Shown piece after piece: positions 1-64,000 of a stretch of DNA of 64,000 nt. The notes beneath the pieces are model-generated. The model was not told where the DNA came from and ran no database searches. It worked only from the letters and a program-made list of their open reading frames with translations. The stretch covers positions 47,706 through 111,705 of the forward strand of contig CAZFCF010000003.1 in the NCBI GenBank assembly GCA_964517685.1, given 5' to 3'. How positions within the stretch are numbered: position 1 is the stretch's first letter; each line of letters begins with the position of its first letter. The translations under genes and the position numbers were made by a program. The DNA is from an uncultured Gammaproteobacteria bacterium. Lineage in GTDB: Bacteria; Cyanobacteriota; Vampirovibrionia; LMEP-6097.

Positions 1-167
1 ACTAAGGTATCGAATTTAGAAAAAATCTCAATCATGGTTACACTTGCTTCAGCGCGATTAAGCTCTTTGAATAAAGTGGGAGCAGTGATAGCTCCTATCG
101 CAAGTGTTCCGCCGCTAATTGAAATCAAGCCAGCGATTTGTATACAGTTAAGAATTTTTTCAAGCAT
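1..167 (-). CDS. partial hypothetical membrane protein (N-terminal 56 aa in window; MLEKILNCIQIAGLISISGGTLAIGAITAPTLFKELNRAEAS...)
   Basis: Reverse-strand ATG at 165-167 followed by an open hydrophobic reading frame that runs off the window edge. Short enough to be missed by the >=60 aa ORF track. Confidence 0.3.
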   Translation of the reverse strand, partial: MLEKILNCIQIAGLISISGGTLAIGAITAPTLFKELNRAEASVTMIEIFSKFDTL

Positions 168-220
168 AAAGAACTTCCTTATTAAAATTCTAAACCAAAA
201 TAGTCTAGAATTAGGCGTTA

Positions 221-784
221 GTGAAGATTTTAAGCATAGATACCAGCCGCAACAAGCAATCAATGACGGTATTTGATAATGAGACAGGTAAATTTATTAC
301 ACAGAGCTTTCAAGCTAAATCATCCTTTTTTGTGGCAGATTTGCTCAAAACCCTGGACACAGAGAAGATTAGCCCAATGGATATTTCTTTATTAGCTACT
401 ACTATTGGTCCTGGATCATTCACCGGAATTAGGACAGGAATTTCAATTGTAAAAACTTTAGCTTCTGAACTTGATTTAGAAATTTTTGCAGCAAATAATT
501 TTGAACTTATTAGATATGAGAAAAAATATCATGGTCCTTGTGCTATTCATGCTGGTTTGAATGACTACTATATTTCCCTGAACGAGGATTATGCCAATCT
601 CGAAAAGAATTTTTTTTCTTATCAGTTGGGTAATCTTGAGCTACTTGATTTTGAAGAAAGCACTTCTGTAAGTGAATTGCTTATTAAGCTATTTCTAGAA
701 AGGCAGGCATCTAACCCCGCTTTAATCTCCTATTCAAGCCTAAAGCCTTATTATTTACGTGAACCAAGTATAGGTAAGAAATAA
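221..784 (+). CDS. tsaB: tRNA threonylcarbamoyladenosine biosynthesis protein TsaB (YeaZ family)
   Basis: N-terminus MKILSIDTS... followed by TGxRTGIS, typical of the TsaB/Kae1 ASKHA fold. About 187 aa is the right size. Confidence 0.65.
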   Translation: MKILSIDTSRNKQSMTVFDNETGKFITQSFQAKSSFFVADLLKTLDTEKISPMDISLLATTIGPGSFTGIRTGISIVKTLASELDLEIFAANNFELIRYEKKYHGPCAIHAGLNDYYISLNEDYANLEKNFFSYQLGNLELLDFEESTSVSELLIKLFLERQASNPALISYSSLKPYYLREPSIGKK

Positions 785-824
785 GACTTAACTTGCAGAT
801 AACCTATTTATTTAAGAGCCTCTC

Positions 825-924
825 CGAAAAGCTCCCAGATGCTAGGCTTGCGAGTCCCCGAGGAGCCGGAGTTTACTTAGCGTAAATGAGGACGACGAGG
901 GGCGAGCGTAACAACGCAGATGGG
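825..924 (+). repeat. GC-rich ~100-bp repeat element, copy 1 (family B)
   Basis: Near-identical to the reverse complement of 7788-7878 (cgaaaagctcccagatgctaggcttgcgagtccccgagga...gaggggcgagcgtaacaacgcagatggg). GC-rich against an AT-rich background. Confidence 0.8.
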
Positions 925-1037
925 ACTTTGCGGATAGGCTCTAAGCTTATTAGCCTATGACTGTCTTGTAAATAAGCCATATGGCCTATCTCTCCTCTCA
1001 AAGTAGCTCGGGTATAACTTTTATAGGGTTTTAATAT

Positions 1038-1352
1038 ATGGAAATTAAGAGACTAAGTTTACAAGAAATAGAGATGGCCAAGCTAAATGGCACAAAGATT
1101 AACGCTGCGTTGGAAACTGCTAGTGGCAACAAAGAAATTGACCTTCAAGATTCTGCTGTTGCTATTGATAGCCAAAGTACAGAACAGTTTGAAGCCGTTA
1201 AAAAAACTGTTGCTGATGCCGTAAGACCTGGTGGTCCAGAATTAATTGAGAAAATAAAAGCTAGACTTGGTGATTTCGATAAACTTGATTCTAAAACCCT
1301 TGCAAATTCCATGTTTGAAGATGGATTCGATGAGAATTTCTTCAACAATTAA
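1038..1352 (+). CDS. flgM: putative anti-sigma-28 factor FlgM
   Basis: 104 aa. The C-terminal IEKIKARLGDFDKLDSKTLANSM resembles the conserved sigma-28-binding helix of FlgM (compare Salmonella [25 protein letters not shown]). Immediately followed by an flgN-like gene, as in flgMN operons. Confidence 0.45.
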   Translation: MEIKRLSLQEIEMAKLNGTKINAALETASGNKEIDLQDSAVAIDSQSTEQFEAVKKTVADAVRPGGPELIEKIKARLGDFDKLDSKTLANSMFEDGFDENFFNN

Positions 1353-1362
1353 AAGGTTATAA

Positions 1363-1833
1363 ATGAAATATTTAGTTGAATTACTTGAAAAAGAAACAGA
1401 CATTTATAGTAGCTATTTAGAACTTGCTGCACGTAAGAAAAAAGCTTTGATCGATAATGATATTGATAGATTAGATGCAATTACATCTGAAGAGAAGGCT
1501 TTATCAACTAAAATTTTGGCTTTAGAAGCCGCTCGTACTGAGTATCTTAGAGAAGAAGGTTTCTCTGGATCAATAACTCTAAATGAATTATTACCGAAAC
1601 TATCTCAGGATGATAGAACTCAAATTGAAGGTATCTCGGAAAATTTAAGAGTAGTTCTAACTAACTGTAAAAAATTCAATGACAATAACATAGCTCTTTT
1701 GAAACAATCATCAAGCTATATAAATCATATGATCAAAGTTTTTTCTTCAAATTTAAGTGGAGGAACAGCAGCAACATATTCTAGAGGAACTAATAAGTTC
1801 AGTTCAGGACAAATAGCTGATATGCAAGCTTAA
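1363..1833 (+). CDS. flgN: putative flagellar export chaperone FlgN
   Basis: 156 aa helical protein (LLEKETDIYSSYLELAARKKKALIDNDIDRLDAITSEEKAL...). Size, heptad pattern and position right after flgM fit FlgN. Confidence 0.4.
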   Translation: MKYLVELLEKETDIYSSYLELAARKKKALIDNDIDRLDAITSEEKALSTKILALEAARTEYLREEGFSGSITLNELLPKLSQDDRTQIEGISENLRVVLTNCKKFNDNNIALLKQSSSYINHMIKVFSSNLSGGTAATYSRGTNKFSSGQIADMQA

Positions 1834-1844
1834 GGGTAGTAATA

Positions 1845-2705
1845 ATGACAATAGTTTTTTTAATTCTAGTTTCAGTTTGTATTTTCGGTGGATTTGCCAT
1901 GGAGGGCGGTCCGCTCTTTGCGATTATTTCAGTTTGGCAAGAGTACATAATTATTTTCGGTGGAAGTACAGCAATTTTCCTTGCCATGATGCCTCCTAAA
2001 ATTTTGCAACACATTCTTATGAATCTTGGACATCCATTCAAAGGTGACCAATATTCTAAAGAGACTTTTACTGAAGCTTTAAAGCTAATGTACGAATCTT
2101 TTATCAACCTGAAACGTAGTGGCTTATTGAGTTTGGAGAAAGATGTTTCTAATCCTGCTGAAAGCACAATTTTTTCTAAATATCCAACTTTTGTAGGTAA
2201 TCATCACGCTTTAGATTTCTATTGTGATTCATTAAAGCTGGTTATTAACTACAACTCAAAACCTGAAGATGTAGAGCAAGCTATGAATGCAGAACTTGAT
2301 GCTCATCATCATGAGGCTGCTTTAACACCAGGCGCTGTAAATAGAATTGCAGATGCGATGCCTGCTGTAGGTATTATTGCTGCGGTACTTGGGGTAATTA
2401 TTGCGATGGCTCATATTGATGGACCTCCAGCAGAATTAGGTCACAAGGTATCTGCCGCGCTAACAGGTACGATGTTAGGTATTCTTGCAGCATATGGTTA
2501 TTACCAACCTATTGCTCAGCATATAGAATATATTTGCCAAGATGAATCTCAGTATTTTCAATGTCTTAAAGAGGGAGTTATTTCTTATTTAAGCGGTGCA
2601 GAACCAATGGCTGCAGTTGAGATTGCACGTAGGACTATTAGTAGTTTTAATAGACCTTCAAGCCAAGAGCTTGAGGAAGCTTTACAAGGCATTAAACCTC
2701 GCTGA
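1845..2705 (+). CDS. motA: flagellar motor stator protein MotA
   Basis: 286 aa with strong collinear similarity to E. coli MotA (FGGFAMEGG...; LSLEKDVSNPAESTIFSKYP...; LTPGAVNRIADAMPAVGIIAAVLGVIIAM...PPAELG...GTMLGILAAYG...PSSQELEE). Confidence 0.8.
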   Translation: MTIVFLILVSVCIFGGFAMEGGPLFAIISVWQEYIIIFGGSTAIFLAMMPPKILQHILMNLGHPFKGDQYSKETFTEALKLMYESFINLKRSGLLSLEKDVSNPAESTIFSKYPTFVGNHHALDFYCDSLKLVINYNSKPEDVEQAMNAELDAHHHEAALTPGAVNRIADAMPAVGIIAAVLGVIIAMAHIDGPPAELGHKVSAALTGTMLGILAAYGYYQPIAQHIEYICQDESQYFQCLKEGVISYLSGAEPMAAVEIARRTISSFNRPSSQELEEALQGIKPR

Positions 2706-2848
2706 TTTTTGAGTATTTATTCAATCGTTCGAACCCGCTCAGTAAGTAGGACTATAAGGTAGTAAATTTTACCTTATAGTCCTACTTACCTTGCTGTGCG
2801 TCGCTTCGCTTTGCAAAGTTCTCACTTGCTTGAATAAATACTCAAAAA
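2706..2848. repeat. nested palindromic element / bidirectional terminator between convergent motA and mscS
   Basis: Outer 19-bp inverted repeat tttttgagtatttattcaa (2706-2724) / ttgaataaatactcaaaaa (2830-2848). Inside it is a near-perfect 19-bp stem, gtaagtaggactataaggt (2742-2760) / accttatagtcctacttac (2771-2789). Confidence 0.6.
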
Positions 2849-2864
2849 TCCATCTGAAAAGGAA

Positions 2865-3908
2865 TTACTTCTTATTAGAACTAACATTCACCGTCTGCAT
2901 CGGAATCGCAAAGTGGATTCCAGCTTTCTCAAAATCTTCTTTAATACGTAGATTTAAGAGATTCTGTTTAGCCATGTATTCATTGTAATCACCAGAAGGA
3001 TAATAGAAAATTGTTTCATACATTAAACTTGAGATTCCAATTTCTTTAAGAGCAACATAGTCAACGCGAAGTTCCTCGAACGATTTAAGAATGTCTTTGA
3101 TCATATCGGGTATCATGCGGCACTGAGCAGCATTAGTCTCATGACTCACATGGATTAACCAACTAACTCTTCGTTCTTTCATTTTTTTGAAGTTTTGAAC
3201 ACGACCACTAGTTAATTCTTTATTTGGTATAACGATCTCCTCTCCCTGCAAAGCTTGAATACGAGTGGATTTCAGACCTATTTTATTTACCGTTCCCATA
3301 TGGTCACCGCTAATAATAAAATCTCCAACTCTAAATGGCTTATCACTATAAATTGAAAATGCACTGAACATATCGCCGAGTAAATTTTGTACGGCTAAAG
3401 CGATAGCAATACCACCAATCCCTAAACTGGCTACAAGTGAATTGACATTGACTCCCCAATTCGAAAGTACGAGTAATATGGCGATGATCCAAAGAACCAT
3501 GTTGATTAGTAACTTAGCTCCGTAGATTAAGGTGTAATCAGTTTTATCGCGTTTGCGACTTTGAATAGAACTTTCTAAGAGATAGTAAATAGTGCCTTGC
3601 AAAGCAGAAATGATTTGAAAAATTACTAATGTAACAAAAATCAAATTTAGAAACTTATGAAAAGTGGGCTCTAAATGAAGACTTTCGGTTGCTAGATAGA
3701 AAGCTACAAGCACATAGAAATAAGTTGGAATACGTGTTAAAGACTTAACTACAACATTGTCAAATTTGGCATGGCTTTGTTCAGACCAAGCATGTATCTT
3801 GGCTATAAAATATTTTCTGAATAACCAAAAGGCACAGTTATAAGCTAGAAACAAGAATAGTGCTATTGCATAAGCTTCAACATCGTTGCCCCAGAATTCA
3901 GTTTCCAT
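2865..3908 (-). CDS. small-conductance mechanosensitive channel (MscS family)
   Basis: TM helices followed by GIGGIAIALAVQNLLGDMFSAFSIYSDKPFRVGDFIISGDHMGTVNKIGLKSTRIQ, the MscS pore/beta domain signature. The ORF track extends to 4064, but that would overlap the divergent panE start. An internal Met near 3908-3926 is the likelier start. Confidence 0.7.
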   Translation of the reverse strand: METEFWGNDVEAYAIALFLFLAYNCAFWLFRKYFIAKIHAWSEQSHAKFDNVVVKSLTRIPTYFYVLVAFYLATESLHLEPTFHKFLNLIFVTLVIFQIISALQGTIYYLLESSIQSRKRDKTDYTLIYGAKLLINMVLWIIAILLVLSNWGVNVNSLVASLGIGGIAIALAVQNLLGDMFSAFSIYSDKPFRVGDFIISGDHMGTVNKIGLKSTRIQALQGEEIVIPNKELTSGRVQNFKKMKERRVSWLIHVSHETNAAQCRMIPDMIKDILKSFEELRVDYVALKEIGISSLMYETIFYYPSGDYNEYMAKQNLLNLRIKEDFEKAGIHFAIPMQTVNVSSNKK

Positions 3909-3944
3909 CACTTCTAAGAATCTCATCCTATAATTATAAGGCAT

Positions 3945-4937
3945 ATGCATATAGTTATTTTTGGTATTGGCGCAATTGGAGGGTTCTACGGTATCACTCT
4001 TGCAAGGTATCTGAAAAACAATCCTAGAGAAGATTTCAAAATTAGTTTTATTGCTAGAGGGCAAACTTTTGAAAACTTAAAACATTTTGGAGCTAAATTA
4101 ATTTGTAAAAGAGACACTCTTGGTGAAATGCAAGAGTCTATTGTTGTAGAAAATAATTTTACTTTGGTAAAAAAATATCAAGAGTTAGAAATTAATCCAG
4201 ATGAATATACTTTGGTTTTGCTTTGTGTCAAATCCAAAGACACTATTGATGCTTGCAAAGATATAAAAACTAAACTTACTGATAATACTGCTGTGATCTC
4301 AGTGCAAAATGGAATTGAGAATGAAGAAAGAATTGCAGAAATTTTGGGAATCAAGCATGCAATTGGTTCTCTGACTACGATTGCTGCAGAAACTTTAGAG
4401 CCAGGGATCTATCTTCAGAAAGGTGGTTACGGATTTACTATTGGTGAATTGACAGAGAACATTGGTTATAAGTGGGCTGATAAAAAAAGAATAGATTATA
4501 TTTATAACTTTTTAAAAGAAGCCGGTTTGAGTATTTCACAAACTGAAAATATTAAAGAAGAGCTGTGGATTAAATTAGTTTGGAATGCAGCTTTTAATCC
4601 TATTAGTGTCCTGTATGAAAATACTGTTGGGCAACTACTTGCAGATCCTAAGAAAAAAGCACTTATTGAAGGAGTGATGTTTGAAGTTACTGAAGTGGCT
4701 GCCGCAGAAGGATATAAGTTGCCTGATGGTATAGAGCAGAAGCAAATTGGCAGGACTAGTAGTCCGATTTGGTATGACTTCAGAACTTCGATGTTACAAG
4801 ATTTTCAAAAAGGTAGAGAAATTGAGCTTGATGATTTATTGGGAGTCATTGTTCGCAAAGCCAAAGAGCATGATATCGATGTGCCAAATGCTGAAAAAGT
4901 TTTTAGTGAGCTTTCGGCCGTCATTGCGAGGAGTTAA
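3945..4937 (+). CDS. panE: 2-dehydropantoate 2-reductase (ketopantoate reductase, PanE/ApbA)
   Basis: N-terminal Rossmann motif MHIVIFGIGAIGGFYG. About 330 aa, with KPR-like central and C-terminal regions. The last residues (SAVIARS-stop) are encoded by the MITE at 4917-5019. Confidence 0.65.
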   Translation: MHIVIFGIGAIGGFYGITLARYLKNNPREDFKISFIARGQTFENLKHFGAKLICKRDTLGEMQESIVVENNFTLVKKYQELEINPDEYTLVLLCVKSKDTIDACKDIKTKLTDNTAVISVQNGIENEERIAEILGIKHAIGSLTTIAAETLEPGIYLQKGGYGFTIGELTENIGYKWADKKRIDYIYNFLKEAGLSISQTENIKEELWIKLVWNAAFNPISVLYENTVGQLLADPKKKALIEGVMFEVTEVAAAEGYKLPDGIEQKQIGRTSSPIWYDFRTSMLQDFQKGREIELDDLLGVIVRKAKEHDIDVPNAEKVFSELSAVIARS

Positions 4938-5019
4938 AAGCGACGAAGCAATCCAGTTTGCGCAGGGGGATTGCTTCGCTGGCCGTCACTGCGAGCGAAG
5001 CGCGGCAGTCGCAATGACG
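4917..5019. mobile_element. RPE-like palindromic MITE (family A), full-length copy
   Basis: gccgtcattgcgaggag...cgacgaagcaatcc...ggggattgcttcgct...cgcaatgacg. Terminal inverted repeat gtcattgcga/tcgcaatgac plus an internal inverted repeat gaagcaatcc/ggattgcttc. Family recurs at least 10 times in the window. Confidence 0.8.
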
Positions 5020-6603
5020 ATGTATACTAATAATGTGATTCCCAGGCTGCTTATACTTTTTGTTTTGTCCTTTTTGCTAAATACCACAGCATTTGCTGCG
5101 GTGCCAGAGGCTATAAAAACAGAACTTACAAAGATTTATCCTGAAGCTAAATTCAGATTTGATGATTTAATGCAAGTTAAAGATCGTTTGTGGCTAGTAT
5201 TTATACCTAAAGCTAAAGTTCAATATCCAGAGCCGCCTATTAACCTAGTTCTCAAAACAGAGAATGAAGATTTTCTGTTTAGTAATGGCTGGATTTATAC
5301 GCCTATAAAAGATCATACAATTAAAAGTTTAGATTTTTATCCAGAGGTTATACAAAAACAATTTATATTAGATCAAGTTTCTCAAACTTTTCTTATCCCA
5401 AAGAAATTTACTTTGCCACGTGATTTAGCAATGACAATTGGTAGATTGCCTTTAGAGTTATCTAATGTTGAGTTAGCTACAGATAGAGAACTTTTGTTTA
5501 AACAAAGACTTGAAGCTGATAAACAAAAGGTCATGAATTTTGCAGTTTTCTCTAATAAAACTCATAGTCTTGATTTATTAGAATTTAATGACCAAGCCTT
5601 CCTTAAGCATGGAACTCAATCAGCAAATGGTTCTAGCATAGATGAAATAAAAACCAAATATCTTATAAAAGAAAAATTTACTTTTATTTCAAAAATAAAA
5701 AAATATAAGAATGATATCTATTTCTCAGATTTTCATAAAAGTAAAATCTATAAACTAATACAACCTAAACAAATAATGCCGGATGCAACTAAGCCTTTTG
5801 AGAAGTTTGAGGATAAGAAGGAATATGGTTTAGAAGAGTATTTAGATCTCAAAAATTTTGAGATTAAGGCATCTTTAGTGGATTTTGCTTTTAGTAATGA
5901 TGATTCTGTATTTTATGTACTCACAGGATCTCCAAGTCAATTATTGGTTTTTAGCACTAGAACCAAAAAATTAATGAAGGATATGAAAATCCCGGCAGCC
6001 AGTGATGAGCTTACAGTCTTGTCGCGTAATGCTTCTGAACCTGATAAAGTTTTTTTTAGATCGAGATCTGCAAATAAAGTTTTTGTATTAAACTCTTTTG
6101 ACTACAGCATTTCAAGTGAAATTGATTTGAATAAACTTGATAGTAAGTTTCTTTTTATCCCACACTCTTTTGCGATTTATCCAGATCAAATACTTTTAGG
6201 ATGTGAGGCAATTAGTAAGAGCTACAAAGATGGTTTAAAAAGTGGCGGTAAAATTTTGGTCCTTGATGTAATCACTGGTGGCTTAAATAAAATTATCGAT
6301 TTGGATTTTACTCCTTATAAGTTACTCAAGAACGATGATAAAACCGCTTATATAGTTGGTTATAGTCCTGATACTTATTATTCTAAATTAGCAAAATTAG
6401 ATACTCAAAGTTATGAATTAAAGGTGAATGATTTAGGAGCAGATTTCCCTGCGGTTAAATCTTTGGTTATTAGCAATACTGGAGATTTTATTTTGGTACC
6501 AAGCTCTCAAACCCAATTACTGGGAATAATTGATACTGCTAGTTTTTCTTTAGTCAAGAAATTAAGCATTGAAAAGCCAATCAACCTGATTATTGATTTG
6601 TAA
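5014..6603 (+). CDS. secreted hypothetical protein (signal peptide MTMYTNNVIPRLLILFVLSFLLNTTAFAA)
   Basis: Long ORF. The track start at 4747 reads through panE's 3' end and the MITE. The first plausible starts are the two ATGs at 5014/5020, the first lying inside the MITE terminal repeat. A hydrophobic signal peptide follows. No recognisable domains. Confidence 0.5.
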   Translation: MTMYTNNVIPRLLILFVLSFLLNTTAFAAVPEAIKTELTKIYPEAKFRFDDLMQVKDRLWLVFIPKAKVQYPEPPINLVLKTENEDFLFSNGWIYTPIKDHTIKSLDFYPEVIQKQFILDQVSQTFLIPKKFTLPRDLAMTIGRLPLELSNVELATDRELLFKQRLEADKQKVMNFAVFSNKTHSLDLLEFNDQAFLKHGTQSANGSSIDEIKTKYLIKEKFTFISKIKKYKNDIYFSDFHKSKIYKLIQPKQIMPDATKPFEKFEDKKEYGLEEYLDLKNFEIKASLVDFAFSNDDSVFYVLTGSPSQLLVFSTRTKKLMKDMKIPAASDELTVLSRNASEPDKVFFRSRSANKVFVLNSFDYSISSEIDLNKLDSKFLFIPHSFAIYPDQILLGCEAISKSYKDGLKSGGKILVLDVITGGLNKIIDLDFTPYKLLKNDDKTAYIVGYSPDTYYSKLAKLDTQSYELKVNDLGADFPAVKSLVISNTGDFILVPSSQTQLLGIIDTASFSLVKKLSIEKPINLIIDL

Positions 6604-6606
6604 GCT

Positions 6607-7761
6607 ATGTCGGCAAAAAGCATTTATATTCATTTACCTTTTTGTAAGACTAAATGTCCTTATTGTGATTTTGCATCTTTTGCTGATCATAATAAAGATA
6701 GACAAGAAGAGTACATAGAAGCCTTGGTGACTGAAATCAATTTTAGAATGGCTGGCTATAAACCAGAATCTAATAACATCCAAACAATTTTTTTTGGTGG
6801 TGGCACTCCAAGTGTGCATTCTGCTGAGCAACTACAGCGTATTTTAAATACTCTAAAAAAATATTTTAGCTTTGCTCATGATATAGAAGTTACTCTGGAA
6901 GCTAATCCTGGCACTATTGATAAATCCAAGCTTGCAGAATTTAAATCTATTGGAATTAATCGTATTAGTATTGGTGCTCAAACTTTTGATCCTGATCTGC
7001 TAATTAAGCTTGGACGAGGACATAGTATTGATGATACTTTGCAAGTTATCGCTAATATTCAAGCAGTGAATTTTAATTCTTGGAGCTTGGATTTAATATA
7101 TGGTCTTCCCGGCCAAACTCTTGAATCATGGTCAAAGACTTTAGTTCAGGCATTAAGTTTTGATCCACCTCATATCTCTGCTTATGCTTTGAGTATTGAA
7201 GAAAAAACACCTTATGGTGAAATATATAAAAACTCATATCATCCAGATTTGCCAGTCGAAGATTCTATTGTGGAGATGTATCAATTAACTAATGATTTAT
7301 TAGGTAAGCAAGGTATCAATCGTTATGAAATTAGTAATTGGTCTAAACCTGGTCATGAAGCGAAACACAATTTGACCTATTGGTATGCTGATGAATATTA
7401 TGCCTTTGGTTTAAGCGCGCATGGTTACATTGATTCAACTAGATATAAAAATACACGTGATCTTCCGAAGTATATAGAGGCTTTTGCTGAAAAAAATCTT
7501 GAAAGCAATTTTGGATATAATTTTGCTTTAGCTGAACCAATTCTTATACCAGAATCAGAAAAGTTAGAAGAAAAAGTTTTATTGGGATTACGTTTGACTG
7601 AGGGTCTTGAAATTACAGAAGCAATTTCTAAGTTTATTAATAAAAAAAATCTTAGTAAAAATATCGATGCTGGTTTTTTATTTTTTGACAATGATCGTTT
7701 AAAATTAACTGATAGGGCTTTGATGGTAAGTAACACTATTATTTCTGATTTACTCGTGTAG
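6607..7761 (+). CDS. hemW: radical SAM heme chaperone HemW (HemN-like, oxygen-independent coproporphyrinogen oxidase family)
   Basis: SIYIHLPFCKTKCPYCDF is the CxxxCxxC radical-SAM motif. About 384 aa, with a HemN_C-like tail. Confidence 0.75.
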   Translation: MSAKSIYIHLPFCKTKCPYCDFASFADHNKDRQEEYIEALVTEINFRMAGYKPESNNIQTIFFGGGTPSVHSAEQLQRILNTLKKYFSFAHDIEVTLEANPGTIDKSKLAEFKSIGINRISIGAQTFDPDLLIKLGRGHSIDDTLQVIANIQAVNFNSWSLDLIYGLPGQTLESWSKTLVQALSFDPPHISAYALSIEEKTPYGEIYKNSYHPDLPVEDSIVEMYQLTNDLLGKQGINRYEISNWSKPGHEAKHNLTYWYADEYYAFGLSAHGYIDSTRYKNTRDLPKYIEAFAEKNLESNFGYNFALAEPILIPESEKLEEKVLLGLRLTEGLEITEAISKFINKKNLSKNIDAGFLFFDNDRLKLTDRALMVSNTIISDLLV

Positions 7762-7787
7762 ATCCTGTTCGAAAAATCCCATCTGCG

Positions 7788-7878
7788 TTGTTACGCTCGC
7801 CCCTCGGAGATCCTCATTGACAATCAGTCAACTCCGGTTCCTCGGGGACTCGCAAGCCTAGCATCTGGGAGCTTTTCG
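7788..7878 (-). repeat. GC-rich ~100-bp repeat element, copy 2 (family B, inverted relative to copy 1)
   Basis: Its reverse complement matches 825-924 apart from an internal segment where both copies keep a hairpin through compensatory changes (tttac..gtaaa versus ttgac..gtcaa). Flanked by an extra inverted repeat cttttcgaatag / ctattcgaaaag (7870-7904). Confidence 0.8.
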
Positions 7879-7940
7879 AATAGGATCTTAGTAATTAAGA
7901 ATCTATTCGAAAAGTACAGTATTATTGAGTTATACAGCGT

Positions 7941-10900
7941 TTGAGGTGCTCAATTAAAGTCCCTAAAAAATATCTTTATTTCTTCTCTACCTTAGTTTTT
8001 TTGACTATAAGTTTTTTTCTTGTATTGAAATTAGTTAACTTCTCAGAATTAATAGCCAACTATGCGGTTAATGATTTTAATAAAAAGATCTATGGCGCTA
8101 TCAGTTTCAAAGATGCAAGACTCGGTTTAAATCCAAAGAATCTTGATTTATATTTTGAAATATTTATTCTAAAAGATCAAAATTCAGTCGAGATTTTCAA
8201 AGCTAAGAATCTAAGAGTCAAATGGTCTTTAAAGAATTTATTTGATCCGAATCAAAGAATTAATGAACTCTCTGCTGATAATTTATTTATAGCAGCTAGC
8301 AAAAATAAAAATGGTAAATGGAATTTTGAAAACCTATTCAAAAAACCTGCTGTTACGAAGCTCAAGTATTCATTTAGAGAAATTAATGTCCCTCAGTTTA
8401 CTTTGCATATAAGTGATGATATCGGTGGTTCGCAATTAAAATATGAAAATGTCAAAGTGTTTTTTAAAACCATTAAGCATAAAAAGCTCTATAGCATTGA
8501 TGTTGAGACTACCAGTAATGGTGACAATTTGATATCAGTTAAGGGTAATCTAAACCTTGCAGGTGATCAAAACTTTTTATTGAATAGAAATAATCTCAAT
8601 GTACATTTAGTAGATTTCCAAGCGATTAATTTACAGTTTTTTAGTTCTATATTTGATTTTGGTGCTTATAACAAAAACTTTACTGCGGCAGCTAAATATT
8701 TAGAAGGCTCTCGCTTAACTCTTGATGCACAGGTAAATTCCAATCGTAAGTCAAAAAACAATTTTAAATTCAATTTGCAAGTAAATGAATTGAGAAGCTT
8801 TGATCACGTAACTGCCGATTTTATTGGCAATTTGACTGCGGATTTATTAACAGTCTCTAAAATGGATCTAAATGCTGGAGAGGCTTTAATTAGCTGTGTA
8901 GGTACTGTATCTAAATGGCAGGAAAAAGATCCTATACTAAATTTAAATTTTAGAATCCATAACTTAAGTCTGCAAAAATTAAAAGTAGAAATTAATAAAT
9001 TGAAAATTCCTTTAGCAGGTTTTATTTATGAAACTTTAGCTGTAGTTTTGAAAACAGATTTAGTAAATGGTAATTTTAAAATTGCTTCTCATTTAACTAA
9101 TCCAGATTATTCATTAAATTTAGATATGGCAGGTTCTAATAATCAGCTTAAAACTAATTTTCAATATCATAATGCTGTTCTAGTAATTAAAAGTCTTGAT
9201 CTTCCTTTTGAGGCATCTAAATTATCTCTCAGGGGTAGTCATGATCTTAAGAACAATAATTTTGATTTTGAAATCGTTGCCAAAGCTGCTCCATTACAGA
9301 TTTTGACTGATATAGTATCTTCTTTGCCAATTGCTGCAAAATTACAAGTATTCTTGATTAAATCAAAATTTGAATCTGGAACTACAGATTTTAATATGCA
9401 TATTAATTCAGTGATAGATCCTCAAACTAAACTTAAAAGGGTGCAAATTAACTCTTCAACTAAAATTCGTAATGTTAATTTAAATTACGAAGATTATCCA
9501 ATTGAATTTAAGAATTTAAATTCAGATATGGAAGTTAAAGACTATGATCTCAATATTAAAACTTTAACTGGTTATCTAGGTGATGACTATGTTGAATTGA
9601 GAGGTTCATTGGATTATAGAAATCTTTCAGAAGTCAATCTAGAACTGGCTTCACCAGAATTTAATGCAAGTAACTTTAATGATTTAAAGCTTTTAGAGAA
9701 TTTGAAAAAATCTTATGGTATTAATATGGTCTCTGGTGTTCTAAAAGATTTTTATTTGGCTTTTAAGAGAAAGGATAAAAATATCGACATAGTTTCACAT
9801 GCCAATATTGATATGGGGGAAGTGGTTTTCAATGATTCTTCCAAAGTATCTAAAATAAGAGGTTTATTTGCTTTAAAAGATAAAGTTTTGAAATTTACTA
9901 AATTTACTTTTAGTTTTGGTGATGATTCAATTGTTCTCCTGGATGGCCTTGTTGATGAGACTTTGAAAGCACCAAATTTAATTTTACAAGCTAAAAAATT
10001 GTCTTTAGCTAAAATATCTAAAATTTTTGGTTTTGATAAAAAACTAAAAATCAATTTTACTGATGGCACATTGAATTCTAATTTAACTCTCAAGGATAAA
10101 GATTATTTCGGTACTATTGATTTTAATTCCGTAGGTTTTAACTACCTAGATTCCAAATATGGTGTTTACCCGGTTTCTAATATGAAAGGTAAGATCAATT
10201 TCAATAAATATTTATATGCAGAAGATCTTAGTGGTAAATATGGTGCTTCTGTATTTAAAAATCTAAATATTCATATTGATAAACCAAAGTCAGCAGATAG
10301 AATCTTCAGTCTTAGCTTCAATGGAGATCTATATGCTAATGAATTGAGTAACTTTATGCCACAAGGCATTAAGAGCTTACTTACAGTCACTGGCTATCTT
10401 CCAGCTCGTATTTTAATTTCTGGTAATAGACAGAAACAGAAATATAATATTGAGGCTGATTTGGATAATGTGGATAGCTTTAGCTTCTCAAATTGGCTTG
10501 TCTACCAAAAAAATGTACCGGTGCAGCTTAAAGCTAAATTTACTGTTACGCCTCAGCAAATTATTTCTGAAGATTGCAAGATTATTTTCTCAAATGGTCC
10601 AAGCAAAATAAATAAAATGACCAGAATCAAATCTACTTTCCAGATTGAAGATTGGTCAAATTCAAGAATGACTTATTATACAGTTTTCAGTATTTCTAAC
10701 AAGATTGGTAATGCTGATCTAGCTTATGTTGCACCGCAAATCATTAGTTTGAAGCCAATGAATCTCAGTGTTGGCAGAGGTTACTTCGATTGCGATACTA
10801 GTGGTGACATAGTCTCTAGGCAAACAATTTGTGATATTCGTATTAATAGTGCTGTTGCTAAGAAGTATGGAATTGGTGACTTGAAGGCTAATAAAATCAC

Positions 10901-11747
10901 TGTTGGATTGCTTTCAATCAATAATAAGCCTTTGGATGCTGATATTAGTTCTAGTGATGGTGACTGGAATGGTATTCCTTATAAGAACTTAGATTTAGAT
11001 TTAAAAGCAAATGGTGATTTTGTTTATATCGATAATTTAACGGCAGTTGTTAAAGATGGCACACTTGCTGCTAAAACTAGTTTCAATGTTAAAACCTTGG
11101 AATCTACATTCCGAATGAAAGGTGATAAATTACCTGCTCATGAACTTGTACAAGGTATATGGCTATTGGGTGATGAGGTGCCAGCTGGAGTCGTTAGTGG
11201 TACTTTTGAAGGTAAGACAGTCGGTATTTTACCTGATCCAATGTTCTATAACCTCGAAGGTAGCGCGAATCTGTCAGTTAAAAATGGCCAGTTGAGCCAA
11301 TTGAAATCAATGCAAAGAATTTTGACGGCAGTAAATACCATGACTAATTTTGATGTCAATAATGTTTTCCAAGTTTTGATTACTTATAAAGGAGGACTTT
11401 TTAACGATTTGATCAGCGCTATGAAATATGACAAAGGAGTTATAAGTTCAGAAAAAGTTCTTCTTAAGGCAGATGCTATTGAATTAGATCTCAGTGGTTT
11501 TTTGGATTTTAATAAAGATCATCTATCCGTAAAAGGCAAAGGCATGATCCCAAGAAGAGCTAAGAGTATTTTACAAACTGTAGGTGTGGGTAAGGCTAAC
11601 CTAGGTAATATACTTTCCAAGGCTAATTTAGACTTTTTAATCCCAACTTCTAGTAATAGATTTTTTGAATTCCAAATGACTGGTCCGATTAGTGATATGG
11701 AAACGACGGCTGAGTCGGTGCGCTCTACCTTCAAGTGGACCCAGTAA
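7941..11747 (+). CDS. AsmA/TamB-like giant outer-membrane-biogenesis protein (1268 aa)
   Basis: N-terminal membrane anchor, then a very long beta-rich, Asn/Lys-rich body. Size and architecture fit TamB/AsmA-family proteins of diderms. No catalytic motifs seen. Confidence 0.4.
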   Translation: MRCSIKVPKKYLYFFSTLVFLTISFFLVLKLVNFSELIANYAVNDFNKKIYGAISFKDARLGLNPKNLDLYFEIFILKDQNSVEIFKAKNLRVKWSLKNLFDPNQRINELSADNLFIAASKNKNGKWNFENLFKKPAVTKLKYSFREINVPQFTLHISDDIGGSQLKYENVKVFFKTIKHKKLYSIDVETTSNGDNLISVKGNLNLAGDQNFLLNRNNLNVHLVDFQAINLQFFSSIFDFGAYNKNFTAAAKYLEGSRLTLDAQVNSNRKSKNNFKFNLQVNELRSFDHVTADFIGNLTADLLTVSKMDLNAGEALISCVGTVSKWQEKDPILNLNFRIHNLSLQKLKVEINKLKIPLAGFIYETLAVVLKTDLVNGNFKIASHLTNPDYSLNLDMAGSNNQLKTNFQYHNAVLVIKSLDLPFEASKLSLRGSHDLKNNNFDFEIVAKAAPLQILTDIVSSLPIAAKLQVFLIKSKFESGTTDFNMHINSVIDPQTKLKRVQINSSTKIRNVNLNYEDYPIEFKNLNSDMEVKDYDLNIKTLTGYLGDDYVELRGSLDYRNLSEVNLELASPEFNASNFNDLKLLENLKKSYGINMVSGVLKDFYLAFKRKDKNIDIVSHANIDMGEVVFNDSSKVSKIRGLFALKDKVLKFTKFTFSFGDDSIVLLDGLVDETLKAPNLILQAKKLSLAKISKIFGFDKKLKINFTDGTLNSNLTLKDKDYFGTIDFNSVGFNYLDSKYGVYPVSNMKGKINFNKYLYAEDLSGKYGASVFKNLNIHIDKPKSADRIFSLSFNGDLYANELSNFMPQGIKSLLTVTGYLPARILISGNRQKQKYNIEADLDNVDSFSFSNWLVYQKNVPVQLKAKFTVTPQQIISEDCKIIFSNGPSKINKMTRIKSTFQIEDWSNSRMTYYTVFSISNKIGNADLAYVAPQIISLKPMNLSVGRGYFDCDTSGDIVSRQTICDIRINSAVAKKYGIGDLKANKITVGLLSINNKPLDADISSSDGDWNGIPYKNLDLDLKANGDFVYIDNLTAVVKDGTLAAKTSFNVKTLESTFRMKGDKLPAHELVQGIWLLGDEVPAGVVSGTFEGKTVGILPDPMFYNLEGSANLSVKNGQLSQLKSMQRILTAVNTMTNFDVNNVFQVLITYKGGLFNDLISAMKYDKGVISSEKVLLKADAIELDLSGFLDFNKDHLSVKGKGMIPRRAKSILQTVGVGKANLGNILSKANLDFLIPTSSNRFFEFQMTGPISDMETTAESVRSTFKWTQ

Positions 11748-11749
11748 CT

Positions 11750-12535
11750 TTAAGTAATTAAAAGTAATTCAGAACCGCTAACTAAGTCATCAATAAAATT
11801 TTTTGCTTGTTCAAATTTTGCTTTACCTAAATCACGAATTTTTTTAGCTTCAATCTCAAAACGACTTTTTCTCTTCTTTAGCCATAGCGGAAAATCTTCA
11901 TGCTCTAAAGCTCTAATCATACTTTCTAAAGTCTCTGCTTCAATAGTGAAATCATATTCAACCATAAATCTAAGAGCGCGAGTGAGTCGAGTTGGATCAT
12001 CGATAAAACTTTCTGTATGAAAAGCGCGAATGAGTTTTTTCTCTATATCGCTAATTCCACCAATATGGTCTATGATCTCACCAAAGCTTTTAGGCATCAG
12101 TGATTCAAGTAGGGCATTAATTGTAAAATCTCGGCGTACTAAATCTGCACTAACATCATGAATGATAGTAACTTCTGGGAAAGCTGCGGGCTCAGGATAG
12201 ATCTCTGTTCGGGTACTGGCAATTTCAATCATGCTTGCAGGATATTCTGGATGTTGAATTTTGATAGTACCGAAGCATTTAAACTCTTCGACTATATCGA
12301 AAGTTACATGATTTGGATCATTGTCCTCAAGGTACTTTTGGAATTTATAAATAAATTCAATGGCATCGGTGTTAATAACTAAATCTATATCTTGATTTTG
12401 ATTGAAATTTAATCCGTTTAATTCAGCGTAGATTTTATTGCGTAGATAGCCGCCGACTATATATAATTCATGACCCAATTGCGCTGCCGCCGCGCCAATG
12501 TCTTGAAGAAAGGGATGAATCGTAGCAAAACTCAT
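11750..12535 (-). CDS. tRNA nucleotidyltransferase / poly(A) polymerase family protein (head domain)
   Basis: N-terminus HPFLQDIGAAAAQLGHELYIVGGYLRNKI...DIDLV resembles the PolyA_pol head domain (GGxVRD, DxD). At 261 aa it is shorter than classical CCA enzymes. Confidence 0.45.
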   Translation of the reverse strand: MSFATIHPFLQDIGAAAAQLGHELYIVGGYLRNKIYAELNGLNFNQNQDIDLVINTDAIEFIYKFQKYLEDNDPNHVTFDIVEEFKCFGTIKIQHPEYPASMIEIASTRTEIYPEPAAFPEVTIIHDVSADLVRRDFTINALLESLMPKSFGEIIDHIGGISDIEKKLIRAFHTESFIDDPTRLTRALRFMVEYDFTIEAETLESMIRALEHEDFPLWLKKRKSRFEIEAKKIRDLGKAKFEQAKNFIDDLVSGSELLLIT

Positions 12536-12550
12536 TAAGACCTAAGTCTA

Positions 12551-13885
12551 TTACAAAGTTTCAATAATTTCAAAAAACTCAGGAAACGAAGTATTTACAA
12601 ACTCAGTTTGTAAGATTTCAATAGCTTTAGTTGAATGTAAGGCTGCAATTGCACTACTCATGGCTAATCTATGATCTCCATGTGAATCGATTACAGTATA
12701 GTCTTTGATCGGTTCAAAGGGTTTGCCTGCGCGACCTTCAATGATCATGCCATCTTCTGTTTCTTCAACAGTGACACCAAGATGCTTAAGCATATTAATA
12801 GTAGTTGCAATACGATTGGATTCTTTTACCTTTAATTCAGCTGCATCTTTAATGATGGTAGTTCCTTGAGCCTGTGCCGCCAGGATTGAAATCACCGGAA
12901 TCTCATCAATCAATCTTGGAATTAAATCACCCTCTATAGTAGTGGCTTGAGCTTCTGAATGATAAACAATGATATCTGCAATAGCTTCGTGATTAATTTT
13001 TCTTTTATTAGTAAGTTTGAATTTCACTTTCATGGCTTTTAATACATCAAGAATTCCAGTTCTAGTGGGATTGATGCCGACATTGATTAAATTCAGTTCT
13101 GCTCCCGGTAATATTGCTCCAGCAACTAAGAAGAATGCAGCGCTAGAAATATCACCTGGCACTTCTATTTTTTGTCCTTGAAGTTTAGTAATTGATTTTA
13201 ATCCGTTTAAGCTAGTTCTAAGTCCATCAATTTTAAGATCAGCTCCAAAGCTTCGCATCATTAATTCAGTATGATCGCGAGATTTTTCTGGCTCACTTAC
13301 ACTGGTTACGCCATCAGCATTTAAACCAGCAAGTAAAATACAAGATTTAACTTGAGCGGAAGCAATCTTGGAAACATAATCAATTGCCTTTAATTTTTTT
13401 GCGGTTCCGTCTGGATTGATAATTAAAGGTGCTTTATTGGCACGGCTTTTAATTATTGCGCCCATTTCAGCAAGAGGATCAATTACTCTGCCCATTGGTC
13501 TTCCAGAAAGTGATTCATCTCCAATTAATGTGGTTGTGAAAGGTAGTCCAGCAAAGAGTCCTGTGAGTAAACGCATTCCTGTTCCAGAATTACCTAGGTA
13601 TATGGCTTTACTTGGTTCTTTGAGATTTGCAAAACCGTTGCCGTGAATTTTAACTTCACGCTCGGCTTCATTGAATTCGATTTCAACGCCTAAGGCTTTA
13701 AATGCATTCATTGTACAAATACAATCTTCACCAGTAAGGAAATGTTCGACTTCTGTTAAACCATTTGCGATTGATCCAAAAATAATAGAACGATGAGAAA
13801 TGGATTTATCGCCAGGAATTTTAATTTCTTTTTTTCCAGCTTTTTTTAACTGGGAAATTACTTTCTTTTGCATTTCTTTTTGCAT
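12551..13885 (-). CDS. aroA: 3-phosphoshikimate 1-carboxyvinyltransferase (EPSP synthase, AroA)
   Basis: KIPGDKSISHRSIIFGSIANG, and later LGNSGTGMRLLTG and RPM..V motifs. 444 aa. Confidence 0.85.
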   Translation of the reverse strand: MQKEMQKKVISQLKKAGKKEIKIPGDKSISHRSIIFGSIANGLTEVEHFLTGEDCICTMNAFKALGVEIEFNEAEREVKIHGNGFANLKEPSKAIYLGNSGTGMRLLTGLFAGLPFTTTLIGDESLSGRPMGRVIDPLAEMGAIIKSRANKAPLIINPDGTAKKLKAIDYVSKIASAQVKSCILLAGLNADGVTSVSEPEKSRDHTELMMRSFGADLKIDGLRTSLNGLKSITKLQGQKIEVPGDISSAAFFLVAGAILPGAELNLINVGINPTRTGILDVLKAMKVKFKLTNKRKINHEAIADIIVYHSEAQATTIEGDLIPRLIDEIPVISILAAQAQGTTIIKDAAELKVKESNRIATTINMLKHLGVTVEETEDGMIIEGRAGKPFEPIKDYTVIDSHGDHRLAMSSAIAALHSTKAIEILQTEFVNTSFPEFFEIIETL

Positions 13886-13893
13886 CTTTGTAA

Positions 13894-15249
13894 TTATAAT
13901 TTCATCGCCAGTAAATCTTTTGCACTAATGATTTTGCCATAAAGTGCAGAAGCTGCAACTGTTGCCGGGCTTGCTAAATGCGCTCTAGAACCGGCTCCCA
14001 TGCGACCAGGGAAATTTCTATTAGTGCTAGAAATACAACGATTCTTAGGTGCAACTACACCCATACTCATTCCTAAACAAGGACCACAGCTAGCGTGAGT
14101 CCAAAGCGCTCCAGCATCTTGGAAAATATCATGTAAGCCTTCACGTTCAGCTTGTCTTTTTACTTCTTGAGATCCTGGAGTAATGATAGTAGGAATTTTT
14201 ACTTTATGACCTTTGAGAATATCAGCTGCAATTCTCAAATCAGAAATTCTTGAATTTGTGCAACTGCCAATGAAAGCTTGGTCAAGTTCTAAGTCTTCAA
14301 CTTTATCACCTGGCTTTAGTCCAGTATATTCAAGCGCTTTAGCATCAGCATCAGCAGGAATAACTCCATGAGTTGAAACTGCCTCACCAGGATTGATTCC
14401 CCAAGTTACCATCGGCTCAAGTTTGCTGATATCAAGCTCTACTTCTGCATCGTATTTTGCATCAGGATCAGCTTTGTATTTAGACCATTTAGCTTTTAGT
14501 GCATCAAACTCTTTAGAGTCTTTAGGAATTTGTTCTCTATCGCGTAGATATTCAAAAGTTACTTCATCCGCTTCGATCATGCCACTTGTAGCACCAGCTT
14601 CAATAGCCATGTTACAAATGGTCATTCTCTCTTCCATTGATAAGTCTTTAATGCCATCACCAGTGTATTCCAGTACAAAGCCAGTACCACCTTTAAAAGT
14701 TATTTTACTGATGATTGCAAGAATAATGTCTTTAGCATAAACACCTTCTTGTCTTTTGCCAGTGACATTGATTTTCATTACTTTAGGTTTTTTAAGTAAA
14801 AGACACTGAGATAACATTGCACCAGCGTTTGCAGTAGTACCGATACCCAGTGCAAAACAAGCGAAGGCGCCGTTAGTACAAGTATGTGAATCACCACAAC
14901 AAAGAGTCATTCCTGGTTGTACATAACCTTTCTCAGGAGCGATCACATGGCAAATACCATTTTCACCAATATCAAAGTGTCTTATACCGTGTTTCTTAGC
15001 CCATTTACGTAAAACATCAGCTTGAATTGCAGTAGCTGTATCTTTTGCAGGAGCTACGTGATCATTAATAGCTAAAATTCTTTTGGCATCGAAAATTCTT
15101 CCACCAAATTCTTCATCAATTTGGATAGCGCCTTGAGGAGTAGTAATTTCATGGGCAACAATTTTATCCATGAAAACTAAATAGTTATCGCCGGGTAGTT
15201 TCTCAACTACATGTTCGTCCCAAACTTTCTCAAATAGAGTCTTACTCAT
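13894..15249 (-). CDS. leuC: 3-isopropylmalate dehydratase large subunit (LeuC; aconitase family)
   Basis: Collinear with E. coli LeuC: MSKTLFEKVWDEHVV, GMTLCCGDSHTCTNGAF, LSMEERMTICNMAIEAGA, FIGSCTNSRISDLR, CGPCLGM, STNRNFPGRMG. No leuD is adjacent. Confidence 0.8.
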   Translation of the reverse strand: MSKTLFEKVWDEHVVEKLPGDNYLVFMDKIVAHEITTPQGAIQIDEEFGGRIFDAKRILAINDHVAPAKDTATAIQADVLRKWAKKHGIRHFDIGENGICHVIAPEKGYVQPGMTLCCGDSHTCTNGAFACFALGIGTTANAGAMLSQCLLLKKPKVMKINVTGKRQEGVYAKDIILAIISKITFKGGTGFVLEYTGDGIKDLSMEERMTICNMAIEAGATSGMIEADEVTFEYLRDREQIPKDSKEFDALKAKWSKYKADPDAKYDAEVELDISKLEPMVTWGINPGEAVSTHGVIPADADAKALEYTGLKPGDKVEDLELDQAFIGSCTNSRISDLRIAADILKGHKVKIPTIITPGSQEVKRQAEREGLHDIFQDAGALWTHASCGPCLGMSMGVVAPKNRCISSTNRNFPGRMGAGSRAHLASPATVAASALYGKIISAKDLLAMKL

Positions 15250-15281
15250 ATACTGCCAATCTTAGCAAATTAGAGTAAGTG

Positions 15282-15386
15282 CCGTCATTGCGAGCCACGA
15301 AGTGGCGTGGCAATCCAGTCAGCGCACGGGGATTGCTTCGTCAGGCTTTGCCTTCCTCGCAATGACACGCTACGCTCGCAATGACG
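15282..15386. mobile_element. RPE-like MITE (family A) copy, intergenic with duplicated right end
   Basis: ccgtcattgcgagccacgaagtggcgtggcaatcc...ggggattgcttcgtcagg...cctcgcaatgacacgctacgctcgcaatgacgg. Confidence 0.75.
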
Positions 15387-15412
15387 GTATTTATTTTCGA
15401 ATAATAAAAAAT

Positions 15413-16915
15413 CTATTTAGCTTGCACTATCAAATTAATTTTCAAAATCTGCGCTGCAACTTCATTGGCGATTTTAAAAGCAGATATTTTTACTTCAGTT
15501 GGATCTATAACTCCAGCTTCTTCTAAATCAAGTAATTCACCATTATCAAGATCAATACCCTTAGTATTTTGCGGGCTAAGGCTAAGTTTAGTAATCAATT
15601 CACTGAATTCAAATCCTGCATTAGTAACTATTTGTTTGAATAGTGCTGCAAGTGATTCAATAACCACATCAAAGCCGGCAGAGATTTCAGTGTCGTTTTT
15701 GAATTCTTGTTTTGATTCTTGTAAATTTTTAATTAGATTAAGCTCGGCAATACCTTCACCCATTAAGTAACCTGACTTCAGGGTTGCGATCATGGCTTGA
15801 ATGGCATCTTTAGTAATGCGCTTACGTTCCTCAAGGATAGTTTCAGTTTCAGCATTAATAATGATAGTGGCTTGATATTGCTTACTGCCAATTAAGCTAA
15901 AACCAGCGAGCTCGGGATAGTAAGTAATTTTTTCTAAGCTACCAGAATAATCTTTGAGATTTTGCTCTGAGCTTAATAAGTTTGCTCTAGTAGTTAATTG
16001 TGAGCCGCTTGCTTGAATTAAATTATCGATATCAGATTTTTTTAGATGAGTTAAAACAAAAATTCCTGACTTCACAAAAAATTCTTCAATAGTTGGAAAC
16101 ATCGAGGCACTAGTGAAAACTGCTTTAATACCCGATTTAGAAATTTTCTTAGCAGAGTCTAGCAGCGTTTGAATATTGTTTTCAAATCTTTTGACACCTT
16201 CATCAGTGCTTATAGCCTCGCTGGACATTGGTTCTGGCTCAAAAGGCCCTTCGATAATTAGGCAGCTTAGCTCATTGAAACTTTGTGAGTAATTAAAATG
16301 AGTTTTCTTTTTGATAAATAAGCCATCTAGAACTCGTGATTCTGAGAGGCTTGTAGCAACAACTGCTTCTGCAAGATCGTAACTATCATTAATGAGAATA
16401 TTTGTTTTATTCTTGTCGATAATTTTTTTAGCAGCATCAATGATTAATTCCGTGATGATTTGATTTTCTCTTGCGGCAATAGAAACTACTTGTTTGAGTT
16501 TTTCATCATTTATATCTTTGATGGGTTTAGAACTTTTTCTAAATTCATTAATTAACTTTTCTGAAGCTATTTGAATACCTTTGACCAAGCGTGAAGTTTT
16601 TGCACCATTATTAATTTTGTTTTGGGCGCTACTTAGAAGGGCGTCAATTAGAATCGCTGTACTAGTAGTACCATCACCAACTTGAGCTTCTTGAGATTTA
16701 AGTGCTTCATTAACCAGCCTAGAAATCGGATGGAGAATTTTTAGATTGCTAAGAATTTCGACGCCATCATTAGTGCAAGTAGTGTGACCAAATTCATCAA
16801 CTAACATTACATCAAGTCCTTTTGGACCTACAGTGCCTTTTACAGTGGCCACAAGGGATGCTACCGCATTAATATTGGAATTGAGAATGTCTGAGTATTT
16901 TTGGTTGTCTAGCAT
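15413..16915 (-). CDS. group II chaperonin (thermosome/CCT-like Cpn60, TCP-1 family)
   Basis: VGPKGLDVMLVDEFGHTTCTNDGVEILSNLKILHPISRLVNEALKSQEAQVGDGTTSTAILIDALL aligns residue by residue with the archaeal thermosome ([28 protein letters not shown]...VGDGTTTAVVLAGELL). 500 aa, no GGM tail. Confidence 0.75.
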   Translation of the reverse strand: MLDNQKYSDILNSNINAVASLVATVKGTVGPKGLDVMLVDEFGHTTCTNDGVEILSNLKILHPISRLVNEALKSQEAQVGDGTTSTAILIDALLSSAQNKINNGAKTSRLVKGIQIASEKLINEFRKSSKPIKDINDEKLKQVVSIAARENQIITELIIDAAKKIIDKNKTNILINDSYDLAEAVVATSLSESRVLDGLFIKKKTHFNYSQSFNELSCLIIEGPFEPEPMSSEAISTDEGVKRFENNIQTLLDSAKKISKSGIKAVFTSASMFPTIEEFFVKSGIFVLTHLKKSDIDNLIQASGSQLTTRANLLSSEQNLKDYSGSLEKITYYPELAGFSLIGSKQYQATIIINAETETILEERKRITKDAIQAMIATLKSGYLMGEGIAELNLIKNLQESKQEFKNDTEISAGFDVVIESLAALFKQIVTNAGFEFSELITKLSLSPQNTKGIDLDNGELLDLEEAGVIDPTEVKISAFKIANEVAAQILKINLIVQAK

Positions 16916-17009
16916 TAGCTTATAAATATTTTATCTTAGTGCTAATTGCTTTATTAACCGGAGCTTAACTATTAGATGTTACTTAAGTTCCAAGCAAAGG
17001 AAACCGACC

Positions 17010-17483
17010 ATGTCAGACACACAATTTTTTACGTCACAAATCTCTTCTCTTAATGTAGATCAAGCTGCAACACAGCAAAAGTTAGGAGAGGCACAAAGAG
17101 ATGCTTCGTTAGGTGGAGATGATTCTGCATTGAGCGAAGTGGCTAATCTTCAAGGACAAGTTTCTCAAATCAGAAGTGAAATTGCTTCTGCTAAATCAGA
17201 ATTAGAAAAAGTTGAAGTTAAAAATGCTCAACAAGAAATGCAAGAAGTTCAAGCTGAAGAAAGAAAAAGAGTTGATGAAGAAACTAAAGCTAGAGAGAAA
17301 GAGCAAGAAGATTTAAAATTTTTAGAAACAATTGAGCATCCTGCTAAGGATCAGCCAGCACAAGGCGCTGTAGCTACAGCAATTAAACCGGGTACAGCAG
17401 CTGGACAAGCAAATACAGCAGCTCAAACTGAAGAGAAGCCTGAAATAAAGGCTACAAAAAATTCTTCAGGACCTAGTACATAA
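17010..17483 (+). CDS. hypothetical coiled-coil protein (Gln/Glu/Ala-rich, 157 aa)
   Basis: ORF with low-complexity coiled-coil composition, followed by a clean intrinsic terminator. Confidence 0.4.
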   Translation: MSDTQFFTSQISSLNVDQAATQQKLGEAQRDASLGGDDSALSEVANLQGQVSQIRSEIASAKSELEKVEVKNAQQEMQEVQAEERKRVDEETKAREKEQEDLKFLETIEHPAKDQPAQGAVATAIKPGTAAGQANTAAQTEEKPEIKATKNSSGPST

Positions 17484-17510
17484 CGATTCTCCCTCCCTCC
17501 CAAAAAAAAT

Positions 17511-17545
17511 AAAAGAGCTTCCGCAAGGAGGCTCTTTTATTTTGT
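17511..17545 (+). terminator. rho-independent terminator
   Basis: aaaagagcttccgcaaggaggctcttttatttt: a 9-bp GC stem with a gcaa loop, followed by a T-tract. Confidence 0.7.
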
Positions 17546-17598
17546 AATTTAACAGCGACTTAACTTCCATTTGCTATAAAGTCAGGGGATTATCTAAC

Positions 17599-17853
17599 TT
17601 GATTAATAAAATTGGAAATTTTAATATTAAAGATCTGAAGCAGAAAGGCTTTCAGGTAGCGGATTCAGAGAATAATGAATCTGGCATAAAAAGTTTTAAA
17701 CAAGAAAAAAGTGATTTTGAAACATCAGAATCTTTGAAAGAAACTATTGGTCTTTTAAAAAATAGCATTGGACAAAATCGTAACGATGATCGTGTTCAAT
17801 ACGATATGTCTAACTTGAATAATCAAGATGATAGTGATTTGAAATTTTTATAA
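17599..17853 (+). CDS. hypothetical small protein (84 aa)
   Basis: ORF only; acidic, Asn/Asp-rich. Confidence 0.25.
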   Translation: MINKIGNFNIKDLKQKGFQVADSENNESGIKSFKQEKSDFETSESLKETIGLLKNSIGQNRNDDRVQYDMSNLNNQDDSDLKFL

Positions 17854-17913
17854 CGTTCGTCATCCTGAGCCCTGAAAGGGCGTGAGGATCTAGTCCTTAA
17901 TGGTTCTTTATAA

Positions 17914-18036
17914 CTGGAGAAAATTTTTCATACACTCTTTCACTCCCTATTGCTTGACGCCCCTCCCAGCTCCGCCGCTCGGAGGCGACGCAAACAGGGC
18001 GACCCTTAGTTCAAGAGTGTATTAAAAATTTTCTAG
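17914..18036. repeat. MITE-like element (family C): 24-bp inverted repeats flanking a GC-rich core
   Basis: ctggagaaaatttttcatacactctt (17914-17939) is the reverse complement of aagagtgtattaaaaattttctag (18013-18036). Between them lies a 72-bp GC-rich core with a ctccg..cggag hairpin. Directly preceded by a short family-A-like hairpin, tcgtcatcctgagccctgaaagggcgtgaggatc (17864-17896). Confidence 0.6.
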
Positions 18037-18118
18037 AACACAGTCTAAGAATTCCTAAACTTAAACTTACTGAACCACTTTAACCGGAAGATAAACAAGA
18101 TCCTATATAAAAGAACTA

Positions 18119-19126
18119 ATGGTACTTGGTGGTCAAACAAGTGGATTTAGTGCAGCTCCTTACGTTAGCCCGAATGCTAACTTTCCGACTAGTAATGGTC
18201 CAAAGAGCGCTGACACAAAGCCCGCAATTAATAGAGTAAGCCCTGCTGATGTGAGCAAGGTTGCGACGCAGAAGCCTGGAGCTAAGGCAGATCAGTTTGT
18301 AGATATAGCAGATAAGGCTACACAAAATCATGAAGATGCTAAAAGAGTTCATGATGATCTGAAGAAAGACAAAGCCCTTCAAGCAGATACTTTTAAGAGT
18401 AGAATTGAAGTTGGTAAATCTAGAAGTGAAGTTTTATTACAACAAGTTGCAGTTAAGCAATTAAACGATAAAGAATTTAAAAAACAACAAGCAGAGAATT
18501 TTGCTAAAAATCTTAGTGAAAGCCAGCTGAAAGGTAAAGCTAATCAAGGAGCAGTTCAGCAAGAACCACTCTCTGCTGATAAAGATCAAAATCTTGCAAG
18601 TAATGTAGTTCAATCGCAAATTGAAACTTTAGATCCTGATGCTAAAGCAAGAAAAAAACTTGATGATAAATTACAGAAAATTTACAATAGTGGTAGTGAA
18701 AAAGGAAAACATTTCGTTTCATTTGTCTCAAGAGAAATGACCAAAGGTCCTCTGCCAAAGAGTATTCTTGAGTTAGTTGATGGTTTTCTTGAAACTCTTA
18801 AGCCGCAAGGCAGTCAAACTCCATCACAGATGATTGCATCTGGTAATGAACCAATTTCAACTCTTAAAAGTATGGTTTCTGCTACTGATCTTGAAGAATT
18901 AGGGCAGATCCAAAATAGTTTAGCTAATTCGGTTGTTGCTTCTGCAGGAGAAAAAACAGATCTTCTTGCAATTAGAAATTTACTTAAAGTTGAGGTTAGG
19001 CAAGCACCTCCTCCAGCATTAGTCTCAAATTTTAATGATAGAGATAATTTAAAAACTGCTGCTGATTTTGTTATATCAATTAATCGTGGTGTTGCTAATA
19101 CGCCTTGGGATGCCATAGCTGCATAA
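18119..19126 (+). CDS. hypothetical protein (335 aa, Lys/Gln/Ala-rich)
   Basis: ORF only; no recognisable motif. Confidence 0.4.
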   Translation: MVLGGQTSGFSAAPYVSPNANFPTSNGPKSADTKPAINRVSPADVSKVATQKPGAKADQFVDIADKATQNHEDAKRVHDDLKKDKALQADTFKSRIEVGKSRSEVLLQQVAVKQLNDKEFKKQQAENFAKNLSESQLKGKANQGAVQQEPLSADKDQNLASNVVQSQIETLDPDAKARKKLDDKLQKIYNSGSEKGKHFVSFVSREMTKGPLPKSILELVDGFLETLKPQGSQTPSQMIASGNEPISTLKSMVSATDLEELGQIQNSLANSVVASAGEKTDLLAIRNLLKVEVRQAPPPALVSNFNDRDNLKTAADFVISINRGVANTPWDAIAA

Positions 19127-19157
19127 GAGGGTTGAGATACGCAACCCCTGTAGTAAG

Positions 19158-19847
19158 ATGAGATTAGTGCACTCTCAAATTCCATCAGAAGAACCAAAAA
19201 AAACTAAAGCAGAACTTAAAGCTGAGCTTGATCTAATGATGGCAAAGGCTGCTATTAAACATGCAGTAGTTACTTTTGCAAAAGGAATGATGCTGGAGCA
19301 ACCTCCAGTTGAATTAAAAGCTTATTGGGACAGTCTGGATACAGAAGGCTGGCAAAAACACTTACAAATTTTTAGTGTTGAGTTAAAAAAAATGAAAAAT
19401 GTTGCTATCAAAAAAATTCTTTTTGATATTGAACACTATATAAAAGATTGTAAGAAATTAGTACCTGGATTTAGAAGAACTAAAGAAGAATTATTGCTAA
19501 TGGTTGCTATTGGGCAATTTGAGGTTAAAGAATTTCTAGGTAACTTATCGACTGTTGCAACTAATCGCGAACGCTTGGATAGAAAAATTCATAAACAAAT
19601 TAAAGAACTAACTTGGGAAGATGATAGAGCTTTAGAGCGCTTGGATGAACTGACCAAAAAACTTGAAGAACCGAAAATTAAAAAAGATGATATCGAGAAA
19701 ATTGAAACTGAAATCAAAGAGATAGAAAGCAATATTACTATTCGTAAACAAAAAAGAGATGAGCTTGCAATTAAGCTAGTTGAATGGAAGGCTAGAGGAA
19801 ATATCGATATTGCAGGGCAGGATGGTTCGTTTAGGTTAGACGCATAA
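19158..19847 (+). CDS. hypothetical coiled-coil protein (229 aa)
   Basis: ORF only; charged heptad-rich C-terminus. Confidence 0.4.
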   Translation: MRLVHSQIPSEEPKKTKAELKAELDLMMAKAAIKHAVVTFAKGMMLEQPPVELKAYWDSLDTEGWQKHLQIFSVELKKMKNVAIKKILFDIEHYIKDCKKLVPGFRRTKEELLLMVAIGQFEVKEFLGNLSTVATNRERLDRKIHKQIKELTWEDDRALERLDELTKKLEEPKIKKDDIEKIETEIKEIESNITIRKQKRDELAIKLVEWKARGNIDIAGQDGSFRLDA

Positions 19848-19864
19848 AATGTTTTCATTCCTGC

Positions 19865-19899
19865 TCAGGGGGATTGCTTCGCTACGCTCGCAATGACGG
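19865..19899. mobile_element. RPE-like MITE half-element forming the 3' end of the ADH gene
   Basis: cagggggattgcttcgctacgctcgcaatgacggc. Read on the minus strand it encodes the last residues VIASVAKQSP and the stop of the 19865-20902 CDS. Confidence 0.7.
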
Positions 19900-20902
19900 C
19901 TTTTAAAATTTTCCCTTCAATCATTTCTTGCAAAGCAATTTCCAAATCTTCTAATTTAAATTCTGCTGTAATTAAATCACTTATATCAATTGTGCTATTT
20001 GCAAGTAATTCAAGAGCTTGCTGAATATATTGTGGACGATGATGAAAAGTACCAATCATTCTGATCTCTTGATAATGAATTTGATAAGTGTCAAATACAA
20101 CTTTTGAATCTTTTTTACAACCACCAAAGAAATTTATTAAACCACCAGGTCTCACCATCTTCATGCAATCTAACCAAGCTTCAGGTTTGCCCACGGCTTC
20201 AAAAACCACATCAGCACCAAAGCCATTGATGGCTTTTATTTTATTTGTGAATTCTGGATCTTTGTAATCAAAAATAAAATCAGCACCATTGGCTTTAGCA
20301 AGTTTTGTTTTCAATGCAGAATTGCCAATCGCAATTATAGTGATATTCTTGCGTAACTTTCTACAAAGCTTAATAAAAGTTAAACCGATAGCACCAATGC
20401 CATAGACGCAAACCATGTCATTGTCTTTGATTCCTGATTTCTCAAAGCCATGTAAAGTTACTGCTAAAGTCTGCACAACGGCTGCAGTTTTAAAATCAAG
20501 TGATTCAGGAATTTTGTATAAGTTATTTTCTACAATGCTTTCAGGAATTTTTATTAGTTCGGCAAATGAGCCATTGAGAAATTCTAGATTTTCACAAAGT
20601 TCAAATTCTTCTTTGCGGCAAAAAAAACATTTATAACAAGGAGCAGTATTTGCGGCGGTAACTTTATCTCCGATAGTGAATTTTGGATTTTTAGTTTCTT
20701 TAACTATTCCTGAAAATTCATAACCGAAACTTGAGGGAATGCTTTTGATTAATTTAGGATGACCCTGAAGGTAAGTTTTAGTATCAGTACCTCCAGTTAG
20801 TGCAGCTTTTATTTCCACCAAAACCTCACCCTTACTTATGTTAGGGTCTTGAATATTTTCAATCCTTAAATCTTTTGGTCCGTAGAATAATATAGCTTTC
20901 AT
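19865..20902 (-). CDS. zinc-dependent alcohol dehydrogenase / medium-chain dehydrogenase-reductase (threonine/sorbitol dehydrogenase-like)
   Basis: MKAILFYGPKDLRIENIQDPNISKGEVLVEIKAALTGGTD...; structural-zinc Cys cluster CYKCFFCRKEEFELC; GxGxxG-like VYGIGAIGL. The C-terminal 10 aa are MITE-derived. Confidence 0.7.
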   Translation of the reverse strand: MKAILFYGPKDLRIENIQDPNISKGEVLVEIKAALTGGTDTKTYLQGHPKLIKSIPSSFGYEFSGIVKETKNPKFTIGDKVTAANTAPCYKCFFCRKEEFELCENLEFLNGSFAELIKIPESIVENNLYKIPESLDFKTAAVVQTLAVTLHGFEKSGIKDNDMVCVYGIGAIGLTFIKLCRKLRKNITIIAIGNSALKTKLAKANGADFIFDYKDPEFTNKIKAINGFGADVVFEAVGKPEAWLDCMKMVRPGGLINFFGGCKKDSKVVFDTYQIHYQEIRMIGTFHHRPQYIQQALELLANSTIDISDLITAEFKLEDLEIALQEMIEGKILKAVIASVAKQSP

Positions 20903-20985
20903 CTTCTTGAGGGAACTTGCCTTTTGCTTAGAGCGTCACAGGTTATTATAATCATAGTGGCTAGCGCGTCGCTTTTTGAATTGTA

Positions 20986-23133
20986 ATGCTCGAAAAAAAA
21001 CTAAAAACATTTTTACTCTTAGCAGTACTAGGCTTTTTGCCTTTATCACTGCCATTTTGCCTACCTTGTTCTGCAAAAATTGATCTGGACGAAGAATTTT
21101 TTAATAGATACTCAGCAGCTATTAATGAAGAGAAAATAGGCAATACTCTTTCTGCTGTTAAAAGTTACCAACAAGCTTTAAAAATTCAACCACGTGATTA
21201 TGATGCGCTTTTAAAATTAGGACTACTTTATCTAAACAATGGTGCTGAAGGAGCAATTAGGCAAGAAGGCATTAAGCTGTCTCTTGATTATTTTAAAAAA
21301 GCCGAATCAGTTAAACAAAATGATGCTCTTTTATATCTGCTAATGGGAAGAGCTTATGAAGAGATTGGTGAAATTGATAATGCGGTAATCTCTTTTACTA
21401 AAGCTTCAAACCTTGATCCAGAGAATATTTTATTAAAATCAAATTTAGGTAGATTATATTTTGAGAAAAAAGATTTTAAAAATTCAATTGAAATTTTCAA
21501 CAAAGTAATTCTTGCTTATCCGGATAATCTAAAAGCCCGAGGTTATTTAGGAGCTTCACTTCAATCTACTGATAATTATTTAGCTGCAATCGAGCAGTAC
21601 AACTACATCCTAGACTATACGCCAAATGAATATAGCATTCTAAAAAACATTGGTGATTCATGGCTTGCTGTTGGTAAATTTGATAAAGCGAAAGAAAGCT
21701 ATGAGAAAGCTAAGAATGTAGATCCAAACGTTCCTAATATATATGCTGATCTTGCCTATGTATCAAGACAAGAGCAGGATTACAAATCTGCAATTGAGAA
21801 CTACAAAAAAGCTTTGCAACTAAAAGGTACTAATGAAGATTGGAAAAAATCTCTAGCTTATTCTTATTGGTTTGCTGATCAGAAAAAAGAAGCAGTGCAA
21901 GTTTTTACTGAAGTTAAAAACTATGCTGTAGCAGGATATATTCAACAAACTTTAGGTGATACTAATGGTGCAATTGAAAGCTACAAAAAAGCTCTAGAAC
22001 TTAATCCTAAGGACATCAAGAGTAGATTTAATCTTGCAAGAATTTATCACGAATCTAAACAACTTGATTTAGCTCAAGCTGAATATGAAAAAGTTCTTCA
22101 ACAAAAACCAAATGATGTTGAGTCAATATTTTTACTTGCAACTTTAAGACAAGAAGAAGGTGATCTTGATATCGCTATGAATTATTACAATGAGCTTCTA
22201 ACACAGCATTTGGCTACTACTGATGCAACTAAGCTCGATGATACTTCTAAGCTTATTAAGAACAATGTTAATTACAATCTAGGTTTGGCTTATAAGTCAC
22301 AACAAAAACTAGATAAAGCTGAACAGAATTTTGAAGAATTAGTGAAAGATGGAGCTACTAAAGATTTAGCTTTTGAGAAAGGTAAGAATGTCTACAAAGA
22401 ACTTAGCTTTATCAAAATTGCTTTAGGAAAAAACATTGAAGCTGAAAGAACAATCAATGACTGGCTTAGAGAAGATCCAACCAGTGTGGAAGCAAGAAAT
22501 CTTTATGCTGACTTCTTAGTTCATCTTGATAAAGAGCGTAAAGCTGTTGAGCAATTGCGTTTAGCATCAGCATTAGACAAGACTTCTACAACTAGATTGA
22601 AGCTTGCCAACTTATTGCATTCACAAAACAATCTTTATGAGGCTCTTGCTGAGTACCAAGTAGTGCTGCAAGAAGATCCTAGTAATTTAAATGCGCTATT
22701 GGGTGCAGCTAATAATTTCAAAGCTCTTGGTTTTAAGCAAGAGGCTGTCAATATTTATAAAGATGCTCTGAAAAGATATCCTAATGATGTTTTGACAAAC
22801 TATAACTATGGTCTCTTGATGCATGAAGACAATAATCTTGGTTTAGCGCGCGAGCAGTATGAGAAAGTTTTGGCATTGAATCCTAACTTTACTCAAACCT
22901 ACTACGTATTAGGTTTAGTATATTGGGATACTGATCAAAAAGATAAGGCTAAAGAAGTTTGGTCTAAATTCTTAGGCAGCTCTGCTGATGAAGGTTTAAA
23001 ACAACAAATCAGAAATATTGTTGACACTGGAATTAAAACTGACCAAGCTTTAAAACAACAAGGTATTGATCCAACGCCACTTGAAGCAACTAAGGCGCAG
23101 AGTATGGGTGCTGAGCAACCAAGTAAGACTTAG
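20986..23133 (+). CDS. secreted tetratricopeptide-repeat (TPR) protein (715 aa)
   Basis: Signal peptide, then many 34-aa repeats with the W/LG-Y-A-F-A-P TPR consensus (AYEEIGEIDNAVISFTKASNLDPEN, and so on). Confidence 0.7.
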   Translation: MLEKKLKTFLLLAVLGFLPLSLPFCLPCSAKIDLDEEFFNRYSAAINEEKIGNTLSAVKSYQQALKIQPRDYDALLKLGLLYLNNGAEGAIRQEGIKLSLDYFKKAESVKQNDALLYLLMGRAYEEIGEIDNAVISFTKASNLDPENILLKSNLGRLYFEKKDFKNSIEIFNKVILAYPDNLKARGYLGASLQSTDNYLAAIEQYNYILDYTPNEYSILKNIGDSWLAVGKFDKAKESYEKAKNVDPNVPNIYADLAYVSRQEQDYKSAIENYKKALQLKGTNEDWKKSLAYSYWFADQKKEAVQVFTEVKNYAVAGYIQQTLGDTNGAIESYKKALELNPKDIKSRFNLARIYHESKQLDLAQAEYEKVLQQKPNDVESIFLLATLRQEEGDLDIAMNYYNELLTQHLATTDATKLDDTSKLIKNNVNYNLGLAYKSQQKLDKAEQNFEELVKDGATKDLAFEKGKNVYKELSFIKIALGKNIEAERTINDWLREDPTSVEARNLYADFLVHLDKERKAVEQLRLASALDKTSTTRLKLANLLHSQNNLYEALAEYQVVLQEDPSNLNALLGAANNFKALGFKQEAVNIYKDALKRYPNDVLTNYNYGLLMHEDNNLGLAREQYEKVLALNPNFTQTYYVLGLVYWDTDQKDKAKEVWSKFLGSSADEGLKQQIRNIVDTGIKTDQALKQQGIDPTPLEATKAQSMGAEQPSKT

Positions 23134-23143
23134 TTTAATAGCG

Positions 23144-23231
23144 GCGTCATTGCGAGGAACGTAGTGACGAAGCAATCCCCCTGCGCAAATCAGATTGCCA
23201 CGTCGGGCTTTGCCCTCCTCGCAATGACGAG
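23144..23231. mobile_element. RPE-like MITE (family A) copy, intergenic
   Basis: gcgtcattgcgaggaacgtagtgacgaagcaatccccctgcgcaaatcagattgccacgtcgggctttgccctcctcgcaatgacg. Confidence 0.75.
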
Positions 23232-23279
23232 CGGTACGCAACCCATCTCAGGTGGTATGATTTTACTTGAAATTTCAGA

Positions 23280-24497
23280 ATGGATTTAGATAAATTAATA
23301 CAAGAATTAACCCAGGGTGTACATGAGATCAAGCCTGGTGGCAACAATGCTTTAAAAGAATTATTACAAGAAGCTGCAAAAGAAAAAAGACAACTAAGAG
23401 TAAAACTTGGAATTGATCCAACCAGTTCTGATTTGCATTTGGGTCATATGGTTTGTATCCAAAAGCTCAGACAGTTTCAAGAAGCCGGTCATAAGGCAGT
23501 CTTGCTTATTGGTGGTTATACCGCTCAAGTGGGAGATCCTTCGGGACGTAATGAAGCTAGACCACCACTAACTAAAGAAGCAGTTGAAATGCATGCTCAA
23601 ACATATCTCGATCAAGTGAAACGAGTTATTGATTTAAGTACAGTTGAACTGGTAAACAATGCAGATTGGTTTGATAAATTCTCTATGACGGATATGATTC
23701 GTTTAGCTTCGCGCGTTAGCGTTAACCAAATGATTGCTAAAGATGCTTTTGGTAAACGTATTGATGAAGGCAATCCACTTTATATTCATGAAATTCTTTA
23801 TCCACTCTTAATGGCTTACGATAGTTATCAAGTGAAAGCTGATATAGAACTAGGTGGTACTGATCAAACCTTTAACTTGATGGTTGGTAGAGATGTGCAA
23901 CGTCTTTATGGACAAAAACCACAGCTAGCTTTGACCATGCCTTTGCTTGTAGGTCTAGACGGTGTGAAGAAAATGTCTAAAACCTCTCAGAACTATATTG
24001 CGCTGAATGACAGTCCTACTGAGATGTTTGGCAAGACCATGAGTATTCCAGATGATTTAATCCTCAATTATTATATTCTTGCTGCAAGAGCAAGTATCGC
24101 TGAAATAGAAGAAGTGAAAGCGAAACTTGCAAATTCAGAGCAATTTAATCCACGTGATCTTAAAATCGAACTTGGCAAAAAAATAGTAGAAATTTATCAT
24201 TCGGCGCAGGATGCAGATGCAGCGGCAGAACAATTCATAAACCAATTCCGTAATAAAGAAATTCCTGATGATATTCCAGAGTATTTTTTACTCAGTCCTG
24301 CTAGGCTTGTTGATTTAATTGCAGATGCTAAATTGGCTGACTCAAAAGCAGACGCCAAAAGGCTTGTCTCTGGTGGTGGTGTAAAACTCGATGGCAATAA
24401 ACTGGATGATCCTTTTCAAGAAATTTCTCACGAAACAGATTTAGGCAAAGTTCTGCAAGTAGGTAAAAGAAAATTTATTAAATTGGTGAGGCAATAA
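23280..24497 (+). CDS. tyrS: tyrosine--tRNA ligase (TyrS)
   Basis: HIGH-type motif DLHLGHMV, KMSKTS (KMSKS), and a C-terminal S4-like domain. 405 aa. Confidence 0.85.
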   Translation: MDLDKLIQELTQGVHEIKPGGNNALKELLQEAAKEKRQLRVKLGIDPTSSDLHLGHMVCIQKLRQFQEAGHKAVLLIGGYTAQVGDPSGRNEARPPLTKEAVEMHAQTYLDQVKRVIDLSTVELVNNADWFDKFSMTDMIRLASRVSVNQMIAKDAFGKRIDEGNPLYIHEILYPLLMAYDSYQVKADIELGGTDQTFNLMVGRDVQRLYGQKPQLALTMPLLVGLDGVKKMSKTSQNYIALNDSPTEMFGKTMSIPDDLILNYYILAARASIAEIEEVKAKLANSEQFNPRDLKIELGKKIVEIYHSAQDADAAAEQFINQFRNKEIPDDIPEYFLLSPARLVDLIADAKLADSKADAKRLVSGGGVKLDGNKLDDPFQEISHETDLGKVLQVGKRKFIKLVRQ

Positions 24498-24501
24498 GTG
24501 C

Positions 24502-25905
24502 ATGTCTCAAGATTTGCAAACCTTAGTTAACTCATTAGATACAAATTTGCAATTTGTTTCGGAGCTTTTACAGGCTGATATTAGGTTATTTGTCAGACAT
24601 GGTGAAGATGTTTATATTCATAATTATTTTCATCCTAATCAAGATTCTATTTACCTTACTCCGAGATTTACAAGTAAGCGTACTGGTGAAAAACTGCGCC
24701 CACACAAGGACATCTCTGTAGATAAGGCTTTCAGGCTTGGTAAGCCGATTATAGGGCAGTATGGACTGGTCATTAATAATAGAAATGTACAAGAATTTGC
24801 TTATCCAATTTTTTTAAGTGAACTTGATCCGCATCCAGTTGCTGTAATTGCAATTGAAAGAGATATTTTTGTTACACGAAATATTCTTGGTAGACATTGG
24901 GATTTCATGGTTGATAATTTAATGAAAACTCTTAAAGAGAAATTTACTAGTGGCGCTAAGCTCCCGCAAATTTCTTTTGGAGAAGGTGCTTTGATTATTC
25001 AGAAAATTAATCGAGGTCAAGGTGATGTGCAAAATATTTTCTTTGCAAACCCACTTGCTGTGAACCTTTTATCAGAAATTGCTGAGAGTGTTCAGCAATT
25101 AATTGGTAGACCTCTTGATGATGTCTTTGTAAATTTTCAGAGAAAGTTTAAAGGTGATGATAAAAATTTATCAATTACTAAGCTCGAAGAAATTTCTCTC
25201 AGACAGCGCACCATTATTCTTAGACATATTTCTCTTAGTGGTGAAATGTCAGTAGTTCTTATTAAAGACAATTCAGAAGTGAAGGTAAAGGAAACTTTGC
25301 TAAAAGAAATTCATCACCGAGTGAAAAATAATTTACAAACAGTGGTTTCTCTTTTGAGTTTGCAAAAACGCCGCAATCCTCAGCTGGAAGAGGCTTTCAC
25401 TGAAGCGATCAATAGAACTAATAGTATTGCTTTAGTGCATGAATATTTAGCAAGATCCAATGATATTGAAAATATAGATTTTGGTTTTCTTGTACAGAAA
25501 ATTCTTAAAGGTCTAATTTCTTCTTATGGTGCTGAAGAAGTTGCAGTGAATTTTGATTGTCAAAAGAAAGTTTTTATACACAGTGAAGAGGCTACCAATT
25601 TAGCTTTGGTCTTGAATGAAATTCTTTCTAATACACTGGAACATACAGCTGGTGTGGTTTCTAGAATTGATATTAATTTATATTACGATGGTAAGAATCT
25701 GCACATGAGAGTCGAAGATAATGGTGGTGGTTTTAAAGATGGTTTTGATTATAAGAAAAGTACAGGCTTGGGTTGGGGGATTGTACAAACCATTACTGAA
25801 GAGAGTCTTAAGGGTCAGCTCATAGTAGAAAATATTGATAAAGGTGATACCAAAGGCTTAAAAGTGGAGTTAATAATACCTAATATAAAAACTCTTAGCG
25901 AATAG
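24502..25905 (+). CDS. sensor histidine kinase, HisKA_2-type (HWE/HisKA_2 family) with N-terminal sensory domain
   Basis: EIHHRVKNNLQTVVSLLSLQ is the HisKA_2 H-box. A downstream HATPase_c-like region has NEILSNTLEHT and GGGF. Confidence 0.65.
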   Translation: MSQDLQTLVNSLDTNLQFVSELLQADIRLFVRHGEDVYIHNYFHPNQDSIYLTPRFTSKRTGEKLRPHKDISVDKAFRLGKPIIGQYGLVINNRNVQEFAYPIFLSELDPHPVAVIAIERDIFVTRNILGRHWDFMVDNLMKTLKEKFTSGAKLPQISFGEGALIIQKINRGQGDVQNIFFANPLAVNLLSEIAESVQQLIGRPLDDVFVNFQRKFKGDDKNLSITKLEEISLRQRTIILRHISLSGEMSVVLIKDNSEVKVKETLLKEIHHRVKNNLQTVVSLLSLQKRRNPQLEEAFTEAINRTNSIALVHEYLARSNDIENIDFGFLVQKILKGLISSYGAEEVAVNFDCQKKVFIHSEEATNLALVLNEILSNTLEHTAGVVSRIDINLYYDGKNLHMRVEDNGGGFKDGFDYKKSTGLGWGIVQTITEESLKGQLIVENIDKGDTKGLKVELIIPNIKTLSE

Positions 25906-25938
25906 ATACTAATTTAAGAGCTATAATTTAGGATTAAG

Positions 25939-26547
25939 ATGAGTGCGATGAAAGAGTTTACCCTGAACGATCAAGATCTAATTAAAGTCATTATTGCTGA
26001 TGATGAGCCGCTTATTCGTATGGATTTGAAAGAGCTGCTTGAAGAAACTTCTACTTATAAAGTAGTTGCTGAAGCTAAAGATGGTAATGAAGCAATCGCA
26101 GCAATTAATGAGCATAAGCCAGATATAGTTTTTATGGATATTCGTATGCCAAACAAAGATGGTATACAAGCAGCAAAAGAAATTCAACAACAACTTGGTA
26201 GGCGTGTGCCTATCATTATGCTTACAGCTTATAGTCAGCCAGAGCTTTACGAGGAAGCATCTAAAGCGGGAGTCTATGCCTATCTTACTAAGCCTTTACG
26301 TAAGGCAGATATTCCACCAGCTATTGAAGTAGCGATGGCAAGAGCTATTGAAATGTATGGTCTACAAGATGAAATAGATCGTCTCAATGACAAGCTTGAA
26401 ATTAGAAAATTAGTAGAAAAAGCTAAAGGTGTTTTGATGAAGAAATTTAACATCGATGAATCTGCAGCTTATCGCCGTATCCAAAAAACCGCTATGGACC
26501 AAAGACTTGGCTTAAAAGAAGTCTCTGAGTCGATTTTGAATGGTTAA
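25939..26547 (+). CDS. response regulator with ANTAR RNA-binding antiterminator output domain (AmiR/NasT-like)
   Basis: Receiver domain (VIIADDEPLIRMDLKELL...DIVFMDIRMP...) plus a C-terminal ANTAR signature (LEIRKLVEKAKGVLMKKFNIDESAAYRRIQKTAMDQRLGLKEV). Confidence 0.75.
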   Translation: MSAMKEFTLNDQDLIKVIIADDEPLIRMDLKELLEETSTYKVVAEAKDGNEAIAAINEHKPDIVFMDIRMPNKDGIQAAKEIQQQLGRRVPIIMLTAYSQPELYEEASKAGVYAYLTKPLRKADIPPAIEVAMARAIEMYGLQDEIDRLNDKLEIRKLVEKAKGVLMKKFNIDESAAYRRIQKTAMDQRLGLKEVSESILNG

Positions 26548-26601
26548 GTTTTGCTCCGGAACTTGATTTATTTTTATACTTTAAGGTAAAGTAATTTCAT
26601 T

Positions 26602-27192
26602 ATGAGAATTGCACCAGAAGTAGTTGCTAGGGTTAAATTAGCTCTAGATGAGCGGATTAGTGGCTTCTCCGAGCCTCAACAAAAAGCCATGAGTCGTTTA
26701 GTATTAGGAGAGAAGCCAGAAGACTCAGATAAAAGTTATGTACAAGGAGTAATCTTGGCACAGGATCCTTTAAAAAAAAATATTCCTTTTGTTGTAGCAT
26801 TAGCAGTTTCTTCTGATAACATGGAGGCATTTACGAGATGGTTAGGGCAAACTATGTCCGAGACAAATCCTGTAAACGCGCTTGCTGCTTTGAAGCAAGG
26901 GATAGAGCGAATAGACAGGGCACAGTATGTTGACTCTCGCTATGCCCGAGATGTTGATGAGTTATTAAAATACATAGCTATGGATGATCTGGAAAAAAAT
27001 TCTCATAAGTGTGAGTCAGAACTTTTCAAGGAAATTGCCTTTGGTGTCTGTGAAAATGGGACATCGAGTCATTTGGCCAGAACTAACTTACAAGCATTAA
27101 AAGATATGGGTGAATTTTCAGTAACAGATGCTGTACTTACAGCATTGCAATCGAGGCAAAAGTACTTAAGCCGGCTTGCAGCTTCTCGATGA
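26602..27192 (+). CDS. hypothetical protein (196 aa) downstream of the ANTAR two-component pair
   Basis: ORF only. Confidence 0.35.
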   Translation: MRIAPEVVARVKLALDERISGFSEPQQKAMSRLVLGEKPEDSDKSYVQGVILAQDPLKKNIPFVVALAVSSDNMEAFTRWLGQTMSETNPVNALAALKQGIERIDRAQYVDSRYARDVDELLKYIAMDDLEKNSHKCESELFKEIAFGVCENGTSSHLARTNLQALKDMGEFSVTDAVLTALQSRQKYLSRLAASR

Positions 27193-27242
27193 CCTTCCTG
27201 AAATTATGAAACCTGCGATTTCGAAAGCTGAAAAACAAAGTT

Positions 27243-28298
27243 TTAACTATCCAAATTAGCCGGCTCTTTATCACTCACTGACCAAGTTTCACCGCTGTAA
27301 ACTAATTTCTTCAAATCGCCTTCGCCGAACTTATTAATCGCTTCTGCTTCTTGAGCATGAAGAACTTCATCATAAGTAGGTTTGCGCACTGAACGGATTA
27401 CACCCATTGCAGTCGGGAATTCTGGATGATCCACGCCTAATTGTGCAATTAAGTATTGAAGTGTAGTATCCATGCTCTTTGGATCATGAATAAGAAACTT
27501 AGAAGTATCTTCGCCAACTTTCTCTCCAACTTTAAGTGCTGGATTAGTGCCGTTCTCTAAATAGATACCTTTAGTATCTAAATCAAACATCAAAGGTTTA
27601 CCTTCTTCTAAGTATAGATTTTCAGAGTCTTTAGTTTCTTTGTTGAGATATTTTGCAAAAGCACCATCGTTGAAAATATTACAGTTCTGTAATATCTCAA
27701 TGAAGGCTATACCTTTATGCGCAGCAGCAGCAGTAAGTACTTGTTGCATATGTTTAGGATTCGCTGCAGTAGTACGGGCTACGAAAGTCGCACCACAAGT
27801 AAGCGCAAAGCTAACTGGATTTAAAGGAGCATCGATAGAACCCATAAGCGAAGTTTTAGTAACTTTACCTTGCTCAGAAGTTGGTGAGTACTGTCCTTTA
27901 GTAAGTCCATAAATACGGTTATTGAAAAGTAGAACTTTAAGATCCATATTTCTACGAATCATGTGTAGTGTGTGATTGCCGCCGATACTTAAACCATCGC
28001 CATCACCAGTTACCATCCATACAGAAAGTTTTGGATTAGAGATCTTCACGCCTGATGCTACAGTTGGCGCGCGTCCATGAATAGTGTGGAAACCATAAGT
28101 AGCCATGTAGTAAGGAAATCTGCTTGAGCAGCCAATTCCAGAGATGAATACTAAGTCTTCTTTAGCCACGCCTAAGGTTGGCATAATGGTTTGTACTGAA
28201 GAAAGAATTGAATAGTCTCCACATCCTGGACACCATTTCACATCACCTTCAGGAATGAAGTCTTGTTTAGAAAGTTGGGGTGCTACTGTTGTGCTCAT
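27243..28298 (-). CDS. korB: 2-oxoacid:ferredoxin oxidoreductase beta subunit (TPP-binding; KorB-type)
   Basis: WCPGCGDYSIL and GDGD TPP-binding motifs. 351 aa. Translationally coupled to the alpha-subunit gene: the korB start codon overlaps the korA stop at 28298. Confidence 0.8.
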   Translation of the reverse strand: MSTTVAPQLSKQDFIPEGDVKWCPGCGDYSILSSVQTIMPTLGVAKEDLVFISGIGCSSRFPYYMATYGFHTIHGRAPTVASGVKISNPKLSVWMVTGDGDGLSIGGNHTLHMIRRNMDLKVLLFNNRIYGLTKGQYSPTSEQGKVTKTSLMGSIDAPLNPVSFALTCGATFVARTTAANPKHMQQVLTAAAAHKGIAFIEILQNCNIFNDGAFAKYLNKETKDSENLYLEEGKPLMFDLDTKGIYLENGTNPALKVGEKVGEDTSKFLIHDPKSMDTTLQYLIAQLGVDHPEFPTAMGVIRSVRKPTYDEVLHAQEAEAINKFGEGDLKKLVYSGETWSVSDKEPANLDS

Positions 28299-30142
28299 TA
28301 TTTGCCTCCGATAATTTTTTCAGCGATGCTAACTAAATCGCTCACGTTGAATGGTTTTGTGTTCACTTGATTAACCGGTTTGGTATCAATTAAGAACTTA
28401 GATCTAAATAGCATGTTGAATTGACCACTGTTTAATTCAGGGATCATTACATGTTTAAATTTAGCAGCTATTTGTCCAAGATCATTTGGCATTGGATTGA
28501 TGTAACGCAAATGAACTTGCCCAACTTTGTAACCACGCTGAAGAAGCTCATCAATAGCTGATCTGGTGTAACCATAAGTGCTACCCCAACCGAGTATAAG
28601 TAGATCGCCTTCTTGCTCGCCGTAGATTTTAGTATCTGGATAAGTCTTCGCGATGTTCTCTACTTTCTGTGCACGAATTCTTGTCATCTCTTCGTGAACT
28701 TCAGGAGAAAGATTTACTTTACCTGTGATGTTTTCTTTTTCAAGACCACCTAGAGTGTGCTCGCAGCCTGGTGTTCCAGGTATAGCCCAAGGTCTAGCTA
28801 AATTCTCATTACGACCGTAAGGTTTGTAAGTTGTAGAGTCAGTATGAAATTCGGCTTTAATCTTTGGAAGATTATCCATGTCTGGAAGTAACCAAGGCTC
28901 AGAACCAATTGCAATTTGAGTATCAGAAAGTAACACAACTGGAGTCATGTGCTCCACTGCAATTCTGATAGCTTCGATTGCAGTTTCAAAACAATCTGAC
29001 GGACTGCTTGCAGCAATAACTGGCATTGGGCTTTCACCATTACGACCAAACATTACTTGAAGTAAGTCTGTTTGCTCAGTCTTAGTCGGCAAGCCGGTTG
29101 AAGGACCACCACGTTGGATGTCAGCAATGACTATTGGTAATTCAGTCATCATCGCTAAATTCATAAATTCTGATTTAAGCGCGATTCCTGGACCAGAAGT
29201 AGTAGTAATTGCTACGTGACCTGCAAACGCAGCGCCAATTGCAGAGCCAATTCCAGCGATCTCATCTTCTGCTTGGAAAGTTTTTACGTTGTAATGTTTT
29301 AGCATTGCAAGTTCTTGAAGAATTTCTGTTGCTGGAGTGATTGGATAAGAGCCAATGAACAACGGCTTTCCAGCAATTTTACTTGCTGCAACAAAACCGA
29401 TTGCGAGTGCTTGGTTGCCAGTAATGTTTCTGTAAGTACCAGCTTTAATTGTTGCCTTAGGCACTTCGTAAGTGTTTTGGAACATCTCACAAGTATCACC
29501 AAAATGCAAACCAGCTTTAAGAGCTGCAATGTTAGCTTCAAGAATCAAAGGCTTCTTAGAGAACTTAGATTCTAACCACTCTACAGTTGGGGTGATATCG
29601 CGGTTGTAGATGAAGTACATCAGACCTAAAGCGAACATATTTTTGCAACGTTCTTTTTCTTTGCCGATGATATCGATATCTTTCAGTGCTTCAAGAGTCA
29701 TCTTAGTTACAGGCACTTCGTAAACTCTGTACTTAGCTCTGTATGGAGCAAGAACATCGTCTTCCTCTTTAAAGCCAGCTTTAGTGAGGTTTCCAGCAGT
29801 GAAGCTATCTTGGTTAGTAATTAAAATACCGTTTTGTTTGAGATCTTTAACGTTGGTTTTCATTGCAGCAGGGTTCATGGCAACGAGCACATCTAGAGCA
29901 TCTCCTGGTGTGTAAATATCATTAGAACTGAATCTCACTTGGAAGCCAGAAACTCCAGCAAGCGTTCCTTGAGGGGCTCTAATTTCGGCAGGGAAGTTTG
30001 GATAGGTGCTGATGTCGTTGCCGAATAAGGCACTGGTCGTAGTGAACTGATTACCAGTCAACTGCATCCCGTCACCGCTATCGCCGCAAAATCTGATGGT
30101 GACTGAATCTAATCTTTCTTTAGTGTGGGTTGCCATATTCAA
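28298..30142 (-). CDS. korA: 2-oxoacid:ferredoxin oxidoreductase alpha subunit (KorA-type)
   Basis: 614 aa. N-terminal FCGDSGDGMQLTGNQF is typical of the OFOR alpha gamma-like domain. A pyruvate-flavodoxin-OR-like core follows. Confidence 0.8.
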   Translation of the reverse strand: MNMATHTKERLDSVTIRFCGDSGDGMQLTGNQFTTTSALFGNDISTYPNFPAEIRAPQGTLAGVSGFQVRFSSNDIYTPGDALDVLVAMNPAAMKTNVKDLKQNGILITNQDSFTAGNLTKAGFKEEDDVLAPYRAKYRVYEVPVTKMTLEALKDIDIIGKEKERCKNMFALGLMYFIYNRDITPTVEWLESKFSKKPLILEANIAALKAGLHFGDTCEMFQNTYEVPKATIKAGTYRNITGNQALAIGFVAASKIAGKPLFIGSYPITPATEILQELAMLKHYNVKTFQAEDEIAGIGSAIGAAFAGHVAITTTSGPGIALKSEFMNLAMMTELPIVIADIQRGGPSTGLPTKTEQTDLLQVMFGRNGESPMPVIAASSPSDCFETAIEAIRIAVEHMTPVVLLSDTQIAIGSEPWLLPDMDNLPKIKAEFHTDSTTYKPYGRNENLARPWAIPGTPGCEHTLGGLEKENITGKVNLSPEVHEEMTRIRAQKVENIAKTYPDTKIYGEQEGDLLILGWGSTYGYTRSAIDELLQRGYKVGQVHLRYINPMPNDLGQIAAKFKHVMIPELNSGQFNMLFRSKFLIDTKPVNQVNTKPFNVSDLVSIAEKIIGGK

Positions 30143-30396
30143 AATAAATTATATCTTCAGGTCTAGCTTTCTGATGTGATTAAACATTAGAGCTAGCTTA
30201 ATATTAGATACCCACAATAGTATTAGGTTTAATGGTTGAATTATATGTATCTGTAAATGGTGCATGGGGATTACCTTATAGATTTGTCAAGCGAGAATAG
30301 GTTTATTATGTCAAGTCTTGAATTTAGGATTTTATCTTCATTCCAAAAGAAATGCCTAATAAAACTCTTTCCCAGAGGTTTGTAAAAGAGATTTTA

Positions 30397-31815
30397 TCAA
30401 AGCGATACCATCTTAATTTGTAGCCTTTTCAAAGCCTCATCTGGATTAAGTTCTCGGCGTATAACTTTTAGGTAAGCATCTTTAATTTCACGCTTATACA
30501 TTTGGCTGAAAGGCAATTGTGGAAAGTATTTGGCATTAGGACTTTTAGCCAGATCAATAAATATTTCTATGTATTGATTTGGATGTTTCTGTATAAAGCT
30601 TTCGCTGTGTGTGTTTAATGGTGTAAATTTTTGTTGTGCTAAAGCTAGATACTCTAGATTTTCTTGTTTGTGTAACCATTTAATGAACTCTGCTGCTTGT
30701 CGAGCGTGTTTCGCGCCTTTGGGAATTGCAAGCGCATCTACCGTTACATAAGTAGCTTTGGGTACTCTGCCTGGAAACGCTCTCACAGAGATATTTAGCT
30801 GCGGTGAGTAAATTTTGGCAAGATTCTTTTCCCAGACCCCATTATTCTCAAGTGCAATTTTGCCAGAGTAAAAAGGATTGTCCGGACTTTGGTAAGCATG
30901 AAAGCCTTCAGTATATGAAGCGAGTTTTTGTGGGTCGATTTTGCTTGCGAAGTTTTCTACTGCCCAGTTCCAGGCTTCGAGGTTTTCGGGGGAGTAGGCG
31001 GTGATTTGCCACTCGTCATTGCGAGGAACGGAGTGACGAAGCAATCCATTTCGCGCAGGGGGATTGCCGCGCCCACTATGTGGGCTCGCAATGACGTTTG
31101 ATTTCACTCCCCACTCCCCACCAAACACAACCGGCAAGAAGCTTCCAGCCCAAGGAGGCCAGCTTGGTAAGTAAGCAATTTCTCTGCCATCACCATGGGC
31201 ATTTATGTGATCGAAGATTTTTACTATATCTTCTAAGCTTGAAGGTTCTGCTAAATGATATTTATCGAGAATATTTTTATTGATGTGAAGGGCTTCGCAA
31301 GTGGGCATCAAAGGCATCGCAAATTGTGAGCCTTGTAAATTCAACATCCTTATATATACCGGAATAAATCTATCCAAATATTCCTGATCAAAAAAATTAT
31401 CAAGTGGTTCTAGAGCGTTGCGTAAAGCAAAGTCACTGACCATATCTCCATCGAGGTGAACTAGATCTGGAGGGACTTTACCTACTATCGAAAGCAAAAT
31501 CTTTTTCTTGGGCATAGAAATGCTAACCATTTTTACTTTGAAATCGTGATCTTCTGAGTTGAATTTTTTTACTAATTCTTCTAAAGGTTTCTTTTCAACG
31601 CCGCTCCAATACTGCCAGAAGGTAATTGTTGTTTTAATGGCGCCGGGGGATTGTTTCGCTTCCACCTTCGCTAATGCTTCGGTGGACAAGCCGCTCGCAA
31701 TGACGGTGTTTGCAATGAAAGACTTCTTATAAAACTCAAAAACAAATACGCCCAGAATCACTAAGAAAAAAATCCATAAAACTATAAAAACTTTTTTTTG
31801 TGGGCTGAGGTTCAT
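30397..31815 (-). CDS. extracellular solute-binding protein (ABC transporter SBP family 1-like) carrying two in-frame MITE insertions
   Basis: N-terminal membrane anchor/signal, then an SBP_bac_1-like body. The two peptide stretches NTVIASGLSTEALAKVEAKQSPGA and SNVIASPHSGRGNPPARNGLLRHSVPRNDEW are direct translations of family-A MITEs at 31644-31706 and 31014-31096. The frame stays open. Confidence 0.55.
   Translation of the reverse strand: MNLSPQKKVFIVLWIFFLVILGVFVFEFYKKSFIANTVIASGLSTEALAKVEAKQSPGAIKTTITFWQYWSGVEKKPLEELVKKFNSEDHDFKVKMVSISMPKKKILLSIVGKVPPDLVHLDGDMVSDFALRNALEPLDNFFDQEYLDRFIPVYIRMLNLQGSQFAMPLMPTCEALHINKNILDKYHLAEPSSLEDIVKIFDHINAHGDGREIAYLPSWPPWAGSFLPVVFGGEWGVKSNVIASPHSGRGNPPARNGLLRHSVPRNDEWQITAYSPENLEAWNWAVENFASKIDPQKLASYTEGFHAYQSPDNPFYSGKIALENNGVWEKNLAKIYSPQLNISVRAFPGRVPKATYVTVDALAIPKGAKHARQAAEFIKWLHKQENLEYLALAQQKFTPLNTHSESFIQKHPNQYIEIFIDLAKSPNAKYFPQLPFSQMYKREIKDAYLKVIRRELNPDEALKRLQIKMVSL
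31014..31096. mobile_element. RPE-like MITE (family A), full copy inserted in-frame inside a CDS
   Basis: cgtcattgcgaggaacggagtgacgaagcaatccatttcgcgcagggggattgccgcgcccactatgtgggctcgcaatgacg. Confidence 0.8.
31644..31706. mobile_element. RPE-like MITE (family A), half element inserted in-frame inside the same CDS
   Basis: cgggggattgtttcgcttccaccttcgctaatgcttcggtggacaagccgctcgcaatgacgg. Confidence 0.75.
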
Positions 31816-31903
31816 TTTTTATTCTGATTTGACACTTATATCATTTCTAAAATTAACTTTACACTGAGGAAAGCATAGCGAAAAATCAGTTACTATTCTT
31901 GTT

Positions 31904-33199
31904 GTGATTCAAGAAAGAAGAGTTGTAATTACCGGTATCGGTCCTGTGACCTCTGTAGGTATCGGTTTAGAAGAATTTTGGGCAGCCTTGCTTGCTGGTA
32001 AAAGCGGTATTAGTATGCTCGACAATATAAATGAGTATGAAGGTTTCACGCCGCCAGTAAAATTTGGCGGACAAATCAAAAACTTTGATGTGGCAACTTA
32101 CTTTCCTGGAGATCCTCGTGAAATTCGTAGTCTACAAAAAGACATGGATAAGGTCAGCCAATTTGCGATGGTTGCAGCGAAATATGCAATTGAAAATTCT
32201 GGAATTAATTTTGATAAATTAGAAGAGTACGGTTCAGATCGCACTCAGGTAGCGACTTTCATAGGTACTGGTATCGGTGGTATCAAAACTACTTGTGATG
32301 ATATGCAAACTCTAGTTACCCGTGGCATTAAAGCTCTTGGTTTGCGTTCTATTATAAGGCTCATGCCCAATGCGGCATCAGGTCATGTTGCAATCAAATA
32401 TGGTTTGCAAGGTAGAGCTAAGTCAGATGCAACTGCGTGCGCATCGGGTTTGGATAGTTTAATGGATGCTTTCTACTATATAAAGAATGGTCTTGCTGAT
32501 GTTATGGTGACTGGCGGTACTGAAGCGTGTTTGAACACACTTGCTATTTCTTCTTTCTATAATATGACTGCACTTTCTCGTAGAGAGACTGCTCCAGAAG
32601 AAGCGAGCTGCCCGTTTGATAAACGTCGTGATGGTTTTGTGATGTCTGAAGGCGCAGTTGTTTTCACTATAGAAGAATTATCCTTTGCTAAGAAACGTGG
32701 TGCAAAGATATATGCTGAGCTTATTGGCGTAGGTGCTAGTTGTGATGCCTACCATATTACTGCTCCATCTGAAGATGGTAGTGGTGGATCTCGTGCTATT
32801 GAAGCGGCTTTGAAGTGTGCAGGCATGAGTAATGAGCGTGAGAAGATTAATTACATCCACGCACACGGTACTAGCACTCCATTGAATGATGCGCGTGAGA
32901 CTCTTGCAATCAAAAAAGTTTTTGGTGAACATGCTAAAAAGCTTGCAGTATCTTCGACTAAGTCTATGACTGGTCACTTGATTGGTGCTGCCGGTCCTGC
33001 TGGGCTTGCGGTTTGTGCAATGGCTTGTAAGGATGGCAAAGTGCCTCCTACTATCAACTATAAGGAAGCAGACCCTGCTTGTGATTTGGATTATGTGCCA
33101 AATACAGCGCGCTCAATGAATGTGGACTATGCGATGGTCCAAGCTCTTGGCTTTGGTGGACATAATACTGTGGCGATTGTCAAGAAATTTACGGAGTAA
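31904..33199 (+). CDS. fabF: 3-oxoacyl-[ACP] synthase II (beta-ketoacyl-ACP synthase, FabF/FabB family)
   Basis: RRVVITGIGPVTSVG; active-site Cys context ATACASG; HAHGTSTPLND; GHLIGAAG; C-terminal GFGGHN. 431 aa. Confidence 0.85.
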   Translation: MIQERRVVITGIGPVTSVGIGLEEFWAALLAGKSGISMLDNINEYEGFTPPVKFGGQIKNFDVATYFPGDPREIRSLQKDMDKVSQFAMVAAKYAIENSGINFDKLEEYGSDRTQVATFIGTGIGGIKTTCDDMQTLVTRGIKALGLRSIIRLMPNAASGHVAIKYGLQGRAKSDATACASGLDSLMDAFYYIKNGLADVMVTGGTEACLNTLAISSFYNMTALSRRETAPEEASCPFDKRRDGFVMSEGAVVFTIEELSFAKKRGAKIYAELIGVGASCDAYHITAPSEDGSGGSRAIEAALKCAGMSNEREKINYIHAHGTSTPLNDARETLAIKKVFGEHAKKLAVSSTKSMTGHLIGAAGPAGLAVCAMACKDGKVPPTINYKEADPACDLDYVPNTARSMNVDYAMVQALGFGGHNTVAIVKKFTE

Positions 33200-33204
33200 C
33201 AAAT

Positions 33205-33316
33205 GCCGTTATTGCGAGGAGCGAAGCAAGCCTGTCCAGAGCGTAGCGTGGGATGACGATCCAGTCTTCAAATAACTGGATCCTGACGCCTTCTGCGAAG
33301 GCTCAGGATGACGCGG
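33205..33316. mobile_element. composite RPE-like MITE (family A left half fused to a gtcatcctgagc-type palindrome)
   Basis: gccgttattgcgaggagcgaagcaagcc...gggatgacgatccagtc...ggatcctgacgccttctgcgaaggctcaggatgacgcgg. Confidence 0.7.
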
Positions 33317-33318
33317 CA

Positions 33319-33912
33319 TTAATTCTGCAAACAAAATCTGATGAGACTCTCAGCTTCATCTGGAATCTCTTGCTCTCTTGCAGCATTCAGCTTCTTATCA
33401 ATCTCTAGATAACTTAATCCAAGATTACTCAAAATAGAACTTACATCATTATGTGATTTATAAGAATGATTTTCATCGCCCTCTTTATTATCCTTGCTCA
33501 CGATAATATTTTTAAATTTATTTTTCAGCTCAAGAATTATTCTCTGCGCAGTTTTATTGCCAACACCTTGAGCTTCTTCAATTAGTTTTACATCTCCACG
33601 AATCACTGCAGAAATAAATTGCTCTACTTCAAAATAAGACAGAATATTGACCGCTGATTTAGGTCCAATTCCTGACACTTTTATCAACAACTGAAACAGT
33701 TCTTTCTCTGTTTTATTGAGGAATCCAAAAAGCCTAATTCCTTCTTCGTTGTTTATGGCCACAACGTGTATCTTGTAATCCTCTCCCTGATTGATTTTGA
33801 TTAAAGTAGTTTTGGGTATTTCAACTAAATATCCAATATTGTTTACGTCAATGATTGCAGTATTACAATTTAAATTCTTCTCAATTATCTTTCCTTTGAA
33901 ATATGCAAACAT
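33319..33912 (-). CDS. ruvA: Holliday junction DNA helicase subunit RuvA
   Basis: MFAYFKGKI...GYLVEIP; GIGPKSA helix-hairpin-helix motifs; about 198 aa from the internal Met. The track ORF starts 15 codons earlier. Confidence 0.75.
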   Translation of the reverse strand: MFAYFKGKIIEKNLNCNTAIIDVNNIGYLVEIPKTTLIKINQGEDYKIHVVAINNEEGIRLFGFLNKTEKELFQLLIKVSGIGPKSAVNILSYFEVEQFISAVIRGDVKLIEEAQGVGNKTAQRIILELKNKFKNIIVSKDNKEGDENHSYKSHNDVSSILSNLGLSYLEIDKKLNAAREQEIPDEAESLIRFCLQN

Positions 33913-34207
33913 CGTAATATAGATTATATTTTGAAAATTAATCTTCTTTAATTCCATGGGTGGAACTTTTTCTAAAACTTTTCAATGGTTGATACAAAAG
34001 GAATTTCACACAATATGATATACGTCTTACTCATTCATACAAAAATCTTAATTTTAAAAACTTAGCTAAAACAGTTGACCGCCTACCTAAAATTTGAAAG
34101 TATTAATGCTGTATTCTAATACGCTGGGTCTTAGTCCCTTGACCAATAGTGTTAGGAAATTTTTTATGGAAAAAAATAGGGTGAAAAAAACAAACAAAGG
34201 AGAAACA

Positions 34208-37200
34208 ATGAGTCTAAGGAAACTACTTTCTTTACTCTTACTTACGGCGTTTACTATGACGTCGATCGCTCCTGCCCAGGCGGCAGTTACGCTTAATTCA
34301 GGCGTAGTGCTTCCAACCATAGCTCAAGACGACGGTACACGTGCCGACGGTGCAAACAGAGATGTTGTGCCTTTAGTTTTGAGAATTGGTTTCGTTGGCG
34401 GAGATCTTACATTTGCACCGGACGGTACTGCGTTCCAAGCGCTTGACTCTTTCACTGTTCAAAACAATGGAAGTTTATCAACAACTGGATTTACAGTTCC
34501 AGCTCCGAGAGTTGCAGTTTTCGTACCACCTACTGGTACTGAATTCGTTAAATTAGTAGCTAATAGCTATAGAGATTTAACTTCAACTATCACTATTGCA
34601 AATGGTACGTCAGGTTCAGCAACGATCAATGGAACAACTCTTTTGAACGTTACTGCTGATTCTGCTACTACAGCTAGTTTCCCTGGAACAGGCGCTGGTG
34701 CAGTTGTTGCTGCAGTAGTTCTTACTGAGGCTGCTGGCGATGCAACGTTTGGTATTGGTTCTAGCACTGAGTTCCCAGCTGGTAGCTTAGTTGTTCAGTT
34801 CTTTACTAAAACAGATGCACCTAACCAAATTACTACTGGTGCTGGTGGACTTATCGTTATTAACGGTATCGGTCTTGCTGCAGATCCTGGTACTAGCTTA
34901 GGTTCTACAGGTGATTTAAACATCACTTATAAAGCTCCTAATACAAGTGCTGTGGCTCTTGCTGCTTTCGGTAGCTCAGTTTTAGCTGATGATACAGCTA
35001 TTAAAGTTGCTACTAAAGCAGATAACATTGGTAAATTAGAGTTCTTACAAGTTGGTACTACTACTGGTACTGAAGTAAGCACTACTTCTGAGCCAGACAG
35101 TCAACCAAACACAATACTTGCTGGTTTAATTTCAGGTACTACAGTTACTGTTGGTCCTGGATTAATCACTTCAACTGGATCTAGCTTAGCTACTGCAAAT
35201 CTTGATACGGATACACTTCTTATCAGAGCAGCTGAAAGAGCTGAATCTACAACAAGTGCAAGAGCTTATTACGAAACTCCGTTCAATACTTCAGCTTTAG
35301 TTCTAAGCCAAGTATTTAATGGTAGAGAAGCTACAACAATTCGTGATTTGACACTTGATGGTAATACTACTAACTTCCCTAACGCTGCTAACGCTTTAAT
35401 CAAAGTAACTTTTGCATTAGAGACTCCAGCAGGTGCTGCTTCTACAGCTACTCTTGCAGTTAACGCTGTAACAGTATCTATGGTAAGTCCTAGAGCATTT
35501 AATGGTTTCAGAAACACTGGAGCTGCTACAGGTGGTCAAACTCAAGCTCTTGAGGGTGCATTGCCTGGCGTAAGAGGTTTCTCAGGAGGTTTAATTAACA
35601 CTCTTGATAACGCTCCTGCGACTTCTGGTGTGACTAAGCGTACATTATATGGAGTTCTTGCTCTTTACAATGGTACAGCTTCTGTAACACAATACCAAGC
35701 AAAAGACACATTCACTGCTGACTTCAGAGCTCAAGATACTCAAAGAGGTCTTACAGATGCAGTTGCTAACACTAATACTGTAGTTGCTGGTAACGATACA
35801 CCTAGTAGTACTGGTACTGCTGCTCCAAGTGCAGACAGAATCAGTATGTTCCCTGGATCTATGATCATCAATGCTGCTGCCGCTAACGGTGTTGCTGCGT
35901 GGGATCTTGTTAACACAGCAAATGGCTCTGGATCAACTCCATTCTCATTTGCATTAGCAAGTTCTAATGACACTTATGCAAACACTAATACTATTTGGAA
36001 TCCATCAGAAGTTTCTGTAAGGATGATAAATGGTACTGGAGGAGCTTCTATTGGTAATACCGCGTATTTCTTAATTCACGGTACTAATGGAGCTGACGTA
36101 GGTGTTACTGTTGATAACTTCAGAGTTGCTTCAACTAACGTGAACGCTTCAACTGAGTTCTACGATAATGGAGTTACTTTGAAAGATGCAAACAATACTG
36201 TTGATGCACGTAATAACGTGTTAATGGCAGCTAAACTCAAAGCAAATGTTCTTGAGATTATGCCTGTATCTAATAAGTTTGATGGCTTAAGAGATGTACT
36301 TGCTCTCAGACCTGAAGCTACTATTACTCTTGATGCTACATCTAAGACTACTGGTGTGAACCTTGTAGCTACTGCTACTGGTAACAACCTTCCAACAGCT
36401 GGAGTGAAGCTAACTATAGCTAAAATCCTTCCTACTGGTGGTTTCACAGCTGGTCTAGATCTAACGTCATCGGCTCTTCCTGTTCATGGAACAATTGGTA
36501 CTCCAGCATTAATGAGCGAAAGTTCAACTGATGCAGGAGCTAGCAGATCTGCTATCCAATTGAGTAGCGTAACAGGTGCTACTACTTCTACTGATAATCT
36601 TTCAGATATCGTAGGAACTGGTAAGTCACTTGATACTACATTACCTCCATTATTCTGTGGTGGTACTGCTGGTACAGCTACTAGAGGTCCTAATGGTGTT
36701 GTATTCCAACCTAAGGCTCGTGCAATTCTGTTAACTGAAAACGGTACTACTAATTTCCAAGCAATTGAAGATTTAGGTGCTAACACAGTAATCAGAGTTA
36801 CTCTTCCTACAGGATGGGATCTAAACAAATATACAGCTACTAACGGTAACTTCCTTGCAACTGGAGTTTCTGGTGGTTTAACTGCGACTGTTATTAGAAC
36901 GCAAGACATCACTAGTACGGTCTCTAGAGCATTCATTGATATTACTGTTGATAGTAGTGCAACTACTGTAAGCACTAAGAGATTACTTGGTCTGTTCTTC
37001 AAGCCTAATGCGCTTGTAGTTCCAGAAGGAGTAACTAGCTTTACTGCTGATGTAGCGATTTACAATACAGCTGGTACCGCGGCAACTACTGATGATACTC
37101 TTGTGGGTACTATCGGTACAGTTAGCTTAGGTTCTGCATGTTCTACATTGTTAACAGTTTCATTCTGCGATAGCTCAATTTCATCTTTCGTAGCTTCTGG

Positions 37201-38899
37201 TTCTACAACTCAGACTACAGAAAATGGAAGAGTTGCTACAAGCGGATCTCAATTAACTGAATTTGGTGGATCACCATCTTCAATTCAGAGACTTGTTAAC
37301 TCATCTGCAAGTAACGAAGTAATCCTTCCAGACCTATGTGTGGAAGAGGGTGTGGCTGATGCATTACCAGTTGGTTCTATAACTGACGGTGTGCCAAGCA
37401 TATTCGGTGAATCTGCTTCTTCTACTGTAGGTGATGTTGAATTACACATTTCAACTAGCTTTGCTGGAAGTACTGCTACAGGTGAAGTTGGTCTAGATAC
37501 AGCTGCAACAGCAGTTCTATTCTCAGACACATCTATCATTGCTGACGGTGCATCAAGTGTAGTTACTACTGGTGATGATAATGAAGTAATCGTTCCTTTA
37601 CAGGAAGGTACTGCTTCAGGAAGAAAGAGACCATTCTTGGAAAAAACTCAAATCAGAATTACTGGTTTAAGACTTGACCAAGCTGCGGCTTCTCAACCAG
37701 TATCAGCACAAGACATATTAGTTTGGGCTGAAGTTGCGACAGGTACTGGTTCAGTAGCTGTTGGTAGCAATGCTGTAATTAGTAATGAAGAAACAAATAC
37801 TACAACTCATGAGTTCTTTGCTGGTAACGTATTTAGCTCTGGTAACGAAGATGAGAAATATTCAAACTCATTCTCTGACAAAGTGATAGATACTACTACA
37901 GGAACTGTAGTTGCTACTAGCTTCGGTGATAACAGTGCTACTGTTGCAACTAACACATTACAAGTTGCTCAGTCACTAGGTAATCACGGTACATTGAGTG
38001 GTGCTGTTGAGTCATTACTTGACAATTCAGGATACACATTACTTGATGAAGATACTACTTTCAGCGTTCAACTAAGTGATATCACTGGTTCTACAGACAA
38101 GAAAGCTACTATATCTGTTAATCCAGGATCATTAGAGCCAGGAACACTTGTTACTTTAACGTCAAGTGGTTCAGGTAATAGCGATTCAGTAACAGTTCCA
38201 GTACTTGATGATGGTAGTTTCATCGGTTCGATCAGAGCTAACACAAGTCAAACGATTGTGGTAACTCAAGGTCCTACTTCAACTCAAACTGGTGCTCTTC
38301 AATTAAGAGAATTAGATGTAGTTGAACAAAACGTTGAGCCTGTAATCACAGGAGCTGTAGCTGAGAATATTGGAATCGGTATCCTTACTAGAAGAGGAAC
38401 TGCGCCAGTAGTATTCACGGTAACTGCTAAAGGTAAATTGAATGGAGTTGACTTTACGCCAACTGCTAGCCAATTGACTTTAGGTGGTTCAAGCGTAATT
38501 GCTGTAACAGGTACTGATGATAAATTCATCGGTATTGCTGACTTCAGCAAATCAACGGCCTTGACTGTTAAAGCAACAGCTAATGGTGAGGAAAGTACAG
38601 CTACACTTACTGAGTTAGCTGTGTCTAATCCAACACTTAGTGGTGGTCCAGTTCTTAAGAAAGTTAAAGTCAACAAAAAAGGAAGAATTGCTCTTTCTGG
38701 TTTGAGACTACGTAACGGCGGAACATTCGGATTCGTATTAAGTGATGGTACTTACGTGCCAGTTGACCTAAAAGCTCAAACTGCTAACCAGAAGAAAACA
38801 GGTAAGAGAACTTCTGCTGTAGAAGCTACTATTCCAGCTACTGCAGTATTAGGTGTCTTCCATGTTCCTGGACGTGGTACTAGTACAATCGAACTATAA
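34208..38899 (+). CDS. giant secreted Thr/Ser/Ala/Gly-rich surface protein (1563 aa); candidate S-layer or surface-array protein
   Basis: Strong RBS aaggag 8 nt before the ATG at 34208. Signal peptide MSLRKLLSLLLLTAFTMTSIAPAQA. Only 6 Cys in about 1560 aa. Biased, highly-expressed-gene-like codon usage. Ends at a strong bidirectional terminator shared with flagellin. Confidence 0.6.
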   Translation: MSLRKLLSLLLLTAFTMTSIAPAQAAVTLNSGVVLPTIAQDDGTRADGANRDVVPLVLRIGFVGGDLTFAPDGTAFQALDSFTVQNNGSLSTTGFTVPAPRVAVFVPPTGTEFVKLVANSYRDLTSTITIANGTSGSATINGTTLLNVTADSATTASFPGTGAGAVVAAVVLTEAAGDATFGIGSSTEFPAGSLVVQFFTKTDAPNQITTGAGGLIVINGIGLAADPGTSLGSTGDLNITYKAPNTSAVALAAFGSSVLADDTAIKVATKADNIGKLEFLQVGTTTGTEVSTTSEPDSQPNTILAGLISGTTVTVGPGLITSTGSSLATANLDTDTLLIRAAERAESTTSARAYYETPFNTSALVLSQVFNGREATTIRDLTLDGNTTNFPNAANALIKVTFALETPAGAASTATLAVNAVTVSMVSPRAFNGFRNTGAATGGQTQALEGALPGVRGFSGGLINTLDNAPATSGVTKRTLYGVLALYNGTASVTQYQAKDTFTADFRAQDTQRGLTDAVANTNTVVAGNDTPSSTGTAAPSADRISMFPGSMIINAAAANGVAAWDLVNTANGSGSTPFSFALASSNDTYANTNTIWNPSEVSVRMINGTGGASIGNTAYFLIHGTNGADVGVTVDNFRVASTNVNASTEFYDNGVTLKDANNTVDARNNVLMAAKLKANVLEIMPVSNKFDGLRDVLALRPEATITLDATSKTTGVNLVATATGNNLPTAGVKLTIAKILPTGGFTAGLDLTSSALPVHGTIGTPALMSESSTDAGASRSAIQLSSVTGATTSTDNLSDIVGTGKSLDTTLPPLFCGGTAGTATRGPNGVVFQPKARAILLTENGTTNFQAIEDLGANTVIRVTLPTGWDLNKYTATNGNFLATGVSGGLTATVIRTQDITSTVSRAFIDITVDSSATTVSTKRLLGLFFKPNALVVPEGVTSFTADVAIYNTAGTAATTDDTLVGTIGTVSLGSACSTLLTVSFCDSSISSFVASGSTTQTTENGRVATSGSQLTEFGGSPSSIQRLVNSSASNEVILPDLCVEEGVADALPVGSITDGVPSIFGESASSTVGDVELHISTSFAGSTATGEVGLDTAATAVLFSDTSIIADGASSVVTTGDDNEVIVPLQEGTASGRKRPFLEKTQIRITGLRLDQAAASQPVSAQDILVWAEVATGTGSVAVGSNAVISNEETNTTTHEFFAGNVFSSGNEDEKYSNSFSDKVIDTTTGTVVATSFGDNSATVATNTLQVAQSLGNHGTLSGAVESLLDNSGYTLLDEDTTFSVQLSDITGSTDKKATISVNPGSLEPGTLVTLTSSGSGNSDSVTVPVLDDGSFIGSIRANTSQTIVVTQGPTSTQTGALQLRELDVVEQNVEPVITGAVAENIGIGILTRRGTAPVVFTVTAKGKLNGVDFTPTASQLTLGGSSVIAVTGTDDKFIGIADFSKSTALTVKATANGEESTATLTELAVSNPTLSGGPVLKKVKVNKKGRIALSGLRLRNGGTFGFVLSDGTYVPVDLKAQTANQKKTGKRTSAVEATIPATAVLGVFHVPGRGTSTIEL

Positions 38900-38927
38900 A
38901 TCTATAGATCGATAATATACAAATAAC

Positions 38928-38958
38928 TAAAAGGGAGCTTTCGGGCTCCCTTTTTTTT
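38928..38958. terminator. bidirectional rho-independent terminator
   Basis: aaaagggagctttcgggctcccttttttttg: an A-tract, a 7-bp GC stem, then a T-tract. It serves both the + strand surface-protein gene and the - strand flagellin gene. Confidence 0.8.
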
Positions 38959-38990
38959 GTATTAAATCTCTTTCGAAATCGTAAATTGTT

Positions 38991-39938
38991 CTAACCTTTA
39001 ATAAGCTGTAGTGCTATTTGTGGAGTTGCATTCGCTTGAGAGAGCATCGCTGCGGCAGTTTGCTGCAGGATTTGGTTCTTGACTAAGATACTACTTTCTT
39101 GAGCAACGTCAACATCTTGGATACGCGATCTAGATGCTTCGGCGTTTTCTTTAGCAATGTCCATGTAGTCAGTTTTTGACTCCAGTGCATTTTGAGTAGC
39201 TCCTAGGTAAGATCTCATTCTAGAGATATTGTCGATAAGAGTATCAATATCACCAACCGAAGCGGCAACGTTAGTTGTGTGAGTAGCATAGTTAAGTGAA
39301 TTAACATTTGCACCACTAATTTGCAATCTATCTAAGGCAAAACCCGTAGTAGTGCCTTCAATGATGTGACCGTAATCAGTTGTACCGCCATCTGCCACTT
39401 CACTGATATCGATGTCGATACCATTGTTAGCTGCATACTCAGAACGTAGACTCAAAACAGTGGTCTGACTTGCATCAGCACCGGTTTGTAGAGTTAAGTC
39501 TGCAGATGAGGAATTGTTACTGCTAAGCAAGTTGATACCATTGAATTTTGTTGATCCAGAAATATCATTGATAACTTTAACTCGCTCGTTAATCTCTCTT
39601 TGTAGAGCGTCTTTCTCGTTAGTGCCGTTAGTTCCGTTGACACCTTGTACAACAAGTTCTCTAATTCTCTGTAAATTTTCTTGTATAACTTGCAAACCAC
39701 CTTCTGATGTTTGAATGAGTGAAATACCATCAGCGGCATTTTGTTTAGCTTTGTCAAGACCGCGAATAGTTGTTGTAAGCTTGTTTGCGATACTTAAGCC
39801 GGCTGCATCATCTGCTGCTCTGTTGATTCTGTAACCTGTAGATAAATGTTCGATATTTCTCTCAAGTCCCATAGTATTCATTCTTAATGCCCTTTGGGCG
39901 AAGATACTTTGTGTGTTTGTGTTTACTACTAATGCCAT
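38991..39938 (-). CDS. fliC: flagellin (copy 1)
   Basis: N-terminus MALVVNTNTQSIFAQRALRMNTMGLERNIEHLSTGYRINRAADDAAGLSIANKL and C-terminus QNQILQQTAAAMLSQANATPQIALQLI are canonical flagellin D0/D1 segments. Confidence 0.9.
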   Translation of the reverse strand: MALVVNTNTQSIFAQRALRMNTMGLERNIEHLSTGYRINRAADDAAGLSIANKLTTTIRGLDKAKQNAADGISLIQTSEGGLQVIQENLQRIRELVVQGVNGTNGTNEKDALQREINERVKVINDISGSTKFNGINLLSSNNSSSADLTLQTGADASQTTVLSLRSEYAANNGIDIDISEVADGGTTDYGHIIEGTTTGFALDRLQISGANVNSLNYATHTTNVAASVGDIDTLIDNISRMRSYLGATQNALESKTDYMDIAKENAEASRSRIQDVDVAQESSILVKNQILQQTAAAMLSQANATPQIALQLIKG

Positions 39939-40149
39939 AATTGTTTCCTGCTTAAAATATCGGAACTTTGCAGGCTAGCACAGTTAACCATTGAGACTAT
40001 TTGTTGGAGCCTAACCTCAGGAAATCTAGGCACAGTGAGCTAATTTAGTGTGCAGGACTAATCTAAAAAGACTATAGGCATGAGAATTTCATTGAAATCT
40101 CGATTGTTTAATCAGATTTTAATTTGATTTATTTACTATAACTCTAGCT

Positions 40150-40761
40150 ATGGTAAACATTTCGCCAACAGCCAAATCAAATATATCTAGGTTTCAATCT
40201 GCAGAGGCCCCGGCGGCATCTAATATTAGCTTAGCTGCTGCTAATAATCATGGAGCTAGAGTTAGCAATTTAATCGGTGGTGGTGCTGCAACTGGCTCTA
40301 CAGGCGGTTTAAACAATCCATCAGGTTCTTCACAAACCAAAAGCTCCAAGAGTTTTGCTCAACTCATTGATATGAGTCATTATACTGATACTTACAAAGA
40401 TTATACGGACAAGTCAAAGGAAGCAGAAAATGTTTTAAAAACATATGAATCTAAAGTAGCTACTGGTGATGCTCCTGATAATCCATCTCAATTTCATTCT
40501 TCATATTCAGAAATTCTTTCATTAAATACTTTAGAAGAGTTTTATAAACAAGAAACATTATTCTGGAAATCAGAACAGAGTTTTACTAGTGCCAATCCTG
40601 ATAAATTAACTAAGGGTAGAGCAGACTCCTATAGAAATCTCCAAGATTTAGAAAGCCGTTATGAAGAAGCTTTGATTGCAGGCAATACTATTAAAGCTGC
40701 AGATCTAAAAGGTGATATTAACGCAGCGAAACACAATCTCCAAGCGTCACAGACGGCTTAA
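40150..40761 (+). CDS. hypothetical protein within the flagellin locus (203 aa)
   Basis: ORF only. Ser/Gly/Ala-rich N-terminus, helical C-terminus. The stop overlaps the flagellin copy 2 stop by 4 bp (convergent). Confidence 0.35.
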   Translation: MVNISPTAKSNISRFQSAEAPAASNISLAAANNHGARVSNLIGGGAATGSTGGLNNPSGSSQTKSSKSFAQLIDMSHYTDTYKDYTDKSKEAENVLKTYESKVATGDAPDNPSQFHSSYSEILSLNTLEEFYKQETLFWKSEQSFTSANPDKLTKGRADSYRNLQDLESRYEEALIAGNTIKAADLKGDINAAKHNLQASQTA

Positions 40762-41693
40762 TTTGGTAATAGCGACAAGACTATTTGTGGAGTAGTATTT
40801 GCTTGAGTAAGCATGGCGGCAGCGGTTTGTTGCAAAATTTGGTTCTTCACTAGAATACTACTTTCACGGGCGACATCTACATCTTTAATTCTAGATCTAG
40901 AACTTTCAGAATTTTCACGAGCAATGTCAATAAAATTTACTTTTGATTCGAGAGCATTTTGTGAGGCACCAAGATACGATCTCATTCTGGAAATATTGTC
41001 TATCATTGCATCTAAATCATTAGCTGAAACAGCAACATTCGTTGTATGTGTAGCATAATTAAGCGAATTAACATTTGAACCATTTATGTATAAACGATCT
41101 AGAGCAAAGCCAATTGAAGTGCCTTCAATTAAGTGACCATAGTCAGTTGTACCACCATCTGCAACTTCGCTTATATCAATGTCAATCCCGATCTGGGATT
41201 GAACTCCAGATTCAAATTTAATTTCTGAATTTTGTCCATTTACAGTTCCAGTTTGTAAGATTCGATCTGTAGTCCCTGCAAGCAAACTAATTCCATTAAA
41301 TTGAGTTGCTTGAGATATATCAGAAATAATTTTAATCCTTTCGTTTATTTCTCTTTGTAGAGCACCTTTTTCGTTAGAGCTATAAGTGCCGCTTGTACCT
41401 TGGATAACCAATTCCCTGATTCTTTGTAAGTTTTCTTGGATTACTTCTAAGCCACCCTCAGCTGTCTGTAGCATTGAAACACCGTCGCCAGCGTTCTGCA
41501 TAGCTTTCTCTAAGCCTTTTAATTCAGTAGTTATTTTATTACTGATACTTAAACCTGCCGCATCATCGGCAGCTCTATTTATTCTAAAACCTGTAGACAA
41601 ATGTTCGATATTTGCCTTTAAACCATCGGTGTTAACTCTCAGTGCTCTTTGAGCAAAAAGACTTTGAGTATTGGTGTTGATTGATAATCCCAC
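40758..41693 (-). CDS. fliC: flagellin (copy 2, divergent paralog)
   Basis: MGLSINTNTQSLFAQRALRVNTDGLKANIEHLSTGFRINRAADDAAGLSISNKI...LTQANTTPQIVLSLL. Conserved termini with a diverged central domain. Confidence 0.9.
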   Translation of the reverse strand: MGLSINTNTQSLFAQRALRVNTDGLKANIEHLSTGFRINRAADDAAGLSISNKITTELKGLEKAMQNAGDGVSMLQTAEGGLEVIQENLQRIRELVIQGTSGTYSSNEKGALQREINERIKIISDISQATQFNGISLLAGTTDRILQTGTVNGQNSEIKFESGVQSQIGIDIDISEVADGGTTDYGHLIEGTSIGFALDRLYINGSNVNSLNYATHTTNVAVSANDLDAMIDNISRMRSYLGASQNALESKVNFIDIARENSESSRSRIKDVDVARESSILVKNQILQQTAAAMLTQANTTPQIVLSLLPN

Positions 41694-41823
41694 TCATCTA
41701 CTATTCACCCGAGGGACTAAGATCTAAATCAGCCCCCAGACTGATTTTCATGGTTAAATGCAGTTAATTAGTCTCAAAGTCCTAGATTAAAAGGACTGTT
41801 TTATTTATTTTGAAAATTCTAAT

Positions 41824-41856
41824 ACAAAAAATAGAGAGCCCCGTAAGGGGCTCTCT
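41824..41856 (-). terminator. rho-independent terminator for flagellin copy 3
   Basis: agagagccccgtaaggggctctct is a perfect 10-bp stem, followed on the minus strand by a T-run. Confidence 0.75.
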
Positions 41857-41936
41857 AAGTGGGGTGGGGAGGGAATCGTCAGTTTCTACCCTTTTTATCA
41901 ACTATGCTAGGCATAGTTAAAATCTATAAGTCGAAT

Positions 41937-42887
41937 TTAGCCGCCTTTAATAAGCTGTAGTGCTATTTGTGGGGTTGCGTTCGCTTGCGAGAGCATCGCT
42001 GCGGCAGTTTGCTGCAGGATTTGGTTCTTGACTAAGATGCTACTTTCTTGAGCAACGTCAACATCTTGGATACGCGATCTAGATGCTTCGGCGTTTTCTT
42101 TAGCAATGTCCATGTAGTCAGTTTTTGACTCCAGTGCATTTTGAGTAGCTCCTAGGTAAGATCTCATTCTAGAGATATTGTCGATAAGAGTATCAATATC
42201 ACCAACCGAAGCGGCAACGTTAGTTGTGTGAGTAGCATAGTTAAGTGAATTAACATTTGCACCACTAATTTGCAATCTATCTAAGGCAAAACCCGTAGTA
42301 GTGCCTTCAATGATGTGACCGTAATCAGTTGTACCGCCATCTGCCACTTCACTGATATCGATGTCGATACCATTGTTAGCTGCATACTCAGAACGTAGAC
42401 TCAAAACAGTGGTCTGACTTGCATCAGCACCGGTTTGTAGAGTTAAGTCTGCAGATGAGGAATTGTTACTGCTAAGCAAGTTGATACCATTGAATTTTGT
42501 TGATCCAGAAATATCATTGATAACTTTAACTCGCTCGTTAATCTCTCTTTGTAGAGCGTCTTTCTCGTTAGTGCCGTTAGTTCCGTTGACACCTTGTACA
42601 ACAAGTTCTCTAATTCTCTGTAAATTTTCTTGTATAACTTGCAAACCACCTTCTGATGTTTGAATGAGTGAAATACCATCAGCGGCATTTTGTTTAGCTT
42701 TGTCAAGACCGCGAATAGTTGTTGTAAGCTTGTTTGCGATACTTAAGCCGGCTGCATCATCTGCTGCTCTGTTGATTCTGTAACCTGTAGATAAATGTTC
42801 GATATTTCTCTCAAGTCCCATAGTATTCATTCTTAATGCCCTTTGGGCGAAGATACTTTGTGTGTTTGTGTTTACTACTAATGCCAT
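41937..42887 (-). CDS. fliC: flagellin (copy 3, near-identical to copy 1)
   Basis: Coding sequence essentially identical to 38991-39938 over about 950 bp, with a few substitutions at the 3' end. Flanking DNA is unrelated. Confidence 0.9.
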   Translation of the reverse strand: MALVVNTNTQSIFAQRALRMNTMGLERNIEHLSTGYRINRAADDAAGLSIANKLTTTIRGLDKAKQNAADGISLIQTSEGGLQVIQENLQRIRELVVQGVNGTNGTNEKDALQREINERVKVINDISGSTKFNGINLLSSNNSSSADLTLQTGADASQTTVLSLRSEYAANNGIDIDISEVADGGTTDYGHIIEGTTTGFALDRLQISGANVNSLNYATHTTNVAASVGDIDTLIDNISRMRSYLGATQNALESKTDYMDIAKENAEASRSRIQDVDVAQESSILVKNQILQQTAAAMLSQANATPQIALQLIKGG

Positions 42888-43025
42888 GATTTCTATCCTC
42901 TCGTTTATCCCCGTAGTGGTGATTTATTACTGACATTTTGATTTATCGGAATCGCCATGGAGATCTAAGTCGGTCGAATACCTTAATTTTTTCTTCAAAT
43001 AGTACATGAGTACTAGTACTAATAG

Positions 43026-44378
<1,353 letters not shown>

Positions 44379-44379
44379 G

Positions 44380-45114
44380 TTACATCTTAAATTGAAAATG
44401 CTCTAAGGCTTTCTCGTAATCTTCTTGAGTATCGATGCCTATTGGCTTATAATTCGTCTCAAGTATTTTGATTTTGATGCCGTTTTCAAGTGCGCGTAAT
44501 TGCTCTAACTTTTCTAGGTTTTCTAGTTTAGTTCTTGGCAAGTTTGAGATCATCATTAGTGTCTCGCGACGATATGCATAGATACCAATGTGTTTTTTAT
44601 AAGAGTTTTGTCCACTTGCATCACGATCAAAAGGAATCGCAGCGCGTGAAAAATATAAGGCACAACCATTTATATCAGTAACGACTTTTACATTATTAGG
44701 ATTGTTAATTTCATCCAAGTCAGCTACTTTATGAAACAAGCTTGCCATCTGCATTTTAGGGTCATGTTTGAAAAGTTCTATTAATCTATCTATATCTTCT
44801 GGATTAATAAAAGGCTCGTCACCTTGTACGTTGATGATCAACTCCCAGTCGTGATTTTTGCCAGCAAGCTCGGCAAGCCTATCTGTACCTGATTGATGTT
44901 CGGTAGAAGTCATGAATGTATGTGAGCAGAACTTCTTAGCAACTTGATAAATCTCATCATTATCAGTTGCAATGCAAACCAAATCAGCAAGAGTTGCTTG
45001 AGATGCTCTATCGTAAACACGCTCAAGAATTGTTTTACCACCAAGATCCAAAAGCAATTTACCAGTTAATCTGGTACTTGCATGGCGAGCTGGGATAATG
45101 ATTGCTGTGCGCAT
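44380..45114 (-). CDS. kdsB: 3-deoxy-manno-octulosonate cytidylyltransferase (CMP-Kdo synthetase, KdsB)
   Basis: MRTAIIIPARHASTRLTGKLLLDLGGK...NVQGDEP is the KdsB signature. 244 aa. Confidence 0.8.
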   Translation of the reverse strand: MRTAIIIPARHASTRLTGKLLLDLGGKTILERVYDRASQATLADLVCIATDNDEIYQVAKKFCSHTFMTSTEHQSGTDRLAELAGKNHDWELIINVQGDEPFINPEDIDRLIELFKHDPKMQMASLFHKVADLDEINNPNNVKVVTDINGCALYFSRAAIPFDRDASGQNSYKKHIGIYAYRRETLMMISNLPRTKLENLEKLEQLRALENGIKIKILETNYKPIGIDTQEDYEKALEHFQFKM

Positions 45115-45128
45115 GATTCAATTATAGA

Positions 45129-46112
45129 TTAAATAAACTGATACTTCGTCTGATTTTTATCTCCGTGTTTTTTGACTAATTTGAGTTTGCAAGCTTCAAG
45201 AAGATCTCTGCTGGCTGTAGCGCTGGAAATAGATTTTTGAATTTCGCTGTATTCTTTGCGGCTGAACTCTTTATTGCCCAAAGCTTGTTTTGCATATTGG
45301 ATTCTGTCTTGAAAGCTAATTTCTGGAATTTTATATTCTTTAGAATATTCATCTAAAGTTTTTTTGATGATGTTTAACATGAATTCAATAAATAAACTTG
45401 AATCACCTGCTTTATCGCAATTGCCAAGCACTTTATAATATTCTTTTTGCTCGGCTTTGATGAGAGATTCGATAGGCAGATATTCAAAGATTGGATTGGA
45501 TTCTGCAAGCATCAGGCTTTGCCAAAAACGTCCAAGGCGCCCATTGCCATCACTGAAAGGATGTATAAATTCAAATTCATAATGAAAGACTGAACTTTTT
45601 ATCAAAATGTGATCATCACTATGTTTGAGATAATGAAATAAATCGCCCATGAGCTTCGGCAGCATTTTTGGTTGTGGACCAATATGAGTAACTTGTTTGC
45701 CTTTAAAGATGCCGACATTTTTAAGACGATATTTGCCAGCATCAGGGATTAAATTCTGCATCATTAATTGATGAGCTTTGAGTAAAGATTTCTCTGAACT
45801 ACTCTTTAATTGCGGCATGTACTCATATGCTTTAATAGCATTTTGAATTTCTAATATTTCTTGTTGCGGTCCAAGAATTTTTTTGCCATCAATGATTGCA
45901 GAAACTTGATCGAGATCTAGACTATTCCCTTCGATTGAGAGATTGGCTTGAATAGACCTTGCTCTATTTTTACGTCTTAGTTCAATATTAGGCTTTGCAT
46001 TATTTGGTAAAAATCCACTTAATTGCCCGAGCAGATTTTCAATCTGTCCTATCAGCTTAATCATATTGGAACTGATGGTATAAGGGGGTTTCATACTTAT
46101 AATTATACCCAA
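45129..46112 (-). CDS. Fic-family protein (AMPylation-type motif present)
   Basis: Canonical Fic motif HPFSDGNGRLGR. An upstream LSIEGNSL segment resembles the intramolecular inhibitory helix. 327 aa. Confidence 0.75.
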   Translation of the reverse strand: MGIIISMKPPYTISSNMIKLIGQIENLLGQLSGFLPNNAKPNIELRRKNRARSIQANLSIEGNSLDLDQVSAIIDGKKILGPQQEILEIQNAIKAYEYMPQLKSSSEKSLLKAHQLMMQNLIPDAGKYRLKNVGIFKGKQVTHIGPQPKMLPKLMGDLFHYLKHSDDHILIKSSVFHYEFEFIHPFSDGNGRLGRFWQSLMLAESNPIFEYLPIESLIKAEQKEYYKVLGNCDKAGDSSLFIEFMLNIIKKTLDEYSKEYKIPEISFQDRIQYAKQALGNKEFSRKEYSEIQKSISSATASRDLLEACKLKLVKKHGDKNQTKYQFI

Positions 46113-46183
46113 TTTCCAAGGATGATAGTATCATCTGATACTATCACGTGATACTATACATAGGTTCGACTTAAGGCAAATTC

Positions 46184-46255
46184 TGTCATTCAGAGCACGC
46201 GGAAGCGTGCGTAGGAATCCAGCGCGGGGAGATTGCTTCGCTTCGCTCGCAATGA
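46184..46255. mobile_element. RPE-like MITE (family A variant) copy, intergenic
   Basis: ctgtcattcagagcacgcggaagcgtgcgtaggaatccagcgcggggagattgcttcgcttcgctcgcaatgac. Confidence 0.7.
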
Positions 46256-46261
46256 CAAAAC

Positions 46262-47062
46262 TTAAAACCTAGAATGCTCTAGAACTTTATCAGCACCAAA
46301 AAATTCATCGCTAGGAATTTTTTCAATTAAAGTGAAAAGTAATTTACGAAGATTTTCGATATTCTGTCCGAATACTTTAATTACTTCAGAGTGACTAACT
46401 GGAGCTGCACCAGTTGCTACACCTGAGTCGTAGTCAGTGATTAAAGAGATATTCACTGCAGCCATTCCAGCTTCACGCACTAAATGAGCTTCTGGGTATT
46501 GAGTCATATTGATTACTTCCCAGCCCATTTTGTGGAACCATTCAGATTCTGCTCTGGAGCTGAATCTTGGACCATTGATAACTACTACAGTGCCGCGCTC
46601 GTGTACTGGAATGCCATGCTCTTTTGCTGCAGCAATTGCCAGCTTACGGAGCTCAGGAGTATAAGGCTCTGCTGGACTTACGTGCGTAGCAATTGGTCCA
46701 TCAAAAAAAGTATCTAAACGTGAATGAGTTCTATCAACCCATTGATCTGCAATCACAAATTCACCTGGCTTAACATGCGCTTGCAAACTACCTGCCGCGC
46801 AAGGACAGATTACTGTTGAGCAACCAAGCTCTTTAAAAGCCCAGACATTAGCTCTGTAATTGATTTTGTGAGGTGGAATTCTATGATGACGATCATGTCT
46901 TGGCAAAAAGGCTACAGTTTTACCGCCATGTTCACCGATAAAGACTTGATCCGAGGGCGATCCATAAGGAGTTTCTACCGTAAGTTCCTTAACATTATCC
47001 AGGAAGGCATAAAGTCCGCTTCCACCAAAAATCCCTATATCTGCACGTTTATTTCTTGCCAT
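46262..47062 (-). CDS. mtnP: S-methyl-5'-thioadenosine phosphorylase (MtnP/MTAP, PNP family 2)
   Basis: ADIGIFGGSGLY N-terminus, HGGKTVAFLPRHDRHH, and a conserved C-terminal region. 266 aa. Confidence 0.8.
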   Translation of the reverse strand: MARNKRADIGIFGGSGLYAFLDNVKELTVETPYGSPSDQVFIGEHGGKTVAFLPRHDRHHRIPPHKINYRANVWAFKELGCSTVICPCAAGSLQAHVKPGEFVIADQWVDRTHSRLDTFFDGPIATHVSPAEPYTPELRKLAIAAAKEHGIPVHERGTVVVINGPRFSSRAESEWFHKMGWEVINMTQYPEAHLVREAGMAAVNISLITDYDSGVATGAAPVSHSEVIKVFGQNIENLRKLLFTLIEKIPSDEFFGADKVLEHSRF

Positions 47063-47097
47063 AACTCAAAAAATACTAGCATGTATGAAATTTTCTG

Positions 47098-47724
47098 CTA
47101 AGCGTAAGCAGGATCAACAACTTTTGAAAATTTTCTAATGCTATTTAAAAATTCAAAAGCAGTATCAAAAGCTTGAATTACACTATGGTCAGGTCTCGAC
47201 GGGAAGGATTCAAGTAAAGCATCCAGATCAAAAATTTCGGAATCTTCGCAGTGTTCAAAGTGAAAATCAGCTTCATGCTTAAGGAAGTTATTGAACTCTT
47301 CTAAGCTTGTATTTGCCGGCAAGTTGCTTGCAAGAAGTTGGAATAATAATGTTTTTAAGGGAGCTACATTGAATTGCGTTTTTTCTGCAAGAGTATTTAA
47401 AGCTTTTATAGTTGGGTTATTTTCATCAATAACAGTTTGCTTTATAAATCTTCCTTTTGTGATAAGGTGAATTCCTTTGTTTGTAACGAAGTCACGAAGT
47501 CCATCTCTTACTTCTTGCAAATCAGCTTGTTCCGTTTTAGGGTATCTGTGTAAAGTTTTAATCCCTGTGTATTTAGCAATCTTGTTATCAATAGCCTGAT
47601 CTATCATTGGAGCTAATTTGGTCATCATTTCAAAAGTGATCTGCTGTGTTTGAGCGCCATCCCTGGTTGTTGAATTAATAAAATCTCCTCGTCTATTCTC
47701 TAATGTTTTTGCAATTGATACCAT
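47098..47724 (-). CDS. hypothetical protein (208 aa)
   Basis: ORF only. Confidence 0.35.
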   Translation of the reverse strand: MVSIAKTLENRRGDFINSTTRDGAQTQQITFEMMTKLAPMIDQAIDNKIAKYTGIKTLHRYPKTEQADLQEVRDGLRDFVTNKGIHLITKGRFIKQTVIDENNPTIKALNTLAEKTQFNVAPLKTLLFQLLASNLPANTSLEEFNNFLKHEADFHFEHCEDSEIFDLDALLESFPSRPDHSVIQAFDTAFEFLNSIRKFSKVVDPAYA

Positions 47725-47890
47725 ATTTAGTATTATATTATTTTTTTATAATCCTGATGCCTTAATAACGTTTGGAAATACCTTTAAATAGTCTTTTTTA
47801 GAGAATTAAGGGGTTCTTGAGGATCTTTAAGAATTGTTCTGACGATTTTCTTGCAATCCGCCACTTAAAGTTAATATAATTATCAATCTA

Positions 47891-48187
47891 ATGAAAAACT
47901 ACGAACTATTTTTAATTCTAAATTCTAAGAAAGACGAGGCCGCAGCTCAAAAAGCAATTCGTGAGGTTGAGGTTGTATTGAACAAATATGGCGCTAAGCT
48001 TCTAAAAAACAACGGTGGTGAGAATGCAAGATTAGCTCATCAAATCAATAAAAGAATTGATTCTTACCAAGCGGTTCTTGAAATTCAAGCTGAAGAGAAA
48101 GATTTGGCTGAGATTAGAAAGCAATTAGCTCTTGTAGAAGATGTATTACGTGCAGGTTTCTTTGCACTACAACCAGTAGCAGCTTAG
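47891..48187 (+). CDS. rpsF: 30S ribosomal protein S6
   Basis: MKNYELFLILNSKKDEAAAQ...GGENARLAHQINKR matches the bS6 pattern (compare MRHYEIVFMVHPD...RRQLAYPINK). 98 aa. Confidence 0.75.
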   Translation: MKNYELFLILNSKKDEAAAQKAIREVEVVLNKYGAKLLKNNGGENARLAHQINKRIDSYQAVLEIQAEEKDLAEIRKQLALVEDVLRAGFFALQPVAA

Positions 48188-48217
48188 TTTCTAAATTTAT
48201 AAAAGGGATTCCAAAAC

Positions 48218-48652
48218 ATGTCATTTACTTCTGTAACGCTTTCTGGGACTATCAAGAAAGATGCTCAACAAAAATTTACTCCTAACAACACTTCTGTAGT
48301 TAGCTTTATGATGGATACTTTGCGCTACGATGGCAAAGCTAAAGAAGAGAAAGCTTATCCAGTTAAAGTTAATATGTGGGGCGACAGCTTCACTGATATG
48401 GTTCCTGAATTAACTCAAGGAACTAGAGTGGTTGTGATGGGTAGATTGCAAATTGAGCAATATACTGACAAAACTGGCAAGAATGTTAGAGTTCTTTGTA
48501 TTGAAGCTAACCGTGTAAGCAAAATGAGCGAAGTTGCAGCTGGGTCTAAAACTGCTTCAGCAAGTAGCTTTGATGAAGATGAATTAACTACTGCGGGTGC
48601 TAGAAGCTCAACTCAAACTGATGCCTATGCAGACCAAGAAGTACCTTTCTAG
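48218..48652 (+). CDS. ssb: single-stranded DNA-binding protein (SSB)
   Basis: OB-fold core (VTLSGTI...VVSFMMDT...VKVNMWGD...VVVMGRLQIEQYTDKTGKNVRVLCIEANRV) and an acidic C-terminal tail ending DQEVPF. Follows rpsF. Confidence 0.75.
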   Translation: MSFTSVTLSGTIKKDAQQKFTPNNTSVVSFMMDTLRYDGKAKEEKAYPVKVNMWGDSFTDMVPELTQGTRVVVMGRLQIEQYTDKTGKNVRVLCIEANRVSKMSEVAAGSKTASASSFDEDELTTAGARSSTQTDAYADQEVPF

Positions 48653-48993
48653 TAACCAGTAACTAAAATTTTCTCATCACTAAGTTTTTTACCAGTAGCC
48701 TTAATCGGCTTATTGAATTTTTTATTAGGGAGCTGCTCACCAGAGATTTTATAACAAGCTTTGCTTGAAACATATTTCATTTCCATCTCGCCCGCTTTAG
48801 AATTCAGTTTATCGAGAGCAATCTCTGAAAGATATTTAGCTCTTAGGTTGCCTTTTTCGTCTTCTAGTATTTCTATGGAATCACTGAGTTTAGTATTGGT
48901 GGTATTTAAAGCAATATTTACTAAACTGGTAACGGCTATAACAATAGCTAAGCACGCAGAAATTGGTATTAGGATATTGTTTTTTGGAGCCAC
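48649..48993 (-). CDS. putative cell-division protein FtsL-like (single-TM, downstream of rsmH)
   Basis: 114 aa with a single TM helix (ILIPISACLAIVIAVTSLV) followed by a coiled-coil. Sits where ftsL follows rsmH in dcw clusters. Confidence 0.4.
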   Translation of the reverse strand: MAPKNNILIPISACLAIVIAVTSLVNIALNTTNTKLSDSIEILEDEKGNLRAKYLSEIALDKLNSKAGEMEMKYVSSKACYKISGEQLPNKKFNKPIKATGKKLSDEKILVTGY

Positions 48994-49002
48994 AATAACA
49001 TC

Positions 49003-49881
49003 TTAAACCACCTCGGCGATTCTGAGTTTGGCACTGCGTGAACGCGGATTTAGCTTCATCTCTTCCTCACTGGCTTCTATAGGTTTTTTGCTAAGAATTT
49101 TTAGACGCATATTATCGCGGAAAGCATTTTTAACGATTCTATCTTCAAGTGAATGGAAGGAAATTATGGCGATCCTTGCACCAGGTATATAAACTTCTGG
49201 GTCAAGCTTTAACACTTCTTCAAGTACTTTAAGTTCTCGGTTTACATAGATTCGTAGTGCTTGAAAAGTTTTGGTAGCTGGATGAGTTTTGAAATAGTTC
49301 TTCTTATAACTACGGGCATAGCAAGACTCAATAATTTTTGCAAGTTCATTGCAAGTAGAAATTGGTCTGCGTCTAACAATGGCACTTGCTATTTGTCTGG
49401 ATTTTCTCTCTTCGCCATATTCAAAAATTATATCTGCAAGTTCTTTCTCGTTATATTTATTTACTACTGTCTCTGCATCAAGCTGGGCATCTGGGTTTAA
49501 GCGCATATCGAGCGGGCCTTCGCTGAAGAAACTAAAACCTCTTTCTGGATCATCAAGCTGTATGCTGCTCAAACCTAGATCTAATAAAAGACCACCATCG
49601 ATCTTAATGTCATTTTCTTTGCAGTAATCAGCAATAGCTTCGAAGTTATCATGCACTAAAGTCCAATTAGAAAACTTCTGATTCTCCTCTTCTTGTTTTT
49701 CAATAACACCGCCATCTTGATCGAAGGATAATAAAGTTCCTGTGCCTGAGAGCTGCTCCAAAATTAGCTTTGAATGACCTGCACCACCAAGCGTGCCATC
49801 TACATAAACTTTATTTTTTTCAATATTCAAACCATCGATTACCTCTTTGGCTAGTACTGGAATATGGCTAAATTCACTCAT
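49003..49881 (-). CDS. rsmH: 16S rRNA (cytosine1402-N4)-methyltransferase RsmH (MraW)
   Basis: HIPVLAKEVIDGLNIEKNKVYVDGTLGGAGHS; SAM-binding motifs. 292 aa. Confidence 0.85.
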   Translation of the reverse strand: MSEFSHIPVLAKEVIDGLNIEKNKVYVDGTLGGAGHSKLILEQLSGTGTLLSFDQDGGVIEKQEEENQKFSNWTLVHDNFEAIADYCKENDIKIDGGLLLDLGLSSIQLDDPERGFSFFSEGPLDMRLNPDAQLDAETVVNKYNEKELADIIFEYGEERKSRQIASAIVRRRPISTCNELAKIIESCYARSYKKNYFKTHPATKTFQALRIYVNRELKVLEEVLKLDPEVYIPGARIAIISFHSLEDRIVKNAFRDNMRLKILSKKPIEASEEEMKLNPRSRSAKLRIAEVV

Positions 49882-49907
49882 TGTGTATTAGTAATTGTAT
49901 AAGACAA

Positions 49908-49945
49908 TGTCATTGTGAGGAGTGAAACGACGAAGCAATCCCCCC
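49908..49945. mobile_element. RPE-like MITE (family A) left half-element
   Basis: tgtcattgtgaggagtgaaacgacgaagcaatccccc. Confidence 0.65.
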
Positions 49946-49967
49946 TTTTTTTGAATTAAATAAACTC

Positions 49968-50190
49968 TAAACTGCAAATTAATTTGTGAGATATAAGTGA
50001 GGCTTCTATGGATTCAACTGCATTCCGCTTGAAGTAAATCAAGCTCGCCTTGAATTACACTCCGTGTGATCGAAATTTTATTAAAAGCTTTATATTCGCG
50101 AACTTCGCGGCTCGCTGATTTACTGATCAAGCTTCATTTGTTTCATCGCATAGCACCTCAAAATATCTCACAAACTAATTTGCAGTTTAA
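49968..50190. repeat. MITE-like element (family D): 28-bp terminal inverted repeats around a 166-bp core
   Basis: ctaaactgcaaattaatttgtgagatat (49968-49995) versus atatctcacaaactaatttgcagtttaa (50163-50190). The core holds further inverted repeats (cttgaagtaaatcaagc ... gcttgatcagtaaatcagc-like). Confidence 0.6.
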
Positions 50191-50229
50191 CAATACAAGG
50201 CTGATAGCACACTTAATAATTATTTTCTG

Positions 50230-50400
50230 AAGTGAACTTATGCAGCGAAACGTGACACAATTTGCAAGTCAAAAGCATTGTAGTCCGTAGGGGAAGGCCG
50301 TTGGGTGCCACCCCGAAGGACGTTAAGCAATGCTTGTAGGCGAGCAAATATTGTGTCCGTGAGCGAATCGTGAACGAAGGAAATAATTATTAATGTGCTT
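50230..50400 (+). ncRNA. candidate structured 5' leader / riboswitch upstream of purH (class unresolved; ZTP/pfl-type is the a priori expectation)
   Basis: Nested long-range pairings: acacaatttgc (50252-50262) with gcaaatattgtgt (50345-50357); agcattg with caatgct (50273-50279 / 50329-50335); gtcc..ggac enclosing a GC-rich gggtgccaccc hairpin. There is a cgtgac segment. GC-rich relative to the flanks. The first purH-side gene starts at 50409. Confidence 0.25.
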
Positions 50401-50408
50401 ATTGGTAG

Positions 50409-52016
50409 ATGCTAAAATCAAAGTTTGTGAAAAAAAAGGCATTGATATCGGTATGTGACAAATCTAATTTAGATCTGCTTTTGCCAGCACTTGAGAAAAA
50501 CGATTACGAATTTATTAGTACTGGTGGTACAGCTAAATACATCAAAGACAAAGGCTTCACTGTGCTTGAAGTCTCTGAATTTACAAGTTTCCCTGAATTA
50601 CTTGAAGGTAGAGTTAAGACTTTGCATCCTAAAGTTCTGGCTGGTATTTTGGCTTTAAGAGATAAAGACTCACATATGCAAGAGTTAAGCACTCATCATA
50701 TAGAGCAGATTGATTTAGTTGTAGTGAATCTATATCCTTTTGAAGAAGTAATCAGTAAGGATGATACAAGCTTTGAGAGTGCAATTGAAAATATTGATAT
50801 TGGTGGTCCAACTTTACTAAGAAGTGCTGCTAAGAATTTCAAATCAATAACAGTTTTATCGAACCCCTCTCAGTATCAAGAGTTTGCAACTTTGCTAGAG
50901 CAAAATGACAAACACAACTTATTAGCCTTCCGTGAAAAAATGGCTATAGAAGTTTTTAAATTAACTAATAGCTATGATGCTTTGATTGCTTCATATTTAA
51001 ACGATAAATTATTACAAACTCCAATTGGTGCTTCTTATAAAGTTGGCTCTGAAGCTAAAGCGCTTGCTGAAGCTCCAGAAACTATTAATTTGGATTTAAA
51101 ATTAAAGCAAAAACTTAGATATGGCGAGAATCCACATCAGTGGGCTGGTTTCTATGTTTCTGAAAACCAATCACTCACTGGTCTTGCAACTGCTAAACAA
51201 TTAAATGGCAAAGAAATTAGTTTTAATAATTTACTGGATCTGGAAGCTGCTTGGGATATTGCAAATGAGTATGATGCCACAATTCCTTGCGCTGCGATTA
51301 TCAAACACAATAATCCTTGTGGTGTTGCAATTGCTCCAAATGCAGCCTTGGCTTTTTCGGACGCACTTAGTTGCGATACGGTAAGTGCTTTTGGTGGCAT
51401 TGTTGCAATGAATGTGGAAGTTGATGAAGCTTGCGCGCAAGAAATGTTACAAATTTTTCTTGAAGTGATTATTGCACCTAAATTTTCTCCAGAAGCTTTA
51501 CAACTCTTAAAGGGCAAGCCTAATCTACGTTTACTTGAATGTGATTTTGTGCAAACAAATAATTTTGATATTAAGAGAGTTTCTGGTGGCTATCTAATTC
51601 AAGATTTTAATAGTAAGCTCTTAGAAAAAGAAAAACTTAAAACCGTTACTAAGACTGAAGTTGAGGAATCTAATTGGGTTGATTTAATTCTTGCTTGGAA
51701 AATCGTGAAGCATGTTAAATCTAATGCAATAGTCGTTGTTAAAGATGGTAAAACTATTGGTATAGGTTGTGGTCAAACCAATCGTGTGAAATCAGCTGCT
51801 GATGCTTTAGCTCATTGTGACTTTGATACGCGAGGTGCAGTGCTGGCATCTGATGGTTTCTTGCCATTTGCAGATAATGTAGATTTAGCTGCTCAAAACC
51901 ACATCTCGACTATCATTCAGCCCGGTGGTTCTATTAAAGATAAAGAAGTAATTGAAGCTTGTGATAAAGCTGGGATCGCGATGGTTTTCACTGAAACTCG
52001 TCATTTTAAACATTAG
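50409..52016 (+). CDS. purH: bifunctional AICAR transformylase / IMP cyclohydrolase (PurH)
   Basis: N-terminal MGS-like domain (KKALISVCDKSNLDLLLPALEKNDYEFISTGGTAKYI...RVKTLHPKV) and an AICARFT C-terminal domain. 535 aa. Confidence 0.85.
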   Translation: MLKSKFVKKKALISVCDKSNLDLLLPALEKNDYEFISTGGTAKYIKDKGFTVLEVSEFTSFPELLEGRVKTLHPKVLAGILALRDKDSHMQELSTHHIEQIDLVVVNLYPFEEVISKDDTSFESAIENIDIGGPTLLRSAAKNFKSITVLSNPSQYQEFATLLEQNDKHNLLAFREKMAIEVFKLTNSYDALIASYLNDKLLQTPIGASYKVGSEAKALAEAPETINLDLKLKQKLRYGENPHQWAGFYVSENQSLTGLATAKQLNGKEISFNNLLDLEAAWDIANEYDATIPCAAIIKHNNPCGVAIAPNAALAFSDALSCDTVSAFGGIVAMNVEVDEACAQEMLQIFLEVIIAPKFSPEALQLLKGKPNLRLLECDFVQTNNFDIKRVSGGYLIQDFNSKLLEKEKLKTVTKTEVEESNWVDLILAWKIVKHVKSNAIVVVKDGKTIGIGCGQTNRVKSAADALAHCDFDTRGAVLASDGFLPFADNVDLAAQNHISTIIQPGGSIKDKEVIEACDKAGIAMVFTETRHFKH

Positions 52017-52585
52017 TCTATTGGGATCATCAAAGACATTAATCCTGCGATCTTGTTCTCTAATTCAAGAATCCTGCCAGGACTTCCTCCCGGCTCTTTG
52101 TTCTTATTTGCGAACAATGCATTAGCAAGAGCTATTTCTAATTGATGAATTTGTTTCTCAACATCATCATTGTGAGAATCTTTTTTTAATTCCCAAAGTG
52201 AGTCCAGTTTATCTAATTGTTCATCTAAACTTATATCTGGCAGTTTGCTAACTATTAAATCGGCTAAACCTGCAAGTAAAGTTGGAATGCTTTCTGCCTC
52301 TGCTTTTGACTTATTGTGGCTGAAAGTGTTTAATAAATTTTTTGCCGCTAAGCCTTTGTTTTTATGTATTTCTTTAACTTTAACTGGAATTGGTAGAGTC
52401 AGTAAAACTTCTTCGTAATGGTTACTAGGTATATTAAAGTGATTTTTTAAACCAAGGGCATTAGTAGTTTTAGTAGTGTTTTGACCTTGCAGTAATTTAT
52501 CTATTTTCTGACTAATGAGATCATTGAGATTTACATGCAAGGAAGCATTGGGTTTAGAAGCTTTGCTTATAATTAAATCTTTCAT
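52013..52585 (-). CDS. hypothetical protein (190 aa)
   Basis: ORF only. Its stop codon overlaps the purH stop (convergent). Confidence 0.35.
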   Translation of the reverse strand: MKDLIISKASKPNASLHVNLNDLISQKIDKLLQGQNTTKTTNALGLKNHFNIPSNHYEEVLLTLPIPVKVKEIHKNKGLAAKNLLNTFSHNKSKAEAESIPTLLAGLADLIVSKLPDISLDEQLDKLDSLWELKKDSHNDDVEKQIHQLEIALANALFANKNKEPGGSPGRILELENKIAGLMSLMIPID

Positions 52586-53052
52586 TATTCTAGTTAAAAT
52601 TATTCAGTAACGAAATTATTCTTTGATGCTTTGTTTTTTTGAATTAGGTTACTAAGCATAGTAATTTCTTCGCGCTCATTGCGTTCTTTATAGTTATATT
52701 CAGGATCTCCTAGTATCTCTGAACTATTATCGAAATCCAGCAGAAATTTTTTGTATTCTTCAGTTATATTTGGTGAAACTTTTTTACTACTGCTAATTGT
52801 TATATCCTGGATTAAGCCGTCAGGACGATCTAAGGTTCCCTCTCTGTCATCAGTCCAAAAATGGATGTATTTTTCTAAGAGAGTTTTTTTCTCTCGACCT
52901 TCAAATAGTTGATAATTCTGTGAACCTTGTGCTTTCAGGGCAAATTCCTTTCTTTTAATTTGGTACGCTCAATTTAAGTAGCAGCTGTAATTTAAAATGC
53001 GGTTAAAAAGCTAGAATATATACAAAGGTTCTTAATGTAACCTTAATCTACA

Positions 53053-54981
53053 ATGCAAAATATTGAAAAACTAATAAAAGATTTCCCAAGTCCTGAGCAA
53101 ATCAAGGCTTTGGCACCTGATGGTGGCGATGATTGGAATCGTTTGATTTTCCAGCAAAGCCCTTATTTATTGCAACATGCAGCAAATCCCGTGAATTGGT
53201 TTCCTTGGGGTGATGAGGCATTTGAAAAAGCTCAAAGAGAAGGGAAGGCAGTAATGCTTTCTATAGGCTATGCCACTTGCCACTGGTGTCATGTGATGGA
53301 ACATGAGTGTTTTGAAGATTCTCAAGTTGCTGCGGTATTGAATGAGAATCTGGTTTGTATCAAGGTTGATAGAGAAGAGAGACCTGATATTGATAATCTA
53401 TATATGACCTTAGCCCAAATCCTTATTAAAAGAGGGGGCTGGCCTCTAAATATTTTCCTGACTCCAGAGCGCAAAGCTTTTTATGCTGCGACATATGTGC
53501 CCAAGCACTCAAGACATACTCCCAATGGGGTTTCCTTGGGTATGCTTGATTTAATTCCAAGAATTGCCGATCATTGGAGAAATCAACGTGAGCAAGTTTT
53601 AGCTTCTGCTGAAAATCTATTAGATGTTTTCAATCAATCTAATAAAGGTCATAGCCAAGTTATAGAGATCAATGATGAACTGCTAGATGAGATTTATCAA
53701 ATAACTTTTGAGCAATTAGAAAAAAACTTTGATAATAAATTTGGTGGCTTTGGTCCTGCGCCGAAGTTTCCTTCACCTCATATACTTAGTTTTCTTTTGG
53801 AATACCACAAGCGTAAGAAAAATGACCATGCACTGGCGATGGTTGAAAAGACCCTTACTGAGATGCGCTTGGGTGGTATCTTTGATCAAATTGGTAAAGG
53901 CTTTCACCGTTATTCGACTGATACAGAATGGCTTTTACCGCATTTCGAAAAGATGCTTTATGATCAAGCTACTTTACTTACAGCTTATGCAGAGTGTTAT
54001 AGCGCTACCCAAAATCCTTTTTACAAAAATGTCATTAATGAAATATTTGAATATCTAAATCGTGATCTGCTTTCACCTCATGGTGCTTTCTATAGCGCAG
54101 AAGATGCTGATAGTGAAGGCGAAGAAGGTAAGTTCTATGTTTGGACTACTGAGGAACTTAAAGCTGTTCTTTCGGCAGAAGATTATGAGCTTGCGGTAAA
54201 ACTTTTTCATTGCTACGAAGAAGGTAATTTTACCGATGAAGCTAGTCACGAAAAAACTGGTGCCAATATTTTAATTTTGGATAAAGTTAGTGATTTAGAA
54301 AATCAAAAACTGGCATCTATTGTTTCTAAGCTTTTTACAGAGCGTAATAAAAGAATTAGACCTCTACTTGATGATAAACTCCTCACAGACTGGAATGCCT
54401 TGCTAGCAGTGGCTTTGATCAAGTGTACAAAAGCTATAGGTGATAATAAATTTTTAGATTCTGCTAAAAAGATCATTGAGTTTATTTTTAAAGAACTTTA
54501 TCAAGATGGGAAATTATATAAGTCATATAGAAAAGCTAGGTCTGAGGTGCTTGCTTGTATTAATGATTATTCGTATCTAACTTGGGCGTTACTAGAGCTT
54601 TATGATCTGGAATCTAATCAAGACCACTTGAATAAAGCTCTGGCTCTAATTGATACCATGCTTAAAGAATTCTGGGCAGAAGCTGAAGCTGCATTTTGTT
54701 TTAATTGCAAAGACTCCAGTGAAATTCCTGCAAGAAATTTTGAGTTATATGATGGTGCAATTCCTTCTGGTAACTCAGTTGCGTTTTTGGTTTTGAATAA
54801 GGCTTTTAAAATCACTCAGAATATTAGTTATAAAATCACTTATGAGAAATTATTTTCTAGTTACATCTCAGACTTAGAGCGTTATCCAGCAGGCTATGCT
54901 CAATTCACAGCTGCACTGAAATATTGCTATTCAGATTACCAAGAGACTAAGTTTGTTTGTACCGAAAACGGCTGCTTTTAG
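53053..54981 (+). CDS. thioredoxin-domain protein of the DUF255/YyaL family (thioredoxin domain plus six-hairpin glycosidase-like domain)
   Basis: [45 protein letters not shown] (Thioredoxin_7 CxxC), then a long alpha/alpha-toroid-like region. 642 aa. Confidence 0.7.
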
Positions 54982-55080
54982 GGACCGCACCCTCGCCAAT
55001 TCGCCTAAAGTAAAGGGTTGTCCCAGCAACCCAAATATTACTTTGATTTTAGGCTAAGAGGCGGGAGTGCGACCCCAGAA

Positions 55081-55737
55081 TTACGCCACCGAATAACTAT
55101 AACTTTCCAAAATCAAGCCACTATATTTCAATGTAGAAAAACTTTCAGACCAGTCAATGCGCGAGACTGAGGCTGCTGGTATATCTATCCTGAAGAAATT
55201 CTCTACAGGAATTTCAAGTGCATTCATTATCATGGCTTTGATTACACCAGCATGAGTTACTAAAATTATTTTATTACCAGTAGTGTAATTTTTGAGAATG
55301 TCGCTTTGGGCTCTGCCTACTCGTGCCACAAAATCTTTAACACTCTCACCTTCTGGTGGCGCAAAGTTAATAGGATCGTTAGACCATTTCTCCCACATCT
55401 TAGAATTCTCTTCTCGTATTTGCCAATAGGTTTTACCTTCCCACTCGCCTTCTTTCTTCTCAACTAAACCGCTATGTTTGTAGTAAGTAGAAAGCTGTGT
55501 GTATTTGGCAATAATATCTGCGGTTTGTACTGTCCTTGCAAGTGGGCTCGCGAAGATCGATTCAACATGCATATCCGAGAACCAAGTGCCCATGATTTCT
55601 GCTTGTTCCACTCCTTCAGTAGTAAGAGCCACATCACTATGCCCGCAAATAACACCTTTCTTGGTGGCAATAGTTTCACCATGTCGGATTAAAAAAATTG
55701 ATTTGATATTTTCAGACGAATCTAAGAGGTCAACCAT
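55081..55737 (-). CDS. histidine phosphatase family protein (phosphoglycerate mutase-like, branch 1)
   Basis: IFLIRHGET catalytic RHG motif, and the downstream H at LVTHAGV. 218 aa. Confidence 0.65.
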   Translation of the reverse strand: MVDLLDSSENIKSIFLIRHGETIATKKGVICGHSDVALTTEGVEQAEIMGTWFSDMHVESIFASPLARTVQTADIIAKYTQLSTYYKHSGLVEKKEGEWEGKTYWQIREENSKMWEKWSNDPINFAPPEGESVKDFVARVGRAQSDILKNYTTGNKIILVTHAGVIKAMIMNALEIPVENFFRIDIPAASVSRIDWSESFSTLKYSGLILESYSYSVA

Positions 55738-56863
55738 TGTTTGTATCTACTTTCTTTGAATATTTTACCAGTGCTGCAGCTACAAGTCCGCTAATAGGAA
55801 TAGAAAGTAACAAACCAATACTAGCAACAACTGCAGCTGTTAACTCTGTAGCCACGACTTCTATATTGAGAATGCGTAAACCTGGTTCATCAGAAAAAAG
55901 AATGAAAAGCGGTAAGGAAGCGCCTGCGTAAGCAAGAATAAGAGTGTCAGTCATAGTTGCCATAATGTCTTTGCCAATATTCATTGCATGGCTAAATAGT
56001 TCTCTAAAACTTTGTGTGTTGTTAGCATCGTTGAGTTCTTGTACCGCACTGGCTATCGATATCGCCACATCCATCGCTGCTCCTAAGCAAGCAATCAAAA
56101 CTCCAGCAGCAAGAATCTCTTGGTAATTTAAACCTTTATTTGCATAGTTGGCTACCATGATCTGCGCTTCAGTACTTGCCATGCCACTCAATGGTGCGAA
56201 TTTAATTACAGCAATGGCAATTAAACCTGCAGCTGTAACACCACCAATGGTTCCAATTGAAGCCGCAAGAGCTTTCTTGGTGAAGCCTGCAATAAAAATC
56301 ATTGTAAGAGCTGTCATGAAAGAAGAAATCATAATGGCAAGTAAAATTGGACTCTGACCAGCTTTGATTCCTGGAATAAAGACAGTAATTAAAATATAAC
56401 CGGTAAGAACTAAACAGAGAATAGATTTAAAGCCTTTCATTCCTCCAAACAAAATAACTAAAGCAAGAAATCCACTTATAAGAGCAATTATTACTGGCTC
56501 TCTATAATGGTCAGCAAGATAGACCTGATCCATTTCATGATCAAAATTTATAATATATTTTTGACCTTTTTTCGCTTCAATAGCAAAGGCTTGAAAATCT
56601 GGAACACTATTAGTCAGAAAAAATTCATCATAACTATCATGATTTTTAATTCGGACTTTTACGATTTGCTCTCTAATGCCTTCTGCATTGCGTGATTCAG
56701 TGACATCTAAAACTTCTCCAATTTTAGTTATCATTTCTGGTTCTGCCAGCTCGCTTTCTTTTGCTAAGGCAAAATTACAACTAATAGAAAGTCCTAATAA
56801 CAAAATGACAGTAATGTAAAATCTTTTTAAAAATAATTCCAAAAAATACTCCTTGTAGATCAT
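55730..56863 (-). CDS. YibE/F-family polytopic membrane protein
   Basis: 377 aa with an N-terminal signal/TM, a soluble segment, then 6-7 TM helices rich in G/A/I. Resembles YibE/F-like proteins. Confidence 0.45.
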   Translation of the reverse strand: MIYKEYFLELFLKRFYITVILLLGLSISCNFALAKESELAEPEMITKIGEVLDVTESRNAEGIREQIVKVRIKNHDSYDEFFLTNSVPDFQAFAIEAKKGQKYIINFDHEMDQVYLADHYREPVIIALISGFLALVILFGGMKGFKSILCLVLTGYILITVFIPGIKAGQSPILLAIMISSFMTALTMIFIAGFTKKALAASIGTIGGVTAAGLIAIAVIKFAPLSGMASTEAQIMVANYANKGLNYQEILAAGVLIACLGAAMDVAISIASAVQELNDANNTQSFRELFSHAMNIGKDIMATMTDTLILAYAGASLPLFILFSDEPGLRILNIEVVATELTAAVVASIGLLLSIPISGLVAAALVKYSKKVDTNNG

Positions 56864-56983
56864 ATGACCTAGGTAATCAGGACTAATTTTAACCTTAAGG
56901 AACTAATAAATGGTTTAAAAAAACTAGTTAATTCCTTCCCTTGCTTTATCTAGATACAATGGGTACTGGGCTTAACATACTAC

Positions 56984-58018
56984 ATGGGTAAAAGTCAAAG
57001 CTCTATAAGAAGTTGGACCAAGCGAATGAAAGTCGCTGCAATGCTCGTGCTTATGGATCAAGAAGCAGCTGCAGGTGTGCTTAGAAGTTTTGATGATGAT
57101 CACGAAGTAATTGCTCTTGCAAAAGAGATTTCAATGGTTAGTACTGTTAGTGAAGCTGATCAAGAAATTTTATTAAATGAGATGTATGATGCACTACAAA
57201 TACAAAAAGGTGTTGCTAGTGGAAGTTTAGATTTAGCTGAGAACATGTTGGTGCAAGCTTATGGTCATGAGGGTGCTAATGACATTATCGACAAGATGAC
57301 GAACACTATTCAAAGGGTACCTTTTGAGTTCTTGCGTATCGTAGATCCTGAGCAGATAGCAAACACTATCCAACATGAACATCCACAAGTTATAACATTG
57401 CTTTTATCACATTTGAAAATTGAAAAAGCTGCAAGTGTTTTGCAAAATCTTCCTGAAGGTGTTAGATCAGACATTGCTATAAGGCTTGCAAAAATGGATA
57501 GAACGAATCCAGAAATTCTTTCTGTGGTTGAAAGAATTTTGGAAAGAAGATTTGCTGGGATTATGTCTCAGAACGAAATTCAGAATACTGTTGGTGGTAT
57601 CGAATCACTTGCAGAAATCCTCAACCGTGTTGATAGAAATACTGAGAAGAGAATTCTTGAAGATCTGGAAACTATTGACCAAGCGCTTGCTACAGATATT
57701 CGTAACTTGATGTTCGTATTTGAAGACATTATTAGATTGGATGATAAATCTATTCAGAGATTGCTTCGTGATGTTGATTCTAGAGATCTTGGACTTGCTC
57801 TGAAAGGTGCTCCTGAAGATATTCGTGTGGCATTCTTTAGAAATATGTCTGAGAAAGCATCTAAGCTTATGCAAGATGATATCGAGATGATGGGTCCAGT
57901 ATTGATGAAGGATGTATCAGAAGTACAAACCAAAATTGTTGGTATTGTTAGATCACTTGAACAAGCTGGTGAGATCATTATTCTTGGTAATAGTGATGAA
58001 GACATGTTCATTGAATAA
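56984..58018 (+). CDS. fliG: flagellar motor switch protein FliG
   Basis: The C-terminal torque helix region (IRNLMFVFEDIIRLDDKSIQRLLRDVDSRDLGLALKGA...) is the FliG signature. 344 aa. Confidence 0.8.
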   Translation: MGKSQSSIRSWTKRMKVAAMLVLMDQEAAAGVLRSFDDDHEVIALAKEISMVSTVSEADQEILLNEMYDALQIQKGVASGSLDLAENMLVQAYGHEGANDIIDKMTNTIQRVPFEFLRIVDPEQIANTIQHEHPQVITLLLSHLKIEKAASVLQNLPEGVRSDIAIRLAKMDRTNPEILSVVERILERRFAGIMSQNEIQNTVGGIESLAEILNRVDRNTEKRILEDLETIDQALATDIRNLMFVFEDIIRLDDKSIQRLLRDVDSRDLGLALKGAPEDIRVAFFRNMSEKASKLMQDDIEMMGPVLMKDVSEVQTKIVGIVRSLEQAGEIIILGNSDEDMFIE

Positions 58019-58149
58019 GAAACCATTCGCAAATTCGTCATACCTGTCTCAATTTTCAAATTATTGTTAATTTCAGAGGATTTAGGCTGTTTCAGGCTAT
58101 TATAAAAAAGCCTTTGGCTTTGAACGCTTTTTGAGGACTTACTAAACAT

Positions 58150-58235
58150 GGGTAGGTGTCCGAGTGGCTAAAGGAGGCAGACTGTAAATCTGCTCACGTA
58201 AGTGTTCGCTGGTTCGAACCCAGCCCTACCCACCA
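58150..58235 (+). tRNA. tRNA-Tyr (anticodon GTA), long variable arm
   Basis: gggtaggtgtccgagtggctaaaggaggcagactgtaaatctgc...ggttcgaacccagccctacccacca. Acceptor stem GGGTAGG/CCTACCC, anticodon loop ctGTAaa, T-loop GGTTCGAAC, encoded CCA. Collinear with E. coli tRNA-Tyr. Confidence 0.85.
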
Positions 58236-58354
58236 TTTTTAAGTTTGCGCATAATTAAGTTCGAACTCAGCGAATCGCTGGTTGATCCTTAGTAATGCGA
58301 CCTTCGGTCGCGAGCCCTACCCACCATTTTTAAGTTTGCGCATAATTAAGTTCG
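58223..58354 (+). repeat. 41-bp direct repeat duplicating the tRNA-Tyr 3' end (att-like)
   Basis: gccctacccaccatttttaagtttgcgcataattaagttcg occurs at 58223-58263 and again at 58314-58354. The copies are separated by about 50 bp that contain a small hairpin (gcgaccttcggtcgc). Confidence 0.8.
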
Positions 58355-58440
58355 GGTTCGAACTATCCTCTTTTAACTAAAACTTAAATTATAAATGCTA
58401 ATCCTGGAATAGACCTTTATTCAAATCACAGGAGATTATT

Positions 58441-58809
58441 ATGGTACAACCAGTTACATCTTTTACGCGTACTAGAGATTACTTTCAACAAAATATGGGA
58501 GCAATCATTGGCGGCTCTACGGGAGCAGCGGCAGGATTCCTATCTACTGGTAGTCTTGATAAAGCAGTCCTTGGTGGAAAAATGGGAGCTAGCTTTGGTG
58601 CGCATGCACAAAATGTGGTGGAAGAAACTTTGAATGAAGAATTCATTCCTAAAAAAGGAGCAGTGCCAGCTTCCTTAGATTCAAACAAGTTTCCCGGTAT
58701 TCAACAACAGAACCCATCATCTAAACAGGAAATAGAAGCTAAGGCGGATAAACCAGATCCCATGCAAAATTGGCAAGACAAAGGTGGTTGTCCTTGCTGT
58801 AATACTTAA
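58441..58809 (+). CDS. small glycine-zipper protein with Cys-rich tail (122 aa)
   Basis: GAIIGGSTGAAAGFLSTGSLDKAVLGGKMGASFGAHA is a GxxxG/glycine-zipper segment. The C-terminus is GGCPCCNT. No signal peptide. Confidence 0.4.
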   Translation: MVQPVTSFTRTRDYFQQNMGAIIGGSTGAAAGFLSTGSLDKAVLGGKMGASFGAHAQNVVEETLNEEFIPKKGAVPASLDSNKFPGIQQQNPSSKQEIEAKADKPDPMQNWQDKGGCPCCNT

Positions 58810-58897
58810 GTAAGGTTTTGATTCGGCTCATAAAGATGATAAATGCGGCTCATTTTGACTAGAAGATGAGCCGTATTTGCTCTTTGGGTGAGCCGAA

Positions 58898-59980
58898 TTG
58901 CATGATAAGATAATCGACTCAATGTTTGTTCAATCTGCACATACCATCAAAGACTCTCCTCGTGACCTTTCTAGCTTTAAAGAGAAATTGTTTCCAGGCA
59001 ATATAACAGCCTATAAAGTGGATTGGAAAGCTAACGGAAGTCCACAAGAGTTCCCGATCAAATCTGCGCAAGAGCTTGGAATTTCTGAAAAAGCTTTTAC
59101 GGCTATTAAAATTTTATTTCCCTATTTGGATAAAGTTTTTAGAGCAACTGGCGCTCAATTTATACCGCAGCAACATTCTACTGTTGCTAATCATTTAGCA
59201 GGTCTACAAAATTTATGTGATGAAATTTTTATTGTAGAACCTAGATTAAAATTTACAGAATCACAACAAGTTCGATTCGATGACCTTGCTAAGCAAACTA
59301 GGCTGGTATTAATGTTGCATGATATTTCTGAAATTCCTGGAGAAATATCTACTTTCTGCCAAAGATTACCCAAAGAAAAACTCACAGAGACTACTATTAC
59401 AGAAACTGATCGTCAAGAACTCGAGCAGCGAGTTGCAAAGAAATTAATTTGGCATTCTTTAAAAGCTGCATATGCAAACAGAAAAAGCTTGCCTAGAAAA
59501 TTACATCAAGCAATAACTAAGTGTCAAGATCAAGTCAGTAAGCAAGTTTCATTACCTGAAGAGCGATATAAATTAGTTGATGAGTTTTATAAATCTCTTC
59601 CTGAAATTGATGATAATTATGGAAGCAAAAAGTTTAAACAAGACTACGAAAAACTGTGGCAGGCTTACTTACCAGAGAAGAAAGGTAAAAATGCAATTCA
59701 TAATATGGCAATTGCAGCTTTGGCTAAATTAATTGATAAACTTGAATCAAAATTTCATTGTGCAATTGTTGGAGATTATTCCAAATTTGATTTTGAACCA
59801 AAATATATTATTGAAAAAGAATTTGCTCAGTTCAAAGAATTTCGTGAAAAATATTCTCACCTTTTACTATCTCCAATTTTGAAAAATTTAGCTAATTTAT
59901 TTAAAACTAGTGTAACAATTTACAGAGAGTGGCCTCAATTGGGTAGAGCGCTTGAAGAATTTAGGCTATGGGAGCATTAG
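58898..59980 (+). CDS. HD-domain protein (YfbR-like metal-dependent phosphohydrolase N-terminal half plus C-terminal extension)
   Basis: H...H (QQHSTVANHLAG) followed by LVLMLHDISEIPGEIS. This matches the HD motif arrangement of 5'-deoxynucleotidase YfbR (..YHDASEVLTGD..). 360 aa. Confidence 0.5.
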   Translation: MHDKIIDSMFVQSAHTIKDSPRDLSSFKEKLFPGNITAYKVDWKANGSPQEFPIKSAQELGISEKAFTAIKILFPYLDKVFRATGAQFIPQQHSTVANHLAGLQNLCDEIFIVEPRLKFTESQQVRFDDLAKQTRLVLMLHDISEIPGEISTFCQRLPKEKLTETTITETDRQELEQRVAKKLIWHSLKAAYANRKSLPRKLHQAITKCQDQVSKQVSLPEERYKLVDEFYKSLPEIDDNYGSKKFKQDYEKLWQAYLPEKKGKNAIHNMAIAALAKLIDKLESKFHCAIVGDYSKFDFEPKYIIEKEFAQFKEFREKYSHLLLSPILKNLANLFKTSVTIYREWPQLGRALEEFRLWEH

Positions 59981-60008
59981 TAAGCCCTTTTAGTCTAGAA
60001 TTGATACT

Positions 60009-60584
60009 ATGAAAAAAAGTTTTTTACTTAGTTCTTTAGTAATGTTACTTACTACTGTTCTGCCGGCAAGGTCTACTGAATATATTTATGCTGGTTCGCT
60101 CGCTTTAATTGGTGATTATGCTTACACAGTTGAAGCCAATACTGATAAAGCATATTTGGTTAAATATAGTTTCCCTCTTTTTGAAGAAGTCAAAAGAGTA
60201 GATTTAGAAGATGGATTTCCAACTGTTATCGGTTCAGAAAAAGGTTTTGCTGTAAATCACTACACAGAGTATGAATGGACCTCAGTCTCTGAAGAAGACA
60301 AGAGTGCTTTGAAAAAATTCAAAGCACATACAGGCGGATTTAGTCTTGCTACCGGGGATATTTTAACGGAAACAACTGTTTATACTAGCTACAATTCTGA
60401 TTTAGAGAAGGTTTCAGAAAAAACTATTTCTAATGTCTATATCTTCACTTACTCTTACGAAGATGATCCGACTACTCTTGCGGACGATGCGTTAGCTAGT
60501 GCGGTTGAAGACAAATTCTGCGGCAAGAAAAAATCTAAAAAAGGCAAGTGTAAGAAAGTTCTTTTAAGAACCTCGGCTCATTAG
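60009..60584 (+). CDS. secreted hypothetical protein (191 aa, signal peptide)
   Basis: MKKSFLLSSLVMLLTTVLPARS signal peptide. Lys-rich C-terminus. No domains recognised. Confidence 0.4.
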   Translation: MKKSFLLSSLVMLLTTVLPARSTEYIYAGSLALIGDYAYTVEANTDKAYLVKYSFPLFEEVKRVDLEDGFPTVIGSEKGFAVNHYTEYEWTSVSEEDKSALKKFKAHTGGFSLATGDILTETTVYTSYNSDLEKVSEKTISNVYIFTYSYEDDPTTLADDALASAVEDKFCGKKKSKKGKCKKVLLRTSAH

Positions 60585-60633
60585 CCTTTGCAAAAATGAG
60601 CCGTATTTTGGTTAATTATGAGCCGTAAATAAA

Positions 60634-61899
60634 TTACGCAGAAACTTTCAAGCTAGCTAATTTAGCTTTAAGTTCATTTACCTTATCGAGCTCTTCCCAA
60701 GGGAGTTTGAGATCAGGTCTGCCGAAGTGTCCATAAGCTGCAACCTCTTGGTAAAATCTGCCGCCTCTTAGTTTTGGCATTTCTCTTAGTTTGAAATTTT
60801 TAATAATAGAATATGGTCTGAAATCAAAAACTTCTTTAACTAATTCAGTAATTACTGCATCGTCCATATCACTAGTACCAAAAGCCTCTACATGGACGCT
60901 GGTTGGTCTAGCGACACCAATTGCATATGATAACTGGATTTCGCATTTGCTAGCAATGCCGGCAGCCACAATGTTCTTAGCTGCATGACGCGCTGCATAA
61001 GCCGCAGAGCGATCTACTTTAGTTGGATCTTTGCCTGAGAAGGCACCACCACCATGTCTTGCATAACCACCGTAAGTATCTACGATAATTTTACGTCCAG
61101 TTAGTCCAGCATCACCTTGAGGTCCGCCAACTACAAATCTGCCAGATGGATTGAAAAGAAATTTCGTATCAGCGTCATATTGCAAGTCATAATTTTTGAA
61201 AACTGCGTCAACAACTTTGCTTTTAAGATCTTTAGCAATGATTGCTTGGATCTTCTCATTGTCGCTTTCGCCATTAATAACCGGATCATGTTGAGTTGAG
61301 ATGAGAATAGTATCAACTCTAACTGGTTTGCCGTTTACATATTCTAAAGTTACTTGTGCTTTAGAATCAGGTCTTAGATATTTAACTCCTGGGTCATTTT
61401 TTCTTACCTCAGCAAGTGTGCGCATTAGATTGTGTGAAAGCGTTATAGCAAGCGGCATGTATTCAGGTGTTTCATCACAAGCAAAACCAAACATGATACC
61501 TTGGTCGCCAGCACCGAATTGATCTGCAGGGTCATGAGAAACATGATCTCTAATTTCTTTTGCTTGGCTTACACCAGCTGCGATATCAGGAGACTGTTGG
61601 TCAAGAGTAATCATCACTGCACAAGTATCAGCATCAAAGCCCCCTGATGAGTGTCCTGTATAGCCTATCTCGCGAATTTTATTTCTTGCGATTTCATTTA
61701 CAGGTGCGTAACATTCAGTAGTTATTTCACCACCAACTACCACAAGTCCAGTTGTACAAAAAGTTTCACATGCAACACGTGATTTTGGATCAGCAGTAAG
61801 AATTGCGTCCAGGACAGCATCAGAAATTTGATCACAGATTTTATCCGGGTGACCTTCGCTAACTGATTCTGAAGTAAATAAATAAGATTTTAAAGACAT
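60634..61899 (-). CDS. metK: S-adenosylmethionine synthetase (MetK)
   Basis: [28 protein letters not shown]-terminus, GAGDQG, and the [33 protein letters not shown]-terminal signature. 421 aa. Confidence 0.9.
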
Positions 61900-62096
61900 A
61901 GTTGAACGTTATTCTAACAAATTAACAATCAGAGCTCTACGTTCAATGTAAAAAGCAATATAAAATGAATAATTAAAAATATTATGCCCAATTTTTTGGC
62001 TTTTATAACGTCCAGCTTTTAGCTGATTTAGAACGCAAATACTAGTTTTTTAGGTCGAGTTTCAAACTAGGCTGATTTGCTTACATTACAGTGTAG

Positions 62097-62519
62097 ATGG
62101 CAAGCTCAAAAATAGAAGAATTACTATCAGAAATCCTTGTAATTAAGGACCTGTATATCTGCGGCAGAATGAACCAGTCGATTTGTTACGCAGTGGTTGG
62201 CGCTGGCCAGCAAAAGAACTTTTCTAAGAAGAATTGGAATGTCTATGAAGAGCTTAGCGAAAACTATATCAAAGATTCAATTTCAGAATTAGTTTTCAGA
62301 AGAGATGAATTAATCGAAGAACTTCAGAAAGTTGGTCCAGTTACAGCGAATGTAGTTTTTGATACTTCATATGCAGATTTTGATGATGAACTTATCAATG
62401 AAATGATGACCGACTTCTACGGCGGCAAAGATTCAATCGCCTTTGCAAGTTCTTATAATTATTTTTCAGAAGATTTTAACGCGATACTCAGTGAGTTTGT
62501 GATTACTGAGTTGAATTAA
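62097..62519 (+). CDS. hypothetical protein (140 aa, acidic)
   Basis: ORF only. Confidence 0.35.
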   Translation: MASSKIEELLSEILVIKDLYICGRMNQSICYAVVGAGQQKNFSKKNWNVYEELSENYIKDSISELVFRRDELIEELQKVGPVTANVVFDTSYADFDDELINEMMTDFYGGKDSIAFASSYNYFSEDFNAILSEFVITELN

Positions 62520-63103
62520 ATTTGTGAATAATTCCTAATCTTGTCTGTAAGGGCGTATAGACGCTCTGTTATTAGTCTTTTCTGATTAGGAGTTATTTGC
62601 GGTGAAATTTTTTCTGTTAAATAATTGGAATTCCAAAGAGCAATTGCTTCAAATAAATAAGTAATAGGTGATCTGCAATGCATTCCTACCGTTTTTTTCC
62701 AATGTAGGAAATACATTATCTCTTCAAGCTTTTTGGGTGAAGATTGAAATTTGTCACAGATAGCATCAAATATACCAATAGTCTCATTTGCAGAATCAAA
62801 GTCATTATCTATGAGAGTCAGTCTAAGACCTAATTCTAGTGCAGGAGGCATTCGAGAATTTTTTTTCTGTTGGGTAGGTTCCGTTAATACTTTATAAGTC
62901 TCATCTTCGCTCAATTGCCTTATTATTTCCTTAGCTTCGCTTGAGTTTAATTTCTCTTCTGAAGATATAGATTGTCTTAGAGATTGTATTTGATTGTTGG
63001 CGGGAATTTGAGTGTCGCCACTAGCATCTGCTTTAGTTCCATCTGCTGCTCTATATAATGCTGCAAATCTTCTTTCGGAAATAGCTCCAGTGCCAATTAA
63101 CAT
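62516..63103 (-). CDS. hypothetical protein (195 aa)
   Basis: ORF only. Stop overlaps the 62097-62519 stop by 4 bp (convergent). Confidence 0.35.
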   Translation of the reverse strand: MLIGTGAISERRFAALYRAADGTKADASGDTQIPANNQIQSLRQSISSEEKLNSSEAKEIIRQLSEDETYKVLTEPTQQKKNSRMPPALELGLRLTLIDNDFDSANETIGIFDAICDKFQSSPKKLEEIMYFLHWKKTVGMHCRSPITYLFEAIALWNSNYLTEKISPQITPNQKRLITERLYALTDKIRNYSQI

Positions 63104-63146
63104 AAGGTTTGATTATAGAATGCAAAATATTCTAATAGCCCAAAAT

Positions 63147-63995
63147 TTAATTATTGCGATTAATTATAAATTCAGCTAGCTCTATTAAAGCCTGCTTGTA
63201 GATTGAATTTGGTAAAGACGTCAATGCCATGCTTGCTGAATTGATATATTCTTTAGCTCGGGCAAAGCTTTTCTCGATGGCATTTGCTTCTTGCATTAAT
63301 GTATAAACTTCTTTAGCCAGAATATTTTTTTCATCAGGATCCTCAGAGCAAGAGAGCTTCTCGATCATTGAACAAAGTTTTGTATATTTATTTTGGTCAC
63401 TAGTTTGAAAATGTTCAAGCGTATAAAGTACGGGCATGGTAATTTGCCCATCTTTAAGATCGGCGAAAGCTGGCTTACCAAGAGTTTTTTCGTCAGCAGT
63501 AAAATCTAAAATATCGTCAATGATTTGAAAAGCTAAACCTAGGTCTTTGCCATAGTTTGCTGTAGCCTCGATCAAATCAGGGTTTGAGCCAACAATAATT
63601 GCTGGTGATTTAGTTGCTGCTTCGAAAAGTGAAGCAGTTTTTTTGTAGGTCTTCGAGTAGTAGTAATCCCAATCAGTTTCTGTCGAGAATTTTTTCTCGA
63701 CTTGCCTAATTTCCCCATCGCACAGATCTTCTAGCACTTTCGCGTAAATGCAAGTGATCTCGTTGATACCGACTTTCCCCAGATTCACTGCAGCGCGCGC
63801 AAACATAAAGTCTCCACTGATTACAGTGACGGCATTATCCCATTTGCTATTTGCAGTTTCTCTACCGCGTCTTATAAGCGAGTTGTCGATGATATCATCG
63901 TGCACCAAGCTTGCAGTATGAATTAGCTCGCTGATTTCAGCGACTAAGAATATCTTCTCTTCAATATCGGCTGAAATATTTTCCCCAATAGTCAA
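63147..63995 (-). CDS. polyprenyl diphosphate synthase (trans-isoprenyl diphosphate synthase family), N-terminally truncated by window edge
   Basis: First aspartate-rich motif LVHDDIIDNSLIRRGR and second QIIDDILDF. The frame continues beyond 63995. Confidence 0.75.
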   Translation of the reverse strand: MTIGENISADIEEKIFLVAEISELIHTASLVHDDIIDNSLIRRGRETANSKWDNAVTVISGDFMFARAAVNLGKVGINEITCIYAKVLEDLCDGEIRQVEKKFSTETDWDYYYSKTYKKTASLFEAATKSPAIIVGSNPDLIEATANYGKDLGLAFQIIDDILDFTADEKTLGKPAFADLKDGQITMPVLYTLEHFQTSDQNKYTKLCSMIEKLSCSEDPDEKNILAKEVYTLMQEANAIEKSFARAKEYINSASMALTSLPNSIYKQALIELAEFIINRNN

Positions 63996-64000
63996 AGCTC

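What the first reader, a model, noticed from the sequence alone, without database searches (positions are those of the whole stretch)
30397..31815. Two palindromic MITEs inserted in-frame inside a solute-binding-protein gene (RPE-like behaviour)
The reading frame at 30397-31815 stays open for 472 codons. Two stretches of it are plainly the dispersed family-A palindromic element translated in frame. 31014-31096 encodes SNVIASPHSGRGNPPARNGLLRHSVPRNDEW. 31644-31706 encodes NTVIASGLSTEALAKVEAKQSPGA. The same element is intergenic elsewhere in the window. It encodes similar VIA[SR]../..AKQSP peptides where it overlaps the panE and ADH gene ends. In-frame insertion of palindromic repeats into protein-coding genes without disrupting them is the hallmark described for Rickettsia palindromic elements. 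Seeing it here in an organism with a different gene repertoire (leuC, aroA, korAB, flagella) suggests an independent or previously unreported instance.
Basis: partly seen in the sequence, partly recalled or inferred. Interest (0 to 1): 0.8.

Follow-up and report, generated by a model that had tools for sequence, protein, structure and literature searches.

The report
Palindromic REP repeats translated inside gene
Two copies of a small hairpin-forming DNA repeat sit in frame inside an otherwise intact sugar-binding-protein gene of a Melainabacteria-like bacterium and add two floppy loops to the protein; the repeat is a CGTC-tagged REP, the superfamily that includes some Rickettsia palindromic elements, so this is a real event of a kind already documented.

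Summary
ORF 30397-31815 (-) is an intact 472-aa SBP_bac_1/8 protein. Alignment with 31 homologues shows that residues ~38-56 and 241-267 are absent from almost all of them. AlphaFold gives a confident MalE-like fold (pLDDT 89) in which only these two segments are low-confidence.

The second insert is exactly 81 nt (27 codons), a head-to-head dimer of a repeat unit. The first is a single unit with an enlarged inner hairpin. About 14 units occur in the window (15 core matches against 0.8 expected). Most lie just 3' of genes, and two supply the C-terminal tail and stop codon of panE and a Zn-ADH.

The unit, (C/T)GTC-ATTGCGAG-hairpin-CGAAGCAAT-CCA, fits the CGTC-tagged REP superfamily (Di Nocera 2013). 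That superfamily contains Rickettsia RPE-4/RPE-6, and in-frame intragenic copies are already catalogued for it. No consistent target-site duplication or transposase was found, so "MITE" is not supported.

The same core occurs in at least 15 phyla and in viral contigs. It is in frame in uvrA and guaA of other bacteria. It also sits at other loops of orthologous SBPs.

Verdict: RPE-like behaviour is supported, but the element belongs to that known superfamily rather than being independent. It is a new member of a known kind.

The parts
30397..31815 (-). Host gene: 472-aa solute-binding protein (SBP_bac_1/SBP_bac_8, MalE-like) with an N-terminal transmembrane anchor. Its orthologues lie next to fabF in the four related loci fetched.
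   Evidence: Pfam hits at E 1e-17 and 6e-16. Closest PDB entry is 4r9f. 120 homologues found. All 55 invariant family columns are retained. AlphaFold pLDDT 89.4. Synteny shown.
31014..31096 (.). Insert 2: a head-to-head REP dimer made of units 31014-31048 (+) and 31060-31096 (-). GTC..GAC is 81 nt, or 27 codons, encoding VIASPHSGRGNPPARNGLLRHSVPRND (aa 241-267).
   Evidence: Both 11-nt boxes are perfect. It folds at -24.8 kcal/mol, z = -4.6. It is absent from the 31 aligned homologues; only one clade has an unrelated insert at this loop. pLDDT is below 50 for residues 246-264. Codon view.
31647..31705 (-). Insert 1: a single REP unit with an enlarged inner hairpin (CCACC..GGTGG) and a degenerate 3' box (GAAACAATCC). 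It encodes VIASGLSTEALAKVEAKQSP in the linker between the membrane anchor and the SBP domain.
   Evidence: The segment is absent from 28 of the 31 aligned homologues; three homologues (P0018, P0023, P0026) carry an insert of their own at this site. pLDDT is 53-62 for residues 41-60.
4919..5019 (.). Composite REP dimer. Its first unit supplies the last residues (VIARS) and the stop codon of panE (3945-4937, +).
   Evidence: ApbA/ApbA_C.
15283..15386 (.). Intergenic REP dimer plus an extra partial unit, 28 nt downstream of the 3' end of ORF 15413-16915 (-).
19870..19898 (-). Short-form single REP unit of 29 nt, CGTCATTGCGAGCGTAGCGAAGCAATCCC. It supplies the tail VIASVAKQSP and the stop codon of Zn-ADH (19865-20902, -).
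23145..23229 (.). Intergenic REP dimer, 12 nt downstream of ORF 20986-23133 (+). It is the only copy with an abutting 5-bp direct repeat (AGCGG).
   Evidence: (-26.3 kcal/mol, z = -5.8).
33207..33229 (+). Degenerate REP unit (CGTTATTGCGAG..), 8 nt downstream of fabF (31904-33199).
   Evidence: E 0.005.
46229..46257 (-). Short-form single REP unit with a TGTC tag, 5 nt downstream of ORF 46262-47062 (-).
49908..49942 (+). Single REP unit (TGTC tag, GTCATTGTGAG) in the divergent intergenic region between ORFs 49003-49881 (-) and 50409-52016 (+).

Best explanation
The two segments are copies of a CGTC-tagged REP, a short hairpin-forming repeat. The unit reads (C/T)GTC-ATTGCGAG-[small hairpin, often N-GAA-N]-CGAAGCAAT-CC(A). 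It occurs singly or as head-to-head dimers.

Shown:
- The copies entered an orthologous, conserved carbohydrate-type solute-binding-protein gene.
- One is a dimer of exactly 27 codons in a loop between two beta-strands.
- The other is a single unit in the linker after the membrane anchor.
- Both are read in the stop-free 'VIA...' frame.

Inferred:
- The gene stays functional. These copies survive because their length is a multiple of three, the GC-rich element is open in 3 of 6 frames, and the sites are structurally tolerant.
- The REP-encoded residues are translated as disordered, probably neutral decorations.
- Spread is by the still unknown mechanism that disperses CGTC REPs. It probably recognises a DNA hairpin, makes no target-site duplication and needs no element-encoded transposase. 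This last point is speculative.

Elsewhere in the window the same units sit in the usual REP position, immediately 3' of genes. There they probably act as transcript-end hairpins, and twice they donate a C-terminal tail and a stop codon.
For: Repeat family:
- 15 core matches against 0.77 expected; about 14 units by nhmmer.
- Dimers fold with z = -3.3 to -5.8.

Insertion status:
- Both segments are missing from nearly all homologues.
- The 4r9f alignment is gapped at the same place.

Intact host gene:
- All 55 invariant columns are retained.
- pLDDT is 89.4 and pTM 0.81, with low confidence only at residues 41-60 and 246-264.
- The fold is MalE-like.
- The fabF-SBP neighbourhood is conserved in four other genomes.
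- The conserved transmembrane anchor lies upstream of insert 1, so insert 1 must be translated for the protein to be exported.

Frame and length: 81 nt equals 27 codons, and 3 of 6 frames are open.

Same element at other loops of orthologues, in other frames, so these are independent events:
- L001: GTCATTGCGAGGAGCGCGAAGCGCGACGAAGCAATC encodes VIARSAKRDEAI.
- L122: RHCEPEGRSNP appears twice, together with LAMT and RND.
- P0042, P0045 and P0082 carry REP-type peptides.

Same element in frame in other genes and phyla: uvrA, guaA and a PD-(D/E)XK nuclease; nadC of L001.

Fit to the CGTC REP format:
- The tag is CGTC in 63% and TGTC in 33% of 179 units. CCA is the commonest tail and the stem begins with AT.
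- All four window dimers have their tags outward, and most copies lie just 3' of genes.
- The published definition and its intragenic catalogue include RPE-4/6.
Against: - No expression or proteomic data exist, so translation of the REP segments is inferred.
- No closely related genome with an empty site exists. The best non-self homologue is 58-60% identical. Insertion is therefore inferred from distant alignments, not from an allele pair.
- The stem is only 5 contiguous Watson-Crick pairs. It reaches the published 8-9 bp only if tandem G.A pairs and a bulge are counted, and the long forms have far larger loops than the published 4-5 nt.
- The exact core is not in the paper's text or supplements. 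Family assignment therefore rests on format, not on published consensus identity.
- The mobilising mechanism is unknown.
Confidence: 0.85

Rival explanations
1. The elements are true MITEs: deletion derivatives of an insertion sequence, mobilised in trans by its DDE transposase through the terminal inverted repeats.
For: Full copies are about 83 nt long with perfect 11-12-nt inverted termini. One copy (23145-23229) has an abutting 5-bp direct repeat, AGCGG.
Against: - 7 of 8 copies have no abutting duplication.
- Half-units are as common as dimers and carry the same tag and tail.
- No transposase was found among the 20 small ORFs scanned.
- The only IS seen near the repeat (L051) has unrelated ends and sits inside a REP cluster as a target.
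- The same 20-nt core in at least 15 phyla is not how IS-derived MITEs behave.
Confidence: 0.05
2. The gene is a decaying pseudogene, or is not translated through the repeats. For example, the N-terminal REP might lie in a 5' leader and translation might start downstream.
For: No expression data are available. The CGTC/GTAG paper warns that many N-terminal 'intragenic' REPs are annotation artefacts. The SBP has no adjacent permease or ATPase genes.
Against: - A 472-codon ORF is open in a 37% GC genome.
- All invariant residues are retained and the fold prediction is confident.
- The orphan fabF-adjacent arrangement is the conserved state in orthologues.
- The homologous membrane anchor is upstream of insert 1. 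The next Met is about residue 96, which would remove the conserved FWQYWSG strand.
Confidence: 0.07
3. The inserts are not neutral passengers. This SBP is a preferred target, or REP-encoded loops are selected, for example for surface variation of an exposed binding protein.
For: - Both internal copies in the 64-kb window fall in this one gene, which is 2.2% of the sequence.
- All three GTCATTGCGA-box matches (5 of 6 motif matches in all) in the 7.9-kb L122 lie inside its orthologue, and 3 of 5 motif matches (1 of 2 GTCATTGCGA boxes) in L001 do.
- Orthologues show inserts of 8 aa or more at 6 or more loops. Several are REP-derived and in different frames.
Against: - The same element is in frame in unrelated genes: nadC in L001, and uvrA and guaA elsewhere.
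- The insert sequences are not conserved between orthologues.
- The inserts are predicted to be disordered.
- Tolerance of long surface loops in an extracytoplasmic protein explains the pattern without any targeting.
Confidence: 0.12
4. The segments are ancestral SBP sequence, or arose locally by convergence or slippage, and only resemble the repeat.
For: Both sites are naturally length-variable loops in the family.
Against: - Both 11-nt terminal boxes are perfect, and the boxes are 88-89% identical to intergenic copies.
- GC is 56-60% in the inserts against 41% in the gene and 37% in the window.
- The segments are absent from nearly all 110 homologues.
Confidence: 0.01

Closest known systems
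CGTC-tagged REP superfamily (Di Nocera, De Gregorio & Rocco 2013, BMC Genomics 14:522, PMC3733652), families CGTC-1 to CGTC-4
   Same: - An unpaired CGTC (or TGTC) tag and a stem that starts with AT.
- A 3-nt tail close to CCA, and predominantly head-to-head dimers.
- Copies mostly lie within 30 nt of gene 3' ends.
- In-frame intragenic copies encode 8-30 residues, sometimes twice in one gene.
- No associated transposase.
- The terminal nucleotides CGTCATT / AATCCA are identical to those implied by CGTC-1 peptides such as VIPAKAGI and DSRLRGND.
   Different: - The stem interior is ATTGCGAG/CGAAGCAAT rather than the CGTC-1 type inferred from its peptides (ATTCCCGC/GCGGGAAT).
- It has only 5 contiguous Watson-Crick pairs, plus G.A pairs.
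- Long forms carry an extra inner hairpin, so loops far exceed 4-5 nt.
- The core is not present in the paper's text or supplements.
- The host is a Melainabacteria-like lineage, and the element is found in at least 15 phyla, against 5 reported for CGTC repeats.
Rickettsia palindromic elements (RPE; Ogata et al. 2000 and 2002, from my own knowledge). According to PMC3733652, RPE-4 equals CGTC-4 and RPE-6 equals CGTC-1.
   Same: The palindromic repeat is inserted in frame into functional genes. It adds a peptide at surface or loop positions without destroying the fold, and the same family is also intergenic.
   Different: - Sequence identity to any RPE consensus was not tested here, because no RPE sequences were available.
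- RPE-1 is longer (about 100-150 bp) and is not stated to be CGTC-type.
- The host here is a free-living-type genome with flagella and korAB, not a reduced intracellular alphaproteobacterium.
REPIN/RAYT systems (Bertels & Rainey 2011, PMC3116915; Nunvar 2010, PMC2817692)
   Same: Two REP units in inverted orientation form one long hairpin and are the presumed mobile unit. REP singlets occur as remnants, and there is no target-site duplication.
   Different: - REPINs carry GTAG tags and are tied to a single-copy Y1 transposase gene flanked by the same REPs.
- Here the tag is CGTC.
- No Y1_Tnp was found in the scanned window ORFs, and none has been reported for CGTC REPs.
Bacterial MITEs found inside genes, for example the Coxiella burnetii MITEs (PMC5896051); reviewed in PMC10969869
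   Same: They are small non-coding repeats with inverted termini, and some copies extend or interrupt ORFs in frame.
   Different: MITEs are defined by IS-like terminal inverted repeats, target-site duplications and a parent IS. Target-site duplications were tested here and not met, and no parent IS was seen.

Membership tests
CGTC-tagged REP superfamily | Unpaired terminal tetranucleotide CGTC (variants TGTC/CCTC) at one end of each unit | tested here: met
   Window units: 10 of 13 have CGTC and 3 have TGTC. In 179 pooled units the tag is CGTC in 63% and TGTC in 33%.
CGTC-tagged REP superfamily | Stem of 8-9 bp beginning with A-T, T-A pairs | tested here: inconclusive
   The stem starts with ATT/AAT, so that part is met. 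There are only 5 contiguous Watson-Crick pairs (ATTGC/GCAAT). Nine pairs are reached in the modal 29-nt form only if a tandem G.A/A.G, a 1-nt bulge and 2 further Watson-Crick pairs are counted (pairing worked out by hand).
CGTC-tagged REP superfamily | Loop of 4-5 nt | tested here: inconclusive
   The short form closes on a GAA, GTA or GCA triloop. Long forms, including both SBP copies, carry 12-36-nt spacers that hold an extra hairpin. The paper notes aberrant loops in Bradyrhizobium CGTC-1.
CGTC-tagged REP superfamily | 3-nt unpaired tail, consensus CCA, at the untagged end | tested here: met
   After GCAAT the sequence is CCA in 75 of 179 units (CAG 64 plus CAT 11 after GCAATC), and otherwise CTC or CCC. 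Window units have CCA or CCC.
CGTC-tagged REP superfamily | Predominantly head-to-head dimers with tags outward | tested here: met
   All four window dimers and 28 dimers from other phyla have their tags outward.
CGTC-tagged REP superfamily | Dispersed, mostly intergenic and close to ORF 3' ends, with some in-frame intragenic copies | tested here: met
   Six of the 9 loci lie at or within 30 nt of a gene's 3' end. The other three are the two inside the SBP and one in a divergent intergenic region.
Rickettsia palindromic elements (RPE) | In-frame insertion into genes that retain function, at surface or loop positions | tested here: met
   Retention of function is inferred from conservation and was not measured.
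Rickettsia palindromic elements (RPE) | Sequence similarity to an RPE consensus (RPE-1 to RPE-8) | not tested
There is only the literature statement that RPE-4/6 are CGTC-4/1, and their peptides (VIPAKAGI, VIPWLDHGI) differ internally from VIAS..KQS.
MITE | Target-site duplication flanking each copy | tested here: not met
   An abutting direct repeat is present at only 1 of 8 copies (5 bp, at 23145-23229).
MITE | Terminal inverted repeats matching a resident autonomous IS | not testable with these tools
   Only 64 kb of the genome is available. No transposase was found among the 20 small ORFs scanned.
REPIN/RAYT | GTAG-tagged REPs and a cognate Y1 transposase (RAYT) gene flanked by the REPs | tested here: not met
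   The tag is CGTC, not GTAG. There was no PF01797 hit in the scanned ORFs. Genome-wide absence cannot be tested.

The most novel reading that the evidence does not exclude
The ATTGCGAG-type CGTC REP is a single, nearly invariant ~29-nt hairpin module. It is present in at least 15 bacterial phyla and in viral contigs, and no transposase of its own is known.

Such conservation would imply a universal or widely transferred hairpin-specific machinery that still moves it. It would also imply that it preferentially lands in, or is retained in, particular genes: this fabF-adjacent SBP in Melainabacteria and DNA-repair genes such as uvrA elsewhere.

That would make it a pan-bacterial source of protein loop insertions rather than a lineage curiosity.
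Probability: 0.15. Interest if true: 0.7.

Novelty: new member of a known kind. Interest (0 to 1): 0.4.

Why it matters
It extends RPE-like, protein-coding palindromic repeats to the non-photosynthetic cyanobacterial relatives (Melainabacteria/Vampirovibrionia). It also provides a clean example: an exact 27-codon dimer in a loop of a confidently modelled fold, with independent insertions of the same element at other loops of orthologues.

For annotation, REP-derived peptides (VIAS/VIAR.., ..KQSP, ..PRND, ..LAMT, RHCE..) inflate protein lengths and create spurious C-terminal tails in these genomes.

The wider point deserves its own study. A roughly 20-nt REP core is shared almost unchanged across many phyla and in viral contigs, and its mobilising enzyme is unknown.

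Tried and rejected
1. Rfam. At gathering threshold the whole window gave only a tRNA, so the element is not a curated RNA family.
2. Source contig. An exact look-up of the source contig through P0001 failed, so the organism is inferred from homologue names (Melainabacteria/Caenarcaniphilales) and from about 70% nucleotide identity to GCA_013565675.1.
3. Literature searches.
   - The core sequence returned only unrelated primers.
   - REP-derived peptides returned nothing.
   - Among the listed results of the search combining Melainabacteria with the REP terms, none mentioned Melainabacteria.
   - RepRanger (PMC12306157), the R. japonica genome paper and the HUH phylogenomics paper added nothing specific.
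4. REP-flanked transposase. In loci where two dimers bracket 1-3 kb I found ordinary genes. In L051 an IS with unrelated ends is inserted into a REP cluster, so there the REP is a target, not cargo.
5. Target-site duplications. None were consistent. The EW..EW residues flanking the SBP dimer are both ancestral, as shown by P0002 HW..VW, and are not a duplication.
6. P0060-clade inserts at the same loop. They are AT-rich and show no REP motif, so they were not counted as REP events.
7. Long ORFs spanning REPs in high-GC genomes (Bradyrhizobium and others). These were treated as spurious unless Pfam confirmed a real gene.
Full report
**Observation**

The 11-mer GTCATTGCGAG, with at most one mismatch, occurs 15 times in the 64-kb window against 0.77 expected, and no shuffle reaches that number. 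Repeat finding groups the copies into one family (families D4, D6, D7, D9, D13, D19). An nhmmer profile built from ten units recovers about 14 units and nothing else.

**Anatomy of the element**

- The basic unit reads (C/T)GTC-ATTGCGAG-spacer-(C)GAAGCAAT-CC(A/C).
- In its shortest form it is 29 nt. Examples are 19870-19898 and 46229-46257.
- Longer forms carry an extra small hairpin in the spacer, often N4-GAA-N4.
- Units occur singly or as head-to-head dimers with the CGTC tags outward and a variable central loop.
- The dimers are 83-101 nt and fold as one long hairpin with z-scores of -3.3 to -5.8. Single units do not fold better than shuffled sequence.
- The elements are 56-60% GC in a 36.8% GC window.

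The copy at 31014-31096 is a complete dimer. The copy at 31647-31705 is one unit with an enlarged inner hairpin and a slightly degenerate 3' box, not a full palindrome.

**The host gene**

- The protein matches SBP_bac_1 and SBP_bac_8. Its closest solved relative is the mannobiose-binding protein 4r9f.
- It has 120 homologues. Those that carry names come from Melainabacteria or Caenarcaniphilales MAGs, and the best non-self match is 58-60% identical.
- In the four related loci that I fetched, the gene lies divergently next to fabF, with ruvA close by in all four (and, in L001, flagellin genes and a ~1,560-aa ORF as in the window). It is therefore an orthologous, conserved gene and not a stray fragment.
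- The query retains all 55 invariant columns of the family alignment.
- AlphaFold gives mean pLDDT 89.4 and pTM 0.81. The only low-confidence stretches are residues 41-60 (pLDDT 53-62) and 246-264 (below 50), which are the two repeat-encoded segments.

**Are the segments insertions?**

In the 32-sequence alignment and the 111-sequence alignment both segments fall in columns that are empty in almost all homologues.

- Insert 2 is exactly GTC...GAC, 81 nt or 27 codons (aa 241-267). It lies between beta-strands 236-238 and 269-271.
- Insert 1 lies between the N-terminal membrane anchor and the first conserved strand (FWQYWSG).
- The anchor upstream of insert 1 aligns with the anchors of the orthologues. 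The next in-frame Met would delete conserved structure. Insert 1 therefore has to be translated if the protein is to be exported.
- For the dimer, three of the six frames are stop-free, and the frame used is one of them.

**Behaviour elsewhere**

In the window, the other units sit where REPs usually sit, within about 30 nt of gene 3' ends. Two overlap coding ends. They give panE the tail ..SAVIARS* and a zinc alcohol dehydrogenase the tail ..KAVIASVAKQSP*. No other window ORF contains an internal copy.

Orthologous SBPs in other genomes carry the same element at different loops and in different frames:

- L001 has GTCATTGCGAGGAGCGCGAAGCGCGACGAAGCAATC, read as VIARSAKRDEAI, plus a second box-B remnant.
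- L122 has two separate insertions, read as RHCEPEGRSNP....LAMT.. and ..RND.
- P0042, P0045 and P0082 show ..PRNDE..APRNDG and IASEAKHS...GLLRRYAPRND.

Across the family, inserts of 8 or more residues occur at six or more sites.

The element is not specific to this gene:

- nadC in L001 has a degenerate unit, HVFARSATTKQS.
- In unrelated MAGs the element is in frame inside uvrA, guaA and a PD-(D/E)XK nuclease.

**What it is**

Di Nocera et al. 2013 (PMC3733652) sorted most bacterial REPs into GTAG-tagged and CGTC-tagged superfamilies. They define CGTC REPs by these features:

- a CGTC tag (often TGTC);
- an AT-initiated stem of 8-9 bp;
- a 4-5-nt loop;
- a tail close to CCA;
- predominantly head-to-head dimers;
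- a position next to ORF 3' ends;
- occasional in-frame intragenic copies;
- no associated transposase.

They state that Rickettsia conorii RPE-6 and RPE-4 are CGTC-1 and CGTC-4, and that Neisseria dRS3 is CGTC-1. Their Additional file 3 lists dozens of in-frame copies, including double insertions in one gene. The peptides there (VIPAKAGI, SFPRKRES, DSRFRGND, WIPAFAGMT) are the frame-by-frame counterparts of VIASVAKQS, SLRG....ARND and ..LAMT here.

In 179 units pooled from the window and 120 other genomes:

- the tag is CGTC in 63% and TGTC in 33%;
- the commonest tail is CCA;
- the stem begins with ATT;
- the modal spacer gives a 29-nt unit. By hand-pairing, that unit forms 5 Watson-Crick pairs, a tandem G.A, 2 more Watson-Crick pairs and a GAA triloop.

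The format therefore fits. The stem interior (ATTGCGAG/CGAAGCAAT) and the long-spacer forms do not match CGTC-1 to CGTC-4, and the core is absent from that paper's text and supplements. I file it as a further family within the CGTC superfamily.

It is not a MITE in the strict sense. Only 1 of 8 copies has an abutting direct repeat, and no transposase was found among the 20 small ORFs scanned.

**Distribution**

The taxa include:

- Alphaproteobacteria: many Bradyrhizobium including complete chromosomes, Sphingomonadales, Rickettsiales and Micavibrio;
- Gammaproteobacteria, including Legionellales;
- Desulfobacterota, Myxococcota and Helicobacter;
- Chloroflexota, Bacteroidota and Ignavibacteriota;
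- Nostoc, Microcoleus and Melainabacteria;
- Patescibacteria, Planctomycetota, Omnitrophota, Zixibacteria, Latescibacterota, Gemmatimonadota and Armatimonadota;
- Sporomusa.

The published survey reported CGTC repeats in five phyla, so this is far broader. The cause is unexplained; it could be a conserved trans-acting machinery or horizontal spread.

**Mechanism**

Shown:

- The inserts are repeat copies.
- They are in frame.
- The host fold and the conserved residues are intact.
- Insertions into orthologues are independent events.

Inferred:

- The gene is expressed and functional.
- The inserts are tolerated, largely neutral, disordered loops.
- They are survivors of a filter for length divisible by three, a stop-free frame and a tolerant site.

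Speculative:

- The mode of spread. For CGTC REPs no enzyme is known. The hairpin architecture, the tag and tail, and the lack of target duplications suggest a single-strand, hairpin-recognising process like that of RAYT/REPIN, but nothing here tests that.

**Verdict**

The 'MITE' label and the 'independent, unreported' claim are not. This is a new host lineage and a new stem variant of a documented phenomenon. I score interest at 0.4. The event itself is ordinary for this repeat superfamily. The recurrent use of one orthologous SBP and the cross-phylum near-identity of the core are the parts worth following.

Noticed in passing
L002-L121 (genome contigs) and L125-L204 (viral contigs): The REP core GTCATTGCGAG-N4-30-GAAGCAATC is almost unchanged in at least 15 bacterial phyla and in at least 120 IMG/VR viral contigs. 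Some viral contigs carry 5-6 units all on one strand (L139, L160), and L170 carries 4 units at 33-nt spacing. No explanation for this conservation is known.
   Followed up: partly
L115:1761-4490 (-), L091:4073-5743 (+), L073:1656-4484 (+), L001:11896-12858 (+): The same REP is in frame inside uvrA (..VIASKAKQSHSTGSANNGIATSPLAPRND..), guaA (inside the GATase domain) and a PD-(D/E)XK nuclease in unrelated MAGs. It is also inside nadC of a Melainabacteria MAG, which has two extra segments relative to its orthologue in L123.
   Followed up: partly
window 813-943 (+) and 7759-7890 (-): There is a second, unrelated repeat of about 130 nt. It is GC-rich and intergenic, in two inverted copies that are 87% identical and 6.8 kb apart. 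Each copy folds as one long hairpin (alifold -56.5 kcal/mol), and three base pairs are kept by changes on both sides. There is no Rfam match even at E <= 1.
   Followed up: partly
Homologues P0011, P0041, P0044, P0030, P0045, P0047, P0082 (alignment sites after core columns 138 and 186/187): A different repeat-like peptide family (..SERNAADEALGAG, ..EYNAADGALQTG, ..DERNAVAEDLRSG) is inserted at two other loops of the SBP orthologues. P0047 has it twice, which suggests a second in-frame palindromic element family in these genomes. The DNA was not examined.
   Followed up: no
Homologues P0023 and P0026 (N-terminal linker and the loop after core column 303); window 33207-33300: Sister CGTC-type boxes are implied by peptides such as VILNEVKDP.., ..LRYAQDD and RHPERSEGSP. 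In L122 the DNA reads ..CGCTCAGGATGAC. This suggests that several CGTC families coexist in these genomes. The window has a degenerate composite copy just 3' of fabF.
   Followed up: no
L051:540-1860: In a Patescibacteria MAG, an IS with a 308-aa transposase and ends GGTAATTAGTACCCTAATGGTTGATGA is inserted between or inside CGTC REP dimers. Here the REPs serve as an IS target. The IS ends are unrelated to the REP.
   Followed up: partly
window 38991-39938, 40758-41693, 41937-42887 (all -): There are three tandem flagellin-like paralogues. The first and third are 99-100% identical over the three repeat blocks reported (300, 231 and 166 nt), and the middle one is about 71% identical. This suggests recent duplication or gene conversion.
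   Followed up: no
window 58150-58354: A tRNA lies at 58150-58232. It is followed by a perfect 42-nt direct repeat (58222-58263 and 58313-58354) that begins in the tRNA 3' end. This could be a 91-nt tandem duplication or the remnant of an integration site.
   Followed up: no

Follow-up and report, generated by a model that had tools for sequence, protein, structure and literature searches.

Next to the flagellin genes in the analysed stretch of DNA (64 kb, hereafter the window) lies a giant gene which, in our preferred though tentative reading (probability of about 0.45), encodes an abundant cell-surface structural protein of a flagellated member of the Caenarcanales (Melainabacteria/Vampirovibriophyceae), most likely the protomer of a putative S-layer-like outer coat. 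The surface-array interpretation proposed in the preliminary description of this DNA gains partial and indirect support from the export signal, the novelty of the family, the expression signals, the composition and the beads-on-a-string, all-beta build, while two of its elements, namely the lack of any anchoring motif and the flagellar alternative, needed amendment or found no support. Among the traits of the S-layer class the protein displays an export signal, a mature chain of 156 kDa (40-200 kDa in the class) with pI 4.57, only four cysteines and a distinct basic C-terminal module; judged from codon use, the ribosome-binding site and the terminator, it may also be abundant.

Gene Structure and Expression Signals

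The open reading frame is real: it starts with ATG at 34208 of the forward strand, stops at 38897-38899 and codes for 1563 aa, so that the originally proposed start and protein length stand, while the proposed end, 38958, takes in the terminator (Table 1). The Shine-Dalgarno sequence AAGGAG precedes the start codon by 5 nt, and its region, AAAGGAGAAA, is invariant across eight orthologous loci. Further upstream, the arrangement GTTGACC-N12-TnTG-N2-A-N-TATnnA is invariant in the window and seven orthologous loci, occurs in the window once against 0.01 occurrences expected, and has a similar counterpart in the distant locus L018; it includes a candidate sigma-70-type promoter, for which TATTAA at 34101-34106 represents an alternative -10 box. 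This promoter-like element was recognised only through alignment of orthologous upstream regions, a generic promoter scan having found no promoter upstream of the gene because the -10 box matches at only three of six positions. The leader is partly conserved in closer relatives (CT[TA]AGTC segment) and has no RNA family in Rfam, the sole match in the window being one tRNA-Tyr. Downstream of the gene, a hairpin (38929-38954) followed by T8 belongs to a 71-nt segment folding at -20.8 kcal/mol (z = -4.85). The terminator had been described as very strong and bidirectional; the strength is evident, but the bidirectionality is only rough since the tail on the minus strand, TTTTAGTTATTTGT, is weaker.

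Codon usage distinguishes the gene from its neighbours, as was noticed earlier. Its GC3 equals 0.20; in four-fold families a share of just 0.02 of the codons ends in C, less than in any other long gene, and C/(C+T) at two-fold sites reaches 0.49, being matched only by two flagellins (0.52 and 0.53) and POR-alpha (0.53). Strong preference for T at four-fold sites combined with raised C at two-fold sites is the pattern expected under translational selection, and in this the gene resembles the flagellins and POR-alpha; GroEL and enolase encoded in the same window do not show raised two-fold C usage, so that codon usage is no more than suggestive of high expression. Together with the ribosome-binding site and the terminator, codon use suggests that the gene is highly expressed. 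The assertion that nearly every antisense frame remains open turned out to be exaggerated, because just one of the three frames is depleted of stops (33 versus 108 and 197 in the other two) and only two antisense ORFs, 36484-37002 and 38299-38676, are at least 100 aa long.

Table 1. Features of the giant gene and of its product; coordinates refer to the window
Feature	Coordinates	Strand	Remarks
Candidate sigma-70-type promoter: -35 TTGACC 34075-34080, 17-nt spacer, -10 AAGTAT 34098-34103	34075..34103	+	Function inferred
5' leader, ~100 nt, with Shine-Dalgarno AAGGAG 34197-34202	34104..34207	+	Transcription start inferred from promoter position
Coding sequence (1563 aa) together with its stop codon	34208..38899	+	Full-length homologues 1461-1688 aa
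Sec-type signal peptide, aa 1-25, predicted cleavage between AQA and A	34208..34282	+	Sequence inspection; orthologue pattern; no lipobox
N-terminal beta-sandwich region, aa 26-425	34283..35482	+	Start bears highly conserved GANRDVVP motif
Variable, indel-rich region, aa 428-600	35489..36007	+	pLDDT <50 over most; low confidence
Most conserved core, aa 680-1080, with all four Cys	36245..37447	+	Conservation 0.6-0.78
Second variable acidic region, aa 1178-1275	37739..38032	+	pLDDT <50; conservation ~0.5; pI 4.05
Ig-like beta-sandwich domain, aa 1279-1364	38042..38299	+	pLDDT 81-88, seven strands; Ig-like, IPT/TIG-like, BIg-like matches
C-terminal two-domain module CTD-A, aa 1365-1563	38300..38896	+	pLDDT 83-94
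Basic second sub-domain of CTD-A, aa 1469-1563	38612..38896	+	pI 10.56
Intrinsic terminator: 11-bp stem, 4-nt loop, then T8	38929..38962	.	Separates the giant gene from flagellin gene 38991-39938, which converges on it

Composition, Family and Predicted Architecture of the Protein

The product of the gene looks exported. Judged by eye, its N-terminus MSLRKLLSLLLLTAFTMTSIAPAQA, with AV following the presumed cut, has a positively charged n-region followed by a hydrophobic core, carries an AxA site and contains no lipobox; the n/h/c pattern is kept in orthologues, in agreement with the cleavable signal peptide proposed initially. Kyte-Doolittle analysis found no hydrophobic 19-residue window above 1.6 and no transmembrane segment. 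The composition is indeed as extreme as had been claimed: Thr, Ser, Ala, Gly and Val account for 54.6% of residues versus 32.0% in the other 47 ORFs of the window, with Thr enriched 2.7-fold and Lys lowered to 0.34-fold, while Cys and Met contribute 0.3% and 0.6%. By analogy, such a makeup (acidic, 55% of these five residues, poor in Cys and Met) is typical of S-layer proteins. Cysteines number four (817, 978, 987 and 1044) instead of the six counted before; they are conserved in 12 of 13 family members and replaced all together in the thirteenth (P0013), which suggests two disulfides. N-glycosylation sequons N-x-S/T stay at the level of shuffled sequences (20 observed vs 20.5 +/- 3.8), and the idea of a glycoprotein was dropped.

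The supposition that the family may be novel is upheld by searches of Pfam and NCBIfam with the entire protein and with five of its segments (cut-offs in Pfam E <= 1 and E <= 10, respectively) and of PDB (by sequence and also by family profile), none of which produced a significant match, and by the finding of only ~45 related cluster representatives among 1.84 billion proteins scanned with the trimmed family alignment A5. Relatives that could be placed come mostly from Caenarcanales/Melainabacteria MAGs; an exact look-up of P0001 gave no record. The gene is the fastest-evolving one in its neighbourhood (32-43% identity compared with 69-83% for enolase, POR and KAS).

Profile searches suggested at the outset (SLH, S-layer families, Big/fibronectin-like domains) matched no family, the SLH domain (PF00395) being absent from both the entire protein and its five segments in Pfam. 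Sequence features that had been named as capable of overturning the surface-array interpretation were likewise looked for and not found. There is neither a Pfam match to autotransporter or inverse autotransporter barrels, the C-terminus being modelled as small beta-sandwiches with pLDDT >83, nor an LPxTG/NPxTG sortase motif, nor a HemolysinCabind match or GGxGxD motif indicative of RTX, nor a Pfam match to repeat families (BIg, cadherin-like or Bap type).

AlphaFold monomer models of the two halves, built from a 13-sequence alignment with moderate mean pLDDT of 61 and 69, are almost all beta, nearly devoid of helices and multi-domain, so that the mature chain is predicted to consist of about ten to twelve Ig-like beta-sandwich domains placed like beads on a string. 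The recommended structure prediction thus points to strings of Ig-like sandwiches. Internal sequence repeats were not found: when all 100-aa alignment windows were compared with each other by hhalign, the highest probability was 44%, for a stretch of 22 residues. The N-terminal part of the model matches sandwiches, not barrels. Residues 428-600 combine the lowest column identity with the highest gap fraction of the family alignment, and in the core the beta domains have block pLDDT of ~53-91 over aa 700-990, falling below 50 past ~aa 990. Fold searches returned only generic strings of Ig-like domains; Foldseek matches include the Haloferax S-layer protein 7ptp (E 8e-5), this resemblance being generic as well (TM 0.13-0.15).

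C-terminal Module as a Candidate Anchor

The last ~95 aa of the protein have pI 10.56 versus 4.36 for the remainder, and this division into basic tail and acidic body is present in all 13 family members compared. Homologues of the last ~190 aa also terminate three S8 subtilases, P0035, P0038 and P0041 (27-37% identity, local BLAST E 1e-17 to 1e-27), each of which ends in two beta-sandwich domains, and a further one stands alone behind a signal peptide in the secreted protein P0047. In P0038 and P0041 the Fervidolysin_NPro-like prodomain is recognised along with Peptidase_S8, the prodomain match of P0035 being below threshold (E 0.083); it is these partner proteases, and not the giant protein, that resemble fervidolysin-type cell-envelope subtilases with C-terminal beta-sandwiches. 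The profile of the module showed sequence similarity to no PDB chain, a metagenome scan with its patterns found nothing, and neither the whole protein nor its last 285 aa matched Por_Secre_tail or other T9SS C-terminal domains in Pfam or NCBIfam. The absence of a recognisable anchoring motif, as formulated earlier, is true of known motifs, but a conserved, strongly basic two-domain module does exist, and CTD-A is a good candidate for anchoring or sorting, as judged solely from its charge and modularity.

These observations may be arranged into the following scheme. A transcript of this gene only would start at the conserved sigma-70-like promoter, end at the strong terminator and be translated from the near-consensus ribosome-binding site; the sequence features of these signals are directly visible, and their functions are deduced from them. 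The precursor would then be exported by Sec and cut after AQA, and the mature chain is predicted to fold into its string of Ig-like sandwiches, with the acidic body (pI ~4.4), including two fast-evolving indel-rich regions, probably facing outward and the basic C-terminal beta-sandwich (pI ~10.6) possibly holding the protein on an anionic component of the envelope, for example outer-membrane LPS.

Several known systems are comparable in design. Sll1951 of the cyanobacterium Synechocystis, at ~1700 aa, is similar in size to the giant protein. Proteins of the Sll1951/RsaA type are not known to have a signal peptide at the N-terminus; they contain GGxGxD calcium-binding repeats and are released by type I secretion, whereas the giant protein bears a Sec signal and is devoid of RTX repeats. 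Sll1951, with its role in the S-layer (PMC9509626), and the diderm model Caulobacter RsaA offer the nearest comparison at phylum level for an S-layer on an LPS-bearing diderm. In the S-layer proteins Sap, HPI and csg a beads-on-a-string build goes together with separate modules for assembly and for anchoring, and in Gram-negative bacteria S-layers are anchored to LPS (PMC12175726). Deinococcus radiodurans HPI, Haloferax volcanii csg (7ptp) and Bacillus anthracis Sap are, like the giant protein, large, acidic, poor in Cys, exported and composed of beta-sandwich strings with separate body and anchor, but they have no detectable sequence similarity to it; SLH is lacking here and the lattice is only putative. 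To our knowledge, T9SS is confined to Bacteroidota and their relatives. Its CTD serves in Tannerella as an address domain common to the S-layer protein and exoproteases, and Tannerella forsythia TfsA/TfsB and other T9SS cargo share with the giant protein a Sec signal and a conserved C-terminal beta-sandwich also borne by secreted proteases (PMC4175972, PMC8869499); the module described here differs from it in profile, in its two-domain organization (~190 aa) and in its basic character.

Alternative Functional Assignments

The immediate neighbourhood invites a flagellar role, in which the protein would form a sheath or coat of the filament or act as an accessory factor co-evolving with adjacent flagellins, association with flagellin glycosylation having also been suggested. 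From two to four flagellin genes directly adjoin the giant gene in the window and in seven other loci (L001-L004, L006, L007 and L022), the first of them having a terminator region in common with it, and an exact 11-mer, TCTTAGTCCCT, is found in the leaders of both the giant gene and the middle flagellin. As a sign of co-regulation this 11-mer carries little weight because it is not conserved in orthologous flagellin leaders. The convergent orientation implies that the giant gene and the flagellins are not co-transcribed, and the promoters are of different types: CCGATA sigma-28-like -10 boxes accompany most flagellin genes examined across loci, including two of three in the window, whereas the giant gene has its own TTGACC/17 nt/AAGTAT element without CCGATA. 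Domains Flagellin_N and Flagellin_C, present in its three neighbours, are absent from the giant protein. Flagellar genes are scattered over the window. In four relatives with enough flanking sequence, at 49%, 32%, 31% and 27% identity, no flagellin gene lies next to the giant gene (L019, the one at 49%, with NuoD downstream; L018; L015; L026). Since the whole region is collinear across orthologous loci together with the housekeeping genes ruvA, KAS and enolase, descent explains the adjacency, which looks like gene order inherited in one sub-lineage and not like shared function; a flagellum-associated protein is therefore very improbable.

A serious rival to the S-layer-like reading, possible though doubtful, is a large non-lattice adhesin or fibre, whose extended Ig-like chains would protrude from the outer membrane and serve attachment to particles, to prey or to partner cells, with the C-terminal module as the cell-proximal anchor. 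It is favoured by the best fold matches, which are Ig-like-domain adhesins and pilins (PrgB, SiiE, MpIBP, Bap, SpaP and invasin), as well as by export, fast evolution and variable regions. SiiE, MpIBP, Bap and PrgB are built of numerous, almost identical repeats in tandem and possess signals dedicated to secretion or anchoring, and the giant protein has neither; searches of Pfam and NCBIfam detected no known adhesin, stalk or tip domain, and T1SS/RTX or autotransporter features are missing. The lack of internal repeats, the steady length and the single copy at a fixed syntenic site make it unlike repeat-expanding adhesins, and its codon use resembles that of flagellin and similar structural proteins made in many copies. 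Improbable is a location inside the envelope, for instance as a large periplasmic protease trap resembling alpha-2-macroglobulin or as a structural spacer: matches of this kind have very low TM-scores (0.06-0.15), and rapid divergence along with a module common to secreted proteases fits an exposed protein better. Identity with alpha-2-macroglobulin itself was ruled out: Pfam shows no A2M/bMG match, the sequence contains neither a CxEQ thioester motif nor a lipobox, and the models lack a large helical thioester domain. Hardly credible is an enzyme-displaying surface scaffold with cohesin-like beta-sandwiches accepting dockerin-like segments of the S8 proteases that bear CTD-A.

Implications for the Melainabacterial Envelope

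Among the non-photosynthetic relatives of cyanobacteria, Melainabacteria are the nearest; almost none of them have been cultured, and what is said of their envelope has so far been deduced from generic gene sets alone. S-layers claimed earlier were based on SLH-domain or porin-like proteins (PMC3787301, PMC4451040). If the giant protein is merely another large adhesin, the finding is routine. A speculative and rather unlikely extension of the coat-protein reading is that CTD-A may serve diderm Melainabacteria as a hitherto undescribed tag, akin to T9SS CTD or SLH, for sorting proteins to the surface or anchoring them there. Several cargoes exported by Sec, namely the giant coat protein, the S8 proteases and the small protein that stands alone, would thereby be sent across the outer membrane or onto it along an uncharacterised route. 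In that case no S-layer protein would have been identified before the giant protein in the non-photosynthetic lineage that is sister to cyanobacteria. The common basic module would in itself hint at how this lineage attaches or secretes its surface proteins, and a specific, conserved and probably abundant surface protein would be a concrete target for antibodies or probes to find and sort the cells, for metaproteomic detection, for lattice prediction and for cryo-ET.

The giant gene and its product

The ATG of the giant gene is preceded at 5 nt by AAGGAG, and the encoded protein begins with MSLRKLLSLLLLTAFTMTSIAPAQA followed by AV, in which n-, h- and c-regions like those of a Sec signal peptide were recognized by eye and no lipobox cysteine was seen. 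The mature product has a mass of 156 kDa and pI 4.57. T, S, A, G and V together constitute 54.6% of the giant protein versus 32.0% of the other 47 ORFs of the window pooled; Thr is enriched 2.7-fold relative to window ORFs, while Lys, Met, His, Tyr, Trp and Cys show individual depletions of approximately 2.5- to 5-fold. Cysteines number four, not the six counted in the preliminary description. C-ending codons make up 2% of the four-fold families, the lowest value among long genes of the window, and at two-fold sites the C/(C+T) ratio amounts to 0.49, matched only by two flagellin genes and the gene of POR-alpha. The widely open antisense frames ascribed to this codon usage turned out to be overstated, since one antisense frame only is stop-poor and two antisense ORFs reach 100 aa. 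Comparable antisense ORFs in orthologues give BLAST matches (about 60% identity) on account of the conserved sense frame that they shadow, and those inside the giant gene are very likely not genes.

Positions of features in the window and in related loci fetched from other genomes (L-numbers)
Sequence	Feature	Position	Strand	Remark
Window	Giant gene	ATG 34208 to TAA 38897-38899	+	1563 aa
Window	11-mer TCTTAGTCCCT	34129-34139	+	leader of giant gene
Window	11-mer TCTTAGTCCCT	41712-41722	-	leader of middle flagellin gene
Window	Antisense ORF	36484-37002	-	172 aa, within giant gene
Window	Antisense ORF	38299-38676	-	125 aa, within giant gene
Window	11-bp GC-rich hairpin, then T8	38929-38962		between giant gene and convergent flagellin gene
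Window	flaA	38991-39938	-	Flagellin domains
Window	flaB (middle)	40758-41693	-	Flagellin domains
Window	flaC	41937-42887	-	Flagellin domains
Window	CCGATA(A/T) box	39957-39963	-	upstream of flaA start
Window	CCGATA(A/T) box	42943-42949	-	upstream of flaC start
Window	203-aa ORF	40150-40761	+	between two flagellin genes
Window	FlgN, MotA, FliG	1363-2705; 56984-58018	+	flagellar genes
Window	1268-aa ORF	7941-11747	+	sub-threshold DUF748
Window	Sizeable ORFs	4747-6603; 18119-19126; 58898-59980		no Pfam match
L007	Giant-gene orthologue	9959-14374		four ORFs, 1-Mb contig
L012	Peptidase_S8 gene	2768-5002	-	module-bearing
L013	Peptidase_S8 gene	5686-9043	-	module-bearing
L015	Cassette array	1-7500		upstream of giant-gene homologue
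L026	Cassette array	1-4500		upstream of giant-gene homologue

Distribution and divergence of the family

Searches of Pfam, NCBIfam and PDB sequences with the whole giant protein, five segments and family profiles gave no match. An index of 5.8 billion proteins yielded 13 relatives, which are 1461-1617 aa long and all devoid of Pfam domains. The profile of aa 540-1563, compared without word index with 1.84 billion cluster representatives, retrieved 45 proteins at E ≤ 1e-3, of which about 20 are full length (1461-1688 aa). Scanning one genome per species revealed nine related loci, among them ones titled "Candidatus Melainabacteria bacterium" or "Candidatus Caenarcanales bacterium"; several others of the nine belong to automatically labelled MAGs, some under the name "uncultured Gammaproteobacteria". 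Caenarcanales are placed within Melainabacteria/Vampirovibriophyceae, which are non-photosynthetic and sister to cyanobacteria; GC content of the window is 37%. Compared with L002, L006 or L007, enolase, POR and KAS of the window are 69-83% identical and flagellins 54-76%, while the giant protein, at 32-42%, is the most divergent product of the block, which fits an exposed protein. The L007 orthologue is broken into four ORFs, reflecting either frameshifts of long-read assembly or a pseudogene. Upstream of the distant homologues in L015 and L026, a two-gene cassette is repeated in long tandem arrays, with about ten copies in L015. It encodes small predicted membrane proteins of ~76-95 aa with the motif FRAESLRxFGL...SP and of ~50-57 aa with DPNKSFLENFFSA or DPNLPKKKFFKSK at the C-terminus, neither with Pfam hits on record.

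Predicted structure and the C-terminal module

Two AlphaFold models built from a 13-sequence alignment, covering aa 26-800 (mean pLDDT 61) and aa 690-1563 (69), are nearly all beta. Confident blocks span aa 26-425, ~600-990 and 1279-1563, the last predicted as three small sandwiches with pLDDT 81-94. Among the regions of low confidence, aa 428-600 and 1178-1275 coincide with those parts of the alignment that are least conserved and richest in indels; a further, shorter one lies around aa 990-1036. Fold matches, all with low TM-scores, include IPT/TIG domains, MG domains of complement/alpha-2-macroglobulin and the Haloferax S-layer protein 7ptp. No internal repeat emerged when all 100-residue windows were compared profile against profile (best probability, 44% over 22 residues). 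Four cysteines are kept in 12 of 13 members and replaced all together in P0013, therefore suggesting two disulfides.

In the search of cluster representatives, the last ~190 profile positions (aa ~1370-1558) also match C-termini of three much shorter proteins, the Peptidase_S8 subtilases P0035, P0038 and P0041, with 27-37% identity over ~190 aa and E of 1e-17 to 1e-27 in local BLAST (alignment A6). The module follows a sub-threshold dockerin/EF-hand-like segment in all three, and P0038 and P0041 match a fervidolysin-like prodomain as well. P0047 (205 aa) consists of a signal peptide and the module. Judged by these occurrences, the module is autonomous, since it stands alone in P0047 and terminates both S8 proteases and giant proteins, at least three architectures; no other ORF of the window or fetched loci contains it. 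The C-terminus of the giant-protein family is exchangeable, because some members (P0013, P0024 and others) bear a different module and P0043 ends in a dockerin-like segment. Module-bearing S8 protease genes in L012 and L013 adjoin primase-helicase-like genes (DUF3854/DUF5906/DUF3987), accompanied in L013 by phage-integrase genes; such neighbours suggest location on integrated mobile elements.

The last 95 residues of the giant protein have pI 10.56 and net charge +9, versus pI 4.36 and -52 for the remainder of the mature protein, and this split recurs in 13 of 13 members (9.1-11.4 versus 4.05-4.73). C-terminal domains of the proteases and P0047 are basic as well.

Relation to the flagellin genes

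The order ruvA, giant gene, two to four flagellin genes and enolase is kept in the window, L001-L004, L006, L007 and L022, and this adjacency might speak for a flagellar accessory or sheath protein. Such a role is nevertheless very improbable, given that collinearity of these regions extends to housekeeping genes and that the giant gene is convergent with the flagellin genes and so not co-transcribed with them. Promoter-like elements differ too: most of the flagellin genes inspected in the loci have a CCGATA(A/T) box, resembling a sigma-28-type -10 element, 50-100 nt upstream (flaB lacks an exact one), and none was found upstream of the giant gene, which is preceded by GTTGACC-N12-TnTG-N2-A-N-TATnnA. 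The latter, invariant in eight loci, similarly arranged in L018 and occurring once in the window, is read as a candidate promoter with -35 TTGACC, 17-nt spacer and -10 AAGTAT. Moreover, four relatives with sufficient flank (L019, L018, L015 and L026) have no flagellin neighbour, NuoD being downstream in L019 (49% identity) and AhpC with HisRS in L018, where ruvA is kept. Leaders of the giant gene and flaB share an exact 11-mer, the similarity extending as ...TCTTAGTCCCT[TGACC/CGGGTG]AATAGT; since it is not kept in orthologous flagellin leaders, little weight was given to it.

DNA identity between the outer two flagellin genes reaches 99-100% over compared blocks, which indicates recent duplication or gene conversion; to the middle one it is only ~71%. 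The 203-aa ORF, convergent with flaB and overlapping its stop by 4 bp, has no Pfam match or counterpart in orthologous loci and may encode a small protein specific to this lineage or be spurious. Other flagellar genes of the window are not gathered in one large operon but stand singly or paired among housekeeping genes. This is consistent with published inferences of a melainabacterial ancestor from which Caenarcaniphilales inherited their flagellar genes (PMC4040986) and of diderm envelopes in Melainabacteria (PMC3787301, PMC4040986). The 1268-aa ORF matches DUF748 N-terminally below threshold (35.8 bits, cutoff 50) and no other Pfam family; DUF748 being an AsmA/TamB-like family, the protein may serve envelope biogenesis.

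Discussion

Taken together, the data support a structural surface protein that is exported, probably abundant, and composed of non-repetitive beta-sandwich domains with a distinct basic module at the C-terminus. The likeliest reading, to which we assign a probability of about 45%, is a protomer of an S-layer-like coat anchored through this module. In S-layer proteins, assembly body and anchoring domain are typically separate, and in Gram-negatives the latter binds LPS (PMC12175726); a basic terminal sandwich on an acidic body, as here, would suit an electrostatic anchor to an anionic envelope. A non-lattice adhesin or fibre is rather unlikely. A periplasmic or alpha-2-macroglobulin-like protein is improbable, the thioester motif, lipobox and helical domain being absent from the giant protein, and a display scaffold of the cohesin-dockerin kind, for which sub-threshold matches are the sole argument, is the least probable of all.

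S-layer proteins arose many times without sequence similarity (PMC12175726), so an S-layer-like coat protein of this sort would represent a new family but not a new kind. Earlier S-layer suggestions in Melainabacteria concerned SLH-type or "S-layer-like" porin homologues (PMC3787301, PMC4451040) and involved no protein of the present type. What is newest here is the basic C-terminal module that different proteins share, possibly a lineage-specific tag for surface addressing.

Follow-up and report, generated by a model that had tools for sequence, protein, structure and literature searches.

Three intact flagellin open reading frames, all on the minus strand, were identified by ORF calling in the window, meaning the whole stretch of 64,000 nucleotides that was analysed (Table 1), with no further flagellin genes or fragments found elsewhere in the window by tblastn. 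Each of the three genes scores 128 bits against Pfam Flagellin_N (PF00669; gathering cut-off 26.6) and 74–75 bits against Flagellin_C (PF00700; cut-off 23), the best NCBIfam matches being flagellin models at 207–215 bits, under their equivalog cut-offs. FlgL (TIGR02550), the model of the hook-filament junction protein, scores 75–84 bits on the three proteins, below its cut-off of 127, and the profile scores point to filament flagellins rather than to FlgL. From enolase at one end to a large surface protein and RuvA at the other, the window and its relatives share one order of slots, in which slots 1 and 2 are followed by ORFx, encoded on the opposite strand, and then by slot 3; the end of ORFx (also ORF203) and the stop of copy 2 overlap tail to tail by 4 nt. 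Going by the names on flagellin homologs of 71–73% identity, the organism probably belongs to the Melainabacteria (Vampirovibrionia), which in the accessible text of one source are flagellated and have several flagellins (PMC3787301).

Table 1. Features of the flagellin array, in window coordinates.
Feature	Position	Strand	Remarks
Bidirectional terminator	38929–38954		Common to copy 1 and the convergent 1601-aa gene
Flagellin copy 1	38991–39938	−	315 aa, type A; slot 3, between ORFx and the 1601-aa surface protein
Identical tract, CDS nt 1–848	39091–39938 (copy 1) = 42040–42887 (copy 3)	−	From sequence alignment
115-nt patch	39246–39360	−	11 differences (3 non-synonymous) from L022; parallel at 42195–42309 in copy 3
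Sigma-28-like −10 box TCCGATAT	39957–39964	−	18 nt upstream of copy 1 ATG
ORFx (ORF203)	40150–40761	+	203 aa; divergent from copy 1, convergent with copy 2
Flagellin copy 2	40758–41693	−	311 aa, type B; GTG start, without clear Shine-Dalgarno sequence or TCCGATA box
Intrinsic terminator of copy 3	41832–41857	−	11-bp stem then T run; stem covaries in relatives
Conserved C-rich 3′ UTR element ACTGACGATTCCCTCCCCACCCCAC	41859–41883	−	Between hairpin 41900–41918 and terminator
Flagellin copy 3	41937–42887	−	316 aa, type A; slot 1, adjoining enolase
TGTCAG motif in copy 3 leader	42930–42935	−	Conserved by slot in relatives
Sigma-28-like −10 box TCCGATAA	42943–42950	−	55 nt upstream of copy 3 ATG

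The coordinates that an earlier sequence-only reading had given for the four genes are exact. It had also described copies 1 and 3 as near-identical across the coding sequence with a few substitutions at the 3′ end and with unrelated flanks, and both observations were borne out. As written in the short-read assemblies there are 0 differences in the first 848 nt, the copies then differing at nt 849, 900, 909 and 915, all four synonymous, and in the ends of the coding sequences (GGT TAG in copy 1, GGC GGC TAA in copy 3). The probability that all differences would fall within the last 100 nt if spread uniformly is about 1e-4 to 1e-5. Flank similarity is lost at position −1 upstream and right after the stop, and the 848-nt tract is taken as the most recent conversion tract. 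Copy 2 had been described as retaining conserved termini around a different central domain, which was found to be correct for about 40 residues (136–175, 30% amino acid identity to copy 1) and not for a whole domain, with identity at 73% over residues 1–135, 83% over 176–245 and 76% over 246–315. An old paralog, copy 2 has been conserved throughout the clade and has a dN/dS of 0.049 against its L027 counterpart.

Putative promoters, untranslated regions and ORFx

The −10 consensus of sigma-28 (FliA) promoters is GCCGATAA, with the −35 element TAAA located about 15 nt further upstream. Sigma-28-type −10 elements had been proposed upstream of copies 1 and 3, in keeping with which TCCGATA has only two matches on the minus strand of the window, one upstream of each of these copies. 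The box is conserved in relatives, being present upstream of 13 of 14 non-B flagellins (types A, C and D), the 14th having TACGATA, and it is absent upstream of type-B flagellins. L026 and L029 carry the copy 1 box in their orthologous slots too, copy 1 itself having a short leader with an AGGA Shine-Dalgarno sequence. TAAA is absent at the −35 spacing in the window, with some relatives carrying a GGCCACATT box there instead, and the window ORFs that were scanned included no fliA. On the strength of the boxes, copies 1 and 3 would use sigma-28. The type-B flagellin encoded by copy 2 would, as part of the best explanation of the locus, be distinct and differently controlled. A sigma-54 promoter for copy 2 was considered and rejected because the GG/GC spacing is not conserved among the window, L027 and L030. 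In Campylobacter one flagellin gene is under sigma-28 and the other under sigma-54, unlike the array described here, in which both identical copies have sigma-28-like boxes.

The C-rich element downstream of copy 3 (ACUGAC..UCCCUCCCCACCCC) is anti-Shine-Dalgarno-like and is conserved, immediately ahead of the terminator, in the 3′ UTR of the flagellin gene preceding type B. Rfam searches of 38.7–43.2 kb gave sub-threshold matches on the terminators only. The element could be a 3′ UTR-derived small RNA or could act in cis to control flagellin translation.

The 203-aa gene on the strand opposite the flagellins, reported earlier as uncharacterised, is a real gene under purifying selection with a dN/dS of 0.11–0.12. 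It has 11 homologs, and in relatives it is found at the same position and embedded in the flagellin array throughout, lying tail-to-tail with a type-B flagellin and head-to-head with the next flagellin, L025 having none in the latter place. HMMER searches run all-against-all with ORFx added two true relatives plus two repeat-protein false positives. An AlphaFold2 (AF2) model from an alignment of 5 sequences reached a pLDDT of 52 and was unusable, and from a model based on 11 sequences (mean pLDDT 72, residues 61–203 at high confidence) residues 1–60 are predicted to be disordered and residues 61–203, some 140 residues, to form a helical bundle.

Membership of the FlaG, FliS or FliW families had been suggested for comparison by HMM search, which gave no match, and FlgN and FlgM likewise gave none by HMM or by fold. 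ORFx had no match to Pfam, NCBIfam (E up to 10), PHROGs or PDB sequence profiles, and its profile had none in metagenome contigs. Fold searches were non-specific, with no specific structural match to a solved FlaG, FliS, FliW, FlgN, FliT or FlgM member, and hhalign of ORFx with the window's FlgN and with a candidate FlgM gave a probability of 0.1% each. The possibility that ORFx is an antisense remnant of a decayed fourth flagellin was rejected because it has no similarity to flagellins by tblastn or blastn and is under purifying selection. In being a helical bundle inside a flagellin array ORFx resembles the export chaperones FliS, FliT and FlgN, which are small, all-helical and encoded near filament genes, but it differs from them in its 60-residue disordered N-terminal extension and in the lack of a sequence or specific structural match. 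These comparisons indicate a new orphan, clade-restricted family; that it acts as a flagellin-specific regulator or anti-regulator, a chaperone or a flagellar export substrate would be a guess.

Slots and flagellin types across related arrays

With x standing for ORFx, the slot contents are A-B-x-A in the window, A-B-x-C in L029, C-B-x-A-D in L031, C-A-D in L032 and B-x-(none) in L025. L029, the nearest complete relative, carries type C in slot 3, with a centre 44–46% identical to that of window copy 1, and is an outgroup locus with an unconverted divergent gene; its slot 1 holds type A with an upstream region related to that of copy 3. The type in slot 3 of the window has been replaced by type A. 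The slot-3 promoter region of the window is common to its closest relative, L026, which is ~11–15% diverged at the nucleotide level, and a comparison of copy 1 with its L026 slot ortholog gave a dS of 0.55 and a dN/dS of 0.047, purifying selection acting on all the genes of the array. A scan of genome contigs found only one close locus (L001), other matches being distant flagellins of ~35% identity.

Within a genome, flagellins of different types have C-termini 93–97% identical and centres 36–52% identical, and orthologs between genomes have centres 70–91% and C-termini 80–91% identical. In segment trees of the clade's flagellins the termini group by genome and the centres by type. The last 30 nt of the L027 slot-1 gene match those of the L026 slot-3 gene, lineage-specific bases included. 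The termini evolve in concert across these arrays, paralogs being closer than orthologs, and the homogenised tract of the window ends inside homologous sequence with locus-specific flanks on either side. Types A and C have changed places between L029 and L031, and such changes of slot occur between lineages at 15–30% protein divergence.

Origin of the identical copies

Taken together, these comparisons argue for recurrent gene conversion across the clade, in the window spanning the whole coding sequence. The preferred reading, to which we give a probability of about 0.8, is of a slot-resolved array in which the coding sequences are repeatedly homogenised by gene conversion and in which the slot 3 type has been replaced by the type A of slot 1. 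The earlier proposal that conversion is confined to the coding region is strengthened by the different slot-3 type of L029, by the promoter region common to L026 and by the clustering of termini and centres. Non-reciprocal homologous recombination would be anchored in the conserved N- and C-terminal (D0/D1) coding regions. Most relatives would have only their termini homogenised, with every slot keeping its central type A, B, C or D, while in the window lineage conversion from slot 1 (type A, copy 3) would have run across the entire slot 3 coding sequence, replacing a different type, with later events keeping copies 1 and 3 identical. Copy 3 is the likely donor, the direction being deduced from the slot contents. 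The outcome would be one flagellin made from two different sigma-28-type promoters and leaders, plus the type-B flagellin of copy 2, and these flagellins may co-assemble in one filament.

The concern that the identical copies are an assembly artefact was answered in part, in that both copies exist. The arrangement of the window recurs in an independent ENA assembly (L022), and the L026 and L033 contigs run through the slot-3 type-A gene into unique flanks. A Logan unitig from 4 SRA runs maps exactly to window 39909–42018. One end falls 30 nt within copy 1 and the other lies 30 nt beyond the last position at which copies 3 and 1 can be told apart, these being the end points that a k=31 graph would give for a true repeat. 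The perfect identity of the interiors, the part of the concern that stands, comes from assemblies that are all short-read, in which two passes of an assembler through a single repeat node will by construction yield identical copies.

It is possible, if on the unlikely side, that the identity has been inflated in this way, both copies existing with interiors that differ (for example as variants a and b of the 115-nt patch) and a collapsed consensus having been written twice. Over 12.6 kb, 23 sites separate the window from L022, all 23 inside copies 1 and 3 and none in about 10.7 kb of unique sequence, and 11 of the 23 occur in parallel in both copies, a pattern that fits equally well two homogenised strains or one genome with a differing patch that was collapsed differently. 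The L022 contig name is SPAdes-style with a k-mer coverage of about 7, and the repeat interior is unlinkable to either flank because Logan unitigs break at the repeat borders. Against this, the copies would still be at least 98.8% identical, and since dS to the orthologous slot gene is 0.55 conversion is needed even if the identity is inflated. In addition, site 849 is close enough to a copy-specific site for one 55-nt k-mer to span both, and it differs in copy 3 between the assemblies, which indicates true population variants.

No donor of the 11-SNP patch was found among the available alleles, its variants sharing some sites with L026, L033 or L029 and having others that are unique. The patch may stem from an exposed segment of flagellin that diversifies rapidly and is then copied to the second gene. 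A joint reading of the patch in this manner with ORFx and the C-rich element as undescribed regulatory parts peculiar to this group within the Melainabacteria is doubtful.

A recent segmental duplication, in which copy 1 would be a young, undiverged duplicate of copy 3 inserted beside ORFx with no conversion, is improbable. It would account for the near-identity of copies 1 and 3, and slot 3 can be empty, since in L025, a relative with an ORFx of 72% identity, the large protein and ORFx have no flagellin between them. The identity, however, begins at the ATG and ends short of the stop, no promoter, leader or terminator having been duplicated with it, and slot 3, including its promoter region, is common to L026. 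Copy 1 of the window matches copy 3 of the window rather than its L026 ortholog, although L026 is ~11–15% diverged in nucleotides, and the more distant L029, L031 and L001 also hold a flagellin in slot 3. Segmental duplication is disfavoured on these grounds.

Least credible is programmed antigenic or phase variation, the recombinational switching that the sequence-only reading had raised, in which a cassette array would move flagellins between expression sites to alter the filament surface: types do sit in different slots in different relatives, as in the A/C swap, and two assemblies that are otherwise identical differ in the patch with its 3 amino-acid changes, but the window holds three complete genes, all full-length with a start codon, and no promoter-less or truncated silent cassettes, copies 1 and 3 each have a promoter-like box and their own terminator, no invertible repeats surround a promoter, no site-specific recombinase or invertase was found in the neighbouring genes scanned, and the slot changes separate lineages rather than members of a population.

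Relation to other multi-flagellin loci

Gene conversion is a known mode of flagellin family evolution, and it is the ORFx family that is new. The tandem flaA and flaB flagellin genes of Campylobacter undergo concerted evolution (Meinersmann and Hiett, 2000; Alm, Guerry and Trust, 1993, both as cited in PMC8535712). As far as the accessible text of that source describes them, they resemble the array in the window in being adjacent full-length genes kept near-identical by intragenomic recombination, with their own promoters and with identity in the coding sequence only. Set against the same text, the arrays described here differ in having three to five or more genes with several central-domain types, in a homogenisation that as a rule affects the termini only and replaces a whole gene in the window lineage alone, and in the conserved extra gene, ORFx, inside the array.

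Long-lasting recurrent concerted evolution has been described for the fla genes of the Alteromonadales (PMC6053082), which are likewise more alike as paralogs within a genome than as orthologs, the pattern recurring across a clade. The present arrays belong to another phylum, and here the pattern is resolved by segment, into termini and centre, and by conserved chromosomal slots. In the accessible text of two sources, the Melainabacteria are flagellated relatives of the cyanobacteria that do not photosynthesise and whose genomes each have more than one flagellin gene (PMC3787301; PMC7018530), and the window shares these lineage traits and several flagellin genes with the loci described there. 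Neither source describes, in its accessible text, the structure of the arrays, gene conversion, the ORFx family or the promoter boxes for Melainabacteria.

Repeats such as these break short-read assemblies and can be written by assemblers as falsely identical. Slot by slot, the locus shows cleanly how a multi-flagellin array evolves in an uncultured and little-studied flagellated lineage, in which the termini would be constantly homogenised while the central types persist, with an occasional whole-gene overwrite costing a filament variant. The ORFx family and the conserved 3′ UTR element are new candidates for the regulation of flagellin in this group.

Gene content and surroundings of the array

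The sequence-only reading had placed four ORFs at this locus and all were recovered at exactly its coordinates, three minus-strand flagellin genes and, between copies 1 and 2, an opposing 203-aa ORF (ORFx). In all three flagellins the Flagellin_N and Flagellin_C domains score far over the Pfam thresholds, and NCBIfam groups the proteins with flagellins rather than FlgL; no fourth flagellin or flagellin fragment was found in the window. Among flagellin homologs that have a name, the nearest (71-73% identity) bear the labels Candidatus Melainabacteria, Caenarcaniphilales or Cyanobacteriota. Going by these names the organism would be one of the Melainabacteria, which are flagellated and have several flagellin genes (PMC3787301; PMC7018530).

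On one side the array is bordered by RuvA and a 1601-aa signal-peptide protein; enolase, KdsB and a Fic protein border the opposite side. The 1601-aa protein had no match in Pfam or NCBIfam and is possibly a surface protein, for instance of an S-layer. Its orthologs (1514-1593 aa) adjoin the flagellin array and RuvA in every relative with a contig covering that flank. At the position of the Fic gene, the relative L031 carries an unrelated 243-aa gene without a Pfam match, and the site is a variable spot adjoining a conserved block. The genes for FlgN, MotA and FliG are dispersed across the window apart from the array. The 104-aa ORF directly upstream of flgN occupies what we take to be the usual position of FlgM and looks to have a candidate FlgM-like C-terminal motif.

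Features of the flagellin array, its surroundings and its 3'UTR element (window coordinates unless a relative is named)
Feature	Position	Strand	Remarks
104-aa ORF	1038-1352		directly upstream of flgN; no Pfam match
FlgN	1363-1833		Pfam match
MotA	1845-2705		Pfam match
Large protein	34094-38899	plus	1601 aa; Thr/Ser/Ala/Gly-rich; N-terminal signal-like sequence
Bidirectional terminator	38929-38954		common to copy 1 and the convergent 1601-aa gene
Flagellin copy 1	38991-39938	minus	315 aa
ORFx	40150-40761	plus	203 aa
Flagellin copy 2	40758-41693	minus	311 aa; GTG start
Intrinsic terminator of copy 3	41832-41857		strong
C-rich element GGGT..ACTGACGATTCCCTCCCCACCCCAC	41859-41883	minus	non-coding; between hairpin 41900-41918 and terminator 41832-41857
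Flagellin copy 3	41937-42887	minus	316 aa
Fic-domain gene	45129-46112	minus	between kdsB and the PNP_UDP_1 phosphorylase gene
FliG	56984-58018		Pfam match
C-rich element, L027	1983-1996
C-rich element, L029/L030	1259-1272
C-rich element, L031	8033-8046
C-rich element, L035/L037			upstream of a 312-aa flagellin

Copies 1 and 3 and their variation

As assembled, copies 1 and 3 show no differences across CDS nt 1-848, followed by synonymous differences at nt 849, 900, 909 and 915 and different last codons (GGT TAG in copy 1 vs GGC GGC TAA in copy 3), with flanks that are unrelated from position -1 upstream and immediately past the stop. This bears out the earlier description of near-identical genes with a few 3'-end substitutions and unrelated flanks. 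That the duplicate might be an assembly artifact was also checked. An independent ENA metagenome contig of 109 kb (L022) has the same gene order, while a Logan unitig found in four SRA runs (L023) has 0 mismatches to window 39909-42018 and ends 30 nt into copy 1 and 30 nt past the last site distinguishing copy 3 from copy 1, the breakpoints that a k=31 graph should give at a true repeat. Likewise, in close relatives, the L026 contig carries a flagellin of the same type in the position of copy 1, continuing into unique flanks on both sides, and the L033 contig passes through such a gene from the ORFx-side flank. Together these indicate that both copies exist and that the two-copy structure is not an artefact.

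The window and the L022 assembly differ at 23 positions in 12.6 kb, all within these two copies, with 11 identical substitutions at equivalent positions in a 115-nt patch (39246-39360 and 42195-42309) and one further site at 42039. Three of the 11 are non-synonymous (N211S, A218D and G229S), and a search for a donor among the available alleles found none. The patch fits two strains, each having homogenised its own variant, and equally fits one genome whose copies differ in the patch, with two assemblers having collapsed the bubble differently. At site 849, which is phased by a copy-specific site no more than 51 nt away, the two assemblies really differ, so that there is some true variation in the population. 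Under either reading of the patch, the identity between copies 1 and 3 is no lower than 98.8%.

Slot history and segment-wise concerted evolution

Six further syntenic loci in relatives were compared and their flagellins typed with a neighbour-joining tree, giving four types within the close relatives (A-D), distinguished by the central domain. Type A comprises copies 1 and 3, the slot-3 genes of L026 and L033, L029_E1, L031_E3 and L032_Eb, and type B comprises copy 2, L031_E2 and the genes of L027 and L030. Read from enolase to the large protein, with x for ORFx, the arrays are A-B-x-A in the window, A-B-x-C in L029, C-B-x-A-D in L031, C-A-D in L032 and ?-B-x-(none) in L025; L001 has no ORFx and four genes from its own clade. 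Complete arrays also occur in more relatives, for example on contigs of 573,663, 198,401, 185,938 and 599,768 nt with 3-4 flagellins each. The comparison of the typed loci indicates that the slot adjacent to ORFx is old and that its content has changed, type A being the present occupant in the lineage of the window and in the nearest relatives. In L025, where ORFx is 72% identical, the whole copy 1 slot is absent (L025 5590-5712 vs window 38900-40150), a stretch of about 1.15 kb with promoter, CDS and 3' flank being missing from between the terminator of the large protein and the promoter of ORFx, showing that slots are lost besides being overwritten.

The promoter region of the copy 1 slot is common to the window and L026. 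Between copy 1 and the L026 ortholog of its slot dS is 0.55, whereas the assembled sequence of copy 1 is near-identical to that of its own copy 3. In the sister lineage the final 30 nt are equal in the L027 slot-1 and L026 slot-3 genes, including bases unlike those of the window, which with the contrast in dS argues for at least two conversion events, one of them recent. Judged from these alignments, it is evidently the coding sequence that was replaced and not the locus. The proposal that gene conversion is limited to the coding region is therefore upheld by locus-specific flanks, by the slot promoter common with L026 and by paralogs that are closer than orthologs.

Trees and amino-acid identities were obtained for four segments, and in the trees the termini group by genome and the centres by type. 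Across the central aa 136-245 orthologs in different genomes are 70-91% identical.

Amino-acid identity (%) by segment between flagellins
Comparison	aa 1-135	aa 136-175	aa 176-245	aa 246-315
L029 E1/E3, different types, same genome	90	39	46	97
L032 Eb/Ea, different types, same genome	90	52	49	97
L001 E1/E2, different types, same genome	92	36	36	94
Orthologs, same type, different genomes		78-91	70-86	80-91

Across the clade concerted evolution is apparently limited to the D0/D1-coding ends, the window being by all appearances the extreme case in which the conversion tract runs over the whole gene. Type B mostly escapes homogenisation. The different central domain ascribed to copy 2 holds for aa 136-175 (30% identity to copy 1) but the rest of the centre is not strongly different, with the window's aa 176-245 showing 83% identity to type A and only 58% to the type B gene of L031. 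Type B is thus a mosaic in this lineage, which points to an older partial A to B conversion. In L032 (1348-1856 and 2802-3046) two adjacent flagellins of different types, Eb of type A and Ec of type D, have 5' leaders that are near-identical all the way between the TCCGATAG box and the start codon, so that homogenisation can reach into the 5'UTR in other genomes.

Expression signals, ORFx and known systems

The sigma-28-type -10 elements reported before copies 1 and 3 are present and conserved in relatives. The TCCGATA box resembles the sigma-28 -10 consensus, which is GCCGATAA, or CCGATAT in the case of Bacillus sigma-D. Ahead of the ATG, the distance to the box is 18 nt in copy 1 and 55 nt in copy 3, and the minus strand has no other match in 64 kb. 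Of the 14 genes of types A, C and D and of the L001 clade in relatives, 13 have the box upstream and the fourteenth has TACGATA there. The box is absent upstream of type B. No canonical -35 element was evident for the boxes in the window, and fliA was not found among the scanned window ORFs. A TGTCAG motif in the long leader of the enolase-side slot is kept by the slot, whichever flagellin type occupies it. Copy 2, with its GTG start, has a different conserved upstream region without a clear Shine-Dalgarno sequence and is under strong purifying selection (dN/dS 0.049).

ORFx and copy 2 converge, overlap by 4 nt and have no terminator in between. Neither has an obvious Shine-Dalgarno sequence, and in each (ORFx, 40100-40149 with the start at 40150-40152; copy 2, 41694-41710) an AT-rich -10-like box lies only about 7-10 nt before the start codon. 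For ORFx the arrangement is TACTATAAC-N7-ATG, which is kept in L025. Together this hints at transcripts that have no leader or a very short one.

A dN/dS of 0.11-0.12 among homologs of 72-86% identity indicates that ORFx is a real gene, and as first described it is uncharacterised, with no match in Pfam, NCBIfam, PHROGs or PDB sequence profiles. Iterated searches of 5.8 billion sequences and 1.8 billion representatives returned a family of only 11-12 members, which on long-enough contigs always lie tail-to-tail with one flagellin, type B wherever typed, and head-to-head with the next. An AlphaFold model from 11 sequences (mean pLDDT 72) has residues 1-60 disordered and residues 61-203 at high confidence, with predicted helices at 75-104, 112-148, 155-177 and 180-202. 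The HMM comparison with FlaG, FliS and FliW that had been suggested gave no match, and by every test applied ORFx is none of these three, nor FlgN or FlgM. From its fixed position, a flagellin-related role would be our guess.

The C-rich element lies in the 3'UTR of the flagellin preceding the type-B gene and is conserved among relatives, its core staying the same between lineages that share only ~30% identity in ORFx. The window contains a single occurrence where chance would give 0.01. The element has no match in Rfam and resembles an anti-Shine-Dalgarno sequence.

Nothing was found to support the recombinational antigenic switching first envisaged as a programmed system, with no silent cassettes in the window, no invertible promoter segment at the locus and no recombinase among the scanned neighbouring genes. 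That neighbouring flagellin genes evolve in concert is established for flaA/flaB of Campylobacter (references in PMC8535712) and for the Alteromonadales fla genes (PMC6053082), and the window array works in the same way as both. What the locus contributes beyond these is a new lineage, an array of several types whose history is resolved by slot, and whole-gene replacement, with the orphan ORFx family and the conserved C-rich 3'UTR element as the chief leads beyond the ordinary.

Follow-up and report, generated by a model that had tools for sequence, protein, structure and literature searches.

The duplicated 3' end of tRNA-Tyr in a Melainabacteria genome: integration scar or tRNA-linked repeat?

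Introduction

Does a partial copy of a tRNA 3' end, lying just downstream of the intact gene, mark an integrated island, or does it belong to a tRNA-linked repeat (TLR)? When an island has integrated into a tRNA gene, its two ends are marked by the regenerated tRNA on one side and the displaced fragment on the other (Islander, PMC4383910). TLRs of E. coli, which have been known since 1978, include the 178-nt units of tyrT and tyrV that encode RtT RNA (Egan and Landy, 1978; Bosl and Kersten, 1991; reviewed in PMC8144298). Their hallmark is a unit that ends in the same sequence as the tRNA before it, over 18-19 bp in E. coli, and even in that species most of them have no known function (PMC8144298).

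We took up this question at a tRNA-Tyr gene in a 64-kb stretch of DNA (the window, to whose first letter all positions refer). A preliminary description had read a repeat of the tRNA-Tyr 3' end as an integration scar followed by a 2.3-kb segment, possibly a defence or toxin module, that is punctuated by copies of an octamer. The source is an uncultured Melainabacteria genome. Related loci, numbered with the prefix L, were retrieved with FliG as the anchor.

Results

The tRNA-Tyr repeat encloses 49 nt

The conserved flanks, the tRNA gene and the two copies of the repeat are placed as follows.

56984-58018, + strand: fliG, conserved left flank (Pfam FliG_N/M/C, E down to 2.5e-40)
58150-58235, + strand: tRNA-Tyr(GUA), CCA end encoded (ARAGORN; Rfam tRNA, 56.3 bits)
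58222-58263, + strand: direct-repeat copy 1, the last 14 nt of tRNA-Tyr plus a 28-nt trailer (repeat search, 42 nt at 100%)
58313-58354, + strand: direct-repeat copy 2, tail plus trailer, closing the first unit and opening the next (repeat search)
60634-61899, - strand: metK, conserved right flank (Pfam S-AdoMet_synt N/M/C; 87% nucleotide identity to L084 from 60635)

The repeat had been described as 41 bp long (13 + 28). It exists, and its length is 42 nt, made up of 14 nt of tRNA-Tyr (AGCCCTACCCACCA) and the 28-nt trailer, both exact in the two copies, which start 91 nt apart and leave 49 nt between them. Faulty assembly does not account for the repeat: it is spanned identically by two SPAdes contigs (L131 and L132) that come from different samples, and the repeat, the three genes of the segment and the octamers are all reproduced in independent assemblies. 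Four Logan contigs end exactly at 58325, within the repeat.

If the repeat were an integration scar, one or more tyrosine-integrase elements, perhaps in series, would have entered at the tRNA-Tyr 3' end, and the 2.3 kb would be a decayed island whose integrase and distal att site were lost, with the tail copy as a leftover att. We regard this history as unlikely. The copies do not bound the segment, since they enclose 49 nt and its genes lie outside them, and a search at up to 3 mismatches that included the surroundings of metK found no third, distal tail copy; the tRNA and its fragment are not the two ends of the segment. Neither the three genes (p122, p360 and p191) nor the Pfam-scanned ORFs of the flanks (~44.4-63.1 kb) yielded an integrase or recombinase domain, in agreement with the earlier remark that no integrase is present, and none occurs among the ORFs scanned in the corresponding intervals of relatives. 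The proposed defence or toxin module was not borne out, as the segment gave no PADLOC hits, no match to a defence or phage family and, with PHROG, weak low-complexity hits only. This tRNA end and the unit junction are both absent from IMG/VR contigs, and base composition is ordinary (GC 0.31-0.42) inside and outside the segment.

By contrast, several observations are those expected of integration. Close relatives lack the segment or have other DNA in its place, and the interval past the tail copy is hypervariable even relative to the closest relative, L120, with which homology stops at 58326; such abrupt loss of homology and hypervariable content are also typical of a tRNA-associated integration hot spot. 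L120 moreover has a third, degenerate tail copy and, between its copies, a small element with 15-bp inverted repeats, and the orientation of tRNA-Tyr flips among L005, L006 and L094. The locus resembles tRNA-integrated islands in that an intact tRNA is followed by a partial copy of its 3' end, with variable accessory genes next to it, and differs from them in that 49 nt rather than genes are enclosed, in the absence of an integrase, a distal att site and phage or defence genes, and in a repeat that runs 28 nt into a genome-specific trailer. The tycheposons of marine cyanobacteria are likewise said to combine a partial 3' tRNA copy by an intact tRNA with adjoining variable accessory genes; the locus described here has no integrase, no distal att and no genes between the tRNA and the fragment.

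The repeat is built from a 91-nt unit that recurs in relatives

The repeat corresponds to ~1.6 copies of a 91-nt unit, the first of which begins directly after tRNA-Tyr, at 58236. The unit runs in the order hairpin 1, U-rich linker, hairpin 2, last 14 nt of the tRNA (with CCA) and trailer, and contains the following elements.

58264-58283, + strand: unit hairpin 1, AAC.CAGCG-AAT-CGCTGGTT (RNA fold)
58297-58311, + strand: unit hairpin 2, GCGACC-TTC-GGTCGC, directly 5' of the tail copy (RNA folds)
58349-58374, + strand: start of the truncated second unit (AGTTCGGGTTCGAACT), a terminator-like hairpin followed by a T-rich run (terminator scan, positive at 58349-58364)

Similarly built units lie behind tRNA-Tyr in six or more related loci (L120, L084, L007, L092/L116, L106 and, in degenerate form, L006); L084 has at least 2 of them and L120 has 2. 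Hairpin 1 contains the 5' half of the tRNA T-arm twice, once inverted and once direct; in L120 its 5' strand repeats 17 nt of the T-arm in inverted orientation without a mismatch, and in L106 and L006 the stem is retained with other sequences. The position of hairpin 2 is taken by hairpins of four other sequences, in L120 unit 2, L007, L106 and L006, giving at least five different sequences at one fixed position, and in L120 unit 2 the stem carries a compensatory change from GCGAC/GTCGC to GTGAC/GTCAC. The GTTCGGGTTCGAAC of the truncated second unit also opens unit 1 of L120.

These comparisons bear on how the repeat arose. The 49-nt body and its covarying hairpins are kept across species whose downstream genes differ, which speaks against a scar left by integration. 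Up to 58326, where the tail copy ends, L120 and this genome share 90% nucleotide identity. The 28-nt trailer that follows is identical between the two copies in this genome and different in L120, although FliG of the two is 98% identical. This pattern, which recombination between attP and attB would not predict, points to internal duplication. Tail repeats are also found behind 15 of the 53 tRNAs in the fetched loci, where we estimate ~3e-4 per tRNA by chance (13 nt, at most 1 mismatch, within 450 nt).

The 42-nt repeat instead fits the E. coli class of TLRs, of the tyrT/RtT type. As in that class, the unit lies in a tRNA operon directly downstream of the gene, here also tRNA-Tyr; its 3' end is the exact tRNA 3' end, including CCA; the locus falls within the range of one to five tandem units, the last of them incomplete (~1.6 units here compared to 3.14 in E. 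coli); related loci differ in both the number and the period of their units; and the unit contains scrambled T-arm-like sequence (GTTCGA..CAGCGA). The E. coli tyrV locus, used as a control, gave 178-nt units that each close with the last 19 nt of the tRNA. The present unit differs from those of tyrT and tyrV in being half as long (91 compared to 178 nt), in repeating just 14 nt of the tRNA yet 28 nt of trailer as well, in belonging to another phylum and in lacking a tpr-like ORF. RtT RNA itself (Rfam RF00391, gathering threshold 45 bits) had no match at E<=1 in 57500-61500, whereas the E. coli units score 133-137 bits. The complement of AGCCCTACCC is absent from 58236-58312; thus, no 5' strand is available to pair with the tail, and the closing helix of RtT is missing from the 91-nt unit. 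This helix is present and covarying in the E. coli units and in RtT-like units from marine metagenome contigs, which the Rfam model misses.

The sequence comparisons show that the TLR is inherited within this Melainabacteria clade and that the array grows and shrinks by tandem duplication or by unequal crossing-over between tail copies. A promoter scan called no promoter-like site between tRNA-Tyr and 58440. TLRs of the E. coli class are transcribed together with their tRNA and then cut out of the primary transcript. By analogy, the TLR described here is most likely co-transcribed with the tRNA and would be freed through its duplicated 3'-processing signal. The TLR does not delimit the DNA downstream of it.

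The interval between tRNA-Tyr and metK has a flexible gene content

Downstream of the repeat, the tRNA-Tyr-metK interval holds 2.3 kb with three small genes, and all three ORFs reported earlier exist.

58441-58809, + strand: p122, an ORFan of 122 aa that has a glycine-zipper-like stretch and whose tail reads GGCPCCNT (AGGAG 7 nt before the ATG)
58898-59980, + strand: p360, a rare HD-fold phosphohydrolase-like protein (probable start ATG at 58922)
60009-60584, + strand: p191, a secreted-type, beta-rich protein whose Lys-rich C-terminal tail has two Cys

Comparison with relatives, which had been proposed as a check, revealed different content in every related species, including L120. The contents differ in L120, L084, L092, L095, L098, L006 and L094; relatives hold 0.3-8.5 kb of other content, and in L120 other genes follow the tail copy. 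The interval really is a flexible spot, where gene content turns over quickly between relatives. Homology to L084 spans 58903-60571 and homology to L120 spans 60000-60571. By sequence comparison, p360-p191 is a conserved two-gene block and p122 a lineage-specific ORFan: among 5.8 billion clusters the sole match of p122 is itself, and its glycine-zipper matches are weak and below threshold.

The HD-domain assignment of p360 holds at the level of fold. No Pfam HD or HD_3 match to p360 was above threshold, and HD_3 reached E=0.23 in one of 13 homologs. The candidate H...HD...D ligands H93, H141, D142 and D280 are invariant in these 13 homologs, and the family has 28 representatives among 1.84 billion proteins. 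Compared to HD phosphohydrolases of the YfbR/HDDC2/OxsA/DatZ type, p360 is about twice as long, has a helical stretch of ~140 residues between the HD motif and the distal Asp, matches no Pfam HD model at threshold and belongs to a family with just those 28 representatives. We describe p360 as a rare HD-fold nucleotide phosphohydrolase-like enzyme. Besides its own truncated cluster, p191 has five homologs in other genomes, and in their alignment a 2-aa 'SA' insertion occurs in this genome only. Its AF2 model is of moderate confidence (pLDDT 62.8), with a beta core that resembles propeller blades.

Octamer arrays lie at the gene-content junctions

The octamer CGGCTCAT/ATGAGCCG has 7 exact copies in the window compared to 0.72 expected, a number reached in none of 100 shuffles. 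Six of these lie within 58824-60625, and the seventh, at 26003, is in an apparently ordinary coding stretch. In 1.73 Mb of other loci the octamer had 35 hits (~1.3 per 64 kb), which is background. In the window, by contrast, it is strongly local. The copies form two arrays.

58820-58899, + strand: site A, an 80-nt nested palindrome with octamers at 58824(+), 58846(+), 58866(-) and 58888 (GTGAGCCG), phasing 22/20/22
60574-60625, + strand: site B, with octamers at 60574(+), 60596(-) and 60618(-), phasing 22/22, hairpin -18.3 kcal/mol, z = -3.3

The preliminary description had listed seven local octamers; six are exact, and the seventh is the imperfect GTGAGCCG at 58888-58895. Of its two palindromes, the second stands at 60574-60603 (N14), and the first belongs at 58846-58873 (N12) instead of 58856-58883. 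Likewise, its half-sites at 58824 and 60618 were right, and that given as 58899 is at 58888. As it stated, the sites bracket the p360-p191 block.

Site A is the longest inverted repeat in the window. As RNA its + strand folds at -45.7 kcal/mol (z = -9.4) with 35 pairs, 30 of them Watson-Crick and 5 G-U, compared to -31.5 for the - strand. That all five mismatches are G-U on the sense strand indicates selection at the RNA level. Our preferred view is that the arrays, as part of the sense transcript, form strong stem-loops that would terminate or insulate the transcripts of p122 and p360-p191, and that quasi-palindrome template switching may have perfected them. The site B stem is followed by UAUUUUGG, and site A by AAUUGCAUG, without a U-run. 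As the loops of both sites are longer than 8 nt, neither was picked up in a consensus terminator scan.

The main alternative to stem-loops is that a protein recognizes the octamer. The arrays would then be DNA sites for a trans-acting protein that controls or moves p360-p191, either a repressor or activator that binds the phased half-sites and loops the two sites together, or a site-specific recombinase. Sites A and B have in common just the octamers (plus TATTT) and the 22-nt phasing, about two helical turns, but not their loops or spacers, and a third, direct half-site of site B lies outside its main hairpin. Sequence-specific recognition by a protein would account for this combination better than RNA structure alone. 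Furthermore, the left octamer of site B, which overlaps the final codons of p191, was created by a 6-nt insertion relative to L084 that is in frame with p191, and the arrays coincide exactly with the junctions at which gene content departs from that of the nearest relatives, L084 and L120. On the other side, neither the three genes nor the scanned flanking ORFs encode a regulator or recombinase, for which a search had been suggested; the orthologous p360-p191 loci of L084 and L120 have no such sites; the G-U bias of site A points to selection on the RNA; and the 7 contigs over p360-p191, which come from six samples, all have the same arrangement, without inverted or excised forms. We hold protein sites to be a credible but rather doubtful explanation.

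Alternatively, sites A and B could be copies of a small non-autonomous mobile element or repetitive extragenic palindrome (MITE, REP or Correia-like) dispersed in the genome. Like REP/BIME and Correia elements, they are imperfect palindromes of tens of nt that are intergenic or at gene 3' ends, form stable RNA hairpins and lie at rearrangement junctions. Site A, an intergenic hairpin, has 11-nt terminal inverted repeats (ATTCGGCTCAT / GTGAGCCGAAT), site B resembles the inner-left and right parts of site A (33 nt at 79%), and both are at indel junctions relative to other genomes. This origin is nonetheless very unlikely, because no copies occur beyond 58820-60631 in the window and the 4.9 kb past it (~69 kb scanned) or in relatives, A and B are dissimilar outside the octamers, no target-site duplication is evident, and the left arm of site B came from the 6-nt insertion and not from insertion of a whole element. 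The sites also depart from REP/BIME and Correia elements in that two copies were seen, both within 1.8 kb, with an 8-nt core at 22-nt phasing, and that neither a RAYT or other transposase nor a target duplication was found.

An integron attC cassette site was considered and rejected, as the R''/R' cores (RYYYAAC ... GTTRRRY) are absent from the ends of sites A and B, and the three genes and scanned flanks encode no integrase, hence no nearby IntI. It is highly improbable that the phased ATGAGCCG arrays are sites of a trans-acting recombinase encoded elsewhere that swaps cassettes in the tRNA-Tyr-metK interval, in which case p122 with site A and p360-p191 with site B would be two cassettes of a non-integron exchange system, and the tail copies its anchor.

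Discussion

We consider it on balance probable that the locus combines a TLR with a separate flexible interval beside it, in which the octamer arrays serve as transcript stem-loops. A duplicated tRNA 3' end is by itself no evidence of an integrated island, and tRNA-tail repeats of this kind break short-read assemblies exactly at this point. Neither the p360 HD-fold family nor the local octamer arrays amount to a demonstrated new system; both are minor, unexplained features. In the Melainabacteria units, the sequences of the hairpins change while their pairing is kept. Together with the marine RtT-like units, these tRNA-Tyr units suggest that the TLR class extends far beyond its current annotation and is structurally constrained, and the two sets would provide comparative leverage on the old question of what TLRs do.

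Duplication of the tRNA-Tyr 3' end

The source organism is an uncultured member of the Melainabacteria (Vampirovibrionia), and its nearest FliG matches are MAGs so labelled. Three ORFs, p122, p360, and p191 (numbers give length in amino acids), lie between tRNA-Tyr and metK.

Features of the locus (window positions)
56984-58018: fliG, upstream of tRNA-Tyr
58150-58235: tRNA-Tyr(GUA), after fliG
58222-58263 and 58313-58354: exact 42-nt direct repeat, the last 14 nt of the tRNA plus a 28-nt trailer
58441-58809: p122 ORF
58898-59980: p360 ORF
60009-60584: p191 ORF
60634-61899: metK, convergent, beyond the three ORFs

The duplication of the tRNA-Tyr 3' end reported in the preliminary description was confirmed as an exact 42-nt repeat, and it was reproduced in independent contigs. 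Two SPAdes and four Logan contigs recovered the locus at 99.97-100% identity, and the agreement of these six contigs from six samples implies that the observation is real and not an assembly artefact. The four Logan contigs begin at 58325, within the repeat.

The further claim that the repeat is a classic scar of integration at tRNA-Tyr was not upheld. As described in PMC4383910, the ends of a tRNA-integrated island are a regenerated tRNA and a displaced fragment. Here the tail copies flank only 49 nt, not the three genes; a further tail copy is absent from the window, with up to three mismatches allowed; and no recombinase domain was found in p122, p360, p191, or the Pfam-scanned ORFs from ~44.4 to 63.1 kb, which are ordinary housekeeping genes. 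The repeat is best read as a tRNA-linked repeat (TLR). GC content is equal inside and outside the segment. Among IMG/VR viral contigs, there were 0 matches to the tRNA end and 0 to the unit junction, and a scan for the palindrome gave 4 matches, in unrelated contexts and without evidence of enrichment. Tn7-like ends with 22-bp sites were also rejected, as the orthologous block in the related contig L084 lacks them and a transposase is absent.

Architecture of the tRNA-linked repeat unit

The window unit is a 91-nt hairpin-hairpin-tail element. The same short element lies 3' of tRNA-Tyr in L120, the closest relative (FliG 98%), in L084 (MetK 92%), whose contig starts with two units, and in L007, L092/L116, and L106; L006 has a degenerate version. 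Unit layout is constant across these relatives: hairpin 1, closed by AACC...GGTT, is followed by a U-rich linker, hairpin 2, and, 1-4 nt later, a tail copy in which the tRNA 3' end is followed by between a few and 28 nt of trailer. Hairpin 1 joins an inverted copy of the T-arm 5' half to a direct copy, and in L120 the inverted T-arm part is a perfect 17-mer. Hairpin 2 has a fixed position and at least five sequences (GCGACC/GGTCGC, GTGACC/GGTCAC, GGCATGAC/GTCATGCC, CTGGAATTGC/GCAATTCCAG, and a fifth in L007); it was too variable for MAFFT alignment, and covariation was tabulated by folding each unit.

In the window, a further unit opens beyond tail copy 2 (AGTTCGGGTTCGAACT, as in L120 unit 1) and then breaks off as a terminator-like hairpin and T-run. 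The full unit and its broken-off successor thus amount to ~1.6 copies at the locus, where Tandem Repeats Finder reported nothing (<2 copies). The 28-nt trailer is identical in both window copies, yet unlike the L120 trailers, and the L120 flanks are 90% nucleotide-identical up to 58326. The trailer pattern is the signature of within-genome duplication or gene conversion, not of recombination with a foreign attP.

Between its first and partial second units, L120 carries ~113 nt (L120:7459-7571) whose ends are perfect 15-bp inverted repeats (ATGAAACCCAGAACT / AGTTCTGGGTTTCAT), and this stretch resembles a small MITE that entered the unit array. The orientation of tRNA-Tyr is reversed relative to fliG/metK in L005:11043-11128, L006:13694-13779, and L094:8263-8309, implying that the tRNA segment was inverted at least once in the clade; in L006 and L094, tRNA-Tyr adjoins metK.

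A flexible interval between tRNA-Tyr and metK

The intuition that variable DNA lies here proved sound, as gene content between the fliG-tRNA-Tyr and metK-p140-ispB anchors differs among relatives. The interval is better described as flexible than as an integrated island, and no mobility gene was found in the scanned ORFs; likewise, the Pfam-scanned interval ORFs of L120, L084, L007, L092, and L006 contained no integrase domain.

Interval contents in relatives
L006 and L094: ~0.3 kb, tRNA inverted
L092, L095, and L006: TPR-sulfotransferase gene
L098 (also L096 and L112): 8.5 kb with an NDP-sugar-transferase-like gene, TPR-like proteins, and further ORFs
L007: uncharacterised 440-aa protein
L120, after the tail copy: small element with 15-bp inverted repeats, partial second unit, AAA_14/DUF4143 ATPase, 296-aa protein, p191 homolog
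L084, in order: units, 250-aa gene (minus strand), p360, p191, 265-aa gene, metK

Homology of L120 to the window ends at the tail copy, and its p191 homolog is followed by another DUF4143 gene, not metK. Because p360 and p191 also adjoin in L084, they form a conserved block. A second indel separates the window (54998-55082) from L120 (1289-4177), where an additional ~2.9 kb, with a Fic-domain gene and two uncharacterised ORFs, lies between the DsbH-like and His_Phos_1 genes; the window Fic gene is elsewhere, at 45129-46112.

Past the right end of the window, beyond ispB, the contig L124 (380-2424) encodes two tandem flagellins, a GerE-type regulator, a deaminase, and an AhpC-like protein. With fliG, these genes place the region amid flagellar genes, and the sugar and sulfotransferase genes at the tRNA-Tyr/metK spot in relatives may be flagellin-modification genes.

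Octamer arrays at the junctions

Against an expectation of 0.72, the window holds 7 copies of the octamer CGGCTCAT/ATGAGCCG, a count that no shuffle attained. Six copies fall within 58824-60625, the seventh is at 26003 in an apparently ordinary coding stretch, and an imperfect octamer, GTGAGCCG, is at 58888. The palindromes of the preliminary description are real and local, but the first lies at 58846-58873, 10 nt from the coordinates assigned to it.

Octamer arrays and associated tiny ORFs
58820-58899: site A, half-sites → → ← ← with 22/20/22-nt phasing, the longest inverted repeat in the window
60574-60625: site B, half-sites → ← ← with 22/22 phasing
58866-58913 (+), 60596-60628 (+), and 58853-58806 (-): tiny ORFs at ATGAGCCG

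In the sense-strand RNA, site A folds into a hairpin of 35 bp at -45.7 kcal/mol (z = -9.4), against -31.5 for the other strand, and the five pairs that are not Watson-Crick are all G-U in the sense orientation. The site B hairpin is followed by UAUUUUGG. The left octamer of site B overlaps the last codons of p191 and arose by a clean 6-nt in-frame insertion, AGAAC[CTCGGC]TCATTAG, which adds 'SA' ahead of the terminal His in the window genome alone. Our preferred reading, held at slightly below even odds, is that the arrays act in RNA, as stem-loops on the sense strand at which transcripts end or are insulated; quasi-palindrome correction would then account for the 6-nt insertion. Sites A and B differ in loops and spacers and have in common only the octamers, with TATTT, at a constant phasing; that the arrays are phased DNA sites for a candidate protein is an unlikelier reading, to which we give about half that weight. 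Nucleotide homology to L084 covers 58903-60571 and resumes from 60635 onward, and homology to L120 covers 60000-60571, so that sites A and B fill exactly the junctions of differing gene content. Neither site was found in the relatives, and across 1.73 Mb of other loci the octamer occurs at background frequency. An improbable third reading is that the sites belong to a REP or MITE family dispersed in the genome. Integron attC sites were rejected, as R'/R'' cores and IntI are absent.

Each ATGAGCCG opens a tiny ORF (MSRICSLGEPNCMIR, MSRILVNYEP, and MSRIYHLYEPNQNLT), and the MSRI...EP common to them is a consequence of the octamer and 22-nt phasing. These ORFs were rejected as genes, since they lack a Shine-Dalgarno and the peptide is not conserved between octamers, and they are probably a by-product. 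Two more strong hairpins, at 2742-2789 and 7872-7914, show no sequence relationship to the octamer sites; one combines a perfect 20-bp stem with an 8-nt loop, and the other is a 19-nt stem with 89% complementarity.

The three proteins

No relative of p122 was found among 5.8 billion protein clusters. Sequence and profile searches of p360 against Pfam and PDB returned nothing meaningful, and the fold search alone was informative: from a confident model (pLDDT 90.7), the earlier guess of an HD domain is correct. H93, H141, D142, and D280 are invariant in 13 homologs. The p360 family is tiny (28 representatives in 1.84 billion proteins) and is found elsewhere in different gene contexts. In L086 (8142-11086), for instance, an ECF sigma factor gene opens a cluster in which the p360 homolog is last, and tRNA-His is next; L089 has two p360 paralogs ~3 kb apart (6530-7123 and 10004-10996). 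p191 has an N-terminal signal-like segment, a beta-rich core, and a Lys-rich tail with two Cys; in a moderate model (pLDDT 62.8), the core tentatively and weakly resembles propeller blades. A defence or toxin module, as had been suggested, found no support: PADLOC gave no match for the three proteins, and PHROGs and NCBIfam gave only weak glycine-zipper-type matches, to p122.

Relation to E. coli TLR and RtT elements

E. coli has 22 TLRs at ten loci, whose defining trait is a 3' end identical over 18-19 bp to that of an upstream tRNA or rRNA gene; most are without known function, and a role as an RNase E processing signal has been suggested for the repeat (PMC8144298). Direct inspection of the E. 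coli locus showed tyrV followed by three 178-nt units, each closing with the last 19 nt of tRNA-Tyr, and one further unit between tyrT and tyrV, where rttR and tpr are annotated. The window element has the defining features of this class, namely position, tail identity, and tandem copies. It shares the GTTCGA(A)CTC(G)AGCG motif with RtT; however, it lacks the closing helix between 5' strand and tail, and it gave no match to Rfam RtT at E<=1, where the E. coli units score 133-137 bits. A permissive Rfam search of the window region and six related loci returned tRNA only. We assign the window element to the TLR class as a new and shorter member. By analogy with E. coli, the unit would share the transcript of the tRNA and be cut free at the processing signal that the duplicated tail plus trailer supplies.

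Units of ~185 nt that end in a tRNA-Tyr tail lie just 3' of tRNA-Tyr in eight metagenome contigs of GC ~0.47-0.52 (L099, L101, L102, L103, L110, L111, L117, and L118). They share with E. coli RtT a closing helix, GAUGAGAA, and an invariant GTTCGAGCG, and the helix covaries with each tRNA's own T-stem. Rfam RF00391 misses these units at E<=1, and RtT-like elements thus seem much more widespread than the Rfam family implies. A hammerhead ribozyme was rejected for their GAUGAGAA...CGAAA motifs because the core does not fit.

In Gastranaerophilales and Vampirovibrio MAGs, tail repeats are found behind other tRNAs as well: L075 (tRNA-Asn), L072 (tRNA-Pro, with the tRNA terminator repeated too), and L043 (tRNA-Tyr), and tRNA-Asn has two tandem 154-nt units at L041:1826-2130. 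In the fetched loci, 15 of 53 tRNAs are followed within 450 nt by a repeat of their final 13 nt with no more than 1 mismatch. The L084 contig starts inside a TLR unit and the L116 contig stops inside one; short-read assembly breaks in TLRs, and such loci will often be split across MAG contigs. The element described here is an additional member, from a new phylum, of a known but poorly understood class.
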